The translations under genes were made by a program, and so were the position numbers. This document shows positions 1-64,000 of a stretch of DNA of 64,000 bases, piece by piece. A model generated the notes under the pieces. That model was not told the origin of the DNA. It made no database searches and saw only the letters and a program-made list of their open reading frames with translations. The stretch lies in NCBI RefSeq assembly GCF_024298765.1, contig NZ_CP101210.1; one strand, given 5' to 3'. How positions within the stretch are numbered: the stretch's first letter is position 1; each line of letters starts with the position of its first letter. This DNA is from Escherichia coli. Lineage in GTDB: Bacteria > Pseudomonadota > Gammaproteobacteria > Enterobacterales > Enterobacteriaceae.

Positions 1-573
1 GCCACGGGGAAAACGGGTGCTGCCGGAGGTGTACTGGAGGTAGGCGATATCGTTCGGAACTGGACGCTGGAGCGCAACATCGGCTTCCGGTAATGCCTTA
101 AACCAGGCGTGGCTTAAAACATGTAATTCGGGGTTGTTGTTATGCGTCGCGGCATTGACCAGCGGTAACCACTCATCACCAGTGATAATGGCTGCGGGCT
201 GGCAACTTGCCAGTAAACCCTGCAGTTTGGCGCTCCAGGAATCCCGCTGACCGACGCCCATTGGAATCGCCAACGGGACGGCGACTAAGCCGGCACACTG
301 GCAGGAAAAAAAAGCCTCTACAAACCCGCTACTCGTTTCGGCAATCAGCGCCACGCGATCGCCTTTTTTCAGGTTCAGCGATAACAACCGCTTCGCACCA
401 GCTTCGGCACGCGCTTTTAACGTCTGATATTCCAGTTGATCTTCAAGTTGGCAACGTCTGTCATAAAAATTCATTCCGGCGCTACTCAGAGCGGCGTAGT
501 CCAAAGCATCAACCAGCGTTGGAAAATCGGCATAGCGCATAGGTAGGGAATGCGTAAAGATTTTATTAGACAT
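1..573 (-). CDS. AMP-dependent synthetase/ligase (fatty-acyl-AMP ligase-like), N-terminal part; continues past window start
   Basis: Reverse-strand translation from ATG at 573 (or 540) reads MSNKIFTHSLPMRYADFPTLVDALDYAALSSAGMNFYDRRCQLEDQLEYQTLKARAEAGAKRLLSLNLKKGDRVALIAETSS..., typical acyl-AMP ligase N-terminus; frame open to position 1. Not in ORF track because no stop lies inside the window. Confidence 0.55.
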   Translation of the reverse strand, partial: MSNKIFTHSLPMRYADFPTLVDALDYAALSSAGMNFYDRRCQLEDQLEYQTLKARAEAGAKRLLSLNLKKGDRVALIAETSSGFVEAFFSCQCAGLVAVPLAIPMGVGQRDSWSAKLQGLLASCQPAAIITGDEWLPLVNAATHNNNPELHVLSHAWFKALPEADVALQRPVPNDIAYLQYTSGSTRFPRG

Positions 574-943
574 ATACACCACGAAAAAATTGGATATCAA
601 AAATAAAATGACAATAATGCGGTGGATTATATAGGCATAAAAGATAAATGAGATAGTATTTTCATCAGTGTGAAAATGAACATTGATTTAAATAATGAGT
701 TTGAGTTTTTTTGTTTTTATTGTGAATGATATTTAATTTATGAATATATTAAGAAGAAGCCTTGTCCGGTCGCCTTAAATCGACAAAAGGCATTGTGGCG
801 CTTCTGTGTAGTCTCTGACCTTATCGTAATCATTAATAATACTATTTATTCGTCGTTTGTATTCATTGGGTTGATTGTTAAGGTGCCGTTCGTTGCTGTT
901 GCAACCTGTTTGTCACCGTTAATTATTTGTTACCCACAGAACT

Positions 944-2086
944 ATGGAATGCGATCTGCTGATGATTAAAATTGAAAAAGTAATTAATAAAAATGACCTT
1001 AAGGCATTTATCGCTTTTCCGTCATCACTTTATCCCGACGATCCAAACTGGATACCCCCTTTATTCATTGAACGCAACGAGCATTTGTCTGCGAAAAATC
1101 CGGGGACGGACCATATCATCTGGCAGGCGTGGGTGGCAAAAAAAGCGGGGCAGATAGTTGGGCGTATTACCGCGCAAATCGATACCTTGCACCGCGAGCG
1201 TTACGGCAAAGATACCGGTCATTTCGGCATGATTGACGCCATTGATGATCCGCAGGTTTTTGCCGCGTTGTTTGGCGCAGCGGAAGCGTGGTTGAAGTCA
1301 CAAGGTGCAAGTAAGATCAGCGGTCCTTTCAGCCTGAATATCAATCAGGAAAGCGGATTACTGATTGAAGGTTTCGATACACCACCCAGTGCGATGATGC
1401 CACACGGTAAACCGTGGTATGCCGCGCATATTGAACAACTGGGTTATCACAAAGGCATTGATTTACTGGCGTGGTGGATGCAGCGAACCGATCTCACTTT
1501 CTCTCCGGCGCTAAAAAAACTGATGGATCAGGTGCGCAAAAAAGTGACCATTCGCTGCATCAATCGCCAGCGGTTTGCCGAAGAGATACAGATCCTGCGT
1601 GAGATTTTCAATTCTGGCTGGCAGCACAACTGGGGATTTGTGCCGTTTACCGAACATGAATTCGCGACCATGGGCGATCAACTTAAATATCTGGTGCCGG
1701 ACGATATGATCTACATCGCTGAGATTGATTCTGCACCCTGCGCGTTTATTGTTGGCTTGCCGAACATCAACGAGGCGATTGCCGATCTGAACGGATCGCT
1801 CTTTCCCTTCGGCTGGGCAAAATTGCTGTGGCGTTTGAAAGTCAGCGGTGTGCGAACTGCGCGAGTGCCGCTGATGGGCGTGCGGGACGAGTATCAGTTC
1901 AGCCGCATCGGCCCGGTAATTGCGCTGTTATTGATTGAAGCCTTACGCGATCCGTTTGCCCGTCGGAAGATCGATGCGCTGGAGATGTCATGGATCCTCG
2001 AAACCAATACAGGCATGAATAACATGCTGGAACGCATTGGGGCGGAGCCGTACAAGCGTTACCGATTGTATGAAAAGCAGATTTGA
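944..2086 (+). CDS. yghO: YghO-like protein (380 aa), intact
   Basis: 380-aa ORF convergent with glcC, in the position yghO occupies next to glcC in E. coli; identity assigned from position and recollection, not from a search. Confidence 0.55.
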   Translation: MECDLLMIKIEKVINKNDLKAFIAFPSSLYPDDPNWIPPLFIERNEHLSAKNPGTDHIIWQAWVAKKAGQIVGRITAQIDTLHRERYGKDTGHFGMIDAIDDPQVFAALFGAAEAWLKSQGASKISGPFSLNINQESGLLIEGFDTPPSAMMPHGKPWYAAHIEQLGYHKGIDLLAWWMQRTDLTFSPALKKLMDQVRKKVTIRCINRQRFAEEIQILREIFNSGWQHNWGFVPFTEHEFATMGDQLKYLVPDDMIYIAEIDSAPCAFIVGLPNINEAIADLNGSLFPFGWAKLLWRLKVSGVRTARVPLMGVRDEYQFSRIGPVIALLLIEALRDPFARRKIDALEMSWILETNTGMNNMLERIGAEPYKRYRLYEKQI

Positions 2087-2092
2087 TGGCAG

Positions 2093-2857
2093 TCACCCCT
2101 GCTTCATCTCCAGCGGCACCGCCGAGCGAATCAAATGGTGGCCTTCCAGCTCGATATCGTGGAGATTCTTTTTCACGGTCCGCACATGATCACGTGCTGC
2201 GCGCTGGGCGACGTGCGGCAGCCGCTGCAACACCGCGTTGTAGATCCGCGCATGCTGGCGATCGATCTGCTTTTTTTGCTGTGGTCGATGGTAGAGATTA
2301 TTTACGCTGGCAAACACTGAATTAAACATCAGATCGGTCAATGATTGCAGCGTAAACACCAGCACCTGATTGTGAGAAGCCTGACAAATGGCGAGATGGA
2401 AAGCGTGATCCAACTGCGCATGTTCGATCAGCGAAATCTCTTTGTTGTTCTCACTGGCGGCGAGCATTTTTTCATAACAGCGGGTTATCACAACAAAATC
2501 AGCCTGGGTTCCCAGCGTTGCCGCCAGCCTTGCCGATTCGCCCTCCAGTAATGCGCGAACGTCGAGCAGATCGTACAGCGTTCGCGGCTGCGTACTGAAC
2601 AGATGGATCAGCGGGCTGGCGTCCTGCACCCGATTAAGCCGTGCGACACGAGAATCGCGACCCTGCGCCGTTTCAATAATCCCGCGCCCGCGCAGCACGG
2701 TCAGCCCTTCACGCAGTGCGGAGCGTGAGAAGCCGAGCTTTTCACACAGTCGACGTTCCGAGGGAAGCGGCTGACCGACCTTCAACACGCCGTCGATAAT
2801 TAACCGTTCGATACTCTCTGCAACCACTTCGCAAATAGGGCGACGTTCATCTTTCAT
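2093..2857 (-). CDS. glcC: GntR/FadR-family transcriptional activator of the glycolate operon
   Basis: Translation from internal Met MKDERRPICEVVAESIERLIIDGVLKVGQPLPSERRLCEKLGFSRSALREGL... gives ~254 aa with N-terminal winged HTH; divergent from glcD. Confidence 0.9.
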   Translation of the reverse strand: MKDERRPICEVVAESIERLIIDGVLKVGQPLPSERRLCEKLGFSRSALREGLTVLRGRGIIETAQGRDSRVARLNRVQDASPLIHLFSTQPRTLYDLLDVRALLEGESARLAATLGTQADFVVITRCYEKMLAASENNKEISLIEHAQLDHAFHLAICQASHNQVLVFTLQSLTDLMFNSVFASVNNLYHRPQQKKQIDRQHARIYNAVLQRLPHVAQRAARDHVRTVKKNLHDIELEGHHLIRSAVPLEMKQG

Positions 2858-3107
2858 TCCCGGACCTCGTGCACAGGTAGGACCAATTTTTCTGTTCTTA
2901 ACTCGCAAAACACGCACATCACGCAAGTGATTATGTTACATCAATTTAACATTAAGTTAACCAAGGCAAGGTCACAGAGCTGGAAAAAAAATGGTCTGAC
3001 CGGTAGCTAAAGAGATAGACGAAAACGAAAAGCCCGCTTAATAACTGTTCACAGAAGCAGCGCGCAAAAATCAGCTGCCACACAACACAACAAAGCGAAG
3101 CCTATTC
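2858..3107. promoter_or_regulatory. Divergent glcC / glcDEFGB control region
   Basis: 250-bp intergenic spacer between divergently oriented glcC and glcD; no individual promoter elements called. Confidence 0.45.
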
Positions 3108-4607
3108 ATGAGCATCTTGTACGAAGAGCGTCTTGATGGCGCTTTACCCGATGTCGACCGCACATCGGTACTGATGGCACTGCGTGAGCATGTCCCTGGA
3201 CTTGAGATCCTGCATACCGATGAGGAGATCATTCCTTACGAGTGTGACGGGTTGAGCGCGTATCGCACGCGTCCATTACTGGTTGTTTTGCCAAAGCAGA
3301 TGGAACAGGTGACGGCGATTCTGGCTGTCTGCCACCGCCTGCGTGTACCGGTCGTGACCCGTGGTGCAGGCACCGGGCTTTCTGGTGGCGCGCTGCCTCT
3401 GGAAAAAGGTGTGTTGTTGGTGATGGCGCGCTTTAAAGAGATCCTCGACATTAACCCCGTTGGTCGCCGCGCGCGCGTGCAGCCGGGCGTGCGTAACCTG
3501 GCGATCTCCCAGGCCGTTGCGCCGCATAATCTCTATTACGCGCCGGATCCTTCCTCACAAATCGCCTGTTCAATTGGCGGCAATGTGGCGGAAAATGCCG
3601 GTGGCGTTCACTGCCTGAAATATGGTCTGACCGTACAGAACCTGCTGAAAATTGAAGTGCAAACGCTGGACGGCGAGGCGCTGACGCTGGGATCGGATGC
3701 GCTGGATTCGCCTGGTTTTGACCTGCTGGCGCTGTTCACCGGATCGGAAGGTATGCTCGGCGTGACCACCGAAGTGACGGTAAAACTGCTGCCGAAGCCG
3801 CCCGTGGCGCGGGTTCTGTTAGCCAGCTTTGACTCGGTAGAAAAAGCCGGACTTGCGGTTGGTGACATCATCGCCAATGGCATTATCCCCGGCGGGCTGG
3901 AGATGATGGATAACCTGTCGATTCGCGCGGCGGAAGATTTTATTCATGCCGGTTATCCCGTCGATGCCGAAGCGATTTTGTTATGCGAACTGGACGGCGT
4001 GGAGTCTGACGTACAGGAAGACTGCGAGCGAGTTAACGACATCTTGTTGAACGCGGGTGCGACTGACGTCCGTCTGGCACAGGACGAAGCAGAGCGAGTA
4101 CGTTTCTGGGCCGGTCGCAAAAATGCGTTCCCGGCGGTAGGACGTATCTCCCCGGATTACTACTGCATGGATGGCACCATCCCGCGCCGCGCCCTGCCTG
4201 GCGTACTGGAAGGCATTGCCCGTTTATCGCAGCAATATGATTTACGCGTTGCCAACGTCTTTCATGCCGGAGACGGCAACATGCACCCGTTAATCCTTTT
4301 CGATGCCAACGAACCCGGTGAATTTGCCCGCGCGGAAGAACTGGGCGGGAAGATCCTCGAACTCTGCGTTGAAGTTGGCGGCAGCATCAGTGGGGAACAT
4401 GGCATCGGGCGCGAAAAAATCAATCAAATGTGCGCCCAGTTCAACAGCGATGAAATCACGACCTTCCATGCGGTCAAGGCGGCGTTTGACCCCGATGGTT
4501 TGCTGAACCCAGGAAAAAACATTCCCACGCTACACCGCTGTGCTGAATTTGGTGCCATGCATGTGCATCACGGTCATTTACCTTTTCCTGAACTGGAGCG
4601 TTTCTGA
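3108..4607 (+). CDS. glcD: Glycolate oxidase FAD-linked subunit
   Basis: 499-aa ORF MSILYEERLDGALPDVDRTS...; FAD-binding oxidase signature; first gene of glc operon. Confidence 0.95.
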   Translation: MSILYEERLDGALPDVDRTSVLMALREHVPGLEILHTDEEIIPYECDGLSAYRTRPLLVVLPKQMEQVTAILAVCHRLRVPVVTRGAGTGLSGGALPLEKGVLLVMARFKEILDINPVGRRARVQPGVRNLAISQAVAPHNLYYAPDPSSQIACSIGGNVAENAGGVHCLKYGLTVQNLLKIEVQTLDGEALTLGSDALDSPGFDLLALFTGSEGMLGVTTEVTVKLLPKPPVARVLLASFDSVEKAGLAVGDIIANGIIPGGLEMMDNLSIRAAEDFIHAGYPVDAEAILLCELDGVESDVQEDCERVNDILLNAGATDVRLAQDEAERVRFWAGRKNAFPAVGRISPDYYCMDGTIPRRALPGVLEGIARLSQQYDLRVANVFHAGDGNMHPLILFDANEPGEFARAEELGGKILELCVEVGGSISGEHGIGREKINQMCAQFNSDEITTFHAVKAAFDPDGLLNPGKNIPTLHRCAEFGAMHVHHGHLPFPELERF

Positions 4608-5659
4608 TGCTACGCGAGTGTGATTACAGCCAGGCGCTGCTGGAGCAGGTGAATCAGGCGATTAGCGATAAAACGCCGCTGGTGATTCAGGGCAGCAATA
4701 GCAAAGCCTTTTTAGGTCGCCCTGTCACCGGGCAAACGCTGGATGTGCGTTGTCATCGCGGCATTGTTAATTACGACCCGACCGAGCTGGTGATAACCGC
4801 GCGTGCCGGAACGCCGCTGGTGGCGATTGAAGCAGCGCTGGAGAGCGCCGGGCAAATGCTCCCCTGCGAGCCGCCGCATTATGGTGAAGAAGCCACCTGG
4901 GGCGGGATGGTCGCTTGCGGGCTGGCGGGGCCGCGTCGCCCGTGGAGTGGTTCGGTCCGCGATTTTGTCCTCGGCACGCGCATCATTACCGGCACTGGAA
5001 AACATCTGCGTTTTGGTGGCGAAGTGATGAAAAACGTTGCCGGATACGATCTCTCACGGTTAATGGCCGGAAGCTACGGTTGTCTTGGCGTGCTCACTGA
5101 AATCTCGATGAAAGTGTTACCGCGACCACGCGCCACCCTGAGTCTGCGTCGGGAAATCAGCCTGCAAGAAGCCATGAATGAAATCGCCCAGTGGCAACTC
5201 CAGCCATTACCCATTAGTGGCTTATGTTACTTCGACAATGCGTTGTGGATCCTCCTTGAGGGCGGCGGTGGATCGGTAAAAGCAGCGCGTGAACTGCTGG
5301 GGGGCGAAGAGGTTGCGGGTCAGTTCTGGCAGCAATTGCGTGAACAACAACTGCCGTTCTTCTCGTTACCAGGTACCTTATGGCGCATTTCCTTACCCAG
5401 CGATGCGCCGATGATAGATTTACCCGGCGAGCAACTGATCGACTGGGGCGGGGCGCTACGCTGGCTGAAATCGACAGCCGATGACAATCAAATCCATCGC
5501 ATCGCCCGCAACGCTGGCGGTCATGCGACCCGCTTTAGTGCCGGAGATGGTGGTTTTGCCCCGCTACCGGCTCCTTTATTCCGCTATCACCAGCAGCTTA
5601 AACAGCAGCTCGACCCTTGCGGCGTGTTTAACCCCGGTCGCATGTACGCGGAACTTTGA
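4607..5659 (+). CDS. glcE: Glycolate oxidase FAD-binding subunit
   Basis: 350-aa ORF; start overlaps glcD stop (ATGA-type overlap at 4605-4609). Confidence 0.93.
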   Translation: MLRECDYSQALLEQVNQAISDKTPLVIQGSNSKAFLGRPVTGQTLDVRCHRGIVNYDPTELVITARAGTPLVAIEAALESAGQMLPCEPPHYGEEATWGGMVACGLAGPRRPWSGSVRDFVLGTRIITGTGKHLRFGGEVMKNVAGYDLSRLMAGSYGCLGVLTEISMKVLPRPRATLSLRREISLQEAMNEIAQWQLQPLPISGLCYFDNALWILLEGGGGSVKAARELLGGEEVAGQFWQQLREQQLPFFSLPGTLWRISLPSDAPMIDLPGEQLIDWGGALRWLKSTADDNQIHRIARNAGGHATRFSAGDGGFAPLPAPLFRYHQQLKQQLDPCGVFNPGRMYAEL

Positions 5660-5669
5660 GGAGCAGGCT

Positions 5670-6893
5670 ATGCAAACCCGATTAACAGAAGAGATGCGGC
5701 AGAACGCGCGCGCGCTGGAAGCCGACAGCATCCTGCGCGCCTGTGTTCACTGCGGATTTTGTACCGCAACCTGCCCAACCTATCAGCTTCTGGGCGATGA
5801 ACTGGACGGGCCGCGCGGGCGCATCTATCTGATTAAACAGGTACTGGAAGGCAACGAAGTCACGCTTAAAACACAGGAGCATCTCGATCGCTGTCTCACT
5901 TGCCGCAATTGTGAAACCACCTGTCCTTCTGGTGTGTGTTATCACAATTTGCTGGATATCGGGCGTGATATTGTCGAGCAGAAAGTGAAACGCCCACTGC
6001 CGGAGCGAATGCTGCGCGAAGGATTGCGCCAGGTAGTGCCGCGTCCGGCGGTCTTCCGTGCGCTGACGCAGGTAGGGCTGGTGCTGCGACCGTTTTTACC
6101 GGAACAGGTCAGAGCAAAACTGCCTGCTGAAACCGTGAAAGCTAAACCGCGTCCACCGCTGCGCCATAAGCGTCGGGTTTTAATGCTGGAAGGCTGCGCC
6201 CAGCCTACGCTTTCGCCCAACACCAACGCGGCAACTGCGCGAGTGCTGGATCGTCTGGGGATCAGCGTCATGCCAGCTAACGAAGCAGGCTGTTGTGGCG
6301 CGGTGGACTATCATCTTAATGCGCAAGAGAAAGGGTTAGCGCGGGCGCGCAATAATATTGATGCCTGGTGGCCCGCGATTGAAGCAGGTGCCGAGGCAAT
6401 TTTGCAAACCGCCAGCGGTTGCGGCGCGTTCGTTAAAGAGTATGGGCAGATGCTGAAAAACGATGCGTTGTATGCCGATAAAGCGCGTCAGGTCAGTGAG
6501 CTGGCGGTCGATTTAGTCGAACTTCTGCGCAAGGAACCACTGGAAAAACTGGCAATTCGCGGTGATAAAAAACTGGCCTTCCACTGCCCGTGTACCCTAC
6601 AACATGCGCAAAAGCTGAACGGCGAAGTGGAAAAAGTGTTATTTCGTCTTGGATTTACCTTAACGGACGTTCCCGACAGCCATCTGTGCTGCGGTTCAGC
6701 GGGAACATATGCGTTAACGCATCCCGATCTGGCACGCCAGCTGCGGGATAACAAAATGAATGCGCTGGAAAGCGGCAAACCGGAAATGATCGTCACCGCC
6801 AACATTGGTTGCCAGACGCATCTGGCGAGCGCCGGTCGTACCTCTGTGCGTCACTGGATTGAAATTGTAGAACAAGCCCTTGAAAAGGAATAA
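5670..6893 (+). CDS. glcF: Glycolate oxidase iron-sulfur subunit
   Basis: ATG at 5670 preceded by GGAG; protein MQTRLTEEMRQNARALE... with two CxxCxxCxxxCP ferredoxin-like motifs (CVHCGFCTATCP, CLTCRNCETTCP). The longer ORF from 5481 is an in-frame upstream extension overlapping glcE. Confidence 0.9.
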   Translation: MQTRLTEEMRQNARALEADSILRACVHCGFCTATCPTYQLLGDELDGPRGRIYLIKQVLEGNEVTLKTQEHLDRCLTCRNCETTCPSGVCYHNLLDIGRDIVEQKVKRPLPERMLREGLRQVVPRPAVFRALTQVGLVLRPFLPEQVRAKLPAETVKAKPRPPLRHKRRVLMLEGCAQPTLSPNTNAATARVLDRLGISVMPANEAGCCGAVDYHLNAQEKGLARARNNIDAWWPAIEAGAEAILQTASGCGAFVKEYGQMLKNDALYADKARQVSELAVDLVELLRKEPLEKLAIRGDKKLAFHCPCTLQHAQKLNGEVEKVLFRLGFTLTDVPDSHLCCGSAGTYALTHPDLARQLRDNKMNALESGKPEMIVTANIGCQTHLASAGRTSVRHWIEIVEQALEKE

Positions 6894-6897
6894 CAAA

Positions 6898-7302
6898 ATG
6901 AAAACTAAAGTCATTCTTAGCCAGCAAATGGCGAGTGCAATTATTGCCGCAGGTCAGGAAGAGGCGCAGAAAAACAACTGGTCTGTTTCCATTGCTGTTG
7001 CCGATGACGGCGGTCATCTGCTGGCGTTAAGTCGCATGGACGATTGCGCGCCGATTGCGGCTTACATCTCCCAGGAGAAAGCGCGTACCGCCGCGCTGGG
7101 GCGTCGTGAAACTAAGGGCTATGAAGAGATGGTGAACAACGGACGTACCGCGTTCGTGACTGCGCCGTTACTGACGTCGCTGGAAGGCGGCGTACCGGTT
7201 GTTGTTGATGGGCAAATTATTGGTGCCGTGGGCGTTTCTGGTTTAACCGGAGCACAGGATGCGCAGGTCGCGAAAGCGGCAGCAGCGGTGTTGGCGAAAT
7301 AA
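6898..7302 (+). CDS. glcG: GlcG protein (heme-binding-like, DUF336)
   Basis: ATG at 6898 with AAGGAA SD; MKTKVILSQQMASAIIAAGQEEAQKNNWSVSIAVADDGGHLLALSRMD... Confidence 0.9.
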   Translation: MKTKVILSQQMASAIIAAGQEEAQKNNWSVSIAVADDGGHLLALSRMDDCAPIAAYISQEKARTAALGRRETKGYEEMVNNGRTAFVTAPLLTSLEGGVPVVVDGQIIGAVGVSGLTGAQDAQVAKAAAAVLAK

Positions 7303-7323
7303 GCGAAAACGAGGAGAGAAACA

Positions 7324-9495
7324 ATGAGTCAAACCATAACCCAGGGCCGTTTACGCATTGACGCCAATTTTAAACGTTTTGTGGATGAAGAAGTTTTGCC
7401 GGGCGTGGAACTGGACGCTGCCGCGTTCTGGCGCAATGTTGATGAGATCGTTCACGATCTGGCGCCAGAGAATCGTCAGTTGCTGGCAGAGCGTGATCGC
7501 ATTCAGGCGGCGCTTGATGAGTGGCATCGCAGCAATCCGGGGCCGGTAAAAGATAAAGCGGCCTATAAATCTTTCCTGCGTGAACTGGGCTACCTGGTGC
7601 CACAGCCTGACCACGTTACGGTGGAAACCACGGGCATCGACAGCGAAATCACCAGTCAGGCGGGGCCACAGCTGGTGGTTCCGGCGATGAACGCCCGCTA
7701 CGCGCTGAACGCGGCGAACGCTCGCTGGGGCTCACTGTACGATGCGTTATACGGCAGTGACATCATCCCGCAGGAAGGGGCGATGGTCAGCGGCTACGAT
7801 CCGCAGCGTGGTGAGCAGGTTATCGCCTGGGTTCGGCGTTTCCTCGATGAATCACTACCGCTGGAAAACGGCAGCTATCAGGATGTGGTGGCGTTTAAGG
7901 TGGTCGATAAACAATTACGCATCCAGTTGAAAAATGGTAAAGAAACCACGTTACGTACTCCAGCACAGTTTGTCGGTTACCGTGGCGATACTGCTGCGCT
8001 GACCTGCATTTTGCTGAAAAATAACGGCCTGCATATTGAGCTACAAATCGATGCCAACGGGCGGATTGGCAAAGACGATTCGGCGCACATCAACGATGTT
8101 ATCGTCGAAGCGGCCATCAGTACCATTCTCGACTGCGAAGATTCGGTTGCGGCGGTTGATGCGGAAGATAAAATCCTGCTGTACCGCAACCTGCTGGGCC
8201 TGATGCAGGGGACTCTGCAAGAGAAAATGGAGAAGAACGGTCGGCAAATCGTGCGTAAACTGAATGACGATCGTCAGTACACTGCCGCCGATGGATCTGA
8301 AATTTCTCTGCACGGACGCTCGTTGCTGTTTATCCGCAACGTGGGTCATTTGATGACCATTCCTGTGATTTGGGACAGCGAAGGCAATGAAATCCCGGAA
8401 GGCATTCTTGATGGCGTCATGACTGGCGCGATTGCCCTCTATGATTTAAAAGTGCAGAAAAACTCGCGCACTGGCAGCGTCTATATTGTGAAACCGAAAA
8501 TGCACGGTCCGCAGGAAGTGGCGTTCGCCAACAAACTGTTTTCCCGCGTTGAGACAATGCTCGGTATGGCACCGAATACCCTGAAAATGGGCATTATGGA
8601 TGAAGAACGCCGGACCTCGCTGAACTTGCGTAGCTGTATCGCTCAGGCGCGCAACCGCGTGGCGTTCATCAATACCGGTTTCCTCGACCGTACCGGCGAT
8701 GAAATGCATTCGGTGATGGAAGCGGGCCCGATGCTGCGTAAAAACCAGATGAAATCGACGCCGTGGATCAAAGCCTACGAACGTAATAACGTGCTTTCCG
8801 GTCTGTTCTGTGGGCTACGTGGAAAAGCGCAAATCGGTAAAGGCATGTGGGCAATGCCGGACCTGATGGCAGACATGTACAGCCAGAAGGGCGACCAATT
8901 GCGTGCCGGGGCAAACACGGCCTGGGTTCCGTCGCCAACTGCCGCTACGCTCCATGCGCTACACTACCACCAAACCAACGTACAGAGCGTGCAAGCCAAC
9001 ATTGCCCAGACCGAGTTCAATGCTGAATTTGAACCGCTGCTGGACGATCTGCTGACTATTCCGGTTGCTGAAAACGCTAATTGGTCGGCGCAAGAGATCC
9101 AACAAGAGCTGGATAACAACGTGCAGGGGATTCTGGGGTACGTGGTGCGTTGGGTGGAGCAGGGGATTGGTTGTTCAAAAGTGCCGGATATTCACAACGT
9201 GGCGTTGATGGAAGACCGCGCAACGCTGCGTATTTCCAGCCAGCATATCGCCAACTGGTTACGTCACGGTATTCTGACCAAAGATCAGGTGCAGGCGTCG
9301 CTGGAGAATATGGCGAAAGTGGTTGATCAGCAAAACGCTGGCGATCCGGCTTATCGTCCAATGGTGGAGAATTTCGCTAACTCGTGTGCTTTTAAAGCTG
9401 CCTGCGATTTGATCTTCCTCGGAGTGAAACAGCCAAACGGCTATACCGAACCGTTATTACACGCATGGCGTTTACGCGAAAAAGAAAATCATTAA
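7324..9495 (+). CDS. glcB: Malate synthase G
   Basis: 723-aa [30 protein letters not shown]..., size and sequence typical of malate synthase G. Confidence 0.95.
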
Positions 9496-9850
9496 TAGCG
9501 TCAAAAAAAGCCCCGGCAAGATTTATTGTCGGGGCTATGATAGTAACTGCGGTAGTACATTTATCCCGGAAATAACCGGAGCGATTATCAGGGGTTAACA
9601 ATATTAAATACCCGTAGCGCATCACTAGCGGGATTAAAACAACAATATGGACATCTTAACGATACTCTGCGCCTGCGTGTGCGGAACAGAAACCCTTACC
9701 CGATATACTTGTTATGCCAGAGGTAGCAATTGCGTTAGCGGCGTACTGTTGCTGTAAAGTATAACGCCTATATTTTACAGTTCAGTCCTCTTTTGCTTAT
9801 TACAACCTTAAGTATATCAAGCATATAAAGATAATAAGAGACTGAACAAT

Positions 9851-11533
9851 ATGGTTACCTGGACCCAAATGTATATGCCGATGGGAGGACTGGGGCTATC
9901 CGCTCTGGTCGCCCTGATCCCAATAATATTCTTCTTCGTTGCACTCGCGGTATTACGTCTGAAAGGACATGTCGCTGGAGCAATAACCCTTATATTATCT
10001 ATTCTGATTGCGATATTCGCCTTTAAAATGCCGATTGATATGGCATTTGCTGCTGCGGGCTATGGCTTTATTTATGGTTTATGGCCTATTGCGTGGATTA
10101 TTGTCGCGGCGGTATTCCTGTATAAATTAACCGTTGCCAGCGGCCAGTTCGATATTATCCGCAGCTCGGTTATCTCCATCACCGACGATCAGCGTTTGCA
10201 GGTGTTACTGATTGGTTTCTCCTTTGGTGCGCTGCTGGAAGGGGCGGCTGGCTTTGGCGCGCCGGTGGCGATTACCGGTGCGCTGCTGGTGGGCCTGGGC
10301 TTCAAACCGTTATACGCGGCGGGGCTGTGTCTGATTGCCAATACTGCGCCGGTGGCGTTTGGTGCGTTGGGCGTGCCGATTCTGGTCGCCGGTCAGGTAA
10401 CGGGAATCGATCCGTTCCACATTGGCGCAATGGCGGGACGTCAGTTACCGTTCCTGTCGGTTCTTGTACCGTTCTGGCTGGTAGCAATGATGGACGGCTG
10501 GAAAGGGGTGAAAGAGACGTGGCCAGCGGCGCTGGTTGCTGGGGGAAGCTTCGCTGTCACGCAGTTCTTTACCTCTAACTATATTGGTCCGGAACTGCCG
10601 GATATTACTTCGGCGCTGGTGAGTATCGTCTCACTCGCTTTATTCCTTAAAGTCTGGCGGCCGAAAAATACCGAAACGGCAATCAGCATGGGACAATCCG
10701 CAGGAGCGATGGTGGTGAATAAACCATCTTCTGGCGGTCCCGTGCCTTCAGAATATAGTCTGGGGCAAATCATTCGTGCGTGGTCACCGTTTTTAATCTT
10801 AACGGTGCTGGTCACCATCTGGACCATGAAGCCGTTTAAAGCGTTATTTGCTCCGGGCGGCGCGTTTTATTCACTGGTGATTAATTTCCAGATCCCTCAT
10901 TTGCATCAACAAGTGTTGAAAGCGGCACCCATTGTCGCCCAACCAACGCCAATGGATGCGGTGTTTAAATTCGACCCTCTCTCGGCTGGCGGCACCGCTA
11001 TTTTTATTGCGGCGATTATCTCTATCTTCATCCTCGGCGTGGGCATCAAGAAAGGGATTGGCGTCTTTGCCGAAACGCTAATTAGTCTGAAGTGGCCGAT
11101 ATTGTCGATTGGCATGGTGCTGGCGTTCGCCTTCGTCACCAACTATTCCGGTATGTCCACCACGCTGGCGCTGGTACTGGCAGGTACAGGCGTGATGTTC
11201 CCGTTCTTTTCGCCATTCCTCGGCTGGCTGGGGGTATTCCTTACCGGCTCGGACACCTCCTCTAACGCCCTGTTTGGTTCACTGCAATCGACCACGGCGC
11301 AGCAAATCAACGTCTCTGACACACTGCTGGTGGCAGCAAATACCAGCGGCGGCGTAACTGGCAAGATGATCTCCCCGCAATCTATCGCCGTGGCCTGCGC
11401 CGCGACGGGCATGGTGGGCCGGGAATCTGAACTGTTCCGCTACACCGTGAAGCACAGTCTGATTTTTGCCAGCGTTATCGGCATTATCACGCTGTTGCAG
11501 GCGTATGTGTTTACTGGGATGTTAGTCTCGTAA
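9851..11533 (+). CDS. glcA: Glycolate/lactate permease (LctP family)
   Basis: 560-aa polytopic membrane protein [35 protein letters not shown]... Confidence 0.9.
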
Positions 11534-12017
11534 ATCAATAATGCCGGATGATCGTTAATATCATCCGGCTTCATTTACATTATTCTGTCTTATTAATTGA
11601 AAATTATTTCTCGCTTTATTATCCATGCGGCAATAATATTTTGTGTTTAGATAACCTGCTAAATAATTAAGATCGTGAGAACATCTATTTTTTATCACGC
11701 AAAACAAGTCTGTACTAATTATGTTCGCTTGATGAGCAAACACCGTTCTATCTGTTGCTTTTGCAATCTTAATCGTTAAAACTACCAACAAATTTATATA
11801 GTTACGTTGTGAATGGTTGTTAATTTTTTGTTTATTGAAATTTCGTAAAAATAACCATCCAGACATCGAATAGGGGTTATTCTTATAAATTTTACCTGTT
11901 TTTCTATCAATGATGCCGTTTTCTTAAGAATGGAGGAAGTTATTAAAGAAGATAAAGCATAAAACTATTTCTCCCAGTTACGAATTTTTTAACATTGTTT
12001 TGTCACTTGCGTTATTA

Positions 12018-15000
12018 ATGAATAAGAAATTTAAATATAAGAAATCGCTTTTAGCGGCTATTTTGAGCGCAACCCTGTTAGCCGGTTGTGATGGCGGTGG
12101 CTCCGGATCTTCCTCCGATACGCCGCCTGTAGATTCTGGAACAGGGTCTTTGCCGGAAGTGAAACCTGATCCAACACCAAACCCGGAGCCGACGCCTGAG
12201 CCAACGCCGGACCCAGAACCAACGCCGGAACCGACACCTGATCCAGAGCCAGAACCGGAGCCAGAACCTGTTCCTACGAAAACGGGTTATCTGACCCTGG
12301 GCGGAAGCCAGCGGGTAACTGGTGCTACCTGTAATGGTGAATCCAGCGATGGCTTTACATTTACACCTGGTGAGGACGTTACTTGCGTGGCGGGTAACAC
12401 GACAATTGCCACCTTCAACACTCAGTCAGAAGCTGCGCGTAGCCTGCGTGCGGTTGAAAAAGTGTCGTTTAGTCTTGAGGACGCGCAAGAACTGGCGGCT
12501 TCCGATGACAAGAAAAGCAATGCGCTCTCGCTAGTCACCTCCATGAACAGTTGCCCGGCGGATACAGAACAGGTGTGCCTGGAGTTCTCCTCAGTGATCG
12601 AGAGTAAACGCTTCGACTCGCTGTATAAGCAAATCGATCTGGCACCGGAAGAGTTCAAAAAGCTGGTCAATGAAGAGGTGGAAAACAATGCCGCGACCGA
12701 TAAAGCGCCATCCACTCATACTTCACCGGTCGTGCCCGTCACCACTCCGGGAACAAAACCGGATCTGAACGCTTCCTTCGTGTCGGCTAACGCGGAACAG
12801 TTTTATCAGTATCAACCTACGGAAATCATTCTCTCTGAAGGCCGACTGGTAGATAGCATGGGCAATGGTGTGGTTGGCGTAAATTACTACACCAGCTCAG
12901 GCCGTGGCGTAACTGGCGAAAACGGCAAATTCAACTTCAGCTGGGGCGAAACCATCTCCTTTGGTATCGACACCTTTGAACTGGGCTCAGTACGCGGCAA
13001 TAAGTCGACCATTGCGTTGACTGAGCTGGGCGACGAAGTTCGCGGCGCGAATATTGATCAGCTTATTCATCGCTATTCGACGACCGGGCAAAATAATACC
13101 CGTGTTGTGCCGGACGATGTACGCAAGGTCTTTGCCGAATATCCCAACGTGATCAACGAGATTATCAATCTCTCGTTATCCAACGGTGCGACGCTGGATG
13201 AAGGTGAGCAAGTTGTTAATCTGCCAAACGAATTTATTGAGCAGTTTAAGACGGGTCAAGCCAAAGAGATCGATACCGCGATTTGTGCGAAAACCGACGG
13301 TTGTAACGAGGCTCGCTGGTTCTCGCTGACGACGCGCAATGTTAATGACGGCCAGATTCAGGGCGTTATCAACAAGCTGTGGGGTGTGGATACAAGTTAC
13401 AAATCTGTCAGCAAGTTCCACGTCTTCCATGACTCTACCAACTTCTATGGCAGCACCGGTAACGCGCGCGGTCAGGCGGTGGTAAATATCTCCAACTCGG
13501 CATTACCGATTCTGATGGCGCGTAATGATAAAAACTACTGGCTGGCGTTTGGCGAAAAACGCGCCTGGGATAAAAATGAGCTGGCGTACATTACGGAAGC
13601 GCCTTCCATTGTGCAGCCAGAGAACGTTACGCGCGATACTGCGACTTTCAACCTGCCGTTTATTTCGCTGGGGCAAGTCGGTGAAGGCAAACTGATGGTT
13701 ATCGGTAACCCGCACTACAACAGCATCCTGCGTTGCCCGAACGGTTACAGTTGGGGCGGTGGTGTTAATAGTAAAGGTGAGTGTACGCTCAGCGGTGATT
13801 CTGATGACATGAAGCACTTTATGCAGAACGTCCTGCGCTACTTGTCAAATGACATCTGGCAGCCAAATACCAAGAGCATCATGACTGTCGGCACCAACCT
13901 GGAGAACGTTTATTTCAAAAAAGCGGGCCAGGTATTGGGAAATAGTGCACCATTTGCTTTCCATGAGGATTTCACTGGTATCACGGTTAAACAGTTGACC
14001 AGCTATGGCGATCTGAATCCGGAAGAGATTCCGTTGCTGATCCTCAACGGCTTTGAATATGTGACTCAGTGGTCTGGCGATCCCTATGCTGTGCCTCTGC
14101 GTGCAGATACCAGCAAACCGAAGCTGACTCAGCAGGATGTGACCGATCTGATCGCTTATCTGAACAAAGGTGGCTCGGTGCTGATCATGGAAAACGTGAT
14201 GAGCAATCTTAAGGAAGAGAGCGCGTCCAGTTTTGTGCGTCTGCTGGATGCCGCGGGTCTGTCAATGGCTCTGAACAAATCGGTGGTGAACAACGATCCG
14301 CAAGGGTATCCGGATCGCGTTCGTCAGCGTCGCGCGACTGGCATTTGGGTTTATGAACGTTATCCTGCTGCAGACGGCGCGCAACCGCCGTACACCATCG
14401 ACCCAAATACAGGGGAAGTGACCTGGAAATACCAGCAAGACAACAAGCCTGATGACAAGCCGAAACTGGAAGTTGCGAGCTGGCAGGAGGAAGTTGAGGG
14501 CAAACAGGTAACGCGTTATGCCTTTATTGATGAAGCGGAATACACAACAGAAGAATCTCTGGAAGCGGCAAAGGCAAAAATCTTTGAGAAGTTTCCTGGG
14601 TTACAGGAGTGTAAGGACTCGACTTACCATTACGAGATTAACTGTTTGGAGCGCCGCCCAGGCACGGATGTTCCGGTAACAGGTGGCATGTATGTTCCGC
14701 GCTATACGCAACTGAATCTTGACGCCGACACCGCGAAAGCGATGGTGCAGGCGGCGGATTTAGGCACCAACATTCAGCGCCTGTATCAGCATGAGCTTTA
14801 TTTCCGTACCAAAGGCAGTAAAGGTGAGCGTCTGAACAGTGTTGATCTGGAACGTCTGTACCAGAACATGTCGGTCTGGCTGTGGAACGATACGAAATAT
14901 CGTTACGAAGAGGGCAAGGAAGATGAGCTGGGCTTTAAAACGTTCACCGAGTTCCTGAACTGCTACGCCAATGATGCCTATGCAGGCGGCACCAAGTGCT

Positions 15001-16574
15001 CTGCAGATCTGAAAAAATCGCTGGTCGATAACAACATGATCTACGGTGACGGTAGCAGCAAAGCGGGCATGATGAACCCAAGCTATCCGCTCAACTATAT
15101 GGAAAAACCGCTGACGCGTCTGATGCTGGGCCGTTCCTGGTGGGATCTGAACATTAAGGTTGATGTGGAGAAGTACCCAGGATCCGTATCGGCAAAGGGT
15201 GAGAGCGTTACGGAAAACATCAGCCTGTACTCGAATCCGACCAAATGGTTTGCGGGTAACATGCAGTCAACCGGCCTGTGGGCACCGGCCCAGCAGGACG
15301 TCACCATTAAGTCTTCGGCGTCAGTCCCAGTGACTGTTACCGTGGCGCTGGCTGACGACCTGACTGGACGTGAGAAGCATGAAGTTGCGCTGAACCGTCC
15401 GCCAAGAGTGACTAAAACGTATACTCTGGAGGCTAACGGTGAAGTGACCTTCAAGGTGCCTTATGGTGGTCTGATTTATATCAAGGGCGACAGTAAGGAT
15501 GATGTTTCTGCTAACTTCACCTTTACCGGTGTAGTAAAAGCGCCGTTCTATAAAGACGGCGAATGGAAAAACGATCTGGACTCACCGGCGCCGCTGGGCG
15601 AGCTGGAGTCTGCGTCGTTCGTCTATACCACGCCGAAGAAGAACCTTGAGGCCAGCAATTTCACTGGTGGTGTAGCAGAATTCGCTAAAGATCTGGATAC
15701 CTTTGCCAGCTCGATGAATGATTTCTACGGTCGTAATGATGAAGACGGTAAGCACCGGATGTTTACCTATAAAAACTTGACGGGCCACAAGCATCGTTTC
15801 ACCAACGATGTGCAGATCTCCATCGGTGATGCGCATTCGGGTTATCCGGTAATGAACAGCAGCTTCTCGACGAACAGCACCACGCTGCCGACGACGCCGC
15901 TGAACGACTGGCTGATCTGGCACGAAGTTGGTCACAACGCCGCCGAAACGCCGCTGACTGTTCCTGGCGCAACTGAAGTAGCGAACAACGTGCTGGCGCT
16001 GTACATGCAGGATCGCTATCTCGGCAAGATGAACCGTGTCGCTGACGATATTACTGTCGCGCCGGAATATCTGGAGGAGAGCAACGGTCAGGCATGGGCG
16101 CGCGGCGGTGCGGGTGACCGTCTGCTGATGTACGCACAGTTGAAGGAGTGGGCAGAGGAAAACTTTGATATCACGAAGTGGTATCCAGATGGCAAGCTGC
16201 CAGCGTTCTACAGCGAGCGTGAAGGGATGAAAGGCTGGAACCTGTTCCAGTTGATGCATCGTAAAGCACGCGGCGATGATGTTGGTAACAGCACCTTTGG
16301 TGGCAAGAATTACTGTGCTGAATCCAATGGTAACGCTGCCGACACGCTGATGCTGTGTGCCTCCTGGGTCGCCCAGACGGATCTTTCGGAGTTCTTTAAG
16401 AAATGGAATCCGGGTGCAAGTGCTTACCAGTTGCCGGGAGCAACGGAGATGAGTTTCCAGGGCGGTGTGAGCTCTTCGGCTTACAGCACGCTGGCGTCAC
16501 TCAAGCTGCCGAAACCGGAAAAAGGGCCGGAAACCATTAACAAGGTTACCGAGCATAAGATGTCTGCCGAGTAA
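12018..16574 (+). CDS. yghJ: SslE/YghJ secreted lipoprotein, M60-like zinc metalloprotease (mucinase)
   Basis: ~1518 aa; signal peptide with lipobox LLAGC; Pro/Glu-rich PEPTPEP repeats; HEVGH zinc-binding motif ([14 protein letters not shown]); immediately upstream of pppA and the T2SS genes. ATG at 12018 chosen over the TTG at 12000. Confidence 0.9.
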
Positions 16575-16715
16575 GCCTGTAGGCCGGATAAGGCGTTCAC
16601 GCCGCATCCGGCATGATATAAGGCGCATCGGGTCAACACATATGCCCGATGCGCCAGCTTATCGGGCCTGGAGGAAAGCCATATGGCATACACCCGCAGG
16701 CCCGCATCCGGCAAG
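16575..16715. repeat. REP/BIME-type extragenic palindromic repeats
   Basis: gcctgtaggccggataaggcgttcacgccgcatccggca and further gccgcatccggc / cccgcatccggc palindromic units between yghJ and pppA. Confidence 0.6.
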
Positions 16716-16737
16716 TTACAACAAACAACCTTTAACC

Positions 16738-17547
16738 ATGCTTTTTGATGTTTTTCAGCAATACCCCGCGGCGATGCCCATACTGGCAACCGTCGGAGGA
16801 TTGATCATCGGCAGTTTTTTGAATGTGGTGATTTGGCGTTACCCCATCATGCTGCGCCAACAAATGGCGGAGTTTCATGGTGAAACGCCGAGTACGCAGT
16901 CAAAAATAAGCCTGGCGCTGCCACGCTCGCACTGTCCGCATTGCCAGCAGACTATCCGCGTTCGTGACAATATTCCGCTGCTCTCCTGGTTGATGCTCAA
17001 AGGGCGCTGCCGCGACTGTCAGGCGAAAATCAGCAAGCGTTATCCGCTGGTGGAGTTATTGACGGCACTCGCTTTTTTGCTGGCGAGCCTGGTGTGGCCG
17101 GAAAGTGGATGGGCGCTGGCGGTGATGATATTATCCGCCTGGCTGATTGCCGCGAGCGTCATTGACCTCGATAACCAATGGCTGCCCGATGTTTTTACTC
17201 AGGGCGTATTGTGGACGGGACTAATTGCGGCATGGGCGCAGCAGAGTCCGCTCACGCTACAAGACGCAGTCACCGGCGTACTGGTGGGATTTATCACTTT
17301 TTACTCCCTGCGCTGGATAGCCGGAATAGTTCTGCGTAAAGAAGCATTAGGCATGGGCGATGTATTACTCTTCGCCGCTTTAGGTGGCTGGGTGGGGGCG
17401 TTATCACTGCCCAACGTTGCTTTAATCGCCTCATGCTGCGGCCTGATATATGCCGTTATTACAAAAAGAGGATCAACCACACTGCCTTTTGGACCGTGTT
17501 TAAGTCTGGGCGGTATAGCAACACTTTATCTACAGGCATTGTTTTAA
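16738..17547 (+). CDS. pppA: Prepilin peptidase (A24 family)
   Basis: 269 aa from [36 protein letters not shown]...; CxxC...CxxC zinc motif (CPHCQQ...CRDCQA) and polytopic membrane body. The longer ORF from 16642 would run through the REP repeats. Confidence 0.85.
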
Positions 17548-17612
17548 TGATAACAACGTCATTATCAAAGTGACATTTTAACTCTTATTAATAACCTTAG
17601 AGATTATTTACC

Positions 17613-18023
17613 ATGTCGATAAAACAAATGCCAGGGAGGGTATTAATATCGCTATTGTTGAGCGTTACAGGATTATTAAGTGGCTGCGCCAGCCATAATG
17701 AAAACGCCAGTTTACTGGCGAAAAAACAGGCGCAAAATATCAGCCAAAACCTGCCGATTAAATCTGCGGGATATACCTTAGTGCTGGCGCAAAGTAGTGG
17801 CACGACGGTAAAAATGACCATTATCAGCGAATCGGGTACTCAGACCACGCAGACACCTGACGCCTTTTTAACCAGCTATCAACGACAAATGTGCGCTGAC
17901 CCAACGGTGAAATTAATGATCACCGAGGGAATTAATTACAGCATAACGATTAATGATACACGTACAGGTAACCAGTATCAGCGGAAACTGGATCGTACCA
18001 CCTGTGGAATAGTCAAAGCATAA
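17613..18023 (+). CDS. yghG: T2SS pilotin lipoprotein (YghG/GspS-beta-like)
   Basis: 136 aa, signal peptide with lipobox LLSGC, positioned between pppA and gspC. Confidence 0.75.
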   Translation: MSIKQMPGRVLISLLLSVTGLLSGCASHNENASLLAKKQAQNISQNLPIKSAGYTLVLAQSSGTTVKMTIISESGTQTTQTPDAFLTSYQRQMCADPTVKLMITEGINYSITINDTRTGNQYQRKLDRTTCGIVKA

Positions 18024-18157
18024 CGTCGGGTAGATATAAATTGGCGCGGGTTGTTTTTCGTGACGCACGAATTTATCTCATTCAATGGCTGACTAAAATT
18101 CGTCACATTCTTAGCCAGAGACAATCTCTTAATACAGACAAAGAGCATCTGCGAAAA

Positions 18158-19000
18158 ATGGTGCGCGGGATGTTCTGGCTCATGCTGCTTATTATTTCTG
18201 CAAAAATGGCGTATTCACTCTGGCGCTATTTCTCCTTTTCTGCGGAATATACGGTGGTTTCCTCATCGGCGAATAAACCGCTCCGTGCGGATGCAAAACC
18301 GTTCGATAAAAATGACGTGCAATTAGTCAGCCAACAAAACTGGTTTGGCAAATATCAACCCGTCGCCGCACCGGTAAAACAACCTGAATCTGCGCCTGTG
18401 GCAGAAACGCGTCTTAATGTGGTGCTGCGTGGGATCGCCTTTGGTGCCAGACCCGGCGCGGTGATTGAAGAAGGCGGCAAACAGCAGGTCTATTTGCAGG
18501 GTGAACGGCTTGGCTCTCACAACGCAGTGATTGAGGAAATCAACCGCGACCATGTGATGCTGCGCTATCAGGGGAAAATGGAACGTCTGAGTCTGGCAGA
18601 GGAGGAACGCCCCCCTGTGGCGGTCACCAGCAAAAAAGCCGTCAGCGACGAAGCAAAGCAAGCTGTTGCTGAGCCTGCTGCCAGTGCGCCAGTTGAGATC
18701 CCGGCTGCCGTGCGTCAGGCACTGGCGAAAGATCCGCAGAAAATTTTTAACTATATCCAGCTTACGCCTGTGCGTAAGGAGGGAATTGTCGGTTATGCAG
18801 TGAAGCCGGGGGCAGATCGTTCTCTGTTCGATGCCAGCGGTTTCAGGGAAGGCGATATCGCCATTGCACTAAATCAGCAGGATTTCACTGATCCACGAGC
18901 AATGATTGCTCTGATGCGGCAGTTACCTTCAATGGATTCCATTCAACTTACGGTTTTACGCAAGGGTGCGCGCTACGACATTTCCATCGCACTGCGCTAA
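18158..19000 (+). CDS. gspC: Type II secretion system protein C
   Basis: N-terminal TM helix (MFWLMLLIISAKMAYSLW) and C-terminal PDZ-like region; start uncertain (TTG at 18041 versus ATG at 18158). Confidence 0.7.
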   Translation: MVRGMFWLMLLIISAKMAYSLWRYFSFSAEYTVVSSSANKPLRADAKPFDKNDVQLVSQQNWFGKYQPVAAPVKQPESAPVAETRLNVVLRGIAFGARPGAVIEEGGKQQVYLQGERLGSHNAVIEEINRDHVMLRYQGKMERLSLAEEERPPVAVTSKKAVSDEAKQAVAEPAASAPVEIPAAVRQALAKDPQKIFNYIQLTPVRKEGIVGYAVKPGADRSLFDASGFREGDIAIALNQQDFTDPRAMIALMRQLPSMDSIQLTVLRKGARYDISIALR

Positions 19001-19029
19001 CCGCATTTAATCCAGGAGAATCATTCATC

Positions 19030-21090
19030 GTGTTTTGGCGTGATATGACGTTGTCTATCTGGCGTAAGAAGACAACTGGCCTCAAAACAAAAAAGCGTTT
19101 ACTGCCGCTGATGCTGGCAGCGGCATTGTGTAGTTCACCGGTCTGGGCGGAAGAAGCCACTTTCACCGCTAATTTTAAAGATACTGACCTGAAATCGTTC
19201 ATCGAAACCGTCGGCGCTAACCTTAATAAAACCATCATTATGGGGCCGGGCGTTCAGGGGAAAGTGAGTATTCGCACTATGACTCCGCTCAATGAACGCC
19301 AGTATTACCAGTTATTCCTTAACCTGCTGGAAGCACAGGGGTATGCGGTCGTACCGATGGAAAACGACGTGCTGAAGGTGGTGAAATCAAGCGCCGCGAA
19401 AGTCGAGCCGCTGCCGCTGGTCGGTGAAGGCAGCGACAACTACGCGGGCGATGAAATGGTTACCAAAGTCGTGCCGGTACGCAATGTGTCGGTACGCGAG
19501 CTGGCACCGATTCTGCGCCAGATGATTGACAGCGCAGGCTCAGGCAACGTTGTTAATTACGATCCCTCCAACGTGATTATGCTTACCGGACGCGCCTCCG
19601 TTGTGGAGCGCCTGACGGAAGTGATCCAGCGCGTGGATCACGCGGGTAATCGCACCGAAGAGGTGATCCCGCTGGATAACGCCTCAGCCTCGGAAATTGC
19701 CCGCGTGCTGGAAAGCCTGACCAAAAACAGCGGCGAGAACCAGCCAGCAACGCTGAAGTCTCAAATTGTCGCCGATGAACGCACCAACAGCGTGATTGTC
19801 AGTGGTGACCCCGCCACGCGAGACAAAATGCGCCGCCTGATCCGTCGGCTGGATTCAGAAATGGAGCGCAGCGGCAACAGCCAGGTGTTCTATCTCAAAT
19901 ACAGCAAAGCGGAAGATCTGGTCGATGTGCTGAAGCAGGTCAGCGGTACGCTCACGGCGGCTAAAGAAGAGGCGGAAGGCACGGTCGGTAGCGGGCGTGA
20001 GGTTGTCTCCATCGCTGCCAGCAAACACAGTAATGCCCTGATTGTTACTGCGCCGCAGGACATTATGCAGTCGCTGCAAAGCGTGATTGAACAACTGGAT
20101 ATTCGCCGTGCTCAGGTGCATGTCGAGGCGTTAATCGTGGAAGTTGCCGAAGGTAGCAATATCAATTTCGGCGTGCAGTGGGGGTCAAAAGATGCTGGAT
20201 TAATGCAGTTTGCCAACGGTACGCAAATCCCTATTGGTACGCTGGGGGCAGCGATTTCTGCAGCCAAGCCGCAGAAAGGTTCCACGGTGATCAGCGAAAA
20301 CGGTGCTACCACCATAAATCCGGATACTAACGGCGATCTCTCCACGCTCGCTCAGCTCCTTTCTGGCTTTAGTGGTACGGCGGTTGGCGTGGTGAAAGGC
20401 GACTGGATGGCGCTGGTACAGGCGGTCAAAAACGACTCCAGCTCGAACGTGCTCTCCACGCCGAGTATCACCACGCTGGACAACCAGGAAGCCTTCTTCA
20501 TGGTGGGCCAGGACGTTCCGGTATTAACCGGCTCTACCGTTGGTTCCAATAACAGCAATCCTTTCAATACGGTAGAGAGGAAAAAAGTCGGCATCATGCT
20601 GAAAGTCACGCCGCAGATTAACGAAGGTAACGCGGTACAGATGGTGATTGAGCAGGAAGTCTCGAAAGTGGAAGGGCAGACCAGCCTCGATGTCGTGTTT
20701 GGCGAGCGCAAACTGAAAACCACCGTGCTGGCTAACGATGGTGAGCTGATCGTGCTTGGCGGTCTGATGGACGACCAGGCGGGAGAAAGCGTGGCGAAAG
20801 TGCCGCTGCTGGGTGATATCCCGTTGATTGGTAACCTGTTTAAATCGACGGCGGATAAAAAAGAAAAACGTAACCTGATGGTGTTTATCCGCCCGACCAT
20901 TTTGCGTGACGGTATGGCGGCAGACGGCGTGTCGCAGCGCAAATATAACTACATGCGCGCTGAGCAAATCTACCGCGATGAGCAAGGCTTAACCCTGATG
21001 CCGCACACCGCGCAGCCGATATTGCCAGCGCAAAATCAGGCCTTACCGCCGGAAGTACGCGCGTTCCTCAATGCCGGGAGAACGCGTTAA
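19030..21090 (+). CDS. gspD: Type II secretion system secretin
   Basis: 686 aa with signal peptide, N-domains and secretin C-domain ([16 protein letters not shown]); GTG start with upstream AGGAG. Confidence 0.9.
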
Positions 21091-22583
21091 TGGTGCCTGT
21101 AGCACAGGAAACCACCGCTAACACCGTGCGTCTGCCCTACAGTTTCAGCCGTCGGTTTGGCCTGGTGGCATGGTGCGAAGCGTCGCTGGAGATCCTCCAT
21201 GTTCATCCGTTGTCGCTCTCTGTTTTACAGGAGCTACAGCGGGGGCTGAATGCGCCCTTTACACTGCGGCAAATCGACGAGGCTGAATTTGAACAGCGGC
21301 TGAATGCGGTCTGGCAGCGGGACTCTTCCGAAGCTCGCCAGCTGATGGAAGATCTCGGTTCCGCCGAGGACTTTTTTACCCTCGCTGAAGAACTGCCGGA
21401 AACGGAAGATCTGCTGGAAAGTGACGACGATGCGCCGATCATCAAACTGATCAACGCCATGCTGGCAGAGGCAATCAAAGAAGGCGCTTCGGATATCCAC
21501 ATCGAGACGTTTGAAAAGAGTCTGGTGATCCGTTTTCGTGTTGACGGCACATTACATGAAATGTTGCGCCCCGGTCGTAAACTGGCCTCGCTGCTGGTCT
21601 CGCGTATCAAGGTGATGGCGCGGCTGGATATCGCCGAAAAGCGCGTACCGCAGGATGGCCGTATTGCGCTGCTGCTGGGCGGTCGGGCGATTGACGTCCG
21701 TGTATCTACCATGCCTTCCGCCTGGGGGGAACGGGTGGTGCTGCGACTGCTGGACAAAAACCAGGCTCGCCTGACGCTGGAGCGTCTGGGTTTAAGTCTT
21801 GAACTGACTGCGCAGTTGCGCCAGCTGTTACACAAACCGCACGGCATTTTTCTGGTGACGGGGCCGACCGGTTCCGGCAAAAGCACCACGCTGTACGCTG
21901 GATTGCAGGAGCTGAACAACCACTCGCGTAACATTCTCACGGTTGAAGACCCTATCGAATACATGATTGAAGGGATCGGTCAGACGCAGGTTAACACCCG
22001 CGTCGGCATGACATTCGCCCGTGGCCTGCGCGCGATTTTGCGTCAGGACCCGGATGTGGTGATGGTCGGTGAAATCCGCGATACCGAAACCGCAGAAATC
22101 GCTGTTCAGGCTTCACTGACCGGACACCTGGTACTTTCCACGCTGCATACCAACACAGCGGTGGGGGCGATCACGCGTTTGCAGGATATGGGCGTGGAGC
22201 CTTTCCTGCTCTCTTCCAGTCTGACGGGCGTGATGGCGCAGCGACTGGTTCGCACGCTGTGTCCCGATTGCCGCCAGTCCGTGCCTGCCACTGACGAAGA
22301 AAAACGCCTGCTGGGGATTACCGATGCGCGTACCGTCACGCTGTACCATCCGCAGGGCTGCCCCGCCTGTAATCACAAAGGTTTTCGCGGACGCACCGCT
22401 ATCCATGAACTGATTGTGGTGGACGCCACATTGCGTGATTTGATCCACCGTCAGGCCGGGGAACTGGAGCTGGAACGTTATGTCCGGCAACACTCTGCGG
22501 GTATCCGCAGCAACGGCATTGAGAAAGTGCTCGCCGGAGAAACCTCTCTCGATGAAGTTCTGCGGGTAACCATGGAGGCGTAA
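21090..22583 (+). CDS. gspE: Type II secretion ATPase
   Basis: 497 aa; Walker [10 protein letters not shown]; tetracysteine motif CPDC...CPAC; start overlaps gspD stop. Confidence 0.95.
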
Positions 22584-23806
22584 TGGCACTGTTTTACTAT
22601 CAGGCGCTGGAGCGTAATGGTCGCAAAACCAAAGGCATGATTGAGGCGGATTCCGCGCGTCATGCCCGTCAATTGTTGCGTGGTAAAGACCTCATTCCCG
22701 TGCACATTGAAGCCCGGATGAATGCATCGGCAGGGGGAATGTTGCAGCGTCGGCGGCACGCACATCGTCGCGTGGCGGCGGCAGATCTTGCGCTGTTCAC
22801 TCGTCAACTGGCAACGCTGGTGCAGGCAGCAATGCCGCTGGAAACCTGCTTACAGGCGGTCAGTGAGCAAAGCGAAAAACTGCATGTAAAAAGCCTCGGA
22901 ATGGCGCTGCGCAGCCGGATTCAGGAAGGTTATACCCTGTCGGACAGCCTGCGCGAACATCCCCGCGTCTTTGACTCCCTGTTTTGTTCGATGGTCGCTG
23001 CCGGAGAAAAATCCGGACATCTCGACGTGGTGCTCAATCGCCTGGCGGATTACACCGAACAGCGGCAGCGTCTGAAATCACGCCTGCTGCAGGCCATGCT
23101 CTACCCGCTGGTACTGCTGGTGGTGGCAACGGGCGTGGTCACTATTTTGCTGACGGCAGTAGTGCCGAAAATTATCGAACAGTTTGATCATCTCGGACAC
23201 GCGCTGCCCGCCTCCACCCGAATGCTCATCGCCATGAGCGACACGTTACAGACCAGCGGCGTGTACTGGCTGGCGGGTTTGCTGGGGCTTCTGGTGCTGG
23301 GGCAACGGCTACTCAAAAATCCTGCGATGCGCCTGCGCTGGGATAAAACCTTGCTGCGTTTGCCCGTGACGGGGCGTGTTGCGCGCGGGCTGAATACGGC
23401 GCGTTTTTCCCGCACGTTAAGCATCCTCACCGCCAGCAGTGTTCCGCTACTGGAAGGCATTCAGACCGCTGCCGCCGTGTCGGCAAATCGCTATGTCGAA
23501 CAACAACTGCTGCTGGCGGCAGATCGCGTCCGCGAAGGAAGCAGTCTGCGCGCCGCGCTGGCGGAGTTGCGGCTGTTCCCGCCAATGATGCTGTACATGA
23601 TCGCTTCCGGCGAACAGAGCGGCGAACTGGAAACCATGCTTGAGCAAGCCGCAGTTAACCAGGAACGAGAATTTGATACCCAGGTGGGGCTGGCGTTGGG
23701 GCTGTTTGAGCCTGCGCTGGTGGTGATGATGGCGGGCGTGGTGCTGTTTATTGTCATCGCCATCCTCGAGCCGATGCTGCAACTGAATAATATGGTTGGA
23801 ATGTAA
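22583..23806 (+). CDS. gspF: Type II secretion inner-membrane platform protein
   Basis: 407 aa, GspF-type repeat domains; overlaps gspE stop. Confidence 0.9.
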   Translation: MALFYYQALERNGRKTKGMIEADSARHARQLLRGKDLIPVHIEARMNASAGGMLQRRRHAHRRVAAADLALFTRQLATLVQAAMPLETCLQAVSEQSEKLHVKSLGMALRSRIQEGYTLSDSLREHPRVFDSLFCSMVAAGEKSGHLDVVLNRLADYTEQRQRLKSRLLQAMLYPLVLLVVATGVVTILLTAVVPKIIEQFDHLGHALPASTRMLIAMSDTLQTSGVYWLAGLLGLLVLGQRLLKNPAMRLRWDKTLLRLPVTGRVARGLNTARFSRTLSILTASSVPLLEGIQTAAAVSANRYVEQQLLLAADRVREGSSLRAALAELRLFPPMMLYMIASGEQSGELETMLEQAAVNQEREFDTQVGLALGLFEPALVVMMAGVVLFIVIAILEPMLQLNNMVGM

Positions 23807-23822
23807 TTTACGGAGTTATCAC

Positions 23823-24278
23823 ATGAATTCGTTATCCCGCACACAAAAACCACGGGCAGGTTTTACCCTGCTGGAAGTGATGGTGGTGATTGTTATTCTT
23901 GGCGTCCTGGCAAGTCTGGTGGTGCCTAACCTGTTGGGCAACAAAGAGAAAGCGGATCGGCAAAAAGCCATCAGCGATATCGTGGCGCTGGAGAATGCGC
24001 TGGATATGTACCGACTGGATAACGGGCGTTATCCGACCACAGAACAGGGGCTTGAGGCGCTGATCCAGCAACCGGCCAATATGGCGGATTCCCGTAACTA
24101 CCGTACCGGTGGATACATTAAACGACTGCCAAAAGATCCGTGGGGCAATGATTATCAGTATCTCAGTCCGGGTGAAAAAGGACTGTTTGATGTTTACACC
24201 CTGGGGGCGGATGGTCAGGAAAACGGGGAAGGCGCTGGCGCAGATATCGGTAACTGGAATTTGCAGGAGTTTCAGTAA
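23823..24278 (+). CDS. gspG: Major pseudopilin
   Basis: Prepilin leader and processing site in MNSLSRTQKPRAGFTLLEVMVVIVILGVLASL; GGAG SD before ATG 23823. Confidence 0.9.
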   Translation: MNSLSRTQKPRAGFTLLEVMVVIVILGVLASLVVPNLLGNKEKADRQKAISDIVALENALDMYRLDNGRYPTTEQGLEALIQQPANMADSRNYRTGGYIKRLPKDPWGNDYQYLSPGEKGLFDVYTLGADGQENGEGAGADIGNWNLQEFQ

Positions 24279-24281
24279 GCA

Positions 24282-24845
24282 GTGCCTGAACGCGGATTCA
24301 CTCTTCTGGAAATCATGCTGGTGATTTTCCTTATCGGCCTTGCCAGTGCGGGCGTGGTACAGACGTTTGCGACCGATTCTGAATCGCCCGCGAAAAAAGC
24401 GGCGCAGGATTTTCTGACTCGCTTTGCGCAGTTTAAAGACAGGGCAGTGATCGAAGGGCAGACACTCGGTGTACTAATCGACCCGCCGGGATACCAGTTT
24501 ATGCAGCGTCGTCAGGGGCAGTGGTTGCCCGTTTCTGCGACCCGGTTATCGGCACAGGTTACGGTGCCGAAACAGGTGCAGATGCTGTTACAACCCGGAA
24601 GTGATATCTGGCAGAAGGAATATGCGCTGGAGCTGCAGCGTCGCCGCCTGACGCTGCACGATATTGAACTGGAGCTGCAAAAAGAGGCGAAAAAGAAGAC
24701 ACCGCAGATCCGTTTTTCGCCTTTTGAACCCGCCACGCCGTTTACGCTGCGCTTCTACTCGGCGGCGCAAAACGCATGTTGGGCGGTAAAGCTGGCGCAC
24801 AATGGCGTGTTATCCCTCAATCAATGTGATGAGAGGATGCCATGA
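24282..24845 (+). CDS. gspH: Minor pseudopilin
   Basis: GFTLLEIMLVIFLIGL prepilin N-terminus; GTG start. Confidence 0.8.
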   Translation: MPERGFTLLEIMLVIFLIGLASAGVVQTFATDSESPAKKAAQDFLTRFAQFKDRAVIEGQTLGVLIDPPGYQFMQRRQGQWLPVSATRLSAQVTVPKQVQMLLQPGSDIWQKEYALELQRRRLTLHDIELELQKEAKKKTPQIRFSPFEPATPFTLRFYSAAQNACWAVKLAHNGVLSLNQCDERMP

Positions 24846-25213
24846 AGCGCGGATTTACCTTGCTGGAAGTGATGCTCGCGCTGGCGATTTTTGCGTTGGC
24901 CGCCATGGCGGTGTTACAGATTGCCAGCGGTGCGCTGAGTAATCAGCAGATTCTTGAGGAGAAAACGGTAGCGGGCTGGGTAGCTGAAAACCAGACCGCG
25001 CTGCTTTACCTGATGACCCGTGAACAACGAGCGGTCAGGCACCAGGGCGAGAGTGATATGGCAGGAAGCCGCTGGTACTGGCGAACCACACCGCTGAGTA
25101 CAGGCAACGCGCTGCTCCAGGCGGTGGATATTGAAGTCAGCCTTCACGAAGACTTTTCGCCGGTGATTCAGTCACGACGCGCCTGGTTTAGCGCCGTGGG
25201 AGGCCAACAGTGA
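24842..25213 (+). CDS. gspI: Minor pseudopilin
   Basis: MKRGFTLLEVMLALAIFALA prepilin N-terminus; overlaps gspH stop. Confidence 0.8.
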   Translation: MKRGFTLLEVMLALAIFALAAMAVLQIASGALSNQQILEEKTVAGWVAENQTALLYLMTREQRAVRHQGESDMAGSRWYWRTTPLSTGNALLQAVDIEVSLHEDFSPVIQSRRAWFSAVGGQQ

Positions 25214-25815
25214 GAAGGACTCGCGCTGGTTTCACGTTACTGGAAATACTGGTGGCGATAGCCATTTTTGCCTCGCTGGCACTGATGGCGCAGCAGGTGA
25301 CTAACGGCGTCGCACGCGTGAATAGCGCCGTCGCCGATCACGATCAAAAACTAAACCTCATGCAGCAAACGATGAGTTTTCTGACCCACGATCTGACCCA
25401 AATAATGCCGCGTCCGGTAAGAAGCGATCAGGGCCAGCGTGAACCAGCGTTACTGGCTGGCCCTGGCGTGCTGGCGTCTGAGAGTGGAGGAATGCGTTTT
25501 GTGCGCGGCGGTGTGGTTAACCCGTTGATGCGTCTGCCACGCAGCAATCTGCTCACCGTCGGTTACCGCATTCATGACGGCTATCTCGAACGGTTAGCCT
25601 GGCCGCTGACCGACGCAGCAGGCAGCGTGAAGCCGACAATGCAAAAGTTGATTCCGGCGGATTCGCTCCGCTTGCAGTTCTACGACGGCACGCGCTGGCA
25701 GGAGAGCTGGTCGTCAGTACAGGCGATCCCTGTGGCAGTGCGCATGACCCTGCATTCGCCGCAATGGGGCGAGATTGAACGCATCTGGTTGTTACGCGGG
25801 CCGCAATTATCATGA
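25210..25815 (+). CDS. gspJ: Minor pseudopilin
   Basis: RAGFTLLEILVAIAIFASLA prepilin N-terminus; GTG start overlapping gspI stop. Confidence 0.8.
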   Translation: MRRTRAGFTLLEILVAIAIFASLALMAQQVTNGVARVNSAVADHDQKLNLMQQTMSFLTHDLTQIMPRPVRSDQGQREPALLAGPGVLASESGGMRFVRGGVVNPLMRLPRSNLLTVGYRIHDGYLERLAWPLTDAAGSVKPTMQKLIPADSLRLQFYDGTRWQESWSSVQAIPVAVRMTLHSPQWGEIERIWLLRGPQLS

Positions 25816-26789
25816 TCACCTCACCACCAAAACGCGGAATGGCACTGGTCGTGGTGCTGGTATTGCTGGCGGTTATGATGCTGGTGACCATCACGCTTTC
25901 CGGGCGAATGCAGCAACAACTTGGGCGAACGCGCAGCCAGCAGGAGTACCAGCAGGCGCTGTGGTACAGCGCCAGTGCGGAAAGCCTGGCGTTGAGCGCA
26001 CTCAGTCTGAGCCTGAAAAATGAAAAGCGCGTGCATCTGGCGCAGCCGTGGGCTTCCGGCCCTCGTTTTTTCCCACTGCCGCAGGGGCAAATTGCCGTCA
26101 CCCTGCGTGACGCCCAGGCCTGCTTTAACCTGAATGCCCTCGCTCAGCCGACAACGGCGTCGCGTCCTATCGCGGTACAACAACTGATTGCCCTGATCTC
26201 GCGCCTGGATGTGCCTGCTTATCGGGCCGAACTGATAGCCGAAAGCCTGTGGGAGTTTATTGACGAGGACCGCAGCGTGCAGACGCGTCTGGGGCGTGAA
26301 GACAGCGAGTATCTCGCCCGCTCGGTGCCGTTCTACGCCGCCAATCAACCGCTGGCCGATATCAGTGAGATGCGCGTGGTACAGGGAATGGACGCCGGAC
26401 TTTATCAAAAACTGAAACCGCTGGTCTGTGCGCTGCCGATGACCCGCCAGCAAATCAACATCAATACCTTAGACGTCACGCAAAGTGTGATTCTTGAGGC
26501 GCTGTTTGACCCGTGGTTAAGCCCTGTTCAGGCGCGGGCGTTATTACAACAACGTCCGGCGAAGGGCTGGGAAGATGTCGATCAGTTTCTTGCTCAGCCG
26601 CTACTTGCAGACGTCGATGAGCGTACTAAAAAACAGCTAAAAACCATCCTGAGCGTGGACAGCAATTACTTCTGGCTGCGTTCAGATATCACCGTGAATG
26701 AGATTGAACTGACGATGAATTCGTTAATTGTCCGCATGGGCCCACAACACTTTTCTGTTCTCTGGCATCAGACAGGAGAAAGTGAGTGA
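25812..26789 (+). CDS. gspK: Minor pseudopilin
   Basis: 325 aa, N-terminal hydrophobic segment GMALVVVLVLLAVMMLV; overlaps gspJ. Confidence 0.8.
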   Translation: MITSPPKRGMALVVVLVLLAVMMLVTITLSGRMQQQLGRTRSQQEYQQALWYSASAESLALSALSLSLKNEKRVHLAQPWASGPRFFPLPQGQIAVTLRDAQACFNLNALAQPTTASRPIAVQQLIALISRLDVPAYRAELIAESLWEFIDEDRSVQTRLGREDSEYLARSVPFYAANQPLADISEMRVVQGMDAGLYQKLKPLVCALPMTRQQININTLDVTQSVILEALFDPWLSPVQARALLQQRPAKGWEDVDQFLAQPLLADVDERTKKQLKTILSVDSNYFWLRSDITVNEIELTMNSLIVRMGPQHFSVLWHQTGESE

Positions 26790-27964
26790 GTTCCATGCTT
26801 GAGATTTTTTTCCCGCTTTGCGCCGCTGATCCCATCCGTTGGCAGCGCCATACACCCGACGTGGAGCACGGTATCTGGCCTGACGTTGCTGACGAACGTC
26901 TCCAGCAATGGCTGCAAACTGATGCGATTCGACTCTACATTCCCGGCGAATGGATCAGCGTCTGGCAGGTTGAACTGCCTGATGTGCCCCGCAAGCAGAT
27001 ACCGACGATTCTGCCCGCCTTGCTGGAAGAAGAGCTGAACCAGGATATCGATGAACTGCATTTCGCCCCGTTGAAAATCGACCAGCAACTGGCAACCGTA
27101 GCTGTGATTCACCAGCAGCATATGCGCAACATTGCGCAGTGGTTGCAGGCAAACGGCATCGCCCGCGCTACCGTCGCGCCGGACTGGATGTCCATTCCTT
27201 GTGGGTTTATGGCTGGCGATGCGCAACGGGTTATCTGCCGTATCGATGAATGCCGGGGATGGAGCGCCGGGCGGGCGCTGGCTCCGGTCATGTTCCGCGC
27301 ACAGCTCAATGAGCAGAATTTACCGATTTCACTAACTGTGGTCGGCATTGCACCGGAAGAACTGTCTGCATGGGCTGGTGCGGACGCCGAACGCCTGACC
27401 GTTACGGCTCTGCCCGCCATTACCACTTATGGCGAACCGGAAGGGAACCTGCTAACAGGGCCGTGGCAGCCTCGTGTTAGCTACCGAAAACAGTGGGCGC
27501 GCTGGCGGGTGATGATTCTGCCGATATTGCTGATTCTGGTTGCGCTGGTAGTGGAACGGGGCGTGACGTTATGGAGCGTCAGCGAACAGGTGGCGCAAAG
27601 CCGCACCCAGGCGGAGAAACAGTTCTTAACGCTATTCCCGGAGCAGAAGCGGATTGTGAATTTACGCTCGCAGGTGACGATGGCGCTGAAAAAATATCGC
27701 CCACAGGCTGATGATACCGATCTGCTTGCCGAGTTGTCTGCGATCGCCAGTACCCTGAAATCCGCATCACTTTCCGACATTGAGATGCGTGGTTTCACCT
27801 TTGATCAAAAACGCCAGACGCTTCACCTCCAGCTACGGGCTGCGAACTTTGCCAGCTTCGACAAACTGCGTAGCGCACTGGCGGTAGATTATGTTGTGCA
27901 ACAGGACGCGTTACAGAAAGAGGGTGATGCGGTTTCCGGCGGCGTAACGTTGCGGAGGAAATAA
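26786..27964 (+). CDS. gspL: Type II secretion system protein L
   Basis: 392 aa with cytoplasmic domain, single TM (VMILPILLILVALVV) and periplasmic domain; start uncertain (GTG 26786 or ATG 26795). Confidence 0.8.
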   Translation: MSSMLEIFFPLCAADPIRWQRHTPDVEHGIWPDVADERLQQWLQTDAIRLYIPGEWISVWQVELPDVPRKQIPTILPALLEEELNQDIDELHFAPLKIDQQLATVAVIHQQHMRNIAQWLQANGIARATVAPDWMSIPCGFMAGDAQRVICRIDECRGWSAGRALAPVMFRAQLNEQNLPISLTVVGIAPEELSAWAGADAERLTVTALPAITTYGEPEGNLLTGPWQPRVSYRKQWARWRVMILPILLILVALVVERGVTLWSVSEQVAQSRTQAEKQFLTLFPEQKRIVNLRSQVTMALKKYRPQADDTDLLAELSAIASTLKSASLSDIEMRGFTFDQKRQTLHLQLRAANFASFDKLRSALAVDYVVQQDALQKEGDAVSGGVTLRRK

Positions 27965-27965
27965 C

Positions 27966-28502
27966 ATGTTACGCGATAAATTTATTCACTATTTTCAGCA
28001 ATGGCGTGAACGCCAGTTAAGCCGTGGCGAACACTGGCTGACACAACACCTGGCGGGGCGTTCGCCGCGTGAAAAGGGCATGTTACTGGCAGCGGCGGTG
28101 TTTCTGTTTAGCGCCGGATATTACGTCCTCATCTGGCAGCCTTTGAGCGAACGGATTGAGCAACAGGAGACGATGTTGCAACAGATGGTGGCGATGAACG
28201 CGCGACTGAAGAGCGCCGCGCCGGATATTATTGCGGCGCGAAAATCCGCCACAACAACGCCTGCACAGGTATCGCGGGTCATCAGCGATAGTGCTTCTGC
28301 GCACTCAGTGGTTATCAAGCGGATAGCCGAGCGCGGGGAGAATATTCAGGTCTGGATAGATCCGGTGGTGTTTAATGACCTGCTGAACTGGTTAAAAGCA
28401 CTGGATGAAAAGTATGCGCTGCGGGTGACACAAATTGATGTCAGCGCAGGTGAGAAGCCTGGAATGGTGAATGTGCAGCGGCTGGAATTTGGACGGGGAT
28501 AA
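27966..28502 (+). CDS. gspM: Type II secretion system protein M
   Basis: 178 aa with single N-terminal TM (GMLLAAAVFLFSAGYYVLIW); last gene of the cluster. Confidence 0.8.
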   Translation: MLRDKFIHYFQQWRERQLSRGEHWLTQHLAGRSPREKGMLLAAAVFLFSAGYYVLIWQPLSERIEQQETMLQQMVAMNARLKSAAPDIIAARKSATTTPAQVSRVISDSASAHSVVIKRIAERGENIQVWIDPVVFNDLLNWLKALDEKYALRVTQIDVSAGEKPGMVNVQRLEFGRG

Positions 28503-28613
28503 AGTATCAGGAGATTAATATCAATAAAATTACTCTCGTTAACGTGGCGAGAGTAATTCCCCCAGACTTTATAAGCTAATTTTTTTCGTGAAGGTTATTG
28601 TCAGAGCCAAAAG

Positions 28614-28640
28614 CAAAAACCCGCCTTGTGGCGGGTTCTT
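28614..28640 (-). terminator. Rho-independent terminator-like hairpin
   Basis: Minus-strand reading cccgccacaaggcggg stem-loop followed by TTTTTGCTTTTGG; lies just 3' of the tRNA-Phe remnant and downstream of gspM. Confidence 0.5.
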
Positions 28641-28649
28641 AAGAATTAG

Positions 28650-28668
28650 TGGTGCCCGGACTCGGAAT
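28650..28668 (-). other. tRNA-Phe 3'-end remnant (19 nt, island attachment-site repeat)
   Basis: TGGTGCCCGGACTCGGAAT is the reverse complement of the 3' end of E. coli tRNA-Phe (…ATTCCGAGTCCGGGCACCA); sequence diverges immediately after, so no tRNA body is present here. Confidence 0.7.
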
Positions 28669-28915
28669 GAAACTGGTTATATAACCAATTGTTTTGTATC
28701 GACTGTTTTATCCTTGTTCTTTTTGAGGCCACCAATGAGGCCCCCATGTGCAATTCGAATTCTTTTGACGCTATAATCCCTCTTTCTTGTGGTTTGTTGT
28801 AATCATTTTGTCTGGTTCGATATGCTGAATCGCGGAATCGAAGTGACAACAAAATACAGAGATTTATAAAATACCTGGCTACCTGTGTTAGGGAGCGTTA
28901 ACGCACAGATTTTGT

Positions 28916-29242
28916 TTATGGCTGCCAGAAATGATCTGATGGTTTGTCGTCTGGCTCTGCAAGTACCCTGTTGATATCCCGGGAACCATGAACGATACGT
29001 TCGATACGAACTTCAGTATCCAGTACCCTGAACAGCAGAAGGTAACGACCATACGAACAACCTCTGATCCCAGCCCCTAACTCGGGTCTTTCTCTGTAGA
29101 GTACTGGCGATTCGGCTATCAACAGACATTGTTGGTAAAGCTCTTCGGTAAAACTGATTGCACGGACAGGATTATCCTGAGCGATCCAGTCACCTATAGC
29201 TTCAAGATCGTGTTCTGCTAATGGTGAAACAGTCAGTTTCAT
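28916..29242 (-). CDS. parE: ParE/RelE-family type II toxin
   Basis: 108 aa MKLTVSPLAEHDLEAIGDWIAQDNPVRAISF...RIVHGSRD; overlaps upstream antitoxin gene by 4 nt. Confidence 0.75.
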   Translation of the reverse strand: MKLTVSPLAEHDLEAIGDWIAQDNPVRAISFTEELYQQCLLIAESPVLYRERPELGAGIRGCSYGRYLLLFRVLDTEVRIERIVHGSRDINRVLAEPDDKPSDHFWQP

Positions 29243-29502
29243 ATTGGCTGTTCACCTTCTGCCATCTTTTTGTATTTGTGCGTCAGTCGCCCGAATACCT
29301 CTTCAGCACTTTTACTTTCACCGCTGTTGATGCCTGCGGCCACGGCGCTCTGGAGTGATTCAAGCTTTATCTGCTGTTCCCGTTCTTCCAGAGCACGAAG
29401 TCCGGCACGAATGACTTCACTTGTATTGTTGTACCGACCACTTTCTATTTGTTCGCGGATAAACGTTTCAAAGTAAGGACTGAGGGATACACTGGTAGGC
29501 AT
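29239..29502 (-). CDS. parD: ParD-family (RHH) type II antitoxin
   Basis: 87 aa MPTSVSLSPYFETFIREQIESGRYNNTSEVIRAGLRALEEREQ..., ribbon-helix-helix antitoxin pattern. Confidence 0.75.
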   Translation of the reverse strand: MPTSVSLSPYFETFIREQIESGRYNNTSEVIRAGLRALEEREQQIKLESLQSAVAAGINSGESKSAEEVFGRLTHKYKKMAEGEQPI

Positions 29503-29573
29503 GGTTATTTTCTCGCCGATTGATTACTATCAATTAATAATAGTTAATATTCGCGAATTGTAAAATACCTCTT

Positions 29574-30440
29574 TTATGCCTTGCGGCTTTTGTTCACTGT
29601 GCTTGCCAGGGCTTCCGGGTAGTGTCTGGCAATAATATCATTAAGCCTGTCAACCAGCTCTGGTTTCCTGAACGTGATGTGCGCGGAGCCCTTCTTAAAG
29701 TATCTGATGCTGAACATCTCATCTTCATAGTCCTCTTTACCCTGAACAGACTGGATGTGATCATCCAGATGAATGGTGATGTTTTCCCGGTTGTCGGGGA
29801 TCGGTTTGCCGCTGAACAGGTGCAGCATTCTTTCCAGATCGGCAAGTCGATCGGCCTGTTGTCCGGTGATAAGATGAAACCCCCACCGGTCCCACCTCAC
29901 CAGATTGTTGACGATAATTTTACTGCCAAATTTGCAGGGTGAATTGGTTTTGTAATTCCAGCTCAGTCCTCTGAAAACGTTGAGCACCCCTCGCTCAAAC
30001 ACTTCATCTTTGTTCTGGTGCAGTTGTTCAAACGTGCTCAGGATATTTGCTTCGCTGATTTCCGGAAAATTATCGTACTCCAGTGACCGGTACCATGTAT
30101 CACGGGCTTGTGCATCCATTAATGACAGCATCCCTGAACGTTGCATCAGATCACGCCAGATTTCGCGGTCAAGGTTGCGGGTGATGGCTTTCATTGCGGT
30201 TTCCGGTTTTTCCATCAGCCAGCAACCGCAGCGAAAATCCTGTTTCATGGCCCAGTCCAGTGCAGTTTTACCTCCGATGCTTTCCGTCAGCACCGAGATT
30301 TCTGCCAGTTGCCGGATAAGTGTGTCGATTTGCAGCAGCGCACTCTTTCGTACAGCCAGAATGTGGCGGATGCTGGTTGAGCCGATAACGTCCGTATGCC
30401 CGTTGACCACTTCCGGACGGGGGGCTGTGATTTCAGACAT
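29574..30440 (-). CDS. Hypothetical protein (DUF4942-like, CP4-type island cargo)
   Basis: 288-aa ORF with no recognisable catalytic motif; family assignment from recollection of genes adjacent to cbtA/cbeA modules. Confidence 0.45.
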   Translation of the reverse strand: MSEITAPRPEVVNGHTDVIGSTSIRHILAVRKSALLQIDTLIRQLAEISVLTESIGGKTALDWAMKQDFRCGCWLMEKPETAMKAITRNLDREIWRDLMQRSGMLSLMDAQARDTWYRSLEYDNFPEISEANILSTFEQLHQNKDEVFERGVLNVFRGLSWNYKTNSPCKFGSKIIVNNLVRWDRWGFHLITGQQADRLADLERMLHLFSGKPIPDNRENITIHLDDHIQSVQGKEDYEDEMFSIRYFKKGSAHITFRKPELVDRLNDIIARHYPEALASTVNKSRKA

Positions 30441-30524
30441 AATCGATATTCCTTTTTGCAGATAAATGAAAACGCCAGCCCTGTTCAGGCTGGCGTCAGT
30501 GGAATGAAGTCTGGTGAGTAAGAC

Positions 30525-30722
30525 TCACCGGTTCTGTTGCAGAAGCTGCAACTGGCGCAGGATACGGATATCCTCCCTGGCCTGTTCGATACAGGGCAAC
30601 AGTGCTGCCGAATCCGTTCTATCCTCATCGTTGTCAAAGATAATTCCCGATTCGCAGTCGATATTGTCCTGTAGCCACGCAATCAGAATATCCAGTGCGG
30701 TTTCCGTGGTTAATGATTTCAT
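30525..30722 (-). CDS. Small hypothetical protein (CP4-like island)
   Basis: 65 aa from MKSLTTETALDILIAWLQDNIDCESGIIFDNDEDRTDSAALLPCIEQ...; resembles small conserved ORFs near cbtA modules. Confidence 0.4.
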   Translation of the reverse strand: MKSLTTETALDILIAWLQDNIDCESGIIFDNDEDRTDSAALLPCIEQAREDIRILRQLQLLQQNR

Positions 30723-30733
30723 GTTGTTCCTGG

Positions 30734-31225
30734 TTACCAGTCGAAAGTGGGCAGGTCCGGCAGACATTCAGCGCTGGCATCCAGATGAATGAGACTGACG
30801 CCATAACGTCGGGTAAGTGTGACAACCAGACGACGGAACGTTTTTGACAGGCCCAGGCGCTTAAGCCGCAGAACCGGGTATGACCACGCATCGGTACGTA
30901 ACAGATATCCGCTACCTGTGAAATGAATCCATTCTGATTCGCCGGTGCCATTCGTCTGATGTGACAGCGAGTACAGCCAGGCGTTGTCCTTTGCCGTGAT
31001 ATGCGCGGTACTGCAGCGTATGCCGGTAAGGGCCGCCGCAGATGATGGCGTGCGCTCTGCTGATGTCCGGTCAGATTCATCAACAACACGAAGGGAGTAA
31101 CCGTTATCGCAGACCACGTTAATCAGTTCAGCGAGAGTAACACCATCGACGTCAACGACAATGCGCCCCATGTTCAGTGCCTGCACGTTAATGCTGTCGG
31201 CTTCCAGCGTCAGGGCCAGTTTCAT
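30734..31225 (-). CDS. Hypothetical protein downstream of cbtA (YeeW-like position)
   Basis: 163-aa ORF whose start overlaps the cbtA stop; no motif recognised. Confidence 0.4.
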   Translation of the reverse strand: MKLALTLEADSINVQALNMGRIVVDVDGVTLAELINVVCDNGYSLRVVDESDRTSAERTPSSAAALTGIRCSTAHITAKDNAWLYSLSHQTNGTGESEWIHFTGSGYLLRTDAWSYPVLRLKRLGLSKTFRRLVVTLTRRYGVSLIHLDASAECLPDLPTFDW

Positions 31226-31599
31226 TGTTTCGCCCCCGGATGTTTACCCAGGGTAATGTTATTTACCGTTCTGTAATTGTCGCGGGCCATCAGGCCGGTT
31301 GCCCGGCGGGCCCGGAGGATATCAATACTGTTTATTAACTGAGAACGGGTACAGGCGCTGAATCCTGGCTGGTCGGTACGTACCAGTGCGTATTTTTCAA
31401 CGAGAAAGTTCACCGCATCGCACAGTGAAATGCCTGCCTCAATATGCTGCTCAATCACACGTTCATCAGCGAACGGTGTGTCATTCAGTGTGAGGCCGTA
31501 ATGCTGGTCCAACAGTCGGGTGAGCAGTGTCTGCCAGATGGTGACGGGAGACGGGCAGCGCGATGCCTCCCGTACGTGTGTGTCAGGTAATGTTTTCAT
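31222..31599 (-). CDS. cbtA: CbtA/YeeV-family type IV toxin
   Basis: From MKTLPDTHV...; ...WQTLLTRLLDQHYGLTLNDTPFADERVIEQHIEAGISLCDAVNFLVEKYALVRTDQPGFSACTRSQLINSIDILRARRATGLM is near-identical to CbtA/YkfI/YpjF toxins as I recall them. Confidence 0.85.
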   Translation of the reverse strand: MKTLPDTHVREASRCPSPVTIWQTLLTRLLDQHYGLTLNDTPFADERVIEQHIEAGISLCDAVNFLVEKYALVRTDQPGFSACTRSQLINSIDILRARRATGLMARDNYRTVNNITLGKHPGAKQ

Positions 31600-31645
31600 C
31601 TTAAGTTCTCTGTAACTGGTAGTGCTAAAGGTGAGATATTCGGGG

Positions 31646-32020
31646 TTATGAGGTGGTTGCGGGTGCCAGTGTCGGATAAACAGCCATATAAACGTAACCA
31701 CAGCTGCCGAGGGTGTCGGCTTCGCAGGTCAGCCCTCTGGCATACAGCGTGACGGTATGCTGATGGCGGGGATTCAGTTCACCGCTGGTGAGCATGAGTT
31801 CCAGTTGTTTCATCAGCAGCGGAAAGGCCTGGTCCAGATGATACGCATCCGCGTCGCTAAACTGCCCCCTGATACCGGCGCGGTCGGCAAGGTAATGCAA
31901 CCGGTTACCCTCCTGCACCAGACGTGCCCCGAAACAGGGCGTCACGGTGCAGGGGAGCCCCCACCAGGGGCGGTCGTTGTTGTTGTCGGGATGCGTTGTC
32001 CCGGGGTGTGTGTCTGACAC
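31646..32020 (-). CDS. cbeA: CbeA/YeeU-family type IV antitoxin
   Basis: MSDTHPGTTHPDNNNDRPWWGLPCTVTPCFGARLVQEGNRLHYLADRAGIRGQFSDADAYHLDQAFPLLMKQLELMLTSGELNPRHQHTVTLYA... Confidence 0.85.
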   Translation of the reverse strand: MSDTHPGTTHPDNNNDRPWWGLPCTVTPCFGARLVQEGNRLHYLADRAGIRGQFSDADAYHLDQAFPLLMKQLELMLTSGELNPRHQHTVTLYARGLTCEADTLGSCGYVYMAVYPTLAPATTS

Positions 32021-32099
32021 GATAAAATCCTCACAGAAAATCGGTTAAGAATGCTCCGATGGTGGCGATAATTCGGCTCATCAGAATGCCCTTTCTGAT

Positions 32100-32321
32100 T
32101 CAGTTCAGGGTAACGCTCATCAGACGGACATACGGACCAAAACTGTCCTTACGGCGTTCAGCAAACACGGCCAGCACACCGGGAATATCCTGCACTTCAC
32201 GGCCGGTATACGTATCCGTGCTACCGTGCCAGCGGTATTTACCGGTACAGAACGGAAAAAGACGGGATGCAGGATGCTGTTGGTGAATACGCATGGCTTC
32301 ACCACGGGTGATGATTTTCAT
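32100..32321 (-). CDS. yeeT: YeeT-like protein (DUF987)
   Basis: 73 aa MKIITRGEAMRIHQQHPASRLFPFCTGKYRWHGS... Confidence 0.8.
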   Translation of the reverse strand: MKIITRGEAMRIHQQHPASRLFPFCTGKYRWHGSTDTYTGREVQDIPGVLAVFAERRKDSFGPYVRLMSVTLN

Positions 32322-32383
32322 AATGGGATACCTCTGAAGACAGAAGATAAAAGTGAAAACAGGTGTGATGTGGTTGTGACGGG

Positions 32384-32860
32384 TTAAAGCAGACCGTGTT
32401 CGGCAAAGGAGAATACCTGGTTGCCACCGACTATCAGATGGTCCGGCACCCGGATATCCACCAGGGCCAGCGCCTGTACCAGACGTTCAGTGATAAGCCG
32501 GTCTGCCTTACTGGGGGTGACTTCACCGGACGGGTGATTGTGCGCCAGCACCACGGCAGCGGCATTGTGGTACAGGGCACGTTTAATCACCTCCCGGGGA
32601 TGGACTTCTGTGCGGTTGATGGTGCCTGTGAAGAGGGTTTCACCCGCAATCAGCTGATTCTGGTTGTTCAGATACAGCACCCGGAACTCTTCCCGCTCCA
32701 GTCCTGCCATGTTCAGAATCAGCCATTCCCGTGCCGCATGCGTGGAGGTGAAGGCCACGCCGGGCTCATGAAGATGACGGTCCAGGGTTTTCAGGGCCCG
32801 CTGAATGAGGCTGCGCTCGCCGGGCGTCATCTCTCCGGGCAGAAAGGAAAGCTGTTGCAT
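32384..32860 (-). CDS. yeeS: RadC-like JAB-domain protein
   Basis: JAMM-like motif in VVLAHNHPSGEVTPSKADRLITERL; start placed at MQQLSFLPGE. Confidence 0.8.
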   Translation of the reverse strand: MQQLSFLPGEMTPGERSLIQRALKTLDRHLHEPGVAFTSTHAAREWLILNMAGLEREEFRVLYLNNQNQLIAGETLFTGTINRTEVHPREVIKRALYHNAAAVVLAHNHPSGEVTPSKADRLITERLVQALALVDIRVPDHLIVGGNQVFSFAEHGLL

Positions 32861-32875
32861 TGTGCTTCTCTCCAT

Positions 32876-33361
32876 TCAGTCGATGATGCGCATAATGGCG
32901 TTGCATTCCGGATGCTGCAGGGCGTAATCCCGCAACCGATAATAATGGACCGTCATGGCATAATTCTCTGTACGACAGGCGTGATGACTGTACGCCATCA
33001 GACAGGCGGCAATGCCGGCGGCTTCCGGGCTCATTTCAGCGCGGTTGCCGTTCATGGCATTGAACAGTACCCATGTTTCGTCATCATCGTCATCCGGTTC
33101 GGGTACCATAAATGCCCCACCGTTGTTCAGGGTGTACAGATTCCAGATACCACCGCAGTAGTCTTCGCAAAGACGGTCCATCCAGCCGAAGACACGGGGC
33201 TCCAGGGTCACCCACTGTGGAATGAGGCCAAAATGTTGCGGCCAGAAACTGATGCGCTGTTCATCAGGGACGGGAGTGGCAACCAGTTGAGACTGGTTAT
33301 TCCCTGGTGCAGTGGTTACGGAAACAGAAGGCGTGGTGGAGCTATGCGAAAAGGTTGTCAT
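32876..33361 (-). CDS. Antirestriction protein (ArdB/KlcA-like, YfjX family)
   Basis: 161 aa with acidic stretch PEPDDDDDETW and WVTLEPRVFGWMDRLCEDYCGGIWNLYTLNNGGAFMVP motif region recalled from YfjX/YafX proteins. Confidence 0.65.
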   Translation of the reverse strand: MTTFSHSSTTPSVSVTTAPGNNQSQLVATPVPDEQRISFWPQHFGLIPQWVTLEPRVFGWMDRLCEDYCGGIWNLYTLNNGGAFMVPEPDDDDDETWVLFNAMNGNRAEMSPEAAGIAACLMAYSHHACRTENYAMTVHYYRLRDYALQHPECNAIMRIID

Positions 33362-33452
33362 GAGATGATTCCTTATAAAAAGTAAATGAATGGAAGAATG
33401 CCCGGGGACTGGTACAGACGTGAGTCAGGGTTGCACTTTCAGGGAAACAGCA

Positions 33453-34271
33453 TCAGCGCATGCTCTCCAGCAGCGTTTCTGCCATCACCCACAATGCGCG
33501 ATTGAGCTTAATGTCCGTGTCGATGCTGTGAATGGCACGGGTGTGGATACGTTTTCCTTTAGCGCTGCGACCAGAAATCCCGCCTTTCAGCATATTTTCC
33601 TGGATGGTCTGATAAGCACTCCACAGGTCCTTACCGTAATCCTCCCGGCGTCGTGGCGTCAGAATGTCGGCGGTGGTGACGGGCTGATGTTCGTCACCAT
33701 AACGGTAAGTCAGTGCCGCCTGTGCCAGCGCCTGGCGTGCCGGTGGCGGCAGGACCAGCGACTGCATGGCATCACGCTTTTCCTCAATCCGGTCAAAAAC
33801 GCCCACCACTTCGTAAGCCCCTTCAATGACTCTGTCCACCACATTTCCCCGGTGCGGAACACGCACTTCCCCCAGAGACTGACCACAGACGCAGCCGTTC
33901 TGGCAGACGAACCTGAAGTAACCCGGCAGCATCTGGTAGCTGGAGGTACCGTCATGGGAGTTCAGCAGGATGATTTCAGGGACATGTTGTCCGTTTATCT
34001 CCCCGTCACGGCGCAGACGCAGCATGTGTTTGGTATACCCCCGGCGGCCCGGGTCACGTACGCGGGTCTGGCAGGCAAAGAAGGGCTGAAAGCCTTCCCG
34101 CTGCAGGCTTTCCAGCACGGTGATGGTGGGGATCCAGGTATAGTTCTCGCTTCTGGATGTGTGCTTATCTTCCCCGAATACGCTGGGGACGACCTGCATC
34201 AGTTCTTCGCGAGTTAAGGGGCGGTCACGGCGTATCTGGTTCGCATAACCAAAACGACTTGCTAATCGCAT
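33453..34271 (-). CDS. DUF932-family protein (YfjQ/YafZ-like)
   Basis: 272 aa; position and sequence typical of CP4-type islands. Confidence 0.65.
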   Translation of the reverse strand: MRLASRFGYANQIRRDRPLTREELMQVVPSVFGEDKHTSRSENYTWIPTITVLESLQREGFQPFFACQTRVRDPGRRGYTKHMLRLRRDGEINGQHVPEIILLNSHDGTSSYQMLPGYFRFVCQNGCVCGQSLGEVRVPHRGNVVDRVIEGAYEVVGVFDRIEEKRDAMQSLVLPPPARQALAQAALTYRYGDEHQPVTTADILTPRRREDYGKDLWSAYQTIQENMLKGGISGRSAKGKRIHTRAIHSIDTDIKLNRALWVMAETLLESMR

Positions 34272-34361
34272 GATTTGCTCCTTATGAATGAGTTAGCGAT
34301 ATAAATGAAAAAGCCGCGCCTCCCGGAGAAGACGCGGCCTGATGGATGAAATGAATGACGT

Positions 34362-34571
34362 TTATTGTCTGAGAAGCCCTTCACTGGCGAGCCACACATT
34401 AAGCTGTTTTCCGGCATCGGATTCAAAATTCCAGTACCGCCAGCGCAACTGACCTTCAGCATTACGGATAACCAGCCGGAAATGCGTTCCCTGGTCATCT
34501 TCAATAAGCACATTGCGGTAAGCTGTTGTGACGGCAACCGCCTGTTCGCGTGAGAAAGGGCCTTCGGGCAA
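34362..34571 (-). CDS. Small DUF905-like protein
   Basis: 69 aa [49 protein letters not shown]... Confidence 0.45.
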
Positions 34572-34600
34572 TTAAACAGGGTGACAGTCCGACATACCGG

Positions 34601-35278
34601 CTATTTTCCGATAAATTCAACGCTGGCACCGGTGGCATTACCGTCAGCACCAACCGTGACGGTCACTTTGTCGTACGCACGGTCTTCAGGATTGAACACT
34701 TCAAACTCAACCTTATTGCCTTTTACTTCGTAAGAGCCAAAATCAGCGGTTTCTGTTGTTTCCTCGTCATATTCCCGGGCGTATGCCAGCCGGGCAGCCT
34801 GCAGGACGGAATCTTTATTAATGGCGGGTGTCTGTTTCGGGGAAAAACCGGCAAGTGATGTGACAAATTTCGGACAGACCTTCAGCATATCACCGCGGGT
34901 GAATTCCATTCGTACACCAAATGCCTGTAAAACGGACACATCACGCTCTGCTATGGAGTGAACGGCTTTTTTGACCATTTCCGGCGCCTGTCCGATTTCC
35001 ACCTCAACAGCCCTGAATCCCGTCTGCTGATTACACATTTGTGATGTGGGGATCAGGTTACCGTTAATACTGATACGGCTGCCCAGGAGCGTCTGTACAC
35101 CATTCGGGCATCCCTGCATCAGGCCGGTAATACCAATCGTGCCATTTTTCAGCATTACCAGCGCCTGACCATCTTCCGTCATGGTCTGACACCAGCCGTT
35201 TTTGACAGCCCAGTTGCCGGCGGAGGCGGAGAATGATGCCACAGTGAACAGCAGGGGAAAAAGAGCTCTGGTATTCAT
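34601..35278 (-). CDS. Exported hypothetical protein (signal peptide)
   Basis: From MNTRALFPLLFTVASFSASAG...; cleavable-looking signal peptide; no functional motif recognised. Confidence 0.45.
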   Translation of the reverse strand: MNTRALFPLLFTVASFSASAGNWAVKNGWCQTMTEDGQALVMLKNGTIGITGLMQGCPNGVQTLLGSRISINGNLIPTSQMCNQQTGFRAVEVEIGQAPEMVKKAVHSIAERDVSVLQAFGVRMEFTRGDMLKVCPKFVTSLAGFSPKQTPAINKDSVLQAARLAYAREYDEETTETADFGSYEVKGNKVEFEVFNPEDRAYDKVTVTVGADGNATGASVEFIGK

Positions 35279-35425
35279 GACTGACCTCTGAAATGAACGT
35301 ACGGTGTTATTGATAATGATGGAAGGTATGCAGTGACTGTTCAGGGAATGACGTAGCCGTATATTTAGTTTTCTGTTCAACATATTGTCTCCATACCTGT
35401 CGGGACGGCTTTGGCAGGCCGGCGA

Positions 35426-36106
35426 TCACAGGTTAAAGGTGTTGATAAGTTTATGGATGAAAGAGAAATGTGGCAGGGCGGAGATAAAACGCTCTTCAGC
35501 GACCAGACTGTGGATGTGGCCTCTCCGTTCAAACCGTTCTGATGTCAGGCTGACTGATTTGATATCTGCCAGAGGAAAGACCTGCAGTTTTCCCTTCTGT
35601 AACGCGATCAGATACCAGCTACCGCTGTAATAAATGAGCCGGCAGGGCTCCAGTGACGGATACCATCGCTCAGTCATCAGAGAGATGTGGATACACTGTC
35701 TTATTGCCAGGATGAGTTGCGAGAAACACTCGGGGAACGTTGCAGTGATATCCGGCGCCGGTAGCCAGATAAGGCAGGGAGAGGGCTCCTGGTTGTCGGT
35801 AAGACAGGTTATCAGTCGTCCGTTCCGGAGCGGAAGTATCCGTGCGATCCCGGTATTCTGTATAAAAGAAAGCATTTCAGGGATCGCACCTGGGCTGCTC
35901 TGTCGTCTGAGGCTGTACCTGCCATTTCTGTACTCTAAATCCAGGTGAACCAGACGCTGATGAAAATCGCGCTGTAAAGTACGTTCTGTAACGCCAAATT
36001 CATCTGACAGTGTTTTTAGTGACAGAGATTCTCCGGCCATCAGTCGGCTGATAATGAGTGATAAGCGAACCGCCAGGCGATCATGCCGGGAACGATTATC
36101 AGACAT
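35426..36106 (-). CDS. HTH + WYL-domain transcriptional regulator (YfjR-like)
   Basis: MSDNRSRHDRLAVRLSLIISRLMAGESLSLKTLSDEFGVTERTLQRDF... N-terminal HTH, C-terminal ...GSWYLIAL... WYL-like segment. Confidence 0.7.
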   Translation of the reverse strand: MSDNRSRHDRLAVRLSLIISRLMAGESLSLKTLSDEFGVTERTLQRDFHQRLVHLDLEYRNGRYSLRRQSSPGAIPEMLSFIQNTGIARILPLRNGRLITCLTDNQEPSPCLIWLPAPDITATFPECFSQLILAIRQCIHISLMTERWYPSLEPCRLIYYSGSWYLIALQKGKLQVFPLADIKSVSLTSERFERRGHIHSLVAEERFISALPHFSFIHKLINTFNL

Positions 36107-36308
36107 AGATGTGCACTCCGTAAGAAAACATCTTTTATTTCATGATGTTATTATGCATCATGATGTTGAAAGGATGTGTCGCATCCGAATAATCAGAAAT
36201 AAAATGCAGCAGAAAAAATATTCCTTTAATTATCTGATTTTTAAGCAGGGTTTCATAAAAAGAAGAATGCTTGTTAATCCAGCGACACATCCTGTCGGCG
36301 TGAGTGTG

Positions 36309-37193
36309 TCAGAACAGACGATCCCACAGTGTGACCAGCAAGTGGATAATGCGGTCCCGGGCCTTACGCAGAAGCTGTAACATCCAGGCCGGAAAGCTGA
36401 ATTGGGCAACGGCAGCGTCAAAGCTTTTCCCGATGGCGTCACCAAAAGTTTGTTGTGCGTGTTTCCGGGCCTGTTCAGAGCGGTTTTCCCCCCGGATATG
36501 TGAATAAACTGCGCTGGTTGCCTGTGGTGGCAGTGCGTGGATCATCAGCGACACCAGTGCCGGAAGATTCCAGCCGACAGGTGCGGCAACGGAGAGTACC
36601 GGAAATGATGACGGGAACAGGGGTGCCACCCGGGCTGTTACTGTCGCCAGTGAGAGTTCCTGCTGACGGGACGGGCATTTTTCTGTGTCGTTCCATTCTT
36701 CAGCAGGAAACACGCGATCGGCATGGCTGAGAACAAACAGAAAACGCGAGGGATCTGCACCTTCATTCAGTAAAAACTGATGCATGGCAATATCAGCAGC
36801 ATACGCACGTTCATCAGCCCGCAGGATCCAGATAATCAGATCCAGTTCCGGCAGTAACTGACGGTAAAGCTCCCGGTATTCCTGATCATGCTGCGGTGTC
36901 TCACCAATGCCGGGCATATCGACCAGCGTCATTCTGCGTTCACCGAGCTGCAGGGTAAGACGATGAGCCTGGCGGGTGCAGCCGTTCAGGGGATGCGTGG
37001 CGCAGATACGGGACTGAAAAATGGCATTACACAGACTGCTTTTGCCGGTGCCGGATTTACCCATAATGCCAATTACGGGCTCGTAATGAATAACACCGTG
37101 GAGATGTTCAAGGATTTTCTGGCGAATTTCTTCAGGAAGAAACGTCAGATATGATTTTACTTGTGCAGAGAGGGAAGAATGGCTGAATGACAT
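36309..37193 (-). CDS. GTP-binding protein (YfjP/YkfA/YeeP family)
   Basis: G1 motif GIMGKSGTGKSS, G3-like DMPGIGE; 294 aa. Confidence 0.8.
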   Translation of the reverse strand: MSFSHSSLSAQVKSYLTFLPEEIRQKILEHLHGVIHYEPVIGIMGKSGTGKSSLCNAIFQSRICATHPLNGCTRQAHRLTLQLGERRMTLVDMPGIGETPQHDQEYRELYRQLLPELDLIIWILRADERAYAADIAMHQFLLNEGADPSRFLFVLSHADRVFPAEEWNDTEKCPSRQQELSLATVTARVAPLFPSSFPVLSVAAPVGWNLPALVSLMIHALPPQATSAVYSHIRGENRSEQARKHAQQTFGDAIGKSFDAAVAQFSFPAWMLQLLRKARDRIIHLLVTLWDRLF

Positions 37194-37377
37194 ACCGGTA
37201 TCCTGTTGATTTCGCTGAACCGGATCACACTAATCCGGTTTATCATTCAGGTAATATGGACGTGAAAAATGATGGAATGTCTGAATTACGGACATGATTG
37301 TTAAAGTGTAATGGAGTATGAAGTGAGTTTTTCCGAACGGGAACTAATGACATACTGCGGTTTCAGGAGATGAGAGG

Positions 37378-38508
37378 ATGACCGGACGTAAAAACAAATG
37401 TGTCAGAAAAAATTGTAACAATCAGGTTTTCTCAGTAAAAATGGCAGTGGAGAAAAGACTGTGCAGAAAACATTATGAGAGGTTTTGTGAGCTCAAAAAA
37501 AGAAGAGAGCAAAATCCTGTTCACAGATTAAATGAAGCATTGCCAAGAAAGATAAAAGGACCAAAAAGTAAGAAAAAATTAGTAAAAGAAAGAGAAATCA
37601 TTAACAGCAGAAAAAAACATAAACAGGAGCAGGGACCATCGCTGACTGAACTTAATAAAAAAGTTCGTGAGATACTGAAAACTCCTGCATGGAGAACGCT
37701 GGAAACGAGAATTCGAAGAAACGGAATCACATTTAACTCAAAAGCAGAGTTAGATGCGCTTTCTGAACTTTATGCAATTTATTCATGGGTTTCATATTGC
37801 AAACGGGGCGATAATTATTCTGTGTGGTTTTTGAATTGTCCGGATGTAAATATAAACCTTCATGTGTGCGAATGCCGGTCTTCTGAAAGCGATTGTTATC
37901 TGCCATCTCGTTTTATTATTCTTCCAGCTCCATTAAGGCAAAAAGTAAAAAGAAAATACTCGGCTAATTCGTCTGGGGTACCAGGACATAATGATTCAAA
38001 AAGTCTTTATAAGACAGTTTTGTCTGTTTGTGGTGGGAAAAGAGAAACCGAAATGTTCTTTTATTCATTGCCAGTAAAGACTAATCATCATCCTTACTGG
38101 ATTAAAAGTGGTGTGGTTAAAAGATTCCCTCCTGTTTTTGGTTTGTTGTTTTATGAACAGGAAAGATTAACAGGAGGTGTTTTTCGTTATGTGTTGATAA
38201 GATTTTATAATACTTTTAAAGAGAATTTGTTTTTTGTTGAGATTGTATCGTGCTGTTTTCTTGTTGAGCTTTTTCATGATATTGATTCATTTTTTATAAA
38301 TCAACGATTAAGTAAGCTGGAAAGTTTTATAGATAAGTGGAGGGAGGGTAAAGAAATCTGGATAAAAGTATATTTACAACTGATACATACTATATTGGGA
38401 ATAACTGAAACAGAAAAACTCGTCAATCTATATAATTCATTTTTTACTGATAAAGTGGTTCTCTGGGATGAATCAGTAAAAAAAGTTAAGTGGATTTATG
38501 AGAAATAG
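37378..38508 (+). CDS. Hypothetical Lys-rich protein with Cys-rich N-terminus (orphan)
   Basis: 376-aa ORF, strongly AT-rich by eye; N-terminus CVRKNCNNQ...CRKHYERFC; no recognisable homolog. Confidence 0.45.
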   Translation: MTGRKNKCVRKNCNNQVFSVKMAVEKRLCRKHYERFCELKKRREQNPVHRLNEALPRKIKGPKSKKKLVKEREIINSRKKHKQEQGPSLTELNKKVREILKTPAWRTLETRIRRNGITFNSKAELDALSELYAIYSWVSYCKRGDNYSVWFLNCPDVNINLHVCECRSSESDCYLPSRFIILPAPLRQKVKRKYSANSSGVPGHNDSKSLYKTVLSVCGGKRETEMFFYSLPVKTNHHPYWIKSGVVKRFPPVFGLLFYEQERLTGGVFRYVLIRFYNTFKENLFFVEIVSCCFLVELFHDIDSFFINQRLSKLESFIDKWREGKEIWIKVYLQLIHTILGITETEKLVNLYNSFFTDKVVLWDESVKKVKWIYEK

Positions 38509-40013
38509 TACCATTTAACTGAAAGCCACCATAACGTCTTTTTGACTACATTTATGATAATGCGTCTCATTTTGTTTTCGTTTTTTTGTTCAGGGAAATT
38601 TTCCGAACATCAGTGATAATGAGGGTTTTGTTGTTTTTGTTTCTGCAATGTTTGAGGACTGTTCCTGGAGACGATTCGTTGCTTGTGAGCAAGAGGTGGT
38701 CCGCTTTACTGGACAAGTTTTGCATTTGTTGAGTGGTGAAATGGAAGTAAAAAGAGCCCCTTTCTGGCAATGGTTGAAAAAGTCAGTAGCGTGTGACAGT
38801 AAAAGCTAACATAAAGTGATTATCGTATGATTATGACAATGACTTATAACTTTTATGAAAAGAACAACAGAAACTACGAAGCCATAGCAGATTCCTGAGA
38901 CCATGTTTTCTGAGGTAGAGAAAATAATTCCAGAGTAAATCTGTTCTGTTTTTAGGACAGAAAACTCCATGCTGGCTGTAAAAGTGAAAAATTAACACCC
39001 AGTATGTATGGAAGTCTGAAGATGTTGAGAATGTCGGTATGATACTATATACACATATTTTACTAAGTATTTTTACTAAGCATTTCAGTAAGTGTTATAC
39101 ACGTATTTTCATAAACACTTCTACAATTGTTTTCGTTAAGCATTGCTATACACATCCAGTTTAGTAAATCTTTACGTTAACTAAATCAGTTTAATGCTGC
39201 TGTAAAACCTTTCTGCTTCAGCAATCAATCTGCTATTCGATTTTACTGATGTTACGTTTAACCTTTCCTGAGATTTCGAGTTTCGACGTTAGCATGAGAA
39301 AAGTATCTTTACGCTAAATCAACCCGAACTTTCCTGAAGTAATCTGACGTTCTTTTCGATGTGCTTACAACGATTCTGTTAAATGACTTTCTGGATGTTT
39401 TGATAACAATCAGATTTAGGCATTAACGATTCCTGACGTTTTTCTTTTCCGTGTAAGGTCATTGTTTTCGTCATGAGGTTTCTTCTTGCATTGCGAAAGT
39501 GTGATGAACGGTTTTGGTGTTTTGATTCAGATGAAGTTTACGTTATCGATGGTTAATCGTTTTTATGGTGCGTAGTGAAACGTAACGCTTTCAGGAAGGG
39601 AAAATCGATTCTGATGGGGATGATCGTGTAACGGCGTTATCTGTAAACAGGTTTTAAACATGTCATTCGCATCCGTGATTGAGTTGTGTGATTAAGCTGT
39701 AGGTTTTGGGGTTGTTGTTGATTTGCATTACCAGGAAGCGTTCTGGTTGCGTTTCTGGTGTTTTGTTTGAATGTTCTGTGGATCCTTTTCCCTTCTGACT
39801 TTTCTCGTTGTCTATGTCGTTTTTAAATCCATTCGCTGTTCTTGAGTGTTTTTACCCTGTGTGTAGAATTATCTTTTCGTTCCGGGATGGTTTGTTCCGT
39901 TTCAATCACTCTTAATCAGAAAGTTGTAGCATTGCTCAATGCCGGATGCCGTAAAGTTTTACCGCGGTGATTAATGATGTGAAGTCAATCCAAATCAACG
40001 GAGATCTCTCATC

Positions 40014-40745
40014 ATGAATCAACCAATACACAATGCTTACTGGTTATCCCGTTTTGACAGCCTTCTCGACAGTGCCCTGGCGCAGCACCGTGCCGTCTCG
40101 TTAATCCGGGTGGATTTACGTTTCCCTGAGTATATGCCTGTCACCATCATGGATCCCGATCCGGATTCAGCGGTGATTTCTCGTTTTTTTGCATCCCTGA
40201 AAGCCAAAATTCAGGCTTACCAGCGGAAAAAAAGATGTGCCAATCAGCGTGTGCATGCAACCAGCCTGGGTTATTTCTGGTGCCGGGAGTTCGGCAAGAT
40301 GTATGGCAGGAAACATTATCACGTGATATTACTGCTCAACAAAGATACCTGGTGCTCGCTCGGGGATTTCAGCGAACCGTCTTCGCTGGCGACGATGATC
40401 CAGGAGGCATGGTGCAGCGCCCTGCATCTTGAGCCCTGGCAGGGTAATGGACTGGTTCATTTTTCCAGGCGGACGCCTTTCCGTAAACCGACATCATCTG
40501 ATGCTCGCCCTTCTTCCGATGATACGCCTTTGTCGGGTGGATGTTCTGAAACCAGGAAGGTTTCAGACAAAAAGTCTGGTGAAGCCGCTGTTCTCTGGAT
40601 CAAGCGTGGTGATGTGGAAGCGATGCAGAAAGCCCGGAACAGAGCCAGTTATCTCGTGAAAAATGAAACGAAGTTGCATGATGGTTCAGGTCAACGTAAT
40701 TATGGTTGCAGTCGTGGGCCGGGGCGTCTACTGGATGGCAGGTGA
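40014..40745 (+). CDS. YfjJ/YagK-like (inovirus Gp2-family) protein
   Basis: 243 aa MNQPIHNAYWLSRFDSLLDSALAQHRAVSLIRVDLRFPEY...; resembles prophage-island YagK/YfjJ proteins. Confidence 0.6.
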   Translation: MNQPIHNAYWLSRFDSLLDSALAQHRAVSLIRVDLRFPEYMPVTIMDPDPDSAVISRFFASLKAKIQAYQRKKRCANQRVHATSLGYFWCREFGKMYGRKHYHVILLLNKDTWCSLGDFSEPSSLATMIQEAWCSALHLEPWQGNGLVHFSRRTPFRKPTSSDARPSSDDTPLSGGCSETRKVSDKKSGEAAVLWIKRGDVEAMQKARNRASYLVKNETKLHDGSGQRNYGCSRGPGRLLDGR

Positions 40746-41111
40746 ACCCTGTAAAACAGCATCTGGTGCCTGAGTGTATACCACGGTAAGGGCGTTGGAT
40801 GATGTCTTTAAATAATACAGTGCATTTTCATTCGTTTCCGCACTTTATGTTTTCACTAATCATAATAGGAAAAGTGACCACTAGCCTTGATAAATTGTAT
40901 TCACGGCCATTTCAGGAGTGGATTGTTGTGAATAACACGATGAGATCAGGGGGCTGAAGATTTTTTCTTTATCCGTTCAGACTTCAGTAACTGGAAAAAG
41001 CTTTCTGTAACCGCATTATAGTGGCAGTTACCGCGATGGTCGTGTTATTTCAGGAACGACTGACGCTCATGGCTTGTACACTAAAGAGTGAACTTAGGTA
41101 ATGACTCCAAC

Positions 41112-41615
41112 TTATTGATAGTGTTTTATGTTCAGATAATGCCCGATGACTTTGTCATGCAGCTCCACCGATTTTGAGAACGACAGCGACTTCCGTCCCA
41201 GCCGTGCCAGGTGCTGCCTCAGATTCAGGTTATGCCGCTCAATTCGCTGCGTATATCGCTTGCTGATTACGTGCAGCTTTCCCTTCAGGCGGGATTCATA
41301 CAGCGGCCAGCCATCCGTCATCCATATCACCACGTCAAAGGGTGACAGCAGGCTCATAAGACGCCCCAGCGTCGCCATAGTGCGTTCACCGAATACGTGC
41401 GCAACAACCGTCTTCCGGAGACTGTCATACGCGTAAAACAGCCAGCGCTGGCGCGATTTAGCCCCGACATAGCCCCACTGTTCGTCCATTTCCTCGCAGA
41501 CGATGACGTCACTGCCCGGCTGTATGCGCGAGGTTACCGACTGCGGCCTGAGTTTTTTAAGTGACGTAAAATCGTGTTGAGGCCAACGCCCATAATGCGG
41601 GCAGTTGCCCGGCAT
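41112..41615 (-). CDS. insB: IS1 InsB (expressed as InsAB by frameshift)
   Basis: ...[64 protein letters not shown]... Confidence 0.9.
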
Positions 41616-41809
41616 CCGACGCCATTCATGGCCATATCAATGATTTTCTGGTGCGTACCGGGTTGAGAGGCGGTGTAAGTGAACTGTAGTTGCCATGTTT
41701 TACGGCAATGAGAGCAGAGATAGCGCTGATGTCCGGCAGTGCTTTTGCCGTTACGCACCACGCCTTCAGGAGCGGAGCAGGAAGGACATCTGATGGAAAT
41801 GGAAGCCAC
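41534..41809 (-). CDS. insA: IS1 InsA
   Basis: [43 protein letters not shown]... Confidence 0.9.
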
Positions 41810-42072
41810 GCAAGCACCTTAAAATCACCATCATACACTAAATCAGTAAGTTGGCACCATTACCTGACCAAGCTTCCTCTATTGCGGCACCTGATTGCAT
41901 CAATATCGAAAGTGATAAGATCCTCTCACTAGCAGGGCATGACAAGTGTAACTGCTGATTTGTTAGCCTGTTTTAAGTTTTTTAAGATCAATTATTTCTC
42001 ATTTTTTGACTTTATTGCTAGCCGTGAAAATGCAAAGCCTATAGGATACAAAAATTACAATTTGTAGGTTTT

Positions 42073-42579
42073 GTGAGTCATATGAAGGCAACCAATATAG
42101 ACCCTCAACTGCTTGAAAAAGCCACGAGTATCTTTGCTGAGTTGGGCTTACCTATTGAGCAGGCTATTAACGTCTTTTTAGCTAAATCCGTTCAAGCCAA
42201 AGGTTTTCCGTTTTCTGTTGCTCTTGAAAATGAAGTAGAGACACGGGAAGTTGCACAAACGCAACACAATATCAGCAATGCAGAGATAACCGAAGCTATC
42301 CAAGACTTGGTTGAACATGCTCTACCACTGAGTGAAATAGAAAACCTCACGCAGCTAACCTATTGTCGCAACATTTTTGGGTTGTCATTCCCCGTGCTCA
42401 AACTGGCTAAATCATCACGGCCAGAAGACATTCGCAGTGCAGCCAAAGATGCCAAAGAGCGAAACCGCTACTCCACCACTAAAGTGGCCCAGCGAGATGA
42501 AAAAACCTATGTTATTTGCACCCAATGGACCGACAGACATCGTTCTGCATTTTGCCGTTGGCAAGCCATCTTTAGCTAG
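42073..42579 (+). CDS. RelB/DinJ-like antitoxin-domain protein with C-terminal extension
   Basis: N-terminus MKATNIDPQLLEKATSIFAELGLPIEQAINVFLAKSVQAKGFPF resembles DinJ/RelB RHH antitoxins; ~90-aa C-terminal extension unrecognised; no adjacent toxin ORF. Confidence 0.5.
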   Translation: MSHMKATNIDPQLLEKATSIFAELGLPIEQAINVFLAKSVQAKGFPFSVALENEVETREVAQTQHNISNAEITEAIQDLVEHALPLSEIENLTQLTYCRNIFGLSFPVLKLAKSSRPEDIRSAAKDAKERNRYSTTKVAQRDEKTYVICTQWTDRHRSAFCRWQAIFS

Positions 42580-42645
42580 AACGCAAAATAATAACCAAAC
42601 AATACACTGATTTTTTAACGATTTAACTTCATTTAGGTAGTATCA

Positions 42646-44625
42646 ATGAACTTACAAGACAAAGAACAAAGCGCCAAACTCTCCAGTGCTATTTGGCGTA
42701 TGGCAGATGATTTATGGGGTGATTTCAAACACACCGATTTTGCGCGGATTATCCTGCCATTTTTGCTACTGCGTCGTATTGAATGCGTGTTAGAACCCAC
42801 CCGTGAGGAAGTTCGTAAGTTCTATCTGGCCGAAAAACAATCCGGCATAGACCTTGGTTTAGTGTTGCCAGAAATTGCGGGATTCGCCTTTTACAACACC
42901 AGTGAATATAGCCTAGAAACCTTAGGCGCGTCAGACACCGGCGACAACCTAGAACACTACATCAGCCAGTTCAGCAAAAACGTTCGTACCATCTTTGATG
43001 AGTTTAAATTTGGTCAAACCATAGAAGATCTGGAAAAAGCCAAGTTGCTGTATCGCATGGTAAACCATTTTGCCAACCTCGACTTGCATCCTGATGTAGT
43101 GTCTGACCGCGTATTATCAGATGCTTATGAAGAGCTGATTCTAAAGTTCGCCAGTTCGGTTAATGAAAAGGCCGGGGAATTTATGACCCCGCGTGATGCC
43201 GTGCGTCTTGCCACCAAACTGGTGCTGGCGGCGGATGAAGATATCTTTAGTGAAAAGGGTGTGATCCGCACCATCTATGACCCAACCTGTGGCACGGGCG
43301 GTTTCCTTTCCGATGCCATTAGCCAAATTGAAGAAATGGGCAGCAGCGCTAAAGTCGTGCCTTTTGGTCAAGAGCTCGACCCCGCGACCCATGCCATGGC
43401 GCTGACCAATATGATGATCCGCGGTTTTGATGCCAATAACATCAAGCAAGGCAACACCTTATCAGACGATCAGTTACGTGCCGACAAGTTTCACTACGGC
43501 CTTGCCAACCCGCCATTTGGCATTAAGTGGGAAAAAGCCAAGAAAGAAGTAGAACGTGAGCACAAACAGCTCAAATACGCCGGACGCTTTGGGCCAGGCC
43601 TGCCGAGTATTTCTGATGGTTCAATGCTGTTTTTACTGCACTTGGTATCAAAAATGGAAACGCCGGAAAATGGTGGTGGCCGAGTGGGTATAGTCCTTTC
43701 TGGCTCGCCACTGTTTAATGGCGATGCAGGCTCAGGCCCATCAGAAATCCGCCGTTGGCTGCTAGAACAAGACTTAGTCGAAGCGATTGTTGCCCTGCCA
43801 ACCGATATGTTCTTCAACACCGGCATTGGCACCTACATCTGGATTTTGACTAACCATAAAGAGCCAAGACGCAAGAATCAGGTGCAACTGATTAACTTGG
43901 CAGATATTTGGACTCCCATGCGTAAATCGCAAGGCGATAAGCGCAAGTACCTGAGTGATGAACAGATTGACGATATTGTCCGTGCGTACGATGGCTTTGA
44001 AGCCAGTGACAACTGTAAGATCTTCCAGACTACTGATTTTGCCTACCGTAAAGTCACCATTCAGCGTCCACTGCGTGCCAAACTAGATATTACCGCTGCG
44101 GGCATTGCTGCATTTGTGCAGCAAGATACGTTTAAAAAACTCAAACCAGAGCAACAAGCGGCATGGGTACAATACCTCACCGATAACCTTGGCCTTCAGC
44201 CTTATGAATGGGCACGTTTGGCGGTTAAGAAGAATAACAATAAGGGTGACTTTGGTAAGTGCTCAAAAGCACTGGCTACGGCCTTAACTGCGCACTTTGT
44301 AAAAATTGATCCGCAATTTGAGCCTGCACTGGATGAAAAAGGCCAAGTGATCGCCGACCCTAAACTCAAAGACACCGAAAGCATTCCTTTTGACCGCGAC
44401 GTTGAAGATTACTTCGCACAAGAGGTGCTGCCACATGTACCGGATGCCTTTATTGATCACTCAGTGCGTGATGAAAAAGACGGCGAAGTGGGCATTGTCG
44501 GTTATGAAATTAACTTTAACCGCTATTTCTACCAATACGTGCCACCACGCGAGTTGAGTGTGATTGATCGTGAGCTAAAAGCATGTGAAGCGCGCATTCA
44601 GGCTCTGCTGAATGAGGTGGCGTAA
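42646..44625 (+). CDS. hsdM: Type I restriction-modification system, DNA methyltransferase subunit
   Basis: AdoMet motif DPTCGTGGFL and catalytic NPPF (GLANPPFGIKWEK); 659 aa. Confidence 0.9.
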   Translation: MNLQDKEQSAKLSSAIWRMADDLWGDFKHTDFARIILPFLLLRRIECVLEPTREEVRKFYLAEKQSGIDLGLVLPEIAGFAFYNTSEYSLETLGASDTGDNLEHYISQFSKNVRTIFDEFKFGQTIEDLEKAKLLYRMVNHFANLDLHPDVVSDRVLSDAYEELILKFASSVNEKAGEFMTPRDAVRLATKLVLAADEDIFSEKGVIRTIYDPTCGTGGFLSDAISQIEEMGSSAKVVPFGQELDPATHAMALTNMMIRGFDANNIKQGNTLSDDQLRADKFHYGLANPPFGIKWEKAKKEVEREHKQLKYAGRFGPGLPSISDGSMLFLLHLVSKMETPENGGGRVGIVLSGSPLFNGDAGSGPSEIRRWLLEQDLVEAIVALPTDMFFNTGIGTYIWILTNHKEPRRKNQVQLINLADIWTPMRKSQGDKRKYLSDEQIDDIVRAYDGFEASDNCKIFQTTDFAYRKVTIQRPLRAKLDITAAGIAAFVQQDTFKKLKPEQQAAWVQYLTDNLGLQPYEWARLAVKKNNNKGDFGKCSKALATALTAHFVKIDPQFEPALDEKGQVIADPKLKDTESIPFDRDVEDYFAQEVLPHVPDAFIDHSVRDEKDGEVGIVGYEINFNRYFYQYVPPRELSVIDRELKACEARIQALLNEVA

Positions 44626-45911
44626 TGAATGCTGGCAACATAGTAGATGCTTTCGTATCTGACTCGAAATGGAACTCAGTACCAGCTAAACGTTTATTTA
44701 CGAGTAGCAAAGAAATCAATCAAGGAATGAAAGAATCTAATCGTCTTGCACTAACAATGAAAGGTGTCATAAACCGCTCGTTAGACGATTTACAAGGACT
44801 TCAATCTTCTGATTACTCTGTTTATCAGATTTTTGAAAAAGATGACTTAGTTTTTAAGCTCATAGATCTTGAAAATATAAAGACTAGCCGAGTGGGGATT
44901 GTGCATGAACGAGGAATAATGAGCCCTGCATACATCCGTGTTTCAGCGAGTTCAAATAGCATCTACCCAAGGTTCTATTACTGGTACTTTTTTGCTCTAT
45001 ACCTAACCAATATTTATAACAAACTGGGTGGAGGAGTTCGTCAGAACCTAACAGCTGGTGATCTTTTAGAAATACCTGTTCCACTGATTGATATTTCATT
45101 ACAGAAGCAGGTTAGCACATTCCTTGATCGCGAAACCCAGCGCATCGACAGTCTGATCGAGGAAAAGCAGACCTTTATTAAGCTGCTCAAAGAAAAACGC
45201 CAAGCACTGATCAGCCATGTGGTCACAAAGGGGCTCTATCCCAATGTGGAGATGCAGGACTCTGGCATCGAGTGGATTGGGCAAGTGCCGAAGCATTGGG
45301 AAGTCAAAAAGATAAAGCATATTTGCTCCAACTTTATGTATGGAACCTCTCAAGACTGTAACCAGTCTGATGTTGGCTATCCTGTTCTCAGGATACCAAA
45401 CATCAAGAGTACCAATGTTGATTTTGAAGATCTCAAATATGCAAATATCAGTGATGTTGATGCTTTAACTTATCTTTTATCAAGAGGCGACATTTTAGTC
45501 ATCAGAACTAACGGTAACCCTAATCTGGTCGGCCAAAGCGCGCTTTTTGATTCAAATGGGCAGTATTTATTTGCGTCGTACCTAATAAAGTTAACACCAA
45601 AGCAAGGAGTGGATACTAGCTTCTTAGTGGAAGCGATGAACTCACTATCTGTTCGTCAAGCATTAACATTTCAGTCAAGAACATCGGTAGGTAACTACAA
45701 CCTGAGCATTCCTTCACTAGCTAATACAAGTATTGCTATCCCACCAATTGATGAGCAAAAGACAATAACGAATTACTTGAGTGCAGCAACGATAAACATT
45801 GATTTACTGATTCAAGAGACTGATAAATCGATTGATCTTCTAAAAGAACACCGCACATCGCTGATCAACGCGGCTGTCACAGGAAAAATAGACGTCAGGG
45901 AGGCGGTGTAA
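44625..45911 (+). CDS. hsdS: Type I restriction-modification system, specificity subunit
   Basis: 428 aa with two target-recognition domains separated by conserved repeats (LIEEKQTFIKLLKEKRQALISHVVTKGL / LLIQETDKSIDLLKEHRTSLINAAVTGKIDV); start overlaps hsdM stop (TAATG). Confidence 0.85.
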   Translation: MNAGNIVDAFVSDSKWNSVPAKRLFTSSKEINQGMKESNRLALTMKGVINRSLDDLQGLQSSDYSVYQIFEKDDLVFKLIDLENIKTSRVGIVHERGIMSPAYIRVSASSNSIYPRFYYWYFFALYLTNIYNKLGGGVRQNLTAGDLLEIPVPLIDISLQKQVSTFLDRETQRIDSLIEEKQTFIKLLKEKRQALISHVVTKGLYPNVEMQDSGIEWIGQVPKHWEVKKIKHICSNFMYGTSQDCNQSDVGYPVLRIPNIKSTNVDFEDLKYANISDVDALTYLLSRGDILVIRTNGNPNLVGQSALFDSNGQYLFASYLIKLTPKQGVDTSFLVEAMNSLSVRQALTFQSRTSVGNYNLSIPSLANTSIAIPPIDEQKTITNYLSAATINIDLLIQETDKSIDLLKEHRTSLINAAVTGKIDVREAV

Positions 45912-48900
45912 TGGCTGCACATCATGAAGTGCATTTTGAACAATATATTACCGAGCAGTTGGTGAACAATGGCTGGAAAGAAGGCCATTCCTGCCACTAT
46001 GACCAGCAACGCGCCCTTTACCCGCAAGATGTCATGGATTGGGTAAAGGCCACCCAGCCAGATGCCTGGCACAAACTGAATAAACTGCATGGTGTGAATG
46101 CCGAGCAGGTGCTGTTGGAGCGTTTGGAAAAAGCCCTCTCTTCCCACAAAGCTGGCAGTAAAACAGGTGGCACCATTAATGTGCTGCGTAAAGGCTTTAC
46201 CATTGCAGGTTGCGGCACGATTGCCATGGGCCAACGCAAACCCGAAGATGCGCGCAATGAAGAGCGTATAGCCCGTTATGAGCACAACATTTTGCGCGTG
46301 GTGCGCCAACTGAAATATTGCCCGACTCGCGAGTGGGAAATTGACTTGGTGTTCTTTATCAACGGTCTACCCGTTGCCACCGCCGAGCTAAAAACCGATT
46401 TTACCCAGTCGCTAGAATCGGCGATTGCGCAGTACAAAGAGGATCGTCTGCCCGTTGACCCAAAAACCAAGCGTAAAGAGCCGCTGTTAACCTTTAAACG
46501 CGGTGCAGTGGTACATTTTGCCATGTCTGATACAGAAATCGCCATGGCGACCAAACTGGCGGGAGAAAATACCTATTTTCTGCCCTTCAATAAAGGCCAT
46601 GATGGTTCTACCTCTGATTTGCCCGTACACATCAACTTGCCGGGTGAAGATGGAGAGTATCCGGTCAGCTATTTTTGGCAAGAAATTGCCCAAAAAGATA
46701 ATTGGCTACGCATTTTCTACAGCTTTGTGTATGTCGAAACCAAAGAGGTTGCCGATAGCAATGGCAAGGTTGAGCGTAAGGAAACACAGATTTTTCCGCG
46801 TTATCATCAGTTAGCCGCAGTCAACAAGATGATTGATGATGCCCGCCAGAACGGCGCAGGCATGCAGTATCTTTGTGAGCACAGCGCCGGTTCGGGAAAA
46901 ACCTCTACCATAGCCTGGACGGCCCATGATTTGATTCGTTTACGCAGCACCGATGGTAAAGCGGTCTTTAAATCAGTGATCATTGTGACCGACCGCACCG
47001 TGCTGGATTCGCAGTTGCAAGATGCGGTGCAACAGCTGGATCATCAATATGGGGTGATTAAGGCGATTGATCGCGAAAAGAGCAGCGAGTCGAAATCAAA
47101 ACAGCTGACTGAAGCGCTATTGACTGGCACGCCGATCATTGTAGTGACGATTCAAACCTTCCCATATGCGTTAGAAGCGATTCTGACCAATCAATCTTTG
47201 GCACAAAGTAACTTTGCGGTGATCATCGATGAAGCACACACCTCGCAAACAGGCTCTACAGCCAAAGGGTTACGCGCAGCGCTTACTCTAAACCTTAGCC
47301 CTCAAGAGTTGGAGCAAATGAGCATTGAGGACATTCTTACTAAGGTGCAAGAAGCGCGCGCCATGCCCAAGAACGTTTCGCACTTTGCTTTTACGGCAAC
47401 ACCCAAGCACAGCACCAAGATGTTGTTTGGCCGCCCGAAAGACCCTAACCAACCAGTGTCAGATGACAATCTTCCTGAATCGTTCCACCTCTACACCCAA
47501 CGTCAGGCCATTGATGAGGGTTTTATTCTTGATGTGCTGGAGAATTACACCCACTACGATACAGCCTACAAAATTGGTGAGAACAATCTGGATGAGAAGC
47601 GCGTAGACAGCAAACAAGCTCGCCGCGCGTTGGCGCGCTGGATGTCACTGCACCCAACCACGGTCAGCCAAAAAGTCGAATTTATTATTAAGCACTTCAA
47701 GGCCAATATCGCTCACCTACTGGAAGGTGAAGCCAAAGCCATGGTGGTCACATCGGGCAGGCCACAGGCGGTGAAATACAAGCTTGCTTTTGATAAATAC
47801 ATTAAAAAGCATGGTATTGAAGGTATCCAAGCCTTGGTTGCCTTCTCGGGCAAAGTCCCCGGCAAAGATTTGGGTGATGAAGACAGCCAAGACCCGCTAG
47901 AAATTGATTTCGATAAAGAGTACACCGAGTACAACTTAAACCCAGACACGCACGGGGCTGACCTGCGCCATGAGTTTGAGAAAACCGAATATCGCGTCAT
48001 GTTAGTCGCCAACAAGTTCCAAACGGGCTTTAATCAACCAAAACTGGTTGCCATGTATTTGGATAAGAAAATATCCGATGTAGAAGCGGTGCAAACGCTG
48101 TCTCGCCTAAACCGCACCTATCCAGGCAAAGACACAACCTTCGTGATTGATTTTGTTAACGATCCACAAACCATTCTCAATGCGTTCAAAAAGTACGACA
48201 AAGGCGCGCAGCTTAATGAAGTGCAAGATGTGAACGTCATCTATGACATCAAAGATATTTTGGATGAACAGAACATATACAACCATCAAGATTTAGAGTT
48301 GTTTAAGCAAGCGCGTGGTAAATCGATTCTCGGCCAATCACCTGACAAAAAGCCACACGCGCACAAGAAACTGCTAGCTGCCACACAACGCCCTACCGAT
48401 GTGTTCAACGTTAAGCTCAAAGAGCTGGTTGATGCTGCAAACCATTGGGATCAGCAATACAACAAAGCGCACCTTGCGGGTGATGAAAAAGCGGCGAACT
48501 ACGCAGAATCTCAGCGCAGTGATTTCACCAAGCAGCGCGAAGCACTAATGCGTTTTAAGTCAGATTTAGCTCGATTTGTGAAGCACTATAGCTATATGGC
48601 GCAATTGATTGAGTTTGGTGATCCTGAACTGGAAAACTTTGCCGCGTTTGCTCATTTGCTATCACGTCGATTGAAAGGGGTAACACCAGAAAACATCGAT
48701 CTCAGTGCACTGGTACTAGAAAAATTCAAAATCAAATACGACAAAGAGCCGCTTCCAGAAGCGTTTAATCAGGTACTTGAACCTATCCGCCCCAACTATA
48801 ACGACCCTGCGGATCGTGAACAGGCATTTCTTGCCGATATCATTCGCCGCCTAAACGAACTGTTTGGCGATGTCGGCGACGAACCCGGTCGCCGAAACTT

Positions 48901-49147
48901 TGCCAACGGTACTATTACGCGTGTCACCCAAAATCCAATTGTGGTTGAGCAGATAGAAAAGCACGACAAGTCGATTGCCCTCAAAGGCGACTTGCCGCAA
49001 GCGGTGAAGCAAGCCGTTGTGCAGGCTCTGCTGAAAGAAGGTGATATAGCCCGAACGCTACTCAAAGACCCACAAGTTATGGCAAGTTATGTTGAGTTGA
49101 TTTTTGACATGATGAAGCAAGGTGCAGAACAGGCGGCGGTGAAATAA
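45911..49147 (+). CDS. hsdR: Type I restriction-modification system, restriction/helicase subunit
   Basis: 1078 aa; Walker A SAGSGKTST, DEAH box (IIDEAHTSQ); start overlaps hsdS stop (TAATG). Confidence 0.9.
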   Translation: MAAHHEVHFEQYITEQLVNNGWKEGHSCHYDQQRALYPQDVMDWVKATQPDAWHKLNKLHGVNAEQVLLERLEKALSSHKAGSKTGGTINVLRKGFTIAGCGTIAMGQRKPEDARNEERIARYEHNILRVVRQLKYCPTREWEIDLVFFINGLPVATAELKTDFTQSLESAIAQYKEDRLPVDPKTKRKEPLLTFKRGAVVHFAMSDTEIAMATKLAGENTYFLPFNKGHDGSTSDLPVHINLPGEDGEYPVSYFWQEIAQKDNWLRIFYSFVYVETKEVADSNGKVERKETQIFPRYHQLAAVNKMIDDARQNGAGMQYLCEHSAGSGKTSTIAWTAHDLIRLRSTDGKAVFKSVIIVTDRTVLDSQLQDAVQQLDHQYGVIKAIDREKSSESKSKQLTEALLTGTPIIVVTIQTFPYALEAILTNQSLAQSNFAVIIDEAHTSQTGSTAKGLRAALTLNLSPQELEQMSIEDILTKVQEARAMPKNVSHFAFTATPKHSTKMLFGRPKDPNQPVSDDNLPESFHLYTQRQAIDEGFILDVLENYTHYDTAYKIGENNLDEKRVDSKQARRALARWMSLHPTTVSQKVEFIIKHFKANIAHLLEGEAKAMVVTSGRPQAVKYKLAFDKYIKKHGIEGIQALVAFSGKVPGKDLGDEDSQDPLEIDFDKEYTEYNLNPDTHGADLRHEFEKTEYRVMLVANKFQTGFNQPKLVAMYLDKKISDVEAVQTLSRLNRTYPGKDTTFVIDFVNDPQTILNAFKKYDKGAQLNEVQDVNVIYDIKDILDEQNIYNHQDLELFKQARGKSILGQSPDKKPHAHKKLLAATQRPTDVFNVKLKELVDAANHWDQQYNKAHLAGDEKAANYAESQRSDFTKQREALMRFKSDLARFVKHYSYMAQLIEFGDPELENFAAFAHLLSRRLKGVTPENIDLSALVLEKFKIKYDKEPLPEAFNQVLEPIRPNYNDPADREQAFLADIIRRLNELFGDVGDEPGRRNFANGTITRVTQNPIVVEQIEKHDKSIALKGDLPQAVKQAVVQALLKEGDIARTLLKDPQVMASYVELIFDMMKQGAEQAAVK

Positions 49148-49701
49148 TGAATACTGCGTTTCGGGTTTTACTTACGTTCAATGCAACATCACTACTAGTG
49201 ATTATCTTTGCGGTACAAAAAGGGTACTCACTCGGATATTTCTTTGGTGGTTTCGCTTGCTTCGATTGGATAGCAGCACTTCCGAACGCAGTATCATATT
49301 TACTCTATTTTCTTATCCCTGTTTTATCGACTGGATTGAGTATTTGGCTGAGTAAGTATTTGGGTAAAGACGATTTTAAGGCGGGTGAAGTAGCGAGTAT
49401 TGAGCATGCCAATAACAGCTTCCTACCAAGTTATTTGGGTTACTTTTTCGTGGCGTTGAGCATTGGTAACTGGGAGACATTGTGGTTTGTTTATGGCGTT
49501 TTGTTTGTTTTTACTCTCTTATCGCAAGCACTCTACTTTAACCCATTGTTTTTACTGTTTGGTTATGAGTTTTATAACATTACAACCAAAAACGGAACGG
49601 CCATTTTCCTTATTAGCCGAGAGCGCTACAAGAAGCCAGATGACATCGAAATATCATTGGCTTATCGAATCAATAATTACACATTTATCGAGCGAGGATA
49701 A
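49147..49701 (+). CDS. Small polytopic membrane protein (about 4 predicted TM helices), candidate defense component (KwaA-like architecture)
   Basis: 184 aa with hydrophobic segments LLVIIFAV, WIAALPNAVSYLLYFLIPVLSTGLSIWL, YFFVALSIGNW, LWFVYGVLFVFTLLSQALYF; ATG overlaps hsdR stop (TAATG); AT-rich. Confidence 0.55.
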   Translation: MNTAFRVLLTFNATSLLVIIFAVQKGYSLGYFFGGFACFDWIAALPNAVSYLLYFLIPVLSTGLSIWLSKYLGKDDFKAGEVASIEHANNSFLPSYLGYFFVALSIGNWETLWFVYGVLFVFTLLSQALYFNPLFLLFGYEFYNITTKNGTAIFLISRERYKKPDDIEISLAYRINNYTFIERG

Positions 49702-50543
49702 TGATGGACCATGTACTGGCACATATAAAAACTAGAGCAAAAAAACGCATTTTCAAATTGGTTTCTGATCAATCTCTTTTTGATACCGTCACAATCGACT
49801 TAAATGCCTGTATTCCATACAATCCAGACCATAACCTTGACGAAGACTCATGGTTTAAAATTGAAGACTTTAGTCAAAAAGAGTTTTGTATTGAACTGCT
49901 AAAAAAAGACTATGATTCAAAAGACTACGATGACTTAACCAAAGATAACTTCGCCAAGATCGCCTACTTATTTGCAATTCAAGGTAATGATTTTTACTTT
50001 CAAAAAATCACTCCAAGCCTATTCGTAAAACGCAAAACGCTTGTTTTTGGTGAAGCCGCAGAAATTGAGAAGAGCCAAACACGTTTAGTAATAAACGCCT
50101 TACCTGATGCAGTGTACTTCAAAGTGGCCGATACCTTGATATTCAAAAATCTGGCAACGATCTCGAGCATTTTTAAAGGTATCGATGAGTTGTACAAGGA
50201 AGCAACAAAAGAAGAAGTTGAGCAGTTTTTAGATGCACAGTTTATAGAGTTGGGTAATGACTACAACGTAGATAGCGTCTCAAAACCTAATAGAAAACGT
50301 ATTGGCCTTGCTATGGCAACACTTGATGCGATGTCTGCTGACGATAAAGCTAACATGCTTGATTATATCGACGGTTACTGCGGTGAACAGAAGCTGAAAT
50401 TCGATAAAGAAAATCAGAAGTTTGAAATATCTAATGACGATGAGTTGAAGTTACTGCTTTATGGCATTGAACAACGCTTCTATACGACCCCGTTTGGCAA
50501 AGAAAAAAGGCTCGCTAACTCTGTAACCGCTATGGATAAATAA
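49701..50543 (+). CDS. Soluble acidic protein, partner of the membrane protein (KwaB-like position)
   Basis: 280-aa ORF, no TM segment, no recognised catalytic motif; ATG overlaps preceding stop (TAATG), GAGG SD. Confidence 0.55.
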   Translation: MMDHVLAHIKTRAKKRIFKLVSDQSLFDTVTIDLNACIPYNPDHNLDEDSWFKIEDFSQKEFCIELLKKDYDSKDYDDLTKDNFAKIAYLFAIQGNDFYFQKITPSLFVKRKTLVFGEAAEIEKSQTRLVINALPDAVYFKVADTLIFKNLATISSIFKGIDELYKEATKEEVEQFLDAQFIELGNDYNVDSVSKPNRKRIGLAMATLDAMSADDKANMLDYIDGYCGEQKLKFDKENQKFEISNDDELKLLLYGIEQRFYTTPFGKEKRLANSVTAMDK

Positions 50544-50578
50544 TAGCCCATTATCAGTAACATATGAAGGTTGATTCA

Positions 50579-51613
50579 ATGGCCGATAACATCCCACAAG
50601 CTCCTCAAGGTGAGTTTGTTCTTTTCACCAGTGCTGATGGTCAAACCCGCGTTGAGTGTCGTTTTGAGTCTGACACCTTGTGGCTTTCTCAGGCTGCAAT
50701 GGCAGAGCTTTATCAAGTTAGCTCTCAAGCAATCACCCAACACGTAAAAGCTGTCTATTCTGAAGAAGAGCTTGAGCAAATTTCAACTTGTAAGGATTAC
50801 TTACAAGTTCAACTGGAAGGTGGCAGAGAAGTAAAGCGAAGCATTCGTCACTACAGTCTTCCGGTTATTCTTGCAGTAGGATACCGAGTTCGCTCAACAC
50901 GTGGCACCCAGTTCCGCCAATGGGCAACCAGAATGTTGCAAGAATACCTAATCAAAGGATTCGTCATGGATGACGAGCGCCTGAAAAATCCGCCCATTGG
51001 CCATTCTGCTGTGCCAGATTACTTTGATGAAATGCTGGAACGCATTCGTGATATCCGAGCTAGTGAGCGTCGCGTTTATCTGCGAGTCAAAGAAATCTTT
51101 ACCATGGCTGCTGATTACGAGCCATCTAACCAAGAGACCAACCGCTTCTTCCAAACCATTCAGAATAAGCTGCATTATGCTTGTACGCATATGACGGCTG
51201 CTGAGCTTATCGCCAGCCGTGTGGATGCCAGTAAGCCGGATATGGGCTTAACCAGCTATAAAGGCGATGAAGTGCGCAAGACAGACGTTACTGTTGCCAA
51301 GAACTATTTGCGTGAAGACGAAATCAAAGAGCTTAATCGCATCGTCAATATGTGGCTCGACTTTGCTGAAGACCAAGCACTGCGTCGCAAGCAGGTATTT
51401 TTACAGGACTGGGCCGATAAGCTTGACCAGTTCTTGAGTTTTAACGATAGAGATGTATTAAACGGTGCAGGAAAAATCTCCAAGAAAGACGCTGATGACA
51501 AAGCGAAATTGGAGTTTGACCGCTTTGCCCAGCAGCGCCGTCGTTTAAAAGAAGCCGAAGGCGCACGGGCCAATATCGCAGCCCTCAAGGCCATACTAAA
51601 AAAAGATAAATAG
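50579..51613 (+). CDS. rhuM: RhuM-family virulence-associated protein
   Basis: ...RHYSLPVILAVGYRVRSTRGTQFRQWATRMLQEYLIKGFVMDDERL... matches the conserved RhuM core as I recall it. Confidence 0.7.
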   Translation: MADNIPQAPQGEFVLFTSADGQTRVECRFESDTLWLSQAAMAELYQVSSQAITQHVKAVYSEEELEQISTCKDYLQVQLEGGREVKRSIRHYSLPVILAVGYRVRSTRGTQFRQWATRMLQEYLIKGFVMDDERLKNPPIGHSAVPDYFDEMLERIRDIRASERRVYLRVKEIFTMAADYEPSNQETNRFFQTIQNKLHYACTHMTAAELIASRVDASKPDMGLTSYKGDEVRKTDVTVAKNYLREDEIKELNRIVNMWLDFAEDQALRRKQVFLQDWADKLDQFLSFNDRDVLNGAGKISKKDADDKAKLEFDRFAQQRRRLKEAEGARANIAALKAILKKDK

Positions 51614-51670
51614 CCGATATAGTACAGCCCTGATCTCTAATGAGTTGAGGGCTGTGTTGTAAGATCATAA

Positions 51671-52057
51671 CTATAAAGGATTATCCATCTTAAAATCGTC
51701 GATATCGCCTGTCATTTTGAATAGATTGGTGTCATTCCAACGGCACAGTTGTCTAACCCGCATTAGATTTGAGTTGGCTCTGCGGATTATTGAGAAAGCA
51801 TCTTCAACAGCAGTAATCACCGATTTTTCCCAATCTTGTGCTCGGGTAAAGGTGCTTTGTGAATAGCGATAATTGCCCTCACGGGGGAGGTAATGGCTGA
51901 TCACCTGGTATTTGTCAGAATTCTTTTTAGGTTTAAACTCGTTGTAAACCCAGAAAATTTCGAGTTTTTTGTTTCTTTGCCTTACACGACAACCAAAATG
52001 ACCTGGGTAGCCTTCAGAGTTTTTACCTCTATGTGCAACGTTGTTCAGCCAGAACAA
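51671..52057 (-). CDS. Hypothetical protein (possible gene fragment, TTG start)
   Basis: 128-aa ORF with non-ATG start; no homolog recognised; upstream in-frame sequence closed by a stop. Confidence 0.25.
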   Translation of the reverse strand: MFWLNNVAHRGKNSEGYPGHFGCRVRQRNKKLEIFWVYNEFKPKKNSDKYQVISHYLPREGNYRYSQSTFTRAQDWEKSVITAVEDAFSIIRRANSNLMRVRQLCRWNDTNLFKMTGDIDDFKMDNPL

Positions 52058-52399
52058 GTCTGCAATTTTTTGTGCTATGTAGAAGTAGCGGAGCTGTTCT
52101 ATTTCGGTTGATTTATGGGTGTAGTGTAGATATTGCTCTGATATGGTTAAGGAAAAAGCATTGCGTCGTCTTGATTAACATTTGTGCTATTGACAATAAA
52201 GGTTTCCCAAATATTAATTTGTGTTTCTAGTCCTTTAAATGATTTTGAGAAGGCTTCTATGTACTCAGATTGCGGTTGATTTCCCCCATTTAGTGCTGCA
52301 CCAAATGTAGCTATCTATTGTTCTAAAAATGAATGATTTTTGGTCATTACATAATCCTCTGTGTGGTTGATACTGCGTATTTTCATGAAAGGAGATCAC

Positions 52400-54050
52400 T
52401 CAATAACCCCCCTGTGTCAGCATAGTTGTCGCCTCAATTTTTTAAGGAGATAACAATGCCAGGACAACCAATACCAAATGAGCTCAAAGAAAAAGGACTG
52501 ATATGGCTTTTGCCACCATACTGTTGGTCACACCGTCAGATAGCCCGGAAGCTGAAGATCAGTGCCTCAGTTGTATCAAAATGGAGATGTGAGTTAGTGG
52601 AGCAAGGACTTTTACCTGAAAATGAAAAGATTACCTCCGTTGATGTTGAAGACTGGACACCGGAGCGTCGATTCTCAGTTGTTCTTGAGACGGCTACGCT
52701 GTCTGTCACGAACGGTGCAATAGTGGATCACTTTTCATCCGTCGTTGACACTGTCAGAAATGGAGCTTGCCGATTATTGCCGACGCATGGGATTGTTTGT
52801 TGAACAGGTTAAAGAATGGCGGGCTATCTCAATTCAGGCGCATGAAAAAAATTGACGGAAAATATTCGAACAGACAGGGCATTGCGTGACGCAAAAAATA
52901 AGTTACGAGAACTGGAGAAAGAGCTTAAGCGCAAAGATAAAGCTCTGGCGGAAGCTGCGGCCCTGCTTATATTAAGGGAAAAGTTCAATGCCCTCTGGGA
53001 CAACAGCGAGGAAGACTGCCCCCTCTCCTGGAGCGGCATAAAATTATTTCTCTTGTCCGTGAGGCCGTCGCCAACGGCGCCCGGAAAGGTCAGGCTTGTA
53101 GGTGTATCGGTATTTCTATTCGGACACTTCAGCGCTGGACTAATGGCAACATCATCACCACGGACCGAAGATCCGATACTGTAAACAGCTCTCCCCGAAA
53201 TAAGCTGTCAGAAGCGGAAAGATTGCGAATACTGGAGTTGTGCAACTCTCCAGAGTTTGCATCCTTGCCTCCAAATGTGATCGTACCAACTCTGGCAGAC
53301 AGAGGTATTTATATTGCTTCTGAATCAAGTTTTTATCGTGTACTGAAATCAGCCAAGCAGTTGAAGAAACGATCCCGTGAATGCCAGTATAAACTGGCCT
53401 GATGTACTCAGGGCCGTTGCACCGAATCAAGTCTGGAGTTGGGACATCAGCTATTTGCCGTCCTGGGTCAGAGGCCAGCATTTTTACCTCTATATGATCG
53501 TCGATATTTACAGTCGCAAAATTATTGCTGCTGAGGTATTTGCCAGCGAATCTGGAAAACATGCAGCAGAACTACTCCAGCGTGCAGTATGGAATGAAAA
53601 ATGTTCATCCAACAATCTGGTACTCCATTCTGATAACGGTGGTCCCATGCGCAGTGACACGTTGTTGGCGAAAATGTATGCGCTTGGTGTGCTAAGTTCT
53701 TATTCCCGGCCAAGAGTCAGTAATGATAATCCTTACTCAGAATCTTTGTTCCGGACTCTCAAATATTGTCCCTGGTGGCCTGAGAACGGTTTTCGCACTA
53801 TTGATGATGCCAGAGTATGGGTAAACCAGTTTTGTAAACTGGTACAACTTTGAACATAAGCACAGCGGGATCAAATACGTCACGCCAGCCGAGCGTCATC
53901 AAGGTAATGACATGAAAATACTGGCAGCCTGAAAAGCGGTATACCAGCTAGCTCGCGAGCAACATCCTGAACGTTGGGGCAAGTATCTACGTAACTGGAA
54001 CTACATATCAGAAGTCTACCTGAATCCAGAAAAAGAGGCTGCATAACGTA
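52400..54050 (+). mobile_element. Degenerate IS3-family insertion sequence (frameshifted orfA/orfB)
   Basis: OrfA-like HTH segment (52456-52803), leucine-zipper segment in another frame (LRELEKELKRKDKALAEAAALLILREKFNALW), and DDE-domain pieces (VWSWDISYLP...LHSDNGGPMRS...SNDNPYSESLFRTLKY) spread over three frames. Boundaries approximate. Confidence 0.7.
52456..53853 (+). pseudogene. IS3-family transposase orfAB, disrupted by frameshifts
   Basis: Transposase domains recognisable but distributed over three reading frames with internal stops. Confidence 0.65.
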
Positions 54051-54180
54051 ATTTTATTACAAAAAGCGACAACTACCTTGAAAAACACCGCCAAATCATG
54101 ATCGATTCGAATGCCAAACTGCGATCGATTCAGATGCCATTTTGCATGCTGCCAGAGCAATATTCCCCCTGATGGTTGTA

Positions 54181-54855
54181 TCAGAGATGGTATGCCGGTA
54201 CTTTGCGGGTTGTTCCTGTCAGGTTATCGTGCACCTCCACATTCGTTGTCACTACCGGCATTCCGTTCTGTCTTAGTCTCAGGACATCAGCCGCAATACG
54301 CTGACTGCCAGACCAGAACAGGCCGTCCAGCGCAGTCACCAGCAATCCCGCCTCCAGCGCATACTTCAGCCGTTCACGGGGCACTTTCACTTCCCGGGCA
54401 ATCTGCTGATAGGGTGATGATGTATTTTCATTCCCAACCATCCGGCGAATACGGTGAGACAGATGATACCGGAATGTATCCGGCACACCGGAAAGACTGG
54501 CCTTCAGGCTGTACACGCAGCCAAATCGCTTATCGTTGAACACCACATTTTTCTGGCTGATATCCCATTCTTCTCGAAGCGCAGCAATCAGCTGTGGCGT
54601 GCGGGTTAAAAGCAGACGAAAAGGCAGTTCAAAACTGGTGACGTAATCCACATTCAGCAGGGCAATACGCAGCCGTTCTTCTGGTCCGGCCTCTGTCTGC
54701 CGACACTCCTCCAGAACATCCTGCCACTGCTGGCAAAGGCGTGGAGATTCATTCAGTTCTGTAAAACAATATTTATCCGCAAGATAGTCAATTTGTGCAG
54801 GCATACTGAAGAGAATTCCGTATAAAGATTCAGCAGACAAAACTTTATCAGTCAA
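54181..54855 (-). CDS. Hypothetical protein (224 aa)
   Basis: Intact ORF between two IS elements; no motif recognised. Confidence 0.35.
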   Translation of the reverse strand: MTDKVLSAESLYGILFSMPAQIDYLADKYCFTELNESPRLCQQWQDVLEECRQTEAGPEERLRIALLNVDYVTSFELPFRLLLTRTPQLIAALREEWDISQKNVVFNDKRFGCVYSLKASLSGVPDTFRYHLSHRIRRMVGNENTSSPYQQIAREVKVPRERLKYALEAGLLVTALDGLFWSGSQRIAADVLRLRQNGMPVVTTNVEVHDNLTGTTRKVPAYHL

Positions 54856-54986
54856 TAAGAATCAACGGAAGCACAGAAGGTTCATACGTCCATCACCAAC
54901 TGATTGTTGTCATAACGGGTAACATAAAGGACTGAACGACTGTTTGAACCGCCCCGGGTTTCCTGGAGAGTGTTTTATCTGTGAAC

Positions 54987-57729
<2,743 letters not shown>

Positions 57730-58237
57730 CGTAAGTAAAATCAGCCACCCACAGCTGGTCAGGTCGTTCTGCCACGAACTGACGGTTTACGCGGTCGCCT
57801 GCGGCAACGGCTTTCCGGCTGATGGTCGTACGGACCTTTTTACCCCGGAGAACACCGGCAAGTCCCATAACCGCCATGAGACGTGCCACTGTACATCTGG
57901 CCACCCTGATTCCTTCCCGTAACAACTGACGCCAGACTTTACGCACACCGTACACCTGATGATTTTCATCGTATACGCGCTGTATCTCTCTCTTCAGCCA
58001 GTCGTCGTGCTGCGCACGGGCACTGCGTTTATCCGGATGATGTCGCTGTTGCTGACAATGGTAATACGTTGACGGGGCAATATGCAGTTCGCTGCATACC
58101 GGTCCGACCCCGTACTGCTCACGCAGCTTATCCAGCAGTGGCATCATTTTTCCAGAGGCGGTCGAACTCCGCCTTCGCAAAATAAGCGGAAGCCTGGCGA
58201 AGGATATCGTTACTGCGGCGCAGTTCACGATTTTCAC
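57730..58237 (-). CDS. IS3 transposase OrfB, 5' exon (upstream of intron)
   Basis: ...[73 protein letters not shown]...[10 protein letters not shown] then intron. Confidence 0.8.
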
Positions 58238-58469
58238 GTTCCAGCTCTTTCAGACGCTGACGTTCAGCGCTGGTGAGCCCACCATCACCGCCCCCGGTAT
58301 CCCGCTCATGCTGGCGAACCCAGACACGCAGAGTCTCCGGCGTACAGCCAATCTTTGGAGCAATGGAACAAATTGCCGCCCACTGTGAGTCATATTCATC
58401 CTGACTTTCCAGAACCATACGAATCGCCCGCTGACGGACTTCGGGGGAAAAACGAGTATTTTTAGTCAT
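58128..58469 (-). CDS. IS3 transposase OrfA
   Basis: [107 protein letters not shown]. Confidence 0.9.
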
Positions 58470-58922
58470 CCTGTTTACCTCTTTCTCAGGGAGTTTAGTC
58501 TCCAGGATTTCCGGGGCGGTTCAAATACTGGGCGAAGGGAGATGTTATTGCGAAGCGCGCGCCAATTGGTCAGTGGGAACCTTATTCGGAAGAGTCACTA
58601 CTTGGCATCATCGTCACCAGCGTCTGTCGTATTAAAGTCGCGATGCTAAAACCTGAACCTCCCAGAGATCCCCATATCCCGCTGATGGGGGATTTTAACT
58701 AAAACTTAGCGCTATCGCTGCGTATCGTAACTATCCCGTATTACGTAGCGTAAATTATGACGCCATACGGGGAACAAATACACAGAGGAAGAAAAAGATT
58801 AGATTGGTTTTAAGGGATGTTTTTATCATAAATGGCACTGCTAAAATTATGAGATTATCGAAGATAAAATTCTTGATCATACATAAAAGGCCTCCTGAAT
58901 TAAATCAAGAGGCGTATAGTTT

Positions 58923-60041
58923 TTACATTACTGATGTATGTTTAATGATCTCACTGATTTTCACTTTCCTGTCCTGCGATCTTGAAAGAGTGGCAGCATC
59001 AGCAGTAGCAATCGCCGACATGGCCGCCTCACCATTGAGAAGGTCAATATAATCTTCTTCAGGTTTTGCACCACAGAGGATATTATGGAGGAATAACGTC
59101 TCCTTTCTTATTAAACTGGCAAGCCATAATGGTGTTTTTTTTCCTGGATGACCATATGCTATAGCGCCATCCATTTCTGAGGTCATATTGCCTTTCCGAC
59201 GATCATCATCTTCTTCTTGTGTTTCATGGACCAAAAAATGCTTTGTCTGACCGCCAATCCTAAGTGACCCTGCTGTTTCTTGCATATCAATTTTAATAGA
59301 GCCTTTAGTTCCATTGATGATGACATAATGTTCCGGCCAGTTAAATGCACTCCCCCACTCTAAGGTTGCTAGTTTTCCTGACGGGAATTCCAAGGTCATA
59401 AATAACATATCATCTTCATTGCCAAATCCTGGACCAGAATGGGCCAAATTTCCACCAATCATAGTAACCGTCTCTGGTATTTCTCCAAGTAAATGCTGAA
59501 CACAATCTAACTCATGTATATGATGATATAGATGTCCACCAGATTTTTCTTTCATCTTTTTCCAGGAAAGTCTCTCTTGTTTGTTTTCCCAGCCATTTCT
59601 CTTAGTATGACATGATAATATTTCGCCGATAACACCTTCTTTAATTAACTTCCGTGCATATTGAACCCCATTGAAAAAATTCATAATATGCCCGGCCATA
59701 AAGGTCACACCAGCTTCTTTACACGCTTTGACCATATCCACACAATCTTCATAACTTAATGCAATTGGTTTTTCACAAAAAACATGCTTCTTATTCTTTG
59801 CTGCTTTAATTACTGGTTCTTTATGCAGATAATTTGGGGTGGCTACGATCACGCAATCGACTAATTTACTTGAGACTAAAGCATCCAAGCTTGACATATT
59901 GATACACTGCAATTCACGGGCAATATTTTCTCCATTTTCAGGATCGTATACACATGTAATTTTTGCATTATCATGCATATTCATAAAACGAGCTAATTCA
60001 GCGCCAAAGTATCCAACACCAACAACGCCATAATTAATCAT
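58923..60041 (-). CDS. yjhC: Gfo/Idh/MocA-family NAD-dependent oxidoreductase (YjhC/NanY-like)
   Basis: MINYGVVGVGYFGAELARFMNMHDNAKITCVYDPENGENIAR... Rossmann N-terminus; paired with the upstream MFS transporter. Confidence 0.8.
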   Translation of the reverse strand: MINYGVVGVGYFGAELARFMNMHDNAKITCVYDPENGENIARELQCINMSSLDALVSSKLVDCVIVATPNYLHKEPVIKAAKNKKHVFCEKPIALSYEDCVDMVKACKEAGVTFMAGHIMNFFNGVQYARKLIKEGVIGEILSCHTKRNGWENKQERLSWKKMKEKSGGHLYHHIHELDCVQHLLGEIPETVTMIGGNLAHSGPGFGNEDDMLFMTLEFPSGKLATLEWGSAFNWPEHYVIINGTKGSIKIDMQETAGSLRIGGQTKHFLVHETQEEDDDRRKGNMTSEMDGAIAYGHPGKKTPLWLASLIRKETLFLHNILCGAKPEEDYIDLLNGEAAMSAIATADAATLSRSQDRKVKISEIIKHTSVM

Positions 60042-60052
60042 AAAGCCTCCAA

Positions 60053-61270
60053 TTATTTAGCCACGGATAGTTTATAAATTTTACCTGGAATATCAAAACC
60101 AACTAACAAAATTAATAAGGCAGAGAATGCAACCGTAACAATGAATAATGAAACACCTAAGCCATAATATCCTGAAATGTATGTAGCTAATACAGGTGCG
60201 GCCATTCCTCCAGTTGCCCCTAAGTTATAAATAAGACCGGTCCCTAATCCTCTTAATTTTGTTGGAAAGTAATCATATATAAATTTTGGAACCAACCCTG
60301 CAATACCTAAATTTGTAAACATTAATCCAAAGAGACATAATCCTATAAGAGAAGAGTTTTTCACAGAAATAAAAAAAAGAGGACAAAGGAAAACAAATGA
60401 AGTTATTAGACCGACTACAAAGGCTTTTTTTACACCAATCTTATCACCAACAAAACCAAAAAATATTGTACCTGTCAGTGTTCCTAAACCTGCTATTGTC
60501 ATCAGAGTTGAAATAACCACTGTATTAACTCCATTATCTGCCAGGTAGGAAGGAAGTAGTCCGTTTATCGGCCAGTTTGCACCAAATAGACAAAAACAGA
60601 CGAGGAAAACGATCATAGAGATTGAAAGATGTGGTTTTCTGAAGACAGACAAAAAAGTTGATTTATCCTTATATTTATCTTCAATCCACTCCTGACTTTC
60701 TGGAGCACTTTTTCTGATCCAAAGAACTAGTAAAACTGGTAACAGGCCTATAAAAAAAGAGTTTCTCCATCCATATACTTCAGCAAACTGAGGGATTATT
60801 TGTGCCGCAATAATATTTCCAACAGAAAAACCACTTACCAAAAAAGCACTAGCTTTAGATTGAAGATTTTTAGGCCAACTTTCTACCGCATAAGTTGAAG
60901 CACATGCATATTCACCAGACATCCCTAAGCCAACAATAAAACGGCAAACTGCGAGCATATATAAGTTTGTAGCAATACCGCTAAGGCCTGTTCCGACTGA
61001 GTAAATGATAATTGCCCACATCATCATTGGCTTACGACCATATTTATCAGCCATGGCACCAAAAAAACCACCTCCAATAGGTCTGGCTATGAAGGCCACT
61101 GTCCCTATTAAAGTAGCCTGAATATCCGTAATGCCAAGATCTGCTTTTATAATATGAAGAATGTAAAATATCATCATAAAATCAAAGCCATCAAATACAT
61201 ATCCAAGCCATGCGGAAAAAAGAGCTTTCCGTTGTGGTGGATTAACTTGTTTATACCATGCTGTTGCCAT
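60053..61270 (-). CDS. yjhB: MFS transporter (YjhB/NanX-like, sialic-acid-derivative uptake)
   Basis: 405 aa from MATAWYKQVNPPQRKALFSAWLGYVFDGFDFMMI...; 12-TM MFS pattern. Confidence 0.8.
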   Translation of the reverse strand: MATAWYKQVNPPQRKALFSAWLGYVFDGFDFMMIFYILHIIKADLGITDIQATLIGTVAFIARPIGGGFFGAMADKYGRKPMMMWAIIIYSVGTGLSGIATNLYMLAVCRFIVGLGMSGEYACASTYAVESWPKNLQSKASAFLVSGFSVGNIIAAQIIPQFAEVYGWRNSFFIGLLPVLLVLWIRKSAPESQEWIEDKYKDKSTFLSVFRKPHLSISMIVFLVCFCLFGANWPINGLLPSYLADNGVNTVVISTLMTIAGLGTLTGTIFFGFVGDKIGVKKAFVVGLITSFVFLCPLFFISVKNSSLIGLCLFGLMFTNLGIAGLVPKFIYDYFPTKLRGLGTGLIYNLGATGGMAAPVLATYISGYYGLGVSLFIVTVAFSALLILLVGFDIPGKIYKLSVAK

Positions 61271-61680
61271 ATTTGTTTCCTGTGTTATTCTAATATAGCC
61301 CTTAAAGTAAATATTAGGGAGCCTCAACAATATCCAGAAATAATTATATTGTCTTCAAATACGCCAGTACTATTGATGGTTATCAATACCTAATCAGTAC
61401 AATCTTTTCCTCCATTTCTTCTTAACATATTTCACTCTATGAAAGATAAAACTGATACCCACCTACAGTTTTGGGTCACCAACAAAAAACAATGTTCGCC
61501 AGATATTCCACCACTGGCACAGTTCAACCCTGCTTCAAAAATTGACTTATTCATTGTGCTCATTTTCGTAGTCCGTTCAGGTTGAATAAAACTCCCTTAG
61601 TCAAATGAGGAAAGACTGAGAGGTTATTACTTTAGCTTACGTTATAGCTGTTTTCCTTTGCAGTATTTCCTTGCTTTTCT

Positions 61681-61705
61681 GTATACCTTTATACCTGTTA
61701 TACCA
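61681..61705 (-). promoter_or_regulatory. NanR operator (Nan box, three GGTATA repeats)
   Basis: Minus strand reads TGGTATAACAGGTATAAAGGTATAC = GGTATA-N3-GGTATA-N2-GGTATA, upstream of yjhB. Confidence 0.65.
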
Positions 61706-62300
61706 GATCAAAAAACAAGCAATCCACATAACAAAACGCGTTTTGTTACTGATGTCACAAATTGAGCATATTTTTGTAGCTGATAGTTTGTTACAAACAC
61801 CAGAACCAAGATGCCTATTTCGTTTCAGCATCAACTGTTAAATTATCTGGTTGCCAACGAGAATACTGAGCTTTTTTGTCCCCAAGACTGACCGTCAACG
61901 CCACAATCTTTGACTGTTTGACATTGTCATGCCCGCAGGCCAGCGGATCTAAAGACATTAGACTGCTTGCATCAGCCAGTTGCGTATCTGGCTATGTCCC
62001 TTAATTGGTAAGGGTTCGAGGAACTCAACATTAACGCATTTTTCAGCGCATCACCGACAGTGTATATGAACGATTGCACTCTGACGATGGTTGATTTATT
62101 TGGTTGCGTAGGGGCTAGCTAGTCTGGTACCGGAGGCTGGATCTGAAGTACTGACCCCAGGAATAACGCCGGGCTGACTCATATTCTGACCCATTGTCAG
62201 CCCGCGTGTTTACTGCTCTAGCTCATTTCCTGTTGTCAGGCGTTCAATTCCCAACTGCAGGTTATGGCCCGGTGCACAAACACCTGACGGCAGGTATCAC

Positions 62301-62630
62301 TTACCCGAAGAAGGTAAAGCCCTCAAGAGGCAGTAACTCAGCCAACCTCTCCTCCGGCCACTCCGGCAGACGCGTCAGGACGTCCGTCAGCCAAGCATGT
62401 GGCTCCAGACTGCGGTTCCCAGAAGGCTCATTATCTGTGCCGCGCGGTTCCCGGCCATCAGTGAACCAGCGAACAACCAGGCCTTTCGTCCCATAACGAC
62501 CAGACGGATAGCACGCTCGCAGATATTGTTGTGTGTGCCTTGAAATGCACGATCTTTCCGTCGGTGAAAGTCCGCCCCGGCTAACTCTCGCTCCGACTGG
62601 AAGGACAAGAAGCGGTCCAGGAGGTAACAA
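62301..62630 (-). pseudogene. IS66-family transposase C-terminal fragment (frameshifted)
   Basis: Two overlapping frames carry ...NNICERAIRLVVMGRKAWLFAGSLMAGNRAAQIMSLL... and ...HAWLTDVLTRLPEWPEERLAELLP..., matching the conserved C-terminus of IS66 TnpC as I recall it. Confidence 0.5.
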
Positions 62631-63098
62631 AAGGGCTGAATCTCTCCCTGAAACGACTTCTTCAGGAAGTCAACGGGTTATGCGGGCCGTAATGTGAGTG
62701 AACACTGAGCAGCCATCGAAATGCCGTCGAGGGTGCTGACACGCCACAATAACGGGGAAGGCCGACGATGACCGGGAAGAGAGTGAGAAAGGCATCGGTC
62801 ATACCCACCGGGGTTGTGGTGTCAGCATGCATAACAATTGATCGATCGTGCAACAAGAGAAGTCCATAACGATGTCTGTCCGGGTGACGGGCAACAACGC
62901 CTCGCGAGGGGGTGAATCGGTTGTTATGGATGGCAGATGGGGTGTAGTAGTGAAAATACTGAGTAATGTCAGAGGAGCGAAGGCCCCCTCTTGCAGTACC
63001 AGTGTAACATGCAGGAAGAGCCCGGGGATTGCCATCAGCCTCACAACCCCGCTCGAACCGGTTCAGAACCTACAGAAAACACTACAGGAGAAAGCAAA

Positions 63099-64000
63099 GT
63101 GAACCGCCCCGTGTTTCCTGTTTATCATTTTCTGGTCAGTGCCGCGATTCTGGTATTCGTGGTGATTTTCTGGCGGACACACCATCGCGACCACCGTAAC
63201 TGGCTGGCTCTACGGCTATTCGTATTATGCTCTGTAAACCGTTGGCCATTGCGGATGGTTAAAGGAACAGTTGTGGGGACAACTGACACATTACGTGAAA
63301 TGCAGCGTTATGAACAACTGAGTCAGCACGGGGCTGACAACTGGAAAATCCAGCCGGGAGCACCGTTATATGATACGATTGTTATTGTCACTGGTGAGAA
63401 TGTGCGCAGGGATTATATGTCAGTGTATGGCTATCTCGTACCAACCACACCGTGGCTGAATACGGCACCCGGTTTATTTATTGACGATTATACCTTGACA
63501 GCCTCCAGTACAGTGTCTTCCCTGAGCCGGACACTGATTTATGACTATGAGCAGAACCCTGATTCCGGCAACAATGTGGTGGCGCTGGCAGCAAAAGCAG
63601 GATACAGCACATGGTGGATATCCAATCAAGGAAAACTGGGGGAGCATGACACACGCATCTCTGTTATTGCTTCTGATGCGGAGCATGCCACTTTCCTCAA
63701 GAAAGGCAGCTTCGCTTCCCGTAAAACAGATGACAAACTGTTGTTACAGGAAACAGAACGTGCGCTGGCGGATACATCCTCTCCGAAGATAATTTTCCTG
63801 CACATGATGGGTTCTCATCCAAATCCGTGTGACAGCCTTAACTCCTGGCCGAATAATTACCTGGAGCAGTATCCCCGAAAAATTGCCTGTTACCTCGCCA
63901 GCATCAGTAAACTGGATAACTTTCTTGGCCAGCTTGATGGTATCCTTCGCCGGTACTCACATCATTTCGCCATGCTTTACTTTTCTGGCCTTGGGCTGTC
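63099..64000 (+). CDS. Sulfatase/phosphoethanolamine-transferase-family protein (YjgX-like), partial; continues past window end
   Basis: Frame from GTG 63099 open to the window end (MNRPVFPVYHFLVSAAILVFVVIFW...DTIVIVTGENVRRDYMSVYGY...KIIFLHMMGSHPNPCDSLNSWP...); only one N-terminal TM, so probably N-terminally truncated relative to EptA-type enzymes. Absent from ORF track because no stop lies in the window. Confidence 0.5.
   Translation, partial: MNRPVFPVYHFLVSAAILVFVVIFWRTHHRDHRNWLALRLFVLCSVNRWPLRMVKGTVVGTTDTLREMQRYEQLSQHGADNWKIQPGAPLYDTIVIVTGENVRRDYMSVYGYLVPTTPWLNTAPGLFIDDYTLTASSTVSSLSRTLIYDYEQNPDSGNNVVALAAKAGYSTWWISNQGKLGEHDTRISVIASDAEHATFLKKGSFASRKTDDKLLLQETERALADTSSPKIIFLHMMGSHPNPCDSLNSWPNNYLEQYPRKIACYLASISKLDNFLGQLDGILRRYSHHFAMLYFSGLGL

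Follow-up and report, generated by a model that had tools for sequence, protein, structure and literature searches.

Organization of the locus

The Escherichia coli DNA analysed here, a stretch of 64,000 nucleotides (the window), carries a Type I restriction-modification operon within a block of genes bounded on the left by an insertion sequence. The features of this block, including the two target recognition domains (TRDs) of the specificity subunit, are as follows.

41112..41809, minus strand: IS1 transposase, bounding the remnant module on the left (annotated in RefSeq at the FY10 locus, which is 99.6% identical)
42073..42579, plus strand: RelB/DinJ-like ORF, 168 aa, no toxin partner (Pfam RelB E=2.6e-5; RefSeq 'RelB/DinJ family antitoxin')
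42646..44625, plus strand: hsdM, m6A methyltransferase subunit, 659 aa (Pfam HsdM_N and N6_Mtase E=9e-58; PADLOC MTase_I PDLC03029 E=1.9e-243)
44625..45911, plus strand: hsdS, specificity subunit, 428 aa, ATG start, equal to WP_000991122.1
44625..45115, plus strand: TRD1 cassette, residues 1 to ~164, GC 0.375; breaks DNA homology to V. parahaemolyticus loci (44621-45116)
45116..45300, plus strand: central conserved region, helix 157-202 and linker, GC 0.514; recombination frame between the TRDs
45301..45815, plus strand: TRD2 cassette, residues ~226-397, GC 0.377; breaks DNA homology to related loci L003-5 (45300-45816)
45816..45911, plus strand: C-terminal conserved helix, residues ~398-428
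45911..49147, plus strand: hsdR, restriction and translocase subunit, 1078 aa (Pfam HSDR_N, ResIII/SWI2_SNF2, T1R_D3-like)
49147..49701, plus strand: kwaA-like membrane protein, 184 aa (PADLOC KwaA E=9e-16); start overlaps the hsdR stop (TAATG)
49701..50543, plus strand: kwaB-like protein, 280 aa (PADLOC KwaB (DUF4868) E=7e-14); start overlaps the kwaA-like stop
50564..51613, plus strand: RhuM-family protein, PADLOC defence candidate PDC-S05 (Pfam Virulence_RhuM E=1e-113; PDC-S05 E=8e-167)
51671..52057, minus strand: mobI(A/C)-like gene, shortened, 128 aa (RefSeq annotation; Pfam MobI in related loci)

In Type I systems, one HsdS and two HsdM subunits form the methyltransferase, which together with two HsdR subunits becomes an ATP-dependent translocating endonuclease. 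Each TRD reads one half of a bipartite site and two antiparallel conserved helices fix the length of the spacer. Where incoming DNA carries unmethylated sites, the enzyme translocates and cleaves at a distance. The operon in the window has the order hsdM-hsdS-hsdR and is tightly overlapping, with TAATG overlaps at all four of the four gene junctions. HsdM contains the motifs DPTCGTGGF and NPPF288, and HsdR contains GSGKT327, DEAH440 and D145-x14-E160-x-K162; the two subunits correspond to a gamma-class m6A methyltransferase and to a PD-(D/E)xK nuclease with an SF2 motor. Scores against the corresponding curated families fell below their cut-offs, at 101 bits for HsdM against TIGR00497 (cut-off 243) and 167 bits for HsdR against TIGR00348 (cut-off 285), and the classical families IA-IE yielded distant matches only, to EcoKI and EcoR124I structures. 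A phase-variable Type I system, either SSR-controlled or with a shufflon hsdS, was considered and rejected because hsdM and hsdS contain no tandem repeats (the sole array is one of 19 bp in hsdR) and there is no second hsdS; a search for inverted repeats longer than 26 nt also found none.

The specificity subunit

An earlier note on this DNA had read the gene at 44625-45911 as an hsdS with two TRDs and the usual conserved repeats, and this reading was confirmed in each part. The ORF encodes two TRDs and two conserved helices, and an alignment of the segment 140-201 to the segment 358-419 scores 90, compared with 32 +/- 5 for 200 shuffles. Pfam Methylase_S (PF01420) matches two stretches of the protein (E=8e-17) and PADLOC Specificity_I matches its full length (E=4e-97). 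An AlphaFold2 model (mean pLDDT 88.8) comprises two globular domains and long helices at residues 157-202 and 375-418. The best Foldseek matches to this model were the solved HsdS structures 1yf2, PacII-S 7vru_C, EcoKI-S 2y7c and 5ybb_D, with E values of about 1e-22 to 1e-17, and the range over these together with 3okg and 7bst_A was 2.5e-22 to 1.8e-11; a search of solved structures by sequence gave distant EcoKI and M. jannaschii matches only. The protein combines two TRDs, two helical regions and the shared fold with adjoining hsdM and hsdR genes, as in Type I HsdS proteins, and the ORF is almost certainly an ordinary and already catalogued member of this class.

The same note had described the module as compositionally distinct from the backbone, which holds for all three subunit genes. 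The GC content of hsdS is 0.402, that of hsdM 0.476 and that of hsdR 0.480, compared with 0.528 for the first 36 kb of the window. Within hsdS, the two TRDs lie ~10-14 points under their own frame (0.514 in the central conserved region and 0.469 in the C-terminal region), so that the module is distinct from the backbone and the TRDs more so than their frame. The hsdS gene is located in a horizontally acquired, lower-GC module.

Island context of the operon

DNA homology to Vibrio and Salmonella islands extends from position 41901 or earlier, the left edge of the tested segment, to 52132. In intact islands of Salmonella and other hosts the genes are arranged trmE-int-HTH-DUF927-alpA-mobI-rhuM-kwaB-kwaA-hsdR-hsdS-hsdM-relB, and related loci L007 and L019-L038 have the complete backbone; V. 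parahaemolyticus islands have the same frame with other cargo after hsdR. The relB-like ORF lies upstream of hsdM in most of the related islands examined (165-170 aa in L003-5 and L007-12), is replaced by a 58-aa HTH_17 ORF in L006, and is a candidate regulator of the operon. The mobI product has 128 aa here and 194-197 aa in most related islands, and the shortened gene identifies an IncC-mobilisable island as the source of the module. Type I restriction-modification systems are often found between xis-86-85 and mobI in the MGIVchHai6-like group B of these islands (Rivard et al. 2020, PMC7449626).

We found no integrase, xis, rep-like genes, tRNA gene or trmE in the window, which does not show the arrangement of an MGIVchHai6-like island (int-xis-86-85...mobI at trmE or yicC) and contains only the shortened mobI and the cargo. 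As the backbone is absent and these elements are kept, the window holds a remnant and is not itself a member island. The relB-hsdMSR-kwaAB-rhuM-mobI block is the cargo of an IncC-mobilisable island of the MGIVchHai6-like kind, usually integrated at trmE, of which the E. coli window keeps only an IS-flanked relB-to-mobI remnant within a composite island.

The divergent Kiwa-like kwaA and kwaB genes abut the end of hsdR by overlap. The KwaA-like protein matches NCBIfam KwaA at E=1e-5 and 25 bits, below the curated cut-off of 100, and has three hydrophobic segments in a crude hydropathy scan; newer RefSeq annotations name this 184-aa product 'KwaA family protein'. The 280-aa KwaB-like protein had no Pfam or NCBIfam match at default thresholds.

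Distribution and reassortment of the TRDs

Of 5,426 complete E. coli genomes, 76 carry an hsdS gene 100% identical to this one, in every case within the same hsdMSR allele, and the HsdS protein is found on at least 1,000 contigs. Carrier strains include 2009C-3133 (CP013025), CFSAN064036 (CP028166), FORC_031 (CP013190) and SMS-3-5. A plasmid-borne allele was rejected, since no TRD was matched over its full length at more than 43.5% identity in a protein search of 72,556 plasmids. Both TRDs recur, at 95-100% identity and joined to different partner TRDs, in HsdS proteins of Vibrio, Salmonella and Shewanella. TRD1 is 99-100% identical in proteins with six other TRD2 types (seven in all), and TRD2 is 95-99% identical in Vibrio proteins with four other TRD1 types (five in all). 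The corresponding breakpoints in the DNA are at 44621/45116 and 45300/45816. The allele is a mosaic: its two TRD cassettes circulate among Gammaproteobacteria on a single conserved frame, as expected of ordinary reassortment.

Probable target of the specificity subunit

We agree with the earlier note that the TRD sequences alone yield no readable target. Insight into specificity is provided by Salmonella Senftenberg ATCC 43845 (CP016837 / CP019194; P0122), whose HsdS is identical to the E. coli protein at 426 of 428 residues. The E. coli protein differs by N205Y in the linker and by R327Q within TRD2, the latter derived in E. coli. The SMRT methylome of the Senftenberg strain comprises three Type I motifs with three assigned MTase ORFs (Nguyen et al. 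2017, PMC5347186). One of these motifs, ACYN6GTTC, was assigned to MTase ORF BFF41_00175 (Table 1 of that paper), was methylated at 99.5% and 99.9% on the two strands, and was not marked as new to REBASE; the other two were flagged as unique to the strain. All of these motif-to-MTase assignments were made by REBASE inference, not by knockout (PMC5347186).

The identity of BFF41_00175 was reconstructed by counting genes from oriC, with the use of Salmonella LT2 gene numbers and with CP019194 assumed to start at dnaA. An insert of 52.3 kb lies downstream of mnmE and begins at 30,172 (PMC5347186), and in the related locus L010 hsdM begins 3.3 kb inside the mdtL-side edge of the island. The reconstructed hsdM position is ~33.5 kb, or roughly gene 32-35, and the locus tag number 00175 divided by 5 gives 35. 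From this positional reconstruction we infer that BFF41_00175 is the hsdM of this island. It would be another gene if the Mu-like prophage lay on the mdtL side; a position between HTH_17 and mid-int was ruled out, as collinearity between L010 and L011 extends over the full 21.3 kb, and the prophage must lie beyond mid-int, between mid-int and dnaA.

The target of the E. coli HsdS is most likely 5'-ACY(N6)GTTC-3', with m6A predicted on both strands, TRD1 putatively reading ACY and TRD2 putatively reading GTTC. TRD2 has low-identity matches to each of the two EcoKI TRDs (37 and 51 bits), and the better match, to EcoKI residues 213-420 at 51 bits, is the best by sequence among solved structures; this EcoKI domain recognises GTGC (N6 spacer), which differs from GTTC at a single base. 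The module contains no ACYN6GTTC site compared with ~2.5 expected, a deficit that is not significant. In the searchable literature, neither the ACYN6GTTC string nor its half-sites were found outside the Senftenberg paper (PMC5347186). We regard it as probable that a conventional Type I HsdS in an island remnant, with ACY(N6)GTTC as its likely target, best explains the locus as a whole.

Alternative interpretations

The earlier note had suggested a bipartite target not yet characterised, and this is probably wrong in that the protein is catalogued and its ortholog belongs to a strain with a published ACYN6GTTC methylome. It had also stated that TRDs identical to those of an already characterised HsdS would refute the suggestion. 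The Senftenberg ortholog, at 426/428 residues and with a motif not flagged as new, essentially provides this as far as can be told, being nearly identical and joined to its motif through the inferred link to hsdM. The HsdS is already known, and a claim of novelty for it does not hold. An uncharacterised target could arise if the Senftenberg motif belonged to another system or if R327Q altered a half-site, and we consider this unlikely. One substitution in a TRD may in principle be enough to alter or loosen recognition of a half-site, and R327Q is a derived change within TRD2; however, residue 327 varies (R, L or Q) among TRD2 copies that are otherwise 95-99% identical, which suggests tolerance. 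The suggestion draws support from the literature, in that neither this HsdS protein nor a motif assigned to it in E. coli is named in any searchable paper: our literature search found no paper for WP_000991122.1, E. coli methylome papers (O111 STEC, ST101, ST131 EC958) that describe other Type I systems, none that names the hsdS gene, and no usable resource for TRD or half-site prediction. Among solved HsdS structures whose target is known, the nearest is EcoKI, and it too is a low-identity match. Against these points stand the 99.5%-identical ortholog from a strain with a published methylome and the many carrier genomes that are closed assemblies, as long-read kinetic data from closed-genome projects are routinely deposited in REBASE.

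It is also improbable that the HsdS recognises either of the two remaining Type I motifs from Senftenberg, CGCA(N8)TCNG or GAA(N7)RTAC. The locus-tag mapping is indirect and the strain has three motifs for three MTase ORFs, which leaves room for such an exchange. However, BFF41_20045 and BFF41_21025 correspond to approximately genes 4009 and 4205, ~4 Mb from the trmE island, and the classical hsd locus is presumably near gene 4030 on the LT2 map. The tags of dam, yhdJ and mod (02205, 02695 and 17760) fit a record running from oriC and on through the trmE island. Both motifs are unique to the strain in REBASE whereas hsdS is widespread, and the HsdS has no sequence match to EcoR124I HsdS, which reads GAA with an N6 spacer.

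Two further proposals, either of which we would hold with little confidence, are that R327Q has shifted or relaxed the GTTC half-site in the 76-genome E. coli clone, or that the kwaAB-like genes work with the Type I enzyme. In the first case the E. coli clone would methylate a target unlike that of its Salmonella and Vibrio progenitors. In the second, the kwaA-like and kwaB-like genes, which travel with hsdR from Vibrio to E. coli, would be more than neighbouring cargo, for example a membrane-triggered partner acting on HsdR-cut DNA.

It is very unlikely that the module is a silent relic in E. coli, severed by IS1 from its island and promoter and directing neither methylation nor restriction. 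In favour of such a relic, IS1 is 264 bp upstream of the relB-like ORF, mobI is shortened, there is no int, xis or DUF927 gene, and a promoter and terminator scan gave nothing above shuffled background. Against it, none of the seven ORFs from relB through rhuM is disrupted and all are at least 99% identical in 76 genomes that come from unrelated strains and hosts, the catalytic motifs are intact, and ~170 bp upstream of the relB-like ORF (from at least 41901) are still homologous to intact islands.

Implications and comparison with known systems

With ACY(N6)GTTC as its probable target, the system would help to predict barriers to transformation, conjugation and phage infection in the ~1.4% of E. 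coli genomes with this module. The module illustrates how IncC-mobilisable islands move ready-made restriction-modification specificities and bundled defence genes among Vibrio, Salmonella and E. coli. The current understanding of Type I systems is unchallenged, and the value of these findings is mostly in annotation.

Among related loci, that of S. Senftenberg has relB, hsdM, hsdR, kwaA-like, kwaB-like, rhuM and mobI as neighbours in common with E. coli, but the Senftenberg copy lies in an intact island next to trmE that also has int, alpA and a DUF927 gene, while the E. coli copy is IS-bounded and elsewhere on the chromosome. MGIVchHai6-like islands share with the window mobI and the position of the Type I cargo, with integration at trmE seen in related loci, and differ in that the window is without an integrase, xis, rep-like genes or a trmE junction. 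Sibling alleles in V. cholerae, V. parahaemolyticus, V. vulnificus, Salmonella Emek and Shewanella (P0002-P0024) share the frame, whose central region is 88-98% identical, and one TRD at 90-100% identity. Their other TRD is unrelated (20-31%), so only one half-site should be common.

The target of EcoKI is AAC(N6)GTGC. EcoKI HsdS (Type IA; PDB 2y7c) has the same domain plan and fold as the HsdS in the window (Foldseek E=1.3e-19), but the two are only ~17% identical over the structural alignment, and the gene order is R-M-S in EcoKI and M-S-R here. Given this low identity, the M-S-R order and an HsdM below the TIGR00497 cut-off, a close relationship of the system to the classical IA family is improbable.

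Organization of the module and identity of HsdS

The specificity gene lies within a co-directional series, hsdM, hsdS, hsdR and the KwaA-like and KwaB-like open reading frames, in which every junction is a TAATG overlap.

Features of the module and its flanks
41112-41809, minus strand: IS1, left flank of the module
42073-42579, plus strand: RelB/DinJ-like ORF, 168 aa, ~65 bp upstream of hsdM
42646-44625, plus strand: hsdM, HsdM_N and N6_Mtase domains, NPPF and DPTCGTGGF motifs
44625-45911, plus strand: hsdS, ATG start, 428 aa
45911-49147, plus strand: hsdR, HSDR_N and SF2 motor, GSGKT, DEAH and D..ExK motifs
49147-49701, plus strand: KwaA-like ORF, 184 aa (PADLOC KwaA, E=9e-16)
49701-50543, plus strand: KwaB-like ORF, 280 aa (PADLOC KwaB/DUF4868, E=7e-14)
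50564-51613, plus strand: RhuM-family gene (PADLOC candidate PDC-S05, E=8e-167)
51671-52057, minus strand: shortened mobI(A/C)-like gene, 128 aa versus 194-197 aa in most related islands
about 52456-54046: IS3 pseudogenes, right flank of the module

In the HsdS product, two separate segments match Pfam Methylase_S (E=8e-17), and the PADLOC Specificity_I profile is matched over its full length (E=4e-97). Residues 140-201 align with residues 358-419 (score 90; shuffled controls 32 +/- 5), and the two segments are the conserved helical regions typical of an HsdS. In an AlphaFold2 model (42 homologues; mean pLDDT 88.8) the chain forms a pair of globular domains and a pair of helices, each 44-46 residues long, and every top Foldseek match of the model is an S subunit of known structure (1yf2, PacII-S, EcoKI-S, 5ybb, 3okg and EcoR124I-S). 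Profile matches, repeat, model and structural neighbors together uphold the description of this gene, in the earlier note, as an HsdS with two target-recognition domains (TRDs).

No toxin gene adjoins the RelB/DinJ-like ORF, and a 165-170-aa ORF occupies its position in most related islands seen (loci L003-5, of V. cholerae type, and L007-12); rather than acting as an antitoxin, this protein may control transcription of the R-M operon. Downstream of the module, IS3-family pseudogenes enclose a group II intron reverse transcriptase/maturase gene (ltrA in the annotation of FY10, a 99.6% identical E. coli locus; about 55550-57073, minus strand).

Base composition and phase variation

The earlier note had proposed that the module is compositionally distinct, and this was borne out by a GC content of 0.37-0.48 across the block versus 0.53 in the first 36 kb of the window. 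Within hsdS, GC is 0.375 in TRD1 and 0.377 in TRD2, and 0.514 and 0.469 in the conserved frame. The lowest-GC stretch of the window, at 37001-40000 (0.33-0.39), holds a 376-aa ORF (37378-38508) that matched nothing in Pfam or PADLOC and is hypothetical in the FY10 annotation, followed by an inovirus Gp2 / YagK-YfjJ-family gene at 40014-40745. A phase-variable Type I system was ruled out because no simple-sequence tracts, second hsdS or long inverted repeats were found around hsdS.

Reassortment of target-recognition domains

Per-domain identity was computed over the best 120 HsdS homologues. Copies of TRD1 (residues 1 to about 164) with 99-100% identity occur in V. cholerae, V. parahaemolyticus, Salmonella Emek, Shewanella and other hosts, in HsdS proteins whose TRD2 shares no more than 25-31% with the E. 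coli domain; further Vibrio HsdS share TRD2 at 95-99% and have a TRD1 that is 21-30% identical. Clustering combined TRD1 with seven TRD2 types and TRD2 with five TRD1 types. DNA homology is interrupted only across 45300-45816 against the V. cholerae-type loci and only across 44621-45116 against the V. parahaemolyticus loci. This is the usual pattern of TRD cassettes being exchanged while the frame stays conserved.

Cargo downstream of hsdR

Both Kiwa-like ORFs fall below the NCBIfam cut-off, have no Pfam match at default thresholds and are hypothetical in most RefSeq records; this divergent pair is apparently expressed as the tail of the Type I R-M operon. The pair is kept in Salmonella and V. 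cholerae-type islands, and V. parahaemolyticus islands instead carry an AAA_15/SMC protein and a 265-aa ORF after hsdR, where the window has the Kiwa-like pair and RhuM. In one related locus (L020) the whole block is replaced by a different R-M system and a Shedu-like (SduA_C) gene, with RhuM retained. This variation between islands argues that the pair is swappable cargo and no integral part of the Type I enzyme. The RhuM-family gene (present in the window, L003, L009 and the full-backbone loci L019-L038) adjoins mobI in island variants with the KwaAB-like pair and is missing from the V. parahaemolyticus variants L006-L008. In E. coli SMS-3-5 (L001), the leuX island that contains the R-M module also has, ~8 kb further downstream (locus 26212-29145), a canonical kwaA and a kwaB that is split by ISVsa5, and therefore holds two Kiwa-type loci.

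Island origin and distribution

An identical relB-hsdMSR-kwaA-kwaB-rhuM-mobI block is found in intact islands of Salmonella and several other hosts, which adjoin trmE a few kb from dnaA, and the V. parahaemolyticus islands have the order yidC-trmE-int-HTH-DUF927-alpA-relB-hsdMSR-cargo-mobI with the same hsd frame. Such architecture is that of group B MGIVchHai6-like islands (Rivard et al. 2020, PMC7449626); these are mobilised by IncC plasmids, and Type I R-M systems are "often" encoded in their variable region. What remains in the window is therefore a decayed MGIVchHai6-like island, embedded as a remnant in a composite island; the shortened mobI and the flanking IS1 and IS3 pseudogenes mark the module as a stranded fragment of an IncC-mobilisable island. 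The chromosomal sites of the block in E. coli differ, being the leuX island in SMS-3-5 and a position beside yicL/nlpA in FY10, which we take to be the selC region.

Of 5,426 complete E. coli genomes, 76 carry hsdS at 100% DNA identity, including SMS-3-5, 2009C-3133, CFSAN064036 and FORC_031; the whole hsdMSR occurs in exactly the same 76, with the same allele every time and never plasmid-borne. At least 1,000 contigs encode exactly this protein (WP_000991122.1, "restriction endonuclease subunit S"), and Salmonella, Enterobacter and Cronobacter have near-identical versions of it.

Recognition sequence

We agree with the earlier note that the recognition sequence cannot be read from the sequence by eye. 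The HsdS of S. Senftenberg ATCC 43845 (CP016837; also CP019194, same strain) shares 426 of 428 residues with that of the window, and the SMRT methylome of this strain has three Type I motifs, assigned to methyltransferases by REBASE inference and not by knockout (Nguyen et al. 2017, PMC5347186).

Type I motifs of S. Senftenberg ATCC 43845 (PMC5347186)
ACYN6GTTC: BFF41_00175, not flagged unique in REBASE
CGCAN8TCNG: BFF41_20045, flagged unique in REBASE
GAAN7RTAC: BFF41_21025, flagged unique in REBASE

According to the same study, 52.3 kb of DNA are inserted "downstream of mnmE", at 30,172-82,470 (PMC5347186). In this strain hsdM starts 3.3 kb inside the mdtL-side edge of the island, which would put it at ~33.5 kb and make it roughly gene 32 to 35 in order; among the locus tags, BFF41_00175 is number 35. 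Read by Pfam family and length, the genes left of the island are adeP, yieF, yieE, yidZ and mdtL, which we take to be the enterobacterial stretch running from oriC through mnmG, atp, glmUS and pst to trmE. Tag numbers for dam, yhdJ and mod (genes 441, 539 and 3552) agree with the oriC-to-trmE orientation and, by LT2 numbering, would put the classical hsd locus near gene 4030, which matches BFF41_20045. As an independent line, if CP019194 starts at dnaA, ~34.4 kb are unaccounted for between mid-int and dnaA, which with the 17.3-kb island gives 51.7 kb, near the published insert length. In this assembly hsdR, the kwaB-like gene, the DUF927 gene and int are uncalled, yet the DNA is collinear with L011, a related locus, at 98.8% identity; the missing calls probably reflect assembly indel errors and not real pseudogenes.

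Among solved structures of known specificity, TRD2 best matches EcoKI HsdS, whose corresponding domain we take to recognise GTGC (N6 spacer), a half-site that differs from GTTC by a single base. From gene position and tag count, tag orientation, insert length and this match, with BFF41_00175 mapped to hsdM by position, we consider 5'-ACY(N6)GTTC-3' a likely target of the HsdS. One caveat on this assignment is that the E. coli allele carries N205Y (linker) and R327Q (TRD2), which set it apart from every Salmonella, Enterobacter and Vibrio copy examined; Y205 and Q327 are the derived state, and R, L and Q are all found at position 327 when near-identical copies of TRD2 are compared.

The uncharacterised specificity proposed in the earlier note is thus probably not the case, given the Senftenberg ortholog and a methylome motif not flagged as unique. 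The ORF at 44625-45911 encodes a textbook HsdS that public databases already contain; the mobile island that carried it is of a known kind, and its target is probably already listed.

Follow-up and report, generated by a model that had tools for sequence, protein, structure and literature searches.

In the window, a stretch of 64,000 nt of Escherichia coli DNA (contig NZ_CP101210.1), a complete type I RM operon is directly followed by two genes and then by a rhuM-family gene, all in the same orientation:

42073..42579, + strand: protein of 168 aa, RelB/DinJ-like in its N-terminal domain, lying directly upstream of hsdM (RefSeq annotation)
42646..44625, + strand: hsdM, type I RM methyltransferase (PADLOC MTase_I 1.9e-243; RefSeq annotation)
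44625..45911, + strand: hsdS, type I specificity subunit (PADLOC Specificity_I 4e-97; TAATG overlap at either end)
45911..49147, + strand: hsdR, type I restriction subunit (PADLOC REase_I 3e-30; RefSeq "type I restriction endonuclease subunit R")
49147..49701, + strand: kwaA-like gene (184 aa), predicted membrane sensor subunit of Kiwa (PADLOC KwaA, AF2, Foldseek)
49701..50543, + strand: kwaB-like gene (280 aa), predicted DNA-binding effector of Kiwa (PADLOC KwaB, AF2, Foldseek)
50564..51613, + strand: rhuM-family gene, 20-35 nt beyond kwaB (PADLOC PDC-S05 8e-167)

The sequence-only reading had placed two ORFs after hsdR, each with its start overlapping the preceding stop, and both were found exactly at 49147-49701 and 49701-50543 on the + strand, with TAATG read at 49147 and at 49701; the overlap of the hsdR stop codon with the kwaA-like start lies in the sequence at 49143-49149, and the kwaA-like/kwaB-like junction is a 1-nt overlap. 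These are the last of four TAATG overlaps in succession, those between hsdM and hsdS at 44625 and between hsdS and hsdR at 45911 being the other two, in such a way that hsdM is the first gene of a five-gene translationally coupled block, hsdM-hsdS-hsdR-kwaA-kwaB, in which kwaA and kwaB are the final two cistrons. Judging from these 1-nt overlaps, the pair is probably co-translated with hsdR. A promoter and terminator scan of positions 41800-52300 gave nothing of note at the hsdR/kwaA junction, and fewer sites than shuffled sequence. HsdM, HsdS and HsdR are all present and intact according to PADLOC; compared with the V. cholerae copy, HsdM and HsdR have equal ORF lengths and 98-99% identity, and HsdS is 67% identical. 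The setting proposed earlier, between a type I RM system and RhuM in an IS-flanked island, was also recovered, with RM upstream, RhuM downstream, and IS1 and IS3 on the two sides.

Of 5426 complete E. coli genomes, 76 carry the DNA of the pair at 99% identity or more, and its proteins have more than 1300 homologues. This conservation, together with a gene order that recurs across loci, shows that the kwaA-like and kwaB-like ORFs are genuine genes rather than chance ORFs.

The 184-aa protein had been described as having about four hydrophobic helices, and four TM helices are predicted by the AF2 model and the hydrophobic segments. Pfam-A searched with this protein alone gave no meaningful match. 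The PADLOC KwaA model PDLC00216 matched it at 9.3e-16 over residues 2-182, and 8 further KwaA models matched as well; the NCBIfam KwaA model NF041622, an equivalog model built on the canonical clade, gave 25.4 bits, under its curated cut-off of 100, and PF28043:KwaA is precomputed on homologues of the protein, marked as weak. The AF2 model (pLDDT 90.8) has helices at residues 2-25, 47-71, 89-105 and 109-126 and strands at 73-75, 82-87, 141-147, 152-157, 172-174 and 179-182, an architecture that agrees with the four TM helices and the six-strand cytosolic beta-barrel, built from ICL1 and the C-terminus, reported for KwaA (PMC11785009). When this model was compared with the PDB by Foldseek, the top 4 matches were KwaA chains (9mrx_A and 9mrg, TM 0.44-0.59), the next match having E>1. 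Some newer RefSeq records already name the protein "KwaA family protein", and in most of those listed it is still hypothetical.

As had been claimed, the 280-aa protein is soluble and acidic, with a pI of 5.0 and a GRAVY of -0.42. The DUF4868 profile that the same reading had singled out for it gave a mixed picture: Pfam gave no match at E<=10 on the protein itself, PF16162/DUF4868 included, and its close homologues carry no precomputed Pfam, but PF16162 KwaB matched 5 of 67 diverse relatives (best 9.7e-7), and the PADLOC KwaB model PDLC00222 ("DUF4868 domain") matched the protein at 7.1e-14 over residues 33-276, as did 2 further KwaB models. The AF2 model (pLDDT 92.8) is two-domain and corresponds by Foldseek to the KwaB fold, a Rossmann-like N-domain followed by a DUF4868 C-domain. 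Its top 6 PDB matches were all KwaB (9mtn, 9mrx, 9nyu), with a probability of 1.00 and E values from 7e-7 to 8e-6; against the KwaB chains the TM scores were 0.58-0.66 over about 320 aligned columns at 10-12% identity. The next match that was not KwaB had E=0.15, no other fold coming under E=0.1.

Each protein and the family HMMs were searched with phmmer and HMM searches against the PDB sequences, a set that does contain KwaA and KwaB, as the canonical SMS-3-5 genes used as a control demonstrate, and no match to either was obtained. An hhalign comparison of the KwaB-like family with an alignment of 30 canonical KwaB sequences likewise gave nothing (probability 0.6%). Only intermediate models and structure reveal the tie to canonical Kiwa. 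The earlier statement that homology to Kiwa could not be confirmed by eye holds in that it is hard to see (Pfam and hhalign null), but the PADLOC models and the folds do show it.

The studied E. coli Kiwa systems (O55:H7, ECOR8, ECOR12 and ECOR49; structures 9mrg, 9mrx, 9mtn and 9nyu; mechanism in PMC11785009) share with the window pair a two-gene operon with kwaA before kwaB, a KwaA with 4 TM helices and a six-strand cytosolic barrel, an acidic two-domain KwaB of the same fold (TM around 0.6; pI 5.0 in the window versus 4.6-4.7), a location in mobile elements and defence islands, and matches to the PADLOC Kiwa models. They differ in that identity is only 10-18%, without HMM or HMM-HMM signal, that KwaB has 280 aa in the window versus 315-327 aa and KwaA 184 versus 195-200 aa, and that the window pair is part of a type I RM operon whose stop and start codons overlap, whereas the canonical clade of E. 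coli lies in a P4-satellite hotspot.

Membership in the Kiwa families and folds, the kwaA-then-kwaB order and the defence-island and RM context are direct observations, and the pair is very probably a remote-clade Kiwa anti-phage system, kwaA (184 aa) then kwaB (280 aa), that ends the operon hsdM-hsdS-hsdR-kwaA-kwaB, its mechanism being assigned by homology. The suggestion of a divergent Kiwa was therefore correct, as the PADLOC KwaA and KwaB models match end to end and the folds match solely the solved KwaA and KwaB. The classification is unchanged by this, the pair being an ordinary representative of an established type of system, and the family was already known: the DefenseFinder and PADLOC models cover it, and published tables list it as "Kiwa" (PMC12016545, PMC12409351). 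In the first of these, the pair of the GItrmA island of Shewanella putrefaciens CN32 (Sputcn32_3526-3527) is called Kiwa by DefenseFinder beside RM_Type_I and DarTG (PMC12016545); in the second, Vibrio "ATP F0F1 synthase" proteins are labelled Kiwa-KwaB_2 (PMC12409351). The Shewanella pair belongs to the same clade, with a KwaB around 84% identical to that of the window, and a type I RM operon directly precedes it, as verified at the locus, although the order there is hsdR-hsdM-hsdS-kwaA-kwaB-darT-darG, its HsdR is unrelated to that of the window, and DarTG stands downstream where the window has RhuM. A literature search found no published experimental test of this Kiwa clade. The two genes, currently "hypothetical" or "ATP F0F1 synthase synthase", should be named kwaA and kwaB.

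The gene neighborhood of the pair was surveyed by a related-locus search with 12 closer sequences as queries, which gave 80 loci at species level, spread over several phyla. The kwaA-like gene was directly upstream of the kwaB-like gene wherever both ends were present, and in 73 of 76 loci the two overlapped or lay no more than 6 nt apart. The pair directly abutted a type I hsd gene on the same strand in 47 of 75 informative loci, the arrangements falling into four gene orders, and HsdS and HsdR identities at these loci were confirmed by NCBIfam; of 44 loci, 34 had -5 to +6 nt between the upstream gene and kwaA, and in 4 loci the pair lay between hsdS and hsdR. The fusion to the RM operon first noticed in the window is therefore accurate and also the usual state across this clade. 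The RM partners fall into at least 8 HsdR lineages with less than 30% identity between lineages, and pairs at least 60% identical to each other adjoined unrelated HsdR in 288 of 780 comparisons. No hsd gene was nearby in 23 of 75 loci, for instance in Legionella, E. coli 042 and several Vibrio and Pseudomonas. Neighbors elsewhere include DRT UG5-nitrilase, TmtA, LmuB, mad3 and DarTG. Around 2% of the complete E. coli genomes carry the pair, as do many genomes of Vibrio, Shewanella, Aeromonas, Legionella and Bacteroidota. RM embedding as a trait specific to this clade was considered and rejected, because 3 of 7 canonical KwaB looked up also lie in type I operons (Steroidobacter, Halarcobacter and Rhodocyclaceae; four contigs), some of them between hsdS and hsdR; the enterobacterial canonical KwaB among those looked up lie in P4-like satellites. 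The paper on the Kiwa mechanism makes no mention of a regularity in Kiwa-hsd adjacency (PMC11785009).

Other autonomous modules are found inside or appended to hsdMSR, probably co-transcribed with it and providing layered immunity, as would be the case in the window. PrrC sits within the type I RM operon EcoprrI. DarTG2 is embedded in a type I operon in the EPEC RRDM island (PMC12255303), and TgvAB in one of V. cholerae VPI-2 (bioRxiv 10.1101/2024.04.04.588119). Their effectors are unrelated (an anticodon nuclease for PrrC, an ADP-ribosyltransferase toxin-antitoxin for DarTG2 and a GmrSD-like type IV nuclease for TgvAB), and Kiwa, by contrast, is a membrane sensor with a non-nucleolytic DNA binder. 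Its repeated insertion into unrelated type I RM operons adds Kiwa to these RM-embedded second-line defences.

Canonical Kiwa is triggered at the membrane, protects against phages, also alone when cloned, and lowers conjugation; its KwaB binds DNA without cleavage, through contact residues R142, R167, K187, R233, N134 and D169, and is bound and inhibited by the DNA mimic Gam, a partitioning of inhibitors with RecBCD having been reported as well (PMC11785009). By homology with it, KwaA of the window would form a membrane tetramer on which KwaB dimers dock, and would sense when phage DNA ejection or conjugation disturbs the membrane, after which KwaB would bind the incoming DNA without cutting it, stalling replication forks and blocking late transcription (PMC11785009). 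The embedding in the RM operon may provide a layered defence inherited and expressed as one unit, in which restriction would act against unmodified DNA and Kiwa against phages that escape restriction. As identity is only 10-18%, several sequence tests were null and KwaB is about 40 residues shorter, the trigger, the target and the sensitivity to Gam may differ from those of canonical Kiwa.

Other explanations of the pair were weighed against its assignment to Kiwa. An undescribed defence system bearing a superficial likeness to Kiwa, as any small membrane protein with a partner of around 300 aa would, was the other option left by the sequence-only reading; neither protein has a Pfam match, there is no profile-profile signal against canonical KwaB and the RefSeq name is mostly "hypothetical protein" for both, but full-length PADLOC KwaA and KwaB matches, PDB matches that for both models are exclusively KwaA or KwaB along the whole chain, transitive Pfam KwaB matches in relatives and PF28043:KwaA on homologues exclude it, and we consider it effectively refuted. 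A housekeeping or other non-defence function is unsupported and of negligible probability: nothing speaks for it beyond the legacy name "ATP F0F1 synthase synthase" on many database entries, while no similarity to ATP synthase families was found in Pfam, NCBIfam or the PDB, the pair is patchily distributed (in 2% of E. coli genomes) and its contexts are always mobile or defence.

Two further explanations start from the RM operon itself. The pair could consist of accessory subunits of the type I restriction enzyme rather than of an autonomous system, either a membrane anchor placing the enzyme at the site of DNA entry or a DNA clamp acting as a roadblock that triggers cleavage by translocating HsdR. 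Type I enzymes cut where translocation stalls, and the four consecutive TAATG overlaps that link the pair to hsdMSR, the close abutment to hsdS or hsdR in most loci and the insertions between these two genes are all in keeping with such a role. However, nearly a third of the informative loci have no hsd gene nearby, and pairs at least 60% identical stand by unrelated HsdR lineages; a cassette that changes RM hosts so readily probably makes no specific contacts with Hsd subunits. As canonical Kiwa also protects alone when cloned (PMC11785009), we regard accessory subunits as improbable. The pair could also guard RM in the style of PrrC in EcoprrI, staying latent and firing when a phage anti-restriction protein, a DNA mimic of the Ocr or ArdA type, disables the Hsd complex, or titrating such mimics. 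PrrC, DarTG2 and TgvAB are precedents for defence genes within type I operons, and the binding of Gam to canonical KwaB and the reported inhibitor partitioning with RecBCD also speak for a guard, but the same cassette occurs in unrelated RM backgrounds and without RM, and the trigger of canonical Kiwa is the membrane and not the loss of RM, which makes a guard very improbable.

For the Kiwa system itself, it is rather unlikely that its embedding in type I RM operons is functional beyond co-inheritance, with synergy between RM and Kiwa. If it were, membrane-tethered KwaB could hold incoming DNA at the entry site, where it would be a roadblock to the translocating type I enzyme or buy it time, or, alternatively, KwaB could share DNA-mimic inhibitors (Ocr, ArdA) with this enzyme; either would make the protection by RM plus Kiwa more than additive. 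Translationally coupled RM-Kiwa operons are a natural system in which to test for such synergy. Moreover, as this clade is linked to the studied Kiwa only by intermediate profiles and structure, it offers a test of what is universal in the Kiwa mechanism.

The genes at both sides of the operon were also considered. The rhuM-family gene is a neighbor of the pair and a phage-defence candidate outside Kiwa, and its downstream position is kept in V. cholerae, other Vibrio, Aliiglaciecola and Dysgonomonas loci. The 168-aa RelB/DinJ-like protein had no PADLOC match, and its identification as RptR was rejected, RptR being a 79-aa HTH protein; it is 88-98% conserved upstream of hsdM in three Vibrio loci and is a possible regulator of the operon.

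The pair closes a type I restriction-modification (RM) operon, and the genes considered in the window are the following.

42073-42579, +, 168-aa gene with a RelB/DinJ-like N-terminus, directly 5' of hsdM
49147-49701, +, kwaA-like ORF1, 184 aa (ORF call)
49701-50543, +, kwaB-like ORF2, 280 aa (ORF call)
50564-51613, +, RhuM (PADLOC candidate PDC-S05, 8e-167)
55550-57073, -, group II intron reverse transcriptase/maturase ltrA, ~507 aa, inserted in an element of the IS3 family 3' of the defence block

ORF1 encodes a protein with four strongly hydrophobic helices, and ORF2 a soluble, acidic one (pI 5.0). As TAATG stop/start overlaps join hsdM to hsdS (44625), hsdS to hsdR (45911), hsdR to ORF1 (49147) and ORF1 to ORF2 (49701), the five genes hsdM-hsdS-hsdR-ORF1-ORF2 make up a single compact unit; rhuM begins 20-35 nt 3' of ORF2, and the region lies within a tRNA-Leu (leuX-type) island flanked by IS1 and IS3 copies. 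Every factual element of the sequence-only reading was confirmed in this way, from ORF coordinates and sizes, overlaps and membrane or soluble character to the RM-RhuM-IS surroundings. The GC content is 35-39% over kwaA and kwaB (49200-50400) against 45-50% in the flanking hsdR and rhuM, which fits a cassette inserted from elsewhere. The RelB/DinJ-like gene, 88-98% conserved where the operon occurs in Vibrio, had no PADLOC match and no adjoining toxin gene; its product may be an operon regulator, and its identification as RptR was ruled out, RptR being a 79-aa HTH protein (PMC12255303).

Both ORFs are genes. Of 5426 complete E. coli genomes, 76 carry the 1.4-kb DNA of the pair at 99% identity or more, and 33 others have 60-80% DNA variants. 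Protein searches returned 1879 homologues for the 184-aa protein and 1334 for the 280-aa protein, whose family comprises 534 cluster representatives at 50% identity. When a single genome of each species was scanned, 206 relatives emerged, and the 80 loci retained represent Gamma- and Betaproteobacteria, Desulfobacterota, Bacteroidota, Firmicutes and Actinobacteria.

The identity of the pair was then sought in profiles and predicted folds. PADLOC models of KwaA matched the 184-aa protein (best 9.3e-16, residues 2-182) and those of KwaB the 280-aa protein (best 7.1e-14, residues 33-276). The NCBIfam KwaA equivalog gave 25 bits on the 184-aa protein, far under its cut-off of 100, and a weak precomputed match to PF28043 (KwaA) was present on its homologues. 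For the KwaB profile check proposed from sequence (DUF4868), the Pfam-A search gave zero matches on either protein, and PF16162 (KwaB) matched 5 of 67 diverse relatives of the 280-aa one. For the 280-aa protein, the AF2 model (pLDDT 92.8) retrieved from the PDB only KwaB chains (9mtn, 9mrx, 9nyu), with E-values of 7e-7 to 8e-6, TM scores of 0.58-0.66 and identities of 10-12%, the next match having E=0.15. For the 184-aa protein, the AF2 model (pLDDT 90.8) shows four TM helices plus six beta strands from the intracellular loop and the C-terminus, the same architecture reported for KwaA (PMC11785009), and likewise retrieved KwaA chains only (9mrx_A, 9mrg; TM 0.44-0.59, identity 15-18%; next match E>1). 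The predicted structures settle the identification of the pair as Kiwa, and the earlier guess of a Kiwa resemblance was borne out by both the PADLOC and the fold matches. The option offered beside it, an unrelated and undescribed system, is excluded because the structural matches of the models are exclusively to KwaA and KwaB.

The distance from the experimentally studied, canonical clade is large. No sequence similarity of the solved Kiwa proteins to the window pair was detectable: phmmer and family HMMs did not reach KwaA or KwaB among PDB sequences, whereas queries with the canonical kwaA and kwaB from E. coli SMS-3-5 reach both easily, and hhalign of the KwaB-like family alignment against 30 canonical KwaB sequences gave a probability of 0.6%. 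Canonical KwaB is also ~40 residues longer. The pair is therefore a distant branch of Kiwa, joined to the studied clade through intermediate profiles and fold.

Current defence-finding tools already capture the pair. In the island GItrmA of Shewanella putrefaciens CN32, a DefenseFinder table lists RM_Type_I (3523-3525), Kiwa (3526-3527) and DarTG (3528-3529) (PMC12016545), exactly the gene context of a homologue 84% identical to the window KwaB (P0063; hsdR-hsdM-hsdS-KwaA(weak)-278 aa-DarT-Macro). Newer RefSeq records name the small protein 'KwaA family protein', the large one still being hypothetical. The KwaB-like family (P0001 and relatives) bears in NCBI and UniRef a propagated but meaningless legacy name, 'ATP F0F1 synthase synthase'; no search run supported a link to ATP synthase, and the name has no basis. 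Five Kiwa systems were tested in the mechanism paper (ECOR8, ECOR12, ECOR49, D9 and Ralstonia; PMC11785009), and no experimental test of the window clade was found in the literature.

For the genomic context, ORFs were called in all loci and labelled by iterated HMMs seeded with NCBIfam-verified HsdR and HsdS; 75 of the 82 loci examined were informative. The kwaA-like gene was always directly 5' of the kwaB-like gene, and in 73 of 76 loci the two overlap or lie no more than 6 nt apart.

Position of the pair relative to type I hsd genes (75 informative loci)
Directly 3' of hsdS, order hsdR-M-S-A-B: 25
Directly 3' of hsdR, order M-S-R-A-B (window type): 16
Between hsdS and hsdR: 4
After hsdM: 1
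Directly 5' of hsdR: 1
Sum of the above (immediately beside an hsd gene of a type I system, same strand): 47
hsd genes at most 4 genes away: 5
No hsd gene nearby: 23

Clustering of the linked HsdR proteins gave 8 groups at 30% identity and 11 at 40%, and in 288 of 780 comparisons pairs at least 60% identical stood beside unrelated HsdR; for instance, an Oceanospirillum locus (L010) encodes a KwaB sharing 83% identity with the window KwaB, yet its hsdR has no match to the window HsdR. These data indicate repeated movement of the cassette between unrelated type I operons. The possibility that the two proteins are accessory subunits of the RM enzyme, as their place in the operon might suggest, is disfavoured by this promiscuous pairing and by the existence of stand-alone loci, and a PrrC-like guard role for the pair finds no direct support. 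As a control, seven canonical PF16162 KwaB proteins were looked up. Those of three enterobacteria (E. coli, Rahnella, Proteus) lie in P4-like satellites and that of Aeromonas stands alone, while those of Steroidobacter, Halarcobacter and Rhodocyclaceae (four contigs) are embedded in a type I operon, and wherever the contig covers both flanks they separate hsdS from hsdR. RM embedding thus extends to Kiwa outside the window clade. The mechanism paper does not mention it (PMC11785009), and the building of Kiwa cassettes into type I RM operons, here quantified, is apparently a regularity unreported so far and the only value added by this analysis.

A block with RelB-like, hsdM, hsdS, hsdR, kwaA, kwaB, rhuM and mobI genes is also present in V. 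cholerae, with 98-100% protein identity to the E. coli one except for HsdS (67%) and MobI (86%). It lies (L007 1-20558) in an island with a tyrosine integrase adjoining mnmE/trmE, an arrangement typical of IncC-mobilisable islands; the V. cholerae island looks like one of these and is the probable origin of the E. coli copy, an IS-flanked piece of this kind of element within the leuX island. The V. cholerae island also carries a DUF927 primase-like gene and Tn7-like TniB/TniA genes.

What this analysis establishes is the predicted fold and family membership, the gene order and the context. By analogy with the studied systems (PMC11785009), KwaA tetramers would tether KwaB dimers at the membrane, the complex would be activated by the membrane disturbance that accompanies DNA ejection or conjugation, and KwaB would bind the incoming DNA without cleavage, stalling replication and preventing late transcription. 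Judging from the operon structure, Kiwa co-produced with the RM enzyme would act as a second layer against phages escaping restriction.

The family alignment showed the KwaA-like proteins to be unusually conserved across phyla and, in most loci, more so than their KwaB partners. Next to no variation is seen in TM1, TM3, TM4 and the strands of the barrel. Motifs such as FRLLLTFNATSLL, NNSFLPSYLGYFFVALS, SQALYFNPLFLLFGY and RINNYTFIE are also nearly invariant, and the TM1-TM2 periplasmic loop (window KwaA residues ~27-46) is the only hypervariable, indel-rich part. As a speculation, KwaA might combine a core that is conserved with an outward-facing surface that varies.

Pair loci without RM are still defence islands: in these, or on the other side of the pair, the neighbours include DRT UG5-nitrilase, TmtA, LmuB, mad3, a type II REase and DarTG.

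L012 5450-8653, L033 9507-12725, L041 10487-13708 and L047 (truncated), RT_UG5-nitrilase (PADLOC, E=0), ~1070-aa reverse transcriptase-nitrilase directly 3' of kwaB
L021 8147-12982, TmtA, 1611 aa, adjoining the pair (PADLOC E=0)
L073 10842-14783, mad3/LmuB-like ATPase, 1313 aa, adjoining the pair
L084 6395-9352, LmuB-like SMC ATPase, 985 aa, adjoining the pair
L105 9841-11533 and L106 8290-9982 (Shewanella-type), DarT and DarG (Macro domain), beginning 3 nt after the kwaB stop

The four RT_UG5-nitrilase loci, of order hsdR-M-S-kwaA-kwaB, are three-system stacks with RM and Kiwa, and the two Shewanella-type loci show the same RM-Kiwa-DarTG stack as CN32 GItrmA. RhuM was found again beside or within Kiwa-bearing type I operons (L011, L075, L077, L096), a recurrence reaching Dysgonomonas (44% identity) and, next to canonical Kiwa, Steroidobacter.

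Among E. coli variants, strain 042 (L088 8836-12131) carries a 60-80% DNA variant of the pair within a T6SS island, followed by a PAPS-reductase-like gene (weak PADLOC BrxP match) and an IbrB-like gene; the stretch displayed bears no hsd annotation. In VREC0864 (L089) another variant follows a different hsdMSR at the same tRNA-Leu site, its kwaB being annotated as two fragments. SMS-3-5 (L001 22690-25623) has a canonical Kiwa, absent from the window, in the same island ~8 kb 3' of the divergent module; its kwaA is intact, but an inserted IS4-like ISVsa5 divides its kwaB into pieces of 220 aa and 121 aa. The divergent Kiwa of this strain is therefore intact and its canonical Kiwa inactivated.

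What the first reader, a model, noticed from the sequence alone, without database searches (positions are those of the whole stretch)
51671..52057. 128-aa ORF with TTG start between RhuM and the IS3-family remnant
This is the only ORF of note in a 0.8 kb gap bordering the defense module. It has a non-ATG start and no recognisable domain, so it may be the C-terminal stump of a gene destroyed by the adjacent IS insertion.
Basis: seen in the sequence. Interest (0 to 1): 0.2.

Follow-up and report, generated by a model that had tools for sequence, protein, structure and literature searches.

The report
Decayed mobI gene from mobilizable island
The 128-codon ORF is the intact-looking tail of a dead mobI gene, which in working form lets IncC plasmids mobilise a genomic island; it was left behind when E. 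coli kept that island's phage-defence genes, so it is ordinary and already named in RefSeq.

Summary
The ORF is real: window 51671..52057, minus strand, 128 aa, TTG start. It is not domain-less. It matches Pfam MobI (PF19456) at E=4.6e-30, and RefSeq annotates these coordinates as "mobI, conjugative transfer protein MobI(A/C)". It forms codons 98-225 of a 225-codon mobI gene (51671..52347, minus) of the MGIVchHai6 family of IncC-mobilizable genomic islands. All 225 codons are still present. The gene carries a -1 frameshift (T6 to T5, 52153-52157), shared by about 75 complete E. coli genomes, and a TAG at codon 11 that differs from strain SMS-3-5. An IS3-family element (52374-54090) starts 26 nt upstream of the original ATG. 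It has removed the AcaCD-dependent promoter and the oriT that lie there in intact islands. The TTG start is homologous to the "+409 TTG" truncation tested by Rivard et al. 2020, which did not restore mobilization. So the ORF is a pseudogene remnant. It sits at the edge of a 10.5-kb captured island fragment (type I R-M, Kiwa, RhuM) bounded by IS1 and IS3. Low interest, already known.

The parts
51671..52057 (-). The reported 128-aa TTG ORF, which equals codons 98-225 of mobI (C-terminal MobI domain minus its first ~7 residues)
   Evidence: RefSeq CDS WP_001342709.1 'mobI' lies at these coordinates in strain FY10. The exact protein was seen on >=1000 contigs.
51671..52347 (-). Whole mobI pseudogene: 677 nt, 225 codons minus 1 nt, starting MTKNHSFLEQ with a GAGGA Shine-Dalgarno sequence 8 nt upstream
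   Evidence: Three-frame translation. DNA alignments to intact V. cholerae, metagenome and E. coli genes. Protein alignment: 91% identity to P0003, 82.7% to the MobI_M-type P0020, no gaps.
52315..52317 (-). TAG nonsense codon at codon 11 (Gln in all intact homologs compared); a SNP relative to strain SMS-3-5
   Evidence: Window has A and E. coli SMS-3-5 has G at 52317 on the + strand, i.e. TAG versus CAG. Codon read directly. In the other listed E. coli genomes RefSeq annotates a hypothetical protein over this stretch; in SMS-3-5 it is 66 aa.
52153..52157 (-). -1 frameshift site: T5 on the coding strand where intact genes have T6 (codons 65-66), followed by TAA at 52147-52149
   Evidence: Alignment columns 270-281 of A1 and codon read-out. 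SMS-3-5 has the same sequence here. 75 of the 76 matching complete E. coli genomes are >=99% identical.
52348..52373 (-). Last 26 nt of the native mobI leader (includes the SD); homology to intact islands stops here
52374..54090 (+). Degenerate IS3-family element (frameshifted, internal stop) that replaces the AcaCD-box promoter, oriT and the 85-86-xis-int side of the island; no target-site duplication
   Evidence: Matches to IS3-family copies on plasmids at 96-99% identity. RefSeq annotates a pseudogene. Flanks are ...GATAC / CCAAAT....
51624..51655 (.). Conserved hairpin between the convergent rhuM and mobI genes, a likely shared terminator
   Evidence: MFE -16.5 kcal/mol, z=-2.95. Sequence conserved in the V. 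cholerae and E. coli 1585m1 islands. The role as terminator is inferred.
41884..52373 (.). 10.5-kb block derived from an MGIVchHai6-family island: RelB/DinJ-like gene, hsdM, hsdS, hsdR, KwaA, KwaB, RhuM, mobI pseudogene. Bounded by IS1 on the left and IS3 on the right.
   Evidence: Near-identical DNA to the intact trmE island of E. coli 1585m1 down to 41884. HsdR matches 1076/1078 residues. Same gene order. GC 44.3% versus 52.2% in the core chromosome.

Best explanation
The ORF is the 3' remnant of a mobI pseudogene. In intact islands of the MGIVchHai6 family the order is trmE, int, xis, 86, 85, oriT, mobI, then cargo. There the 225-aa MobI is made from an AcaCD-activated promoter when an IncC or IncA helper plasmid is present. 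It recognises the oriT that lies just upstream of its own gene, self-associates, and binds the C-terminal MobI-binding domain of the helper's MOBH1 relaxase TraI. The island is then nicked and transferred through the helper's type IV secretion system. In this E. coli lineage only the cargo side of such an island was retained, between an IS1 and an IS3 element. The mobI gene lost its promoter and oriT to the IS3 element, then or also acquired a -1 frameshift at codon 65/66. In this strain it also has a stop at codon 11. The 128-codon TTG ORF is simply the longest open stretch left downstream of the frameshift. It most likely makes no functional product. Shown here: the homology, the lesions, the missing oriT and promoter, and the conserved context. 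Taken from the literature: the MobI mechanism and the inactivity of equivalent truncations. Inferred: no expression and no function here.
For: Domain and homologs:
- Pfam MobI at E=4.6e-30.
- Full-length 225-aa homologs align without gaps to the two window frames joined at the T-run.

Lesions:
- TAG at codon 11 and the T6-to-T5 deletion.

Context in intact relatives:
- V. cholerae L005 has trmE, int, HTH_17, DUF927, HTH_17, then mobI, convergent RhuM, and type I R-M.
- E. coli 1585m1 L007 has the same layout, with the same RelB/DinJ, hsdMSR and 184-aa plus 280-aa cargo at about 99% identity.

Loss of upstream elements:
- Homology to both relatives ends 26 nt upstream of the ATG, where the IS3 element begins.
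- The GCCC-N5-GGGC box (read here as the AcaCD box) and the oriT-core sequence of L005 have no match within 3 mismatches anywhere in the window.
- No SD precedes the TTG, and no sigma-70-like promoter lies upstream on the minus strand.

Published tests (Rivard et al. 2020, PMC7449626):
- MobI_M is 225 aa, starting at ATG118 of ORF 84.
- Constructs starting at +304 ATG and +409 TTG failed to complement the deletion.
- oriT is a 49-bp core immediately upstream of ORF 84, and the AcaCD promoter lies in the first 117 bp of ORF 84.
- P0020, a 264-aa V. cholerae protein, has V, V, M, M, L at all five published alternative start positions. The window's TTG aligns with its +409 TTG.

Signs of relaxed constraint and lack of a natural start:
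- Substitutions at positions invariant in the eight homologs aligned: Q101L, L124Q, P176S. Among the five 225-aa homologs, A52V and P163S are also unique to the window.
- Databases give the same DNA four different N-termini, 157, 143, 131 and 128 aa (ATA, ATA, ATT and TTG codons in the window), showing no natural start.
Against: - The C-terminal 160 codons remain open.
- That stretch contains nearly the whole Pfam domain, the part shared with the 179-aa IncC MobI, which aligns to residues 92-215.
- The fragment is very widespread: >=1000 contigs and 75 of 5426 complete genomes.
- Expression was not measured. Read-through from the IS3 end cannot be excluded.
- The published truncation tests used a protein only 83% identical to this one. 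The +409 construct relied on a TTG start and may simply have been poorly translated.
Confidence: 0.88

Rival explanations
1. It is a functional, naturally short MobI, as the RefSeq product name implies. It would be able to assist an incoming IncC or IncA plasmid's relaxase.
For: Intact 128-160-codon open frame holding most of the Pfam MobI domain. RefSeq calls it mobI without a pseudogene flag. Wide distribution.
Against: - No canonical start codon covers the whole domain; the domain starts 7 aa before the TTG.
- No SD, and no promoter found.
- The 5' third of the gene is recognisably present but out of frame.
- No oriT in cis.
- Equivalent +304 and +409 truncations were inactive in MGIVchHai6.
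- Changes at otherwise invariant residues.
Confidence: 0.05
2. The truncated MobI fragment is expressed and acts as a decoy. It would titrate the TraI MobI-binding domain, or poison MobI multimers, of invading IncC/IncA plasmids. That would be an anti-plasmid function sitting beside the anti-phage genes.
For: MobI self-associates and binds TraI (bioRxiv 10.1101/2025.04.21.649884). Over-expression of ORF 84 lowered helper-plasmid transfer about 40-fold and its deletion raised it 12-fold. The fragment lies at the edge of a defence cluster.
Against: No translation signals or promoter. Further decay in this strain is confined to the already dead 5' part and is uninformative. The wide distribution is explained by descent with the linked R-M/Kiwa/RhuM block. 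No direct evidence at all.
Confidence: 0.03
3. One reading: the IS insertion cut the gene, and the missing N-terminus lies under or beyond the IS.
For: An IS3 element is adjacent.
Against: The complete N-terminal coding sequence (codons 1-97), the ATG and the SD are still present between the ORF and the IS. The IS boundary is 26 nt upstream of the ATG. The DNA beyond the IS encodes an unrelated ECs1377-family protein.
Confidence: 0.02

Closest known systems
MobI_M of MGIVchHai6 (V. cholerae; Rivard, Colwell & Burrus 2020, mSphere, PMC7449626)
   Same: Same gene. 225 codons in the same register, 82.7% identity to the ORF-84-type protein P0020 with no gaps. Same convergent RhuM neighbour and a type I R-M cargo. 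The same internal TTG at codon 98 is the window ORF's start.
   Different: Here the gene is frameshifted, has a premature stop, and lacks the AcaCD promoter, the 49-bp oriT core and the int-xis-86-85 module. It is not at trmE.
Intact trmE-integrated island of E. coli 1585m1 (NZ_CP086391.1), of the same type as the NCTC10962 island listed in Table S1 of Rivard 2020
   Same: Cargo is about 99% identical in DNA and in the same order: RelB/DinJ, hsdM, hsdS, hsdR, KwaA-like, KwaB-like, RhuM, mobI.
   Different: That island has a complete int-to-oriT side and an intact 194-aa mobI allele with a different N-terminus. RhuM is only 88% identical and mosaic. An IS21 element sits between RhuM and the Kiwa pair.
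MobI_C of IncC/IncA plasmids, and MobI of SXT/R391 ICEs (Pfam PF19456)
   Same: Shared C-terminal domain. IncC MobI aligns to residues 92-215 at 27% identity. Role as oriT-recognition adaptor for the MOBH1 relaxase TraI comes from the literature.
   Different: Distant paralogue with a different N-terminal region and a different cognate oriT. The plasmid gene is intact and has its oriT upstream.

Membership tests
MobI (Pfam PF19456; RefSeq 'conjugative transfer protein MobI(A/C)') | Sequence match to the family profile above the curated threshold | tested here: met
   104.6 bits versus gathering score 26.6, model positions 4-116 of 116. The NCBIfam library held no matching model.
MobI_M type (MGIVchHai6-family island MobI) | Uninterrupted ~225-aa protein including the N-terminal ~97 residues needed for activity | tested here: not met
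   All codons are present, but there is a TAG at codon 11 and a -1 frameshift at codon 65/66. Published constructs starting at +304 and +409 were inactive.
MobI_M type (MGIVchHai6-family island MobI) | Cognate oriT immediately upstream of the gene | tested here: not met
   Homology to intact islands ends 26 nt upstream of the ATG at the IS3 boundary. No match to the oriT-core sequence anywhere in the window.
MobI_M type (MGIVchHai6-family island MobI) | AcaCD-responsive promoter upstream of mobI | tested here: not met
   The GCCC-N5-GGGC box about 75 nt upstream of the ATG in L005 and L007 (read here as the AcaCD box) is absent from the window.
MGIVchHai6-family mobilizable genomic island | int-xis-86-85-ig-mobI module integrated at the 3' end of trmE (or yicC/dusA), flanked by att repeats | tested here: not met
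   The block is bounded by IS1 and IS3 inside a composite island next to yicL. No int, xis, 86 or 85 lies adjacent. The cargo side matches intact members.
MobI (any type) | Required for, or active in, TraI-dependent transfer initiation | not testable with these tools
   Needs mating assays.

The most novel reading that the evidence does not exclude
The C-terminal MobI fragment is still expressed, for example by read-through from the IS3 end. It would act as a dominant-negative decoy against the relaxosome of incoming IncC/IncA plasmids, so a decayed mobilization gene would have been co-opted as an anti-plasmid factor beside the R-M/Kiwa/RhuM cluster.
Probability: 0.03. Interest if true: 0.5.

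Novelty: already known. Interest (0 to 1): 0.1.

Why it matters
It matters mainly for annotation. RefSeq labels this ORF as a functional-sounding "conjugative transfer protein MobI(A/C)" in many E. coli genomes, with at least four different N-termini. The evidence says it is a pseudogene without an oriT, so these strains should not be scored as carrying an IncC-mobilizable element. It also shows a common evolutionary pattern. A mobilizable island's defence cargo (type I R-M, Kiwa, RhuM) stays intact after capture between IS elements, while its mobility functions decay.

Tried and rejected
- Local BLAST of the window against loci L002-L005 and L007 in the Python sandbox failed because those files were never copied to /data. 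I used DNA alignment and protein comparison instead.
- NCBIfam gave no MobI hit for the 128-aa protein, only a sub-threshold unrelated hit. PADLOC gave none.
- The promoter scan found no sigma-70-like site on the minus strand upstream of either the TTG or the original ATG. The four hits do not exceed shuffled expectation.
- The plasmid DNA search found only the IS3 end, not mobI.
- A crude count of window-specific substitutions (13 non-synonymous to 5 synonymous) is confounded by mosaic recombination among island alleles. I do not use it as evidence.
- Chance ORF: rejected on homology.
- "IS cut the coding region": rejected on the alignment.
- Rivard 2020 and its supplements do not mention this decayed E. 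coli copy.

Full report
**Observation.**
- The ORF listing returns 51671..52057 on the minus strand, 128 aa, TTG start.
- No other ORF longer than 72 aa lies between the RhuM stop (51613) and the next element.
- The frame is open upstream to a TAA at 52175-52177, and those 39 codons contain no ATG, GTG or TTG.

**Identity.**
- The extended frame matches Pfam MobI (PF19456) at 104.6 bits, E=4.6e-30, model positions 4-116 of 116. The match starts 7 residues before the TTG.
- A protein search found 18 homologs. Those with complete N-termini are 198-249 aa long at 69-90% identity, from Vibrio cholerae, Photobacterium, Shewanella and metagenomes.
- They begin MTKNHSFLEQQIATFG..., which is the sequence encoded in another minus-strand frame directly upstream of the ORF, from an ATG at 52347.
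- DNA alignments to intact genes show that all 225 codons are present in the window. There are two lesions:
  - TAG instead of CAA/CAG at codon 11 (52315-52317).
  - A 1-nt deletion in a T6 run (52153-52157) that shifts the frame at codon 65/66 and runs into TAA at 52147-52149.
- With these repaired, the protein aligns without gaps to 225-aa homologs. Identity is 91% to P0003 and 82.7% to the V. cholerae ORF-84-type protein P0020.

**Source and distribution.**
- The window is E. coli chromosome and is 100% identical to strain FY10 over the 801-bp query.
- RefSeq annotates exactly 51671..52057 as "mobI, conjugative transfer protein MobI(A/C)" (WP_001342709.1).
- 76 of 5426 complete E. coli genomes carry the locus, always on the chromosome, and 75 are at least 99% identical.
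- Strain SMS-3-5 shares the frameshift but has CAG at codon 11. The stop therefore distinguishes FY10 from SMS-3-5; the other listed genomes also differ from the window by about one base in 801.
- There, RefSeq calls a 66-aa "hypothetical protein" plus a 157-aa mobI.
- The collection holds 157-, 143-, 131- and 128-aa versions of the same sequence. The corresponding window codons are ATA, ATA, ATT and TTG. This spread of N-termini shows that no natural start exists.
- The exact 128-aa protein is recorded on at least 1000 contigs.

**What intact relatives look like.**
- In V. cholerae (L005) the gene sits in this order: trmE, int, a 114-aa HTH_17 gene, a DUF927 gene, a 65-aa HTH_17 gene, an intergenic region, mobI, then convergent RhuM, an AAA_13 gene and type I R-M.
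- This is the int-xis-86-85-ig-mobI layout of the MGIVchHai6 family described by Rivard et al. 2020 (PMC7449626).
- E. coli 1585m1 (L007) has an intact island of this family at mnmE/trmE. Its cargo is RelB/DinJ, hsdM, hsdS, hsdR, a 184-aa and a 280-aa protein, and RhuM, in the same order as the window.
- That cargo is nearly identical to the window in DNA down to window 41884. HsdR matches 1076/1078 residues.
- RhuM is 88% identical and mosaic.
- Window 41884-52373 is therefore a 10.5-kb fragment of such an island. Its GC is 44.3% against 52.2% in the core chromosome.
- The fragment is bounded by IS1 on the left and an IS3-family element on the right. It lies in a composite island next to yicL, not at trmE.

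**What was lost.**
- Homology to L005 and L007 stops 26 nt upstream of the ATG, at 52373. A degenerate IS3-family element runs from 52374 to about 54090.
- The IS3 flanks show no target-site duplication, and the DNA beyond it encodes an unrelated ECs1377-family protein.
- In intact islands this upstream region holds a GCCC-N5-GGGC box about 75 nt from the ATG, which I read as the AcaCD box, and then the oriT.
- Neither the box nor the oriT-core sequence has a match within 3 mismatches anywhere in the 64-kb window.
- No SD precedes the TTG, and no sigma-70-like promoter was found upstream on the minus strand.
- The native GAGGA SD still precedes the dead ATG.

**Function, from the literature.**
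- MobI_M is a 225-aa protein starting at ATG118 of the annotated 795-bp ORF 84, and it is needed for IncC-driven mobilization. Deleting it reduced transfer about 2,700-fold.
- Constructs starting at +304 ATG and +409 TTG did not complement.
- The minimal oriT is 49 bp immediately upstream of ORF 84. The AcaCD-responsive promoter lies in the first 117 bp of ORF 84.
- P0020, a 264-aa V. cholerae protein, has V, V, M, M, L at all five published alternative start positions. The window's TTG aligns with its +409 TTG.
Two caveats apply: that protein is 83% identical to this one, and a TTG-started construct may have been poorly translated. The longer ATG-started +304 construct also failed, however.
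- MobI self-associates and binds the C-terminal MobI-binding domain of the MOBH1 relaxase TraI (bioRxiv 10.1101/2025.04.21.649884).
- The 179-aa IncC MobI aligns only to residues 92-215 at 27% identity. The TTG ORF therefore lacks even the first residues of the shared core.

**Signs of relaxed constraint.**
- Q101L, L124Q and P176S are unique to the window at positions invariant in the eight homologs aligned.
- Among the five 225-aa homologs compared, A52V and P163S are also unique to the window.
- A crude count of window-specific non-synonymous versus synonymous changes (13 to 5) is confounded by recombination and is not relied on.

**Conclusion.**
- The finding is a real but ordinary feature: the open 3' part of a mobI pseudogene at the edge of a captured, immobilised fragment of an IncC-mobilizable island.
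- The family, its mechanism and even the equivalent truncation are published, and RefSeq already names the ORF.
- The useful correction is that it should be flagged as a pseudogene without an oriT.
- The only more interesting reading not excluded is that the fragment acts as an expressed decoy against IncC relaxosomes. It has no positive evidence here.

Noticed in passing
window 49147-49701 and 49701-50543 (+): Two overlapping genes that RefSeq calls 'hypothetical protein' match PADLOC KwaA (E=9e-16) and KwaB (E=7e-14). This looks like a Kiwa anti-phage pair placed between hsdR and RhuM. The pair is conserved in the intact trmE island of E. coli 1585m1. Pfam gave no hit, and NCBIfam KwaA was far below its cutoff.
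   Followed up: partly
window 41884-52373: The whole defence module (RelB/DinJ-like gene, type I R-M, Kiwa, RhuM) is a fragment of an MGIVchHai6-family mobilizable island trapped between IS1 (right end about 41863) and IS3. It is about 99% identical to an intact island at trmE in a gull E. coli isolate.
   Followed up: yes
window 50564-51613 (+): RhuM is mosaic relative to the E. coli 1585m1 copy. The N- and C-terminal parts are essentially identical, but residues ~46-125 are strongly diverged (88% overall), which suggests recombination among island alleles. The mobI allele is likewise closer to Vibrio alleles than to the 1585m1 allele.
   Followed up: partly
window 51671-52347 (-), across public databases: The same DNA is annotated with products of 157, 143, 131 and 128 aa (the corresponding window codons are ATA, ATA, ATT and TTG), and none is flagged as a pseudogene. 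This is an annotation inconsistency.
   Followed up: yes
window ~54987-58237 (-): A second IS3-family (IS1203-like) transposase gene is split by a group II intron carrying an ltrA reverse transcriptase/maturase (55550-57073), according to the RefSeq annotation of the identical FY10 sequence.
   Followed up: no
window 42073-42579 (+): A 168-aa RelB/DinJ-family antitoxin-like gene sits directly upstream of hsdM with no obvious toxin partner. It is conserved at the same position in the intact island of E. coli 1585m1.
   Followed up: no
window 54181-54855 (-): An ECs1377-family protein (NCBIfam E=6e-97), of unknown function and with no Pfam domain, sits between the two IS3-family remnants. It is unrelated to the island fragment.
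   Followed up: no
window ~26600-39700: A CP4-like island segment (GTPase, YafY, DUF932, antirestriction, RadC, YeeU/CbtA toxin-antitoxin, DUF4942, inovirus Gp2/YagK-YfjJ family) is flanked by IS1 copies next to yicL. In FY10 the whole region, with nanXY/ythA further on, looks like a composite of several islands joined at IS elements.
   Followed up: no

Follow-up and report, generated by a model that had tools for sequence, protein, structure and literature searches.

Insertion sequences (ISs) of the IS3 family are ~1.2-1.55 kb long, and the family is recognised by terminal TG...CA and by short (3-5 bp) target duplications. By the names that PGAP gives to homologues, the named IS3 members closest to the element described here are IS1240, ISAs20, ISPsy31, and ISSpu6, which share ~52-57% amino-acid identity with it. 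Since the identity to named members is only of this order, the Escherichia coli element carries no specific PGAP name. Elements of the IS21 family have multiple-repeat termini and make duplications of 5-7 bp (4-8 bp overall). Some ISs insert in the repeats or ends of other elements: IS1397 and ISKpn1 insert in REP palindromes, IS4321 and IS5075 insert in Tn21-family inverted repeats, and IS1353 (IS3 family) sits inside IS1326 (IS21 family) in integron In2, which is a possible precedent for the arrangements discussed below.

The window analysed here is a stretch of 64,000 nucleotides from the E. coli contig NZ_CP101210.1. Its segment 52300-54300 is E. coli chromosomal DNA that is 100% identical to many complete genomes, such as that of strain FY10. 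In this segment, a frameshifted IS3-family transposase pseudogene sits between two 14-mers that a sequence-only reading had reported as a near-identical direct motif, either coincidental or left over from the element ends or from a target duplication. Both 14-mers are indeed present on the + strand and are identical at 12 of 14 positions in the same orientation. We are highly confident that the pair is a chance resemblance and represents neither the element ends nor a target duplication. The stretch 52374-54146, which we will call the composite, is very probably a pile-up of dead mobile-element pieces around a decayed IS3-family copy. The coordinates of all features are collected in Table 1.

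Table 1. Features of the locus in window coordinates, and ISEc12 mini-elements found at other loci (L numbers designate the loci compared)
Feature	Position	Strand	Basis or remark
RhuM-family gene	50579-51613		
MobI(A/C)-like gene	51671-52057	-	
ISEc12 (IS21 family) left end, outermost 34 bp, first repeat unit TGCGTATTTTCATGAAAGGAGATCACTCAATAAC	52374-52407	+	100% identity to the terminus in L016
Left 14-mer CAATAACCCCCCTG	52401-52414	+	Straddles the junction of the ISEc12 fragment and the IS3-family element (CAATAAC / CCCCCTG)
Decayed copy (1683 bp) of an unnamed ~1630-bp IS3-family IS ("core")	52408-54090	+	End-to-end alignment with intact 1630-bp copies
Left inverted repeat CCCCCTGTGTCAGCATAGTTGTCGCC	52408-52433	+	Exact 24-nt match in 69 loci, many genera
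orfA/orfB transposase pseudogene	52456-54046	+	PGAP pseudogene call; pairwise alignment, three-frame translation
IS100 (IS21 family) remnant, 47 bp, inside orfA	52704-52750	+	Termini as in full IS100 copies
Right inverted repeat GCGACAACTACCTTGAAAAACACCG	54066-54090	+	Shares TAGTTGTCGC with the left repeat
ISSso4 (IS21 family) left end, outermost 57 bp, two repeat units	54090-54146	-	100% identity to full copies L008 and L009
Native intergenic DNA 3' of the ECs1377-family gene, holding the right 14-mer	54147-54180	.	Many E. coli genomes match
Right 14-mer CAATATTCCCCCTG	54158-54171	+	In no mobile element here
ECs1377-family / "DNA-binding protein" gene	54181-54804	-	Stop codon 54181-83
ISEc12 mini-element	L017 1201-1262		
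ISEc12 mini-element	L018 1201-1267		
ISEc12 mini-element	L019 1201-1267		

The boundaries of the IS have been determined by comparison with intact copies, which are annotated by PGAP with a "programmed frameshift" on plasmid pYS767-1 (L002) and on several chromosomes (L003, L013, L014); one intact 1630-bp copy occupies 2958523-2960152 (complement) of NZ_CP069990.1. In the alignment, the sequence common to all contexts runs from CCCCCTGTGTCAGC at window position 52408 to GAAAAACACCG at 54090, and ~15 further contexts, as well as other genera, show identical boundaries. An exact-match scan with CCCTGTGTCAGCATAGTTGTCGCC, using one genome per species, returned 69 loci that include Endozoicomonas, Desulfuromonadales, Nitrosomonas, Vibrio, Photorhabdus, Xenorhabdus, and Trabulsiella. 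In nearly all of these loci, CC stands directly before the left-end match (CCCTG...GCC), and the sequence further out is unrelated. In the relatives, GCGACAACTAnnTTGAnAnnnnnCG follows ~1.63-1.67 kb downstream of the left end and is again succeeded by unrelated flank. Also, 4-bp direct repeats abut the IS ends directly, namely ATAA (L002, L055, L077), GTAA (L094), GTTT (L050), and AGAA (L066). Based on the alignment to intact copies, the cross-taxon conservation of the ends, and the abutting 4-bp duplications, the IS is assigned to 52408-54090. The interval 52400-54050 of the sequence-only reading is thus too short on the right, and the alignment and the 69 loci place the IS ends elsewhere than at the 14-mers. 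Both boundaries carry an uncertainty of 1 nt, since a C in the C-run at 52407/52408 may belong to the ISEc12 fragment or to the IS, and the final G at 54090 to the IS or to the ISSso4 fragment. The inverted repeats are imperfect, and no target duplication flanks the IS in the window copy.

Ends of the form TGTGTCAGC... and ...GAAAAACA, drawn according to the TG...CA rule, were considered and rejected, as the duplications and the cross-taxon flanks give CCCCC and CG. Position 52374 (TGCGTATT...), shared by three of the first four contexts, was also rejected as the true left end since it is the ISEc12 terminus. The same position is the starting point of an alternative that we consider improbable, in which the true IS is a 1696-bp "long form" with 34-bp inverted repeats TGCGTATTTTC...GGTAATACGCA, the window copy, beginning at 52374, is one that lost its right end, and the core does not form a separate unit. 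The long form has proper TG...CA tips and is bordered by clean 5-bp duplications at no fewer than four loci (CCAGG, TGAAA, GCAGT, and CTAAT). However, its outer 33-34 bp are identical to the ISEc12 termini, and the same core (96-99% identical) can be framed by ISSso4-type ends or by IS21-like ends of a third type (L010, L011, L091-L093). The core also occurs as a simple insertion with its own 4-bp duplication in complete ISEc12 (L002, L094), and its ends and 4-bp duplications are conserved in genera where no IS21-like flank is present.

The left end of the core is conserved beyond the Gammaproteobacteria. Its 24-26 nt (CCCCCTGTGTCAGCATAGTTGTCGCC) are retained exactly in elements of Gammaproteobacteria, Betaproteobacteria (Nitrosomonas), and Desulfobacterota (L020-L088), and the OrfB proteins of these elements are only 47-53% identical to the E. 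coli protein. The sequences diverge completely right after the left repeat, and the right end is far less conserved.

The family assignment rests on the OrfAB protein reconstructed from an intact copy, which is 512 aa long. This protein scores 212 bits against the NCBIfam IS3 model NF033516 (cutoff 160) and matches the Pfam models rve (5.8e-17), rve_3, HTH_32, HTH_23, and HTH_Tnp_1, while the IS481 and IS21 models remain below their cutoffs on it. The orfB frame of the intact copies, at -1, remains open across the end of orfA, and the motif GGGAAAAG is found there, corresponding to a predicted -1 slippery site at 52976-52983 of the window. The intact relatives are predicted to make an OrfAB transposase (HTH + rve/DDE) by -1 frameshifting. 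The HTH and rve (DDE) domains, the two overlapping frames with a -1 frameshift, the 4-bp duplications, and the imperfect terminal inverted repeats are all shared with the IS3 family, and the duplication size in the relatives falls within the 3-5 bp of the family. On the other hand, the ends read 5'-CCCCCTG...CG-3', with the TG at positions 6-7 and no terminal CA, so that the termini are CC...CG and not TG...CA, and the left repeat is unusually conserved. The intact copies (1630 bp) and the distant relatives (~1.63-1.67 kb) lie slightly above the length range of the family, and with its 512-aa OrfAB the element is longer than typical IS3, IS2, IS150, and IS407 members. The window element is an ordinary decayed IS3-family IS.

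The description of the window copy as degenerate is borne out by its lesions, in line with the IS3 model match and the pseudogene call. In the identical FY10 genome, PGAP labels the region "IS3 family transposase; frameshifted; internal stop". Compared with the intact copy L003, the window copy has 58 substitutions (96.4% identity) and four indels. Positions 52699-52750 are a 52-bp insertion, one base is missing near 52849, and single bases have been gained at 53395 (T) and 53828 (A). The stop codon of orfA has been lost (TGA to TGC, 53017-53019), and a TGA nonsense codon is present at 53930-53932. Both transposase frames are broken, and the copy is dead and unable to encode a transposase. The 52-bp insertion consists of the 47-bp IS100 remnant and one copy of CTGTC. 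In the remnant, the first 22 nt of the IS100 left end and the last 28 nt of its right end are joined via an AGTG microhomology, and it is flanked by an intact 5-bp target duplication, CTGTC (52699-52703 and 52751-52755). Full IS100 copies (L089, L090) have the same tips and 5-bp duplications. The 52-bp insertion and the 1-bp deletion near 52849 add up to +51 nt, so that the frame of orfA is restored downstream.

The pieces on either side of the IS are derived from IS21-family elements. The ISEc12 left terminus is defined at a tandem ISEc12 junction, ...GGTAATACGCA/AC/TGCGTATTTTC..., next to annotated istB/istA (L016). When the left flank was used as a query, 1680 genomes matched overall, and coverage among the matches listed extended only over ~52373/4-52407. 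The tip of the ISSso4 fragment (...CCATTTTGCA) points right, and in full copies the same stretch lies just upstream of istA. At this locus, the remainders of ISEc12 and of ISSso4 are both absent, with no istA/istB of either element. The flanking and internal fragments are 100% matches to termini that adjoin annotated istA/istB, with identity counts of 36/36 for ISEc12, 57/57 for ISSso4, and 22 + 28 nt for IS100. With 34, 57, and 47 bp surviving, respectively, ISEc12, ISSso4, and IS100 are represented here by fossils and not by elements. The practical value of the analysis lies in the corrected IS ends and in these three unannotated IS21-family fragments. The finding itself matters very little, as it concerns a pseudogenised IS in an E. 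coli island and a motif that is a coincidence.

The wider surroundings contain further genes. Upstream, positions 49701-52057 hold a type I restriction R subunit, two hypothetical genes, the RhuM-family gene, and the MobI(A/C)-like gene. The left flank 52060-52373 is covered to at least 80% in only 71 records, and the wider query 52300-54300 in 217. Downstream, a second IS3-family element at 54987-58469 is interrupted by a group II intron with its reverse transcriptase/maturase gene, ltrA, at 55550-57058 on the - strand; the coordinates given for this element were transferred from FY10, whose locus is identical and annotated by PGAP. An Rfam-type AL1L frameshift pseudoknot is annotated in the second element at ~58073-58188, and an Rfam search of 52000-54600 gave no match.

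The window's own locus is occupied by a mosaic IS copy in strain XH992 (L004). The left two-thirds of this copy resemble the intact copies and contain neither the IS100 remnant nor indels matching those at 52849 and 53395, and its right third shares the extra A and the nonsense codon of the window copy. Its left IS end adjoins an inverted ISEc12 left-end repeat unit. The mosaic is evidence of recombination between copies.

With the boundaries in place, the position of each 14-mer can be stated. The left 14-mer opens with CAATAAC, where the first ISEc12 repeat unit ends, and closes with CCCCCTG, the opening 7 nt of the left inverted repeat of the IS. It is thus an accidental join between the last bases of the ISEc12 fragment and the first seven bases of the IS. 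The right 14-mer begins 68 bp past the right end of the IS, beyond the ISSso4 fragment, and 12 bp from the right end of the composite. The stretch 54147-54200 matches many E. coli genomes, and two IS-free loci that were fetched, from strains M217 (L006) and O157:H7 9234 (L007), have no adjoining IS and both read GCCAGAGCAATATTCCCCCTGATGG. As no IS adjoins the same stretch in these genomes, the right 14-mer is native host sequence independent of any IS at this locus, and it very probably matches the left 14-mer at 12 of 14 positions by chance.

The degree of similarity is unremarkable in statistical terms. In a repeat search of a 2.2-kb stretch, the 14-mer pair was one of 40 direct-repeat families of similar quality. 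When pairs of random 160-bp segments, 1.74 kb apart, were drawn from the same window, a direct 14-mer with at least 12 matches was found in 7.8% of 600 pairs, and a shuffled window is expected to contain the motif 0.31 times when up to two mismatches are allowed. The 12/14 match is not beyond the chance level. Of the origins offered by the sequence-only reading, the coincidental one is favoured by the IS boundaries, the native right copy, and this chance level. The suggestion that the motif is a remnant of the element ends holds for the last 7 nt of the left copy, which are the start of the IS; it fails for the first 7 nt of that copy, which belong to ISEc12, and for the right copy.

Two other origins of the 14-mers have been weighed against chance resemblance. 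It is very unlikely that the right 14-mer is the relic left end of a second, older IS of the same group, i.e., a solo inverted repeat starting from CCCCCTG. The right 14-mer does share CCCCCTG with the conserved left repeat, but the bases that follow, ATGGTTGTATCAGAG, bear no convincing similarity to TGTCAGCATAGTTGTCGCC, no further IS sequence is found beyond the stretch, and different lineages, O157:H7 (94% identity) among them, retain the stretch as the 3' flank of the ECs1377-family gene. A target-site duplication from the insertion of the IS or of the whole composite, suggested by the shared orientation, the placement on either side of the transposase, and the 12/14 identity, can be dismissed as hardly credible, since the right 14-mer lies away from both the IS end and the composite end and in native DNA with no adjoining IS in the two genomes checked, the left 14-mer lies partly inside the IS, the relatives duplicate 4 bp (IS) or 5-7 bp (IS21-ended composites) with the 4-bp duplications directly abutting the ends, the window copy has no such duplication, and the composite is in fact bordered by GATAC and TGCTG.

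With the 14-mers read as a chance resemblance, a history of the locus can be proposed from its remaining pieces. ISSso4 would have landed earlier in the intergenic DNA 3' of the ECs1377-family gene, and the IS3-type insertion would have followed, and then recombination with an ISEc12-shelled copy. IS100, a third IS21-family element, struck orfA and later collapsed to 47 bp. The outer sequences of the composite, GATAC and TGCTG, do not form a flanking duplication. Because no duplication is present around either the IS or the composite, we infer that copies in different IS21 "shells" recombined, or underwent a deletion between them, to give the present arrangement, and that it is not the product of a single insertion event. 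Comparable cases exist elsewhere: a hybrid at L015, with ISSso4 as the shell on the left and ISEc12 as that on the right, and the mosaic copy of L004.

The association of this IS with IS21-family ends extends to other copies. About 15 copies have been examined from E. coli, E. albertii, Klebsiella and Salmonella plasmids, Citrobacter, Photorhabdus, Xenorhabdus, and Vibrio, down to ~61% protein identity (the loci behind the association are L002, L003, L005, L010-L015, L091-L097, L027, L075, L077, and L087). In all of these enterobacterial and Vibrio copies, at least the left end adjoins IS21-family terminal repeats (ISEc12, ISSso4, or others). Most left junctions are 8-10 bp from a GATC. In two junctions the distance is 14 bp, and at a few right junctions (L011, L092, and L095) an IS21-like GATC is missing from that position. 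Members further removed (47-53% OrfB identity) have no IS21 flanks and keep the identical 26-nt left end.

In two cases, L002 (ATAA) and L094 (GTAA), the IS sits as a simple insertion in a complete ISEc12, 4 bp of which are duplicated around it, which shows that the IS3-type element inserted into the IS21-type element and not the reverse. The converse possibility, that IS21 elements target the IS3-type element, has been rejected for L002, L094, and L077, where 4 bp of IS21-end sequence are duplicated around the IS. Most of the other copies have the chimeric structure [IS21 end]-IS-[IS21 end], lack istAB, and are flanked by 5-7-bp duplications. The duplications are CCAGG (L003), TGAAA (L012), GCAGT (L013), and CTAAT (L014) for ISEc12-ended chimeras, CATGAA (L092), TAAAAA (L093), and CTTTCAT (L096) for those with ISSso4-type ends, and CCACAG for a chimera with the third end type (pO113, L011); a 76%-identical sister IS (L005) has a GCACT duplication. 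The inner chimera junctions are identical at the different loci L012-L014. Chimeras carried as passengers of IS21 transposases acting in trans would explain both the identical chimeras at different loci and the 5-7-bp duplications, and the comparison suggests that the chimera may move as a unit on IS21 machinery supplied in trans.

We tentatively propose that this enterobacterial/Vibrio clade may insert site-specifically in the IstA-binding repeats of IS21 ends, usually with a GATC 8-10 bp away and with a 4-bp duplication, and that loss of istAB could then produce chimeras served by an IS21 transposase in trans. The likeness of this clade to the other ISs that target the ends of elements (IS1397/ISKpn1, IS4321/IS5075, IS1353) is one of behaviour. 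IS1353 does not appear among the best 60 tblastn matches listed (plasmids), and text searches of the literature found no paper on IS21-end targeting or on chimeras of this IS clade. The association is a modestly interesting lead. If true, the short list of end-targeting ISs would gain an IS3-family clade whose target is defined, and a way for one IS family to travel on the termini of another would come to light. This would be relevant to the build-up of nested IS clusters on plasmids of virulence and resistance (pO113 and pUMNK88_K88, for example).

A target smaller than a full ISEc12 has also been considered. By analogy with IS1397 in REP, the IS could have inserted at the centre of an ISEc12-derived mini-element, and a Nissle "empty" site, which lies at the locus of L003, was compared with it. 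This candidate was rejected as the Nissle site is not the precise pre-insertion site: the filled right junction at L003 would be expected to read ATAAC and reads (G)TTAC. The chimeras of E. coli are better explained by a presumed insertion into full ISEc12 followed by loss of istAB than by a mini-element target.

The mini-elements are 62-68 bp long and consist of the outermost left and right repeat units of ISEc12, TGCGTATTTTCATG...GGTAATACGCA; they carry no annotation in any of the examples fetched. Two full ISEc12 copies are found in direct tandem at L016 (1200-1300), with their right and left ends 2 bp apart (ACGCA/AC/TGCG). A tandem junction with abutted ends is a reactive intermediate of IS21 transposition. 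In a BLAST search, a 67-bp mini-element construct was covered to at least 80% in 2359 E. coli genomes, a count that includes the tandem-ISEc12 junctions, and up to 30 places of any length matched the construct per genome.

Follow-up and report, generated by a model that had tools for sequence, protein, structure and literature searches.

The DNA analysed here, a 64,000-nucleotide stretch of the Escherichia coli genome that we call the window, carries towards one end a pair of intact genes read on the minus strand, nanX and nanY, preceded by a regulatory region. A preliminary description had delimited this module as 58923–61705, which is accurate to within one base, and had proposed a yjhB/yjhC-like pair in which an MFS transporter gene is followed by a Gfo/Idh/MocA oxidoreductase gene. 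The pair is indeed nanX/nanY, in that order; yjhB/yjhC are the older names, and the preliminary description did not mention that the function of the products has since been established. The coding features, with those immediately beyond nanY, are as follows.

60053..61270, minus strand: nanX (yjhB), MFS transporter gene, recognized by NCBIfam NF008963 and Pfam MFS_1/Sugar_tr
58923..60041, minus strand: nanY (yjhC), encoding an NAD-dependent 2,7-anhydro-N-acetylneuraminate hydratase of 372 aa, recognized by Pfam and PDB 6O15
58890..58913, minus strand: terminator-like hairpin and T-run right after the nanY stop, with a 9-bp stem including 5 GC pairs, then CTTTTATGTA
58755..58880, minus strand: small ORF ythA, the KpLE2 gene that follows nanY; K-12 ythA matches exactly over its first 30 nt, at 58880

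NanX scored 787 bits against the equivalog model NF008963 (cutoff 637), while NanT-type NCBIfam models scored it below their cutoffs, and it is identical to its K-12 counterpart at 403 of 405 residues (differences I88F and V293I). The annotated ATG lies at 61270; the longest ORF opens at a TTG at 61330, which is not the annotated start. Beginning 11 nt downstream of nanX, nanY encodes a protein with the N- and C-terminal GFO_IDH_MocA domains (PF01408 and PF02894) that matches PDB 6O15, 'YjhC' (E=8e-259), and departs from K-12 at a single residue (K166 versus Q). The catalytic residues described for RgNanOx are K93 (the lysine of EKP), K163 (the 'fourth' lysine) and H175, H176 and H178 of an HHxH motif (PMC7535918); the corresponding set is present in NanY as EKP at 90–92, K161, and H173, H174 and H176 within HLYHHIH. 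RefSeq records with identical DNA annotate both genes as nanX and nanY, whose products are known to take up and hydrate 2,7-anhydro-Neu5Ac and Neu5Ac2en (PMC7535918, PMC7315737).

Upstream of nanX, the preliminary description had noted a perfect three-repeat Nan box about 410 bp from the transporter start. This box was confirmed as an exact match, and the measured distance to the ATG is 411 nt. The region between nanX and the flanking DNA comprises the following elements.

61271..61681, minus strand: leader of 411 nt from operator to nanX ATG, with 3 bases differing from K-12
61432..61563, minus strand: leader ORF of 43 codons (speculative), lined up at its start with an upstream ORF of 12 codons in nanC leaders
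61682..61704, minus strand: NanR operator (Nan box) of three GGTATA repeats with 3- and 2-bp spacers, GGTATAACAGGTATAAAGGTATA
61685..61702, minus strand: putative core promoter, with a −10 hexamer TATAAC (61702–61697) in the first Nan repeat and a predicted start at about 61690
61706..61709: GATC (Dam) site 1 bp upstream of the Nan box, TTGATCTGGTATA
61741..61762, minus strand: CRP-like site TGTGA-N6-TAACA, read from the sequence and aligning with its counterpart in the nanA and nanC promoters

The operator has no mismatches and occurs once in the window, as does its two-repeat core, and none of 100 dinucleotide-preserving shuffles of the window contained a match to GGTATA-N3-GGTATA-N2-GGTATA when up to two mismatches were allowed. 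The identical 23-mer stands in the K-12 nanX promoter (L008) and in the K-12 nanA promoter. Operators of this (GGTATA)3 type are bound by three NanR dimers and released by Neu5Ac, and the nanA, nanC and nanX operators have been aligned with one another (PMC8012715); a PnanX reporter is Neu5Ac-responsive (bioRxiv 10.1101/2024.10.23.619804). Near-identity with K-12 suggests that the operator at 61682–61704 is likewise bound by NanR and freed by Neu5Ac. The promoters of nanA, nanC and nanX can be aligned over the box, the CRP-like site and a T-rich run, which includes GATC in L010 and the E. coli promoters, and it is by this homology that the CRP-like site is likely to be functional. The GATC beside the box is kept in the E. 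coli nanA, nanC and nanX promoters and in the L010 nanC promoter, and is replaced by TTATTCT in L014 and in the L012 nanA promoter; in K-12, methylation of the GATC sites adjoining the NanR operators of nanA, nanC and yjhB varies over time (PMC5155068). If the centre of the CRP-like site (61751.5) is assumed to lie at −61.5, then transcription would start at about 61690 and TATAAC would occupy −12 to −7, a geometry consistent with an operator that overlaps its promoter. A consensus sigma-70 scan did not flag this proposed promoter, which is to be expected of a CRP-dependent promoter with a weak −35. A perfect 20-bp palindrome (61729–61748) extends into the right half of the CRP-like site and matched no nameable regulator.

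The closest match is K-12 nanXY (yjhBC, b4279–b4280), which has the same genes, 23-bp operator, GATC, CRP-like site and 411-nt leader and the same neighbours, ythA downstream and yjgZ and the truncated yjgX upstream. Resemblance to the nanCMS operon is more partial. The fimB–nanC intergenic region contains a homologous cassette of about 80 bp (81–84% identity) that spans the CRP-like site, T-run, GATC and first two repeats, but its third repeat is degenerate (GGTGCG/GGTGCA) whereas nanX, like nanA, has three perfect repeats. Further downstream, identity between the nanC and nanX leaders is only about 53%. The long leader is nevertheless not peculiar to nanXY, as nanC shares both the promoter cassette and the leader length: the distance from operator to start codon is 416–427 nt in nanC leaders of three lineages, while in nanATEK only 35 nt separate box and ATG. 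In other enterobacteria, orthologous nanX–nanY genes form part of nanC-nanM-nanX-nanY clusters under a Nan-box promoter (L010/L011, NanX 88%; L012/L013, NanX 76%). There nanXY lack a promoter of their own and follow nanM after about 100–116 nt, the sole box being upstream of nanC; the L012 cluster adjoins nanR–nanA. No E. coli-type box was found with nanXY pairs at 70–74% (L019–L022) or NanC homologues at 63–78% (L023, L025 and L026), and these loci were therefore unusable for testing conservation of the leader. When genome contigs were searched with NanX, the sole hit was a locus in Vibrio sinensis (58% identity), which has no Nan box.

The DNA around nanXY is of KpLE2 type from 58524 up to the window end, being 99.3–99.7% identical to K-12 and collinear with it through the truncated yjhD, ythA, yjgZ and the truncated yjgX. 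These flanks, and the distal border of the island in which they lie, include the following features.

61801..61812: IS4 target site, empty in the window; in K-12 it is occupied by IS4 (insG) and its 12 bp are duplicated
62301..62630, minus strand: yjgZ-type ORF, a transposase-domain remnant mapped from MG1655 yjgZ
63114..64000, plus strand: yjgX-type phosphoethanolamine transferase pseudogene that runs past the window end, mapped from strain CT282 (L018, 3488–4672) and K-12 yjgX
28650..28668, minus strand: distal border of the island, a 19-nt direct repeat of the tRNA-Phe 3' end with core gsp/glc DNA to its left

The ythA gene is annotated in strains 165, CT282 and Z226-7, and the CT282 counterpart of the yjgZ-type ORF is annotated as a frameshifted transposase-domain protein. 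In MG1655 the order at the leuX island is leuX-intB'-IS2-yjgX'-yjgZ-IS4-nanX-nanY-ythA, and the record annotates KpLE2 / PR-Y. Thus, both the earlier assignment of the K-12 pair to KpLE2 at another tRNA site and the suggestion that a neighbouring gene is KpLE2-like were borne out. K-12 differs in having IS4 upstream of the operator, IS2 beside intB and a leuX location. The empty IS4 site was recognized from two alignment pieces that overlap at 61801–61812 in comparisons with MG1655 and HB101. We considered whether IS4 separates the operator from nanX in K-12 and rejected this, since IS4 entered 97 bp upstream of the box, leaving the K-12 operator joined to nanX.

On the other side of the window, glc/gsp core DNA occupies positions 1–25000, and the tRNA-Phe repeat at 28650 occurs as a single copy in the window (chance expectation 0.01). 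The genome of CT282 is collinear with the window over gsp, the Phe repeat and nanXY and on past the operon, and its tRNA-Phe gene lies 11.7 kb past nanX; the order in its pheV island is yqgA - tRNA-Phe - int ... tia - int fragment - yjgX' - nanXY, with speC beyond yqgA. CT282 differs from the window in missing a group II intron and in its sequence at 28672–29612, and among complete genomes in the collection there was no end-to-end match to the full window. The whole-genome comparison thus indicates that nanXY lies inside a pheV-type island. The earlier attribution to a tRNA-Phe-associated island stands as far as the module is concerned, but the tRNA gene itself falls outside the DNA analysed: ARAGORN found no tRNA gene across the window, and the integrase and tRNA-Phe genes, present in the collinear genomes of CT282, 165 and 779, are here beyond the window end. 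The same applies to the tia - integrase fragment part that characterizes tia-carrying selC and pheV islands. Relative to KpLE2, only 186 bp from the 3' end of the integrase gene remain, as read past the window end in the collinear genomes, and the far-end attachment repeat derives from tRNA-Phe and not from tRNA-Leu.

Carriage of nanXY was detected in about 1132 complete genomes (about 21% of complete E. coli genomes), and in about 1036 of these (about 92%; nanX-to-leuX query covered) the operon is at leuX. The relocated, tia-joined arrangement at pheV or selC occurs in only about 21 genomes. The same DNA is found at leuX in K-12 and Z226-7, at pheV in 165, CT282 and 779, and at selC in FY10 and CM2, which supports the modular exchange between islands that had been suggested. 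In all five relocated genomes examined, a phosphoethanolamine transferase - tia - integrase fragment array precedes nanXY. The tia gene was first described on a selC island of ETEC H10407.

Alternative explanations concern either the control of the operon or its location. One is that the GGTATA repeats are a relic and that the operon is silent, or is driven independently of NanR from a nearer promoter or neighbouring mobile elements. The 411-nt distance is unusually large for an operator acting at a promoter and there is insertion sequence and intron debris around the locus, but we regard this explanation as very improbable because operator, promoter cassette and leader together share 99.4% identity with K-12, in which experiments have established control by NanR. 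The absence of the K-12 IS4 makes this copy, if anything, the more pristine; a consensus sigma-70 scan of the minus strand between box and nanX gave no better candidate and no promoter-like hexamer pair, and neither ORF is disrupted. It is also unlikely, though less so, that the leader adds a second layer of control to NanR, as the preliminary description had supposed it might. This would act on translation or transcript stability through an element derived from the nanC leader, either a short upstream ORF or a block that binds protein or RNA. Maintenance of leader length between nanX and nanC is in keeping with this idea, and the middle of the nanX leader shows weak homology to the leader of nanC (97 nt at 64% identity; E=1e-5 within a small set of upstream sequences). 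The best conserved block, GGAAAGGA.TAT..AAATGA, resembles a Shine–Dalgarno sequence and start codon; a 12-codon ORF begins there, identically placed in E. coli nanC, L024 and L010, and the nanX leader aligns at this point. However, the nanC ORF stops after its 12 codons, while the nanX version has a weaker Shine–Dalgarno sequence (CGGA) and has lost the stop codon, so as to run into 43 unrelated codons; the peptide sequences are poorly conserved and short ORFs are frequent at 37% GC. In L014, which among relatives outside E. coli is the nearest to have a box of its own (NanX 92%), a segment of about 145 nt is absent and the leader is 249 nt long. No Rfam match was obtained between 58500 and 62500 at E<=1, and at the gathering threshold the matches in the entire window (C0719, the ALIL pseudoknot and two group II intron pieces) all lie outside the leader. 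Folding of a 441-nt leader sequence gave a minimum free energy no more stable than that of shuffles (z-score +0.73), no terminator-like sites were found in the leader, and MG1655 carries no small-protein annotation at the leader ORF. In K-12, moreover, deletion of nanR alone permits growth on the NanX/NanY substrates according to the literature. A narrower version, in which the nanX leader is a diverged nanC promoter-leader cassette and both keep a functional Shine–Dalgarno sequence and start codon with a 12-codon ORF about 130–140 nt past the operator, seems to us more doubtful still. If true, this ORF would be a post-transcriptional step shared by nanCMS and nanXY and missing from the core nanATEK operon.

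A further alternative is that the module truly lies at leuX, as in K-12, and not in a tRNA-Phe island. Positions 31670–64000 are collinear with the larger leuX island of Z226-7 at 99.0% identity and no tRNA gene is present within the window, but the contiguous window itself holds the pheV-flanking glc–gsp core and the tRNA-Phe 3' repeat, there is no tRNA-Leu remnant in it, and CT282 is collinear on either side and runs on to tRNA-Phe, yqgA and speC. Placement at leuX is contradicted by the window itself and could be revived only by a chimeric misassembly, which leaves it scarcely credible. We also considered a chromosomal inversion between pheV and leuX as the origin of the arrangement and rejected it, since both borders of the CT282 island are of pheV type.

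We therefore hold with high confidence that this locus is an intact, NanR-repressed nanXY operon on a KpLE2-type segment within a composite island at pheV; no observation spoke against this. On this reading, nanXY ranks third among the operons of the NanR sialoregulon. NanX imports 2,7-anhydro-Neu5Ac and 2-deoxy-2,3-didehydro-Neu5Ac released by the sialidases of other bacteria, and NanY converts them to Neu5Ac by an NAD-dependent oxidation-hydration cycle. The Neu5Ac then feeds into the core nanATEK pathway; nanR and nanATEK lie elsewhere in the genome, outside the window, and their presence is assumed, these genes being found in >99% of isolates (PMC10088187). Transcription would proceed from a CRP-type promoter whose −10 element and start site lie inside or just beside the (GGTATA)3 operator, where NanR dimers are expected to block RNA polymerase until freed by Neu5Ac, as the K-12 literature describes and as near-identity implies here. 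The untranslated leader of about 410–420 nt would stem from a promoter-plus-leader cassette common to nanC. As to location, the KpLE2-type segment, whose usual home is leuX, appears to have been joined to the tia / phosphoethanolamine-transferase module via a break inside its integrase gene, and the resulting composite would sit in the island at tRNA-Phe (pheV).

The nanXY genes, their substrates, structure, operator and repressor mechanism have all been published, and the copy described here is almost identical to that of K-12. It is an ordinary nanXY copy except for its location in a tRNA-Phe island instead of the usual tRNA-Leu site. Our analysis sets this copy in context: nanXY proves to be an accessory trait, found mostly at leuX and rarely at pheV or selC. 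Its stand-alone promoter has an operator and cassette in common with nanA and nanC and a long leader format in common with nanC, while in other enterobacteria nanXY forms the tail of a nanC-nanM-nanX-nanY operon. In a small relocated group, mostly poultry and human isolates, the segment is fused behind the tia module, and the relocation of nanXY provides a clean, datable case of island-to-island reshuffling.

The preliminary description had placed a perfect three-repeat Nan box about 410 bp upstream of an MFS transporter start, followed by a Gfo/Idh/MocA oxidoreductase, and both the operator and the gene order were borne out. The 23-mer GGTATAACAGGTATAAAGGTATA is present on the minus strand, with a gap of 411 nt between box and ATG, and two minus-strand ORFs lie 3' of it:

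61682-61704, minus strand: Nan box
60053-61270, minus strand: nanX, MFS ORF (annotated ATG at 61270; longest ORF from a TTG at 61330)
58923-60041, minus strand: nanY, Gfo/Idh/MocA ORF, second 3' of the box
58913-58890: terminator-like hairpin after the nanY stop codon

A pattern search permitting up to two mismatches returned this 23-mer as the single match in 64 kb (0 of 100 shuffles matched), and its two-repeat core also occurs only once in the window.

Domain and family searches identified both products. NanX carries Pfam MFS_1 and scores 787 bits on the NCBIfam equivalog NF008963 (cutoff 637), while falling below the cutoffs of the NanT-type models. NanY has both Gfo/Idh/MocA Pfam domains, matches PDB 6O15 ('oxidoreductase YjhC') at E=8e-259 and retains EKP (90-92), K161 and H173/H174/H176, whose counterparts are essential in the Ruminococcus gnavus homologue (PMC7535918). 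Differences from K-12 MG1655 amount to two residues in NanX (I88F and V293I), one in NanY (K166 versus Q) and three bases in the 542-nt stretch between the IS4 site and the nanX ATG. RefSeq annotates identical DNA as nanX and nanY ('2,7-anhydro-N-acetylneuraminate hydratase'). This is a known, well-characterised operon, near-identical to the K-12 copy, and the preliminary description was essentially right in both observation and interpretation.

The operon, renamed from yjhBC to nanXY (PMC7535918), serves the use of 2,7-anhydro-Neu5Ac and 2-deoxy-2,3-didehydro-Neu5Ac, whose uptake needs YjhB/NanX and which YjhC/NanY converts to Neu5Ac (PMC7315737, PMC7535918). K-12 grew on these compounds only with nanR deleted, and wild-type cells grown in LB lacked YjhC activity (PMC7315737); direct growth of BW25113 on 2,7-anhydro-Neu5Ac has been reported (PMC7535918). 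The (GGTATA)3 operator is found at three operons and is bound cooperatively by three NanR dimers, binding being weakened by Neu5Ac (PMC8012715). Of the NanR-controlled promoters tested, PnanX in a chromosomal reporter performed best as a Neu5Ac sensor (bioRxiv 10.1101/2024.10.23.619804). In K-12, methylation of the GATC beside each of these three operators varies with growth phase (PMC5155068); the window has this GATC too (61706-61709).

Alignment of the regions upstream of nanX (window), nanC and nanA (the latter two each from E. coli and one relative) revealed one common cassette, consisting of a CRP-like site (TGTGA-N6-T(A/C/G)(A/G)CA), a T-rich run, which in E. coli and the enterobacterial relative L010 closes with GATCT, and the box. 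If the CRP-like centre, 61751.5, stands at -61.5, a -10 hexamer TATAAC would fall within the first repeat and nanX transcription would start near 61690, a placement that agrees with the published statement that the operator is located within the promoter. Between the CRP-like site and the box is a perfect 20-bp palindrome, TAACAAAACG/CGTTTTGTTA (61729-61748), which extends into the right half of the CRP-like site; imperfect versions (CAAA...TTTG) occur in the promoters of nanC and of L014, a relative with a stand-alone nanXY.

Among relatives, L010 and L011 (NanX 88%) and L012 and L013 (76%) have the order nanC-nanM-nanX-nanY with a Nan box before nanC only, and in L012 this cluster adjoins nanR-nanA. 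L014 (92%), unlike these, has a stand-alone nanXY pair with a box and an adjacent integrase fragment, and the more distant nanXY pairs examined were without such a box. nanXY therefore comes under NanR either as part of a nanC operon or through a private copy of the common cassette, and E. coli nanXY has such a private copy.

Long leaders are not confined to nanX: box and ATG lie 417-418 nt apart at E. coli nanC, 416 nt in the L024 lineage, 427-428 nt in L010 and 330 nt in L012, and 35 nt apart at nanA. In their middle parts the nanX and nanC leaders show weak similarity (64% across 97 nt, including a 34-nt block of ~79%). For the nanX leader, an Rfam search matched zero families, folding was no better than for shuffled sequence (z=+0.73) and no terminator-like site was found. 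In three nanC leaders, from three lineages (L017, L024 and L010), a Shine-Dalgarno-plus-ATG block at a shared position begins a 12-codon ORF, each with a good Shine-Dalgarno sequence: MRSTDILFYDSG, MRSTDTLFYDSG and MKFLCKAFFSSG. The homologous start in the nanX leader, at 61563, has a weaker Shine-Dalgarno and, with the stop codon lost, runs for 43 codons:

61432-61563, minus strand: nanX leader ORF, start homologous to that of the nanC leader ORF, unannotated in MG1655

L014, the nearest of the relatives whose nanXY has a box to itself, is missing the leader ORF segment and has a 249-nt leader. This block is the sole lead for extra leader control, and additional regulation in the nanX leader is possible but unsupported.

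Genome comparison places nanXY inside the tRNA-Phe island, as had been proposed. ARAGORN found no tRNA genes in the window, but core DNA (glc-sslE-gsp, 1-25000), a repeat of the tRNA-Phe end and a collinear strain, CT282, together assign the module to the pheV island:

28650-28668: 19-nt repeat of the tRNA-Phe 3' end, present once in the window

No tRNA-Leu remnant was found in the window. CT282 is collinear with 22845-28671, 29613-55468 and 57730-64000, and continues past the window end through yjgX', an integrase fragment, tia, a phosphoethanolamine transferase, an AAA protein, an integrase and tRNA-Phe to yqgA and speC, which would put nanXY ~12 kb from the tRNA. The first ~0.9 kb within the island border (28672-29612) is unlike CT282, which has an EAL-domain gene there; the island's distal end therefore varies among otherwise collinear strains.

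The segment missing from CT282, 55469-57729, is a 2.26-kb group II intron within an IS3-family element ~1.2 kb downstream of nanY. Its absence from CT282, against its presence in Z226-7 and FY10, suggests a recent and possibly active insertion. This and other elements are as follows:

55550-57073, minus strand: ltrA ORF, intact reverse transcriptase/maturase in the intron
55460-55546: Rfam Intron_gpII match
62558-62697, plus strand: group II intron D1-D4 fragment (Rfam RF02003, 67 bits)
42646-44625, plus strand: hsdM
44625-45911, plus strand: hsdS
45911-49147, plus strand: hsdR
9551-9772, minus strand: sRNA C0719 (Rfam RF00117, 294 bits), core glc/gsp region

The D1-D4 fragment is separate from the 2.26-kb intron, lying ~850 bp upstream of the box in DNA common to K-12 KpLE2, where it overlaps the yjgZ/transposase-remnant region. 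The type I restriction-modification system is complete (42646-49147); a RelB/DinJ-type antitoxin gene comes before it, and after it come two hypothetical genes and rhuM. A 1.5-kb stretch of ~35% GC (~38510-40010), flanked by genes for a 376-aa hypothetical protein and an inovirus Gp2-family protein, contains zero ORFs of at least 90 aa and is likewise without annotation in CT282 and Z226-7. C0719 has no relation to nanXY.

The flanking DNA is KpLE2-like, as first suspected: 58524-64000 (yjhD', ythA, nanY, nanX, yjgZ and yjgX') is 99.3-99.7% identical to K-12 KpLE2, which differs in an extra IS4 at the position equivalent to 61801-61812, 97 bp upstream of the box. Moreover, 31670-64000 aligns collinearly, at 99.0% identity, with the island that Z226-7 carries at leuX, where an intact integrase adjoins tRNA-Leu. 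The ~32 kb shared with Z226-7 also holds CbtA/CbeA, RadC, an antirestriction gene, a GTPase, the type I system, RhuM and MobI besides nanXY. By this comparison, the change of tRNA site involves nearly the whole island, beyond the nanXY pair alone.

A survey of 5426 complete E. coli genomes found 1132 that cover at least 80% of the nanXY region, and 1036 that matched a 6.3-kb query from nanX to leuX-ahr at the same threshold, as against about 21 with phosphoethanolamine transferase - tia - integrase fragment - yjgX' - nanX (at least 93%). These counts make the leuX site with a whole integrase the common and probably the original state; the window arrangement is a rare derivative. Relocated genomes that we inspected carried the pair at pheV (165, CT282 and 779) or selC (FY10 and CM2). 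In the latter two, both poultry isolates, a tia - integrase fragment - yjgX' - nanXY - ythA - IS3 - type I restriction-modification module sits at tRNA-Sec. In this derivative a KpLE2-type segment has become joined to a tia module through a break inside its integrase gene; the composite's presence at two other tRNA sites, pheV and selC, supports the proposed modular exchange between islands. Relocation of nanXY calls for no new mechanism and represents ordinary island mosaicism.
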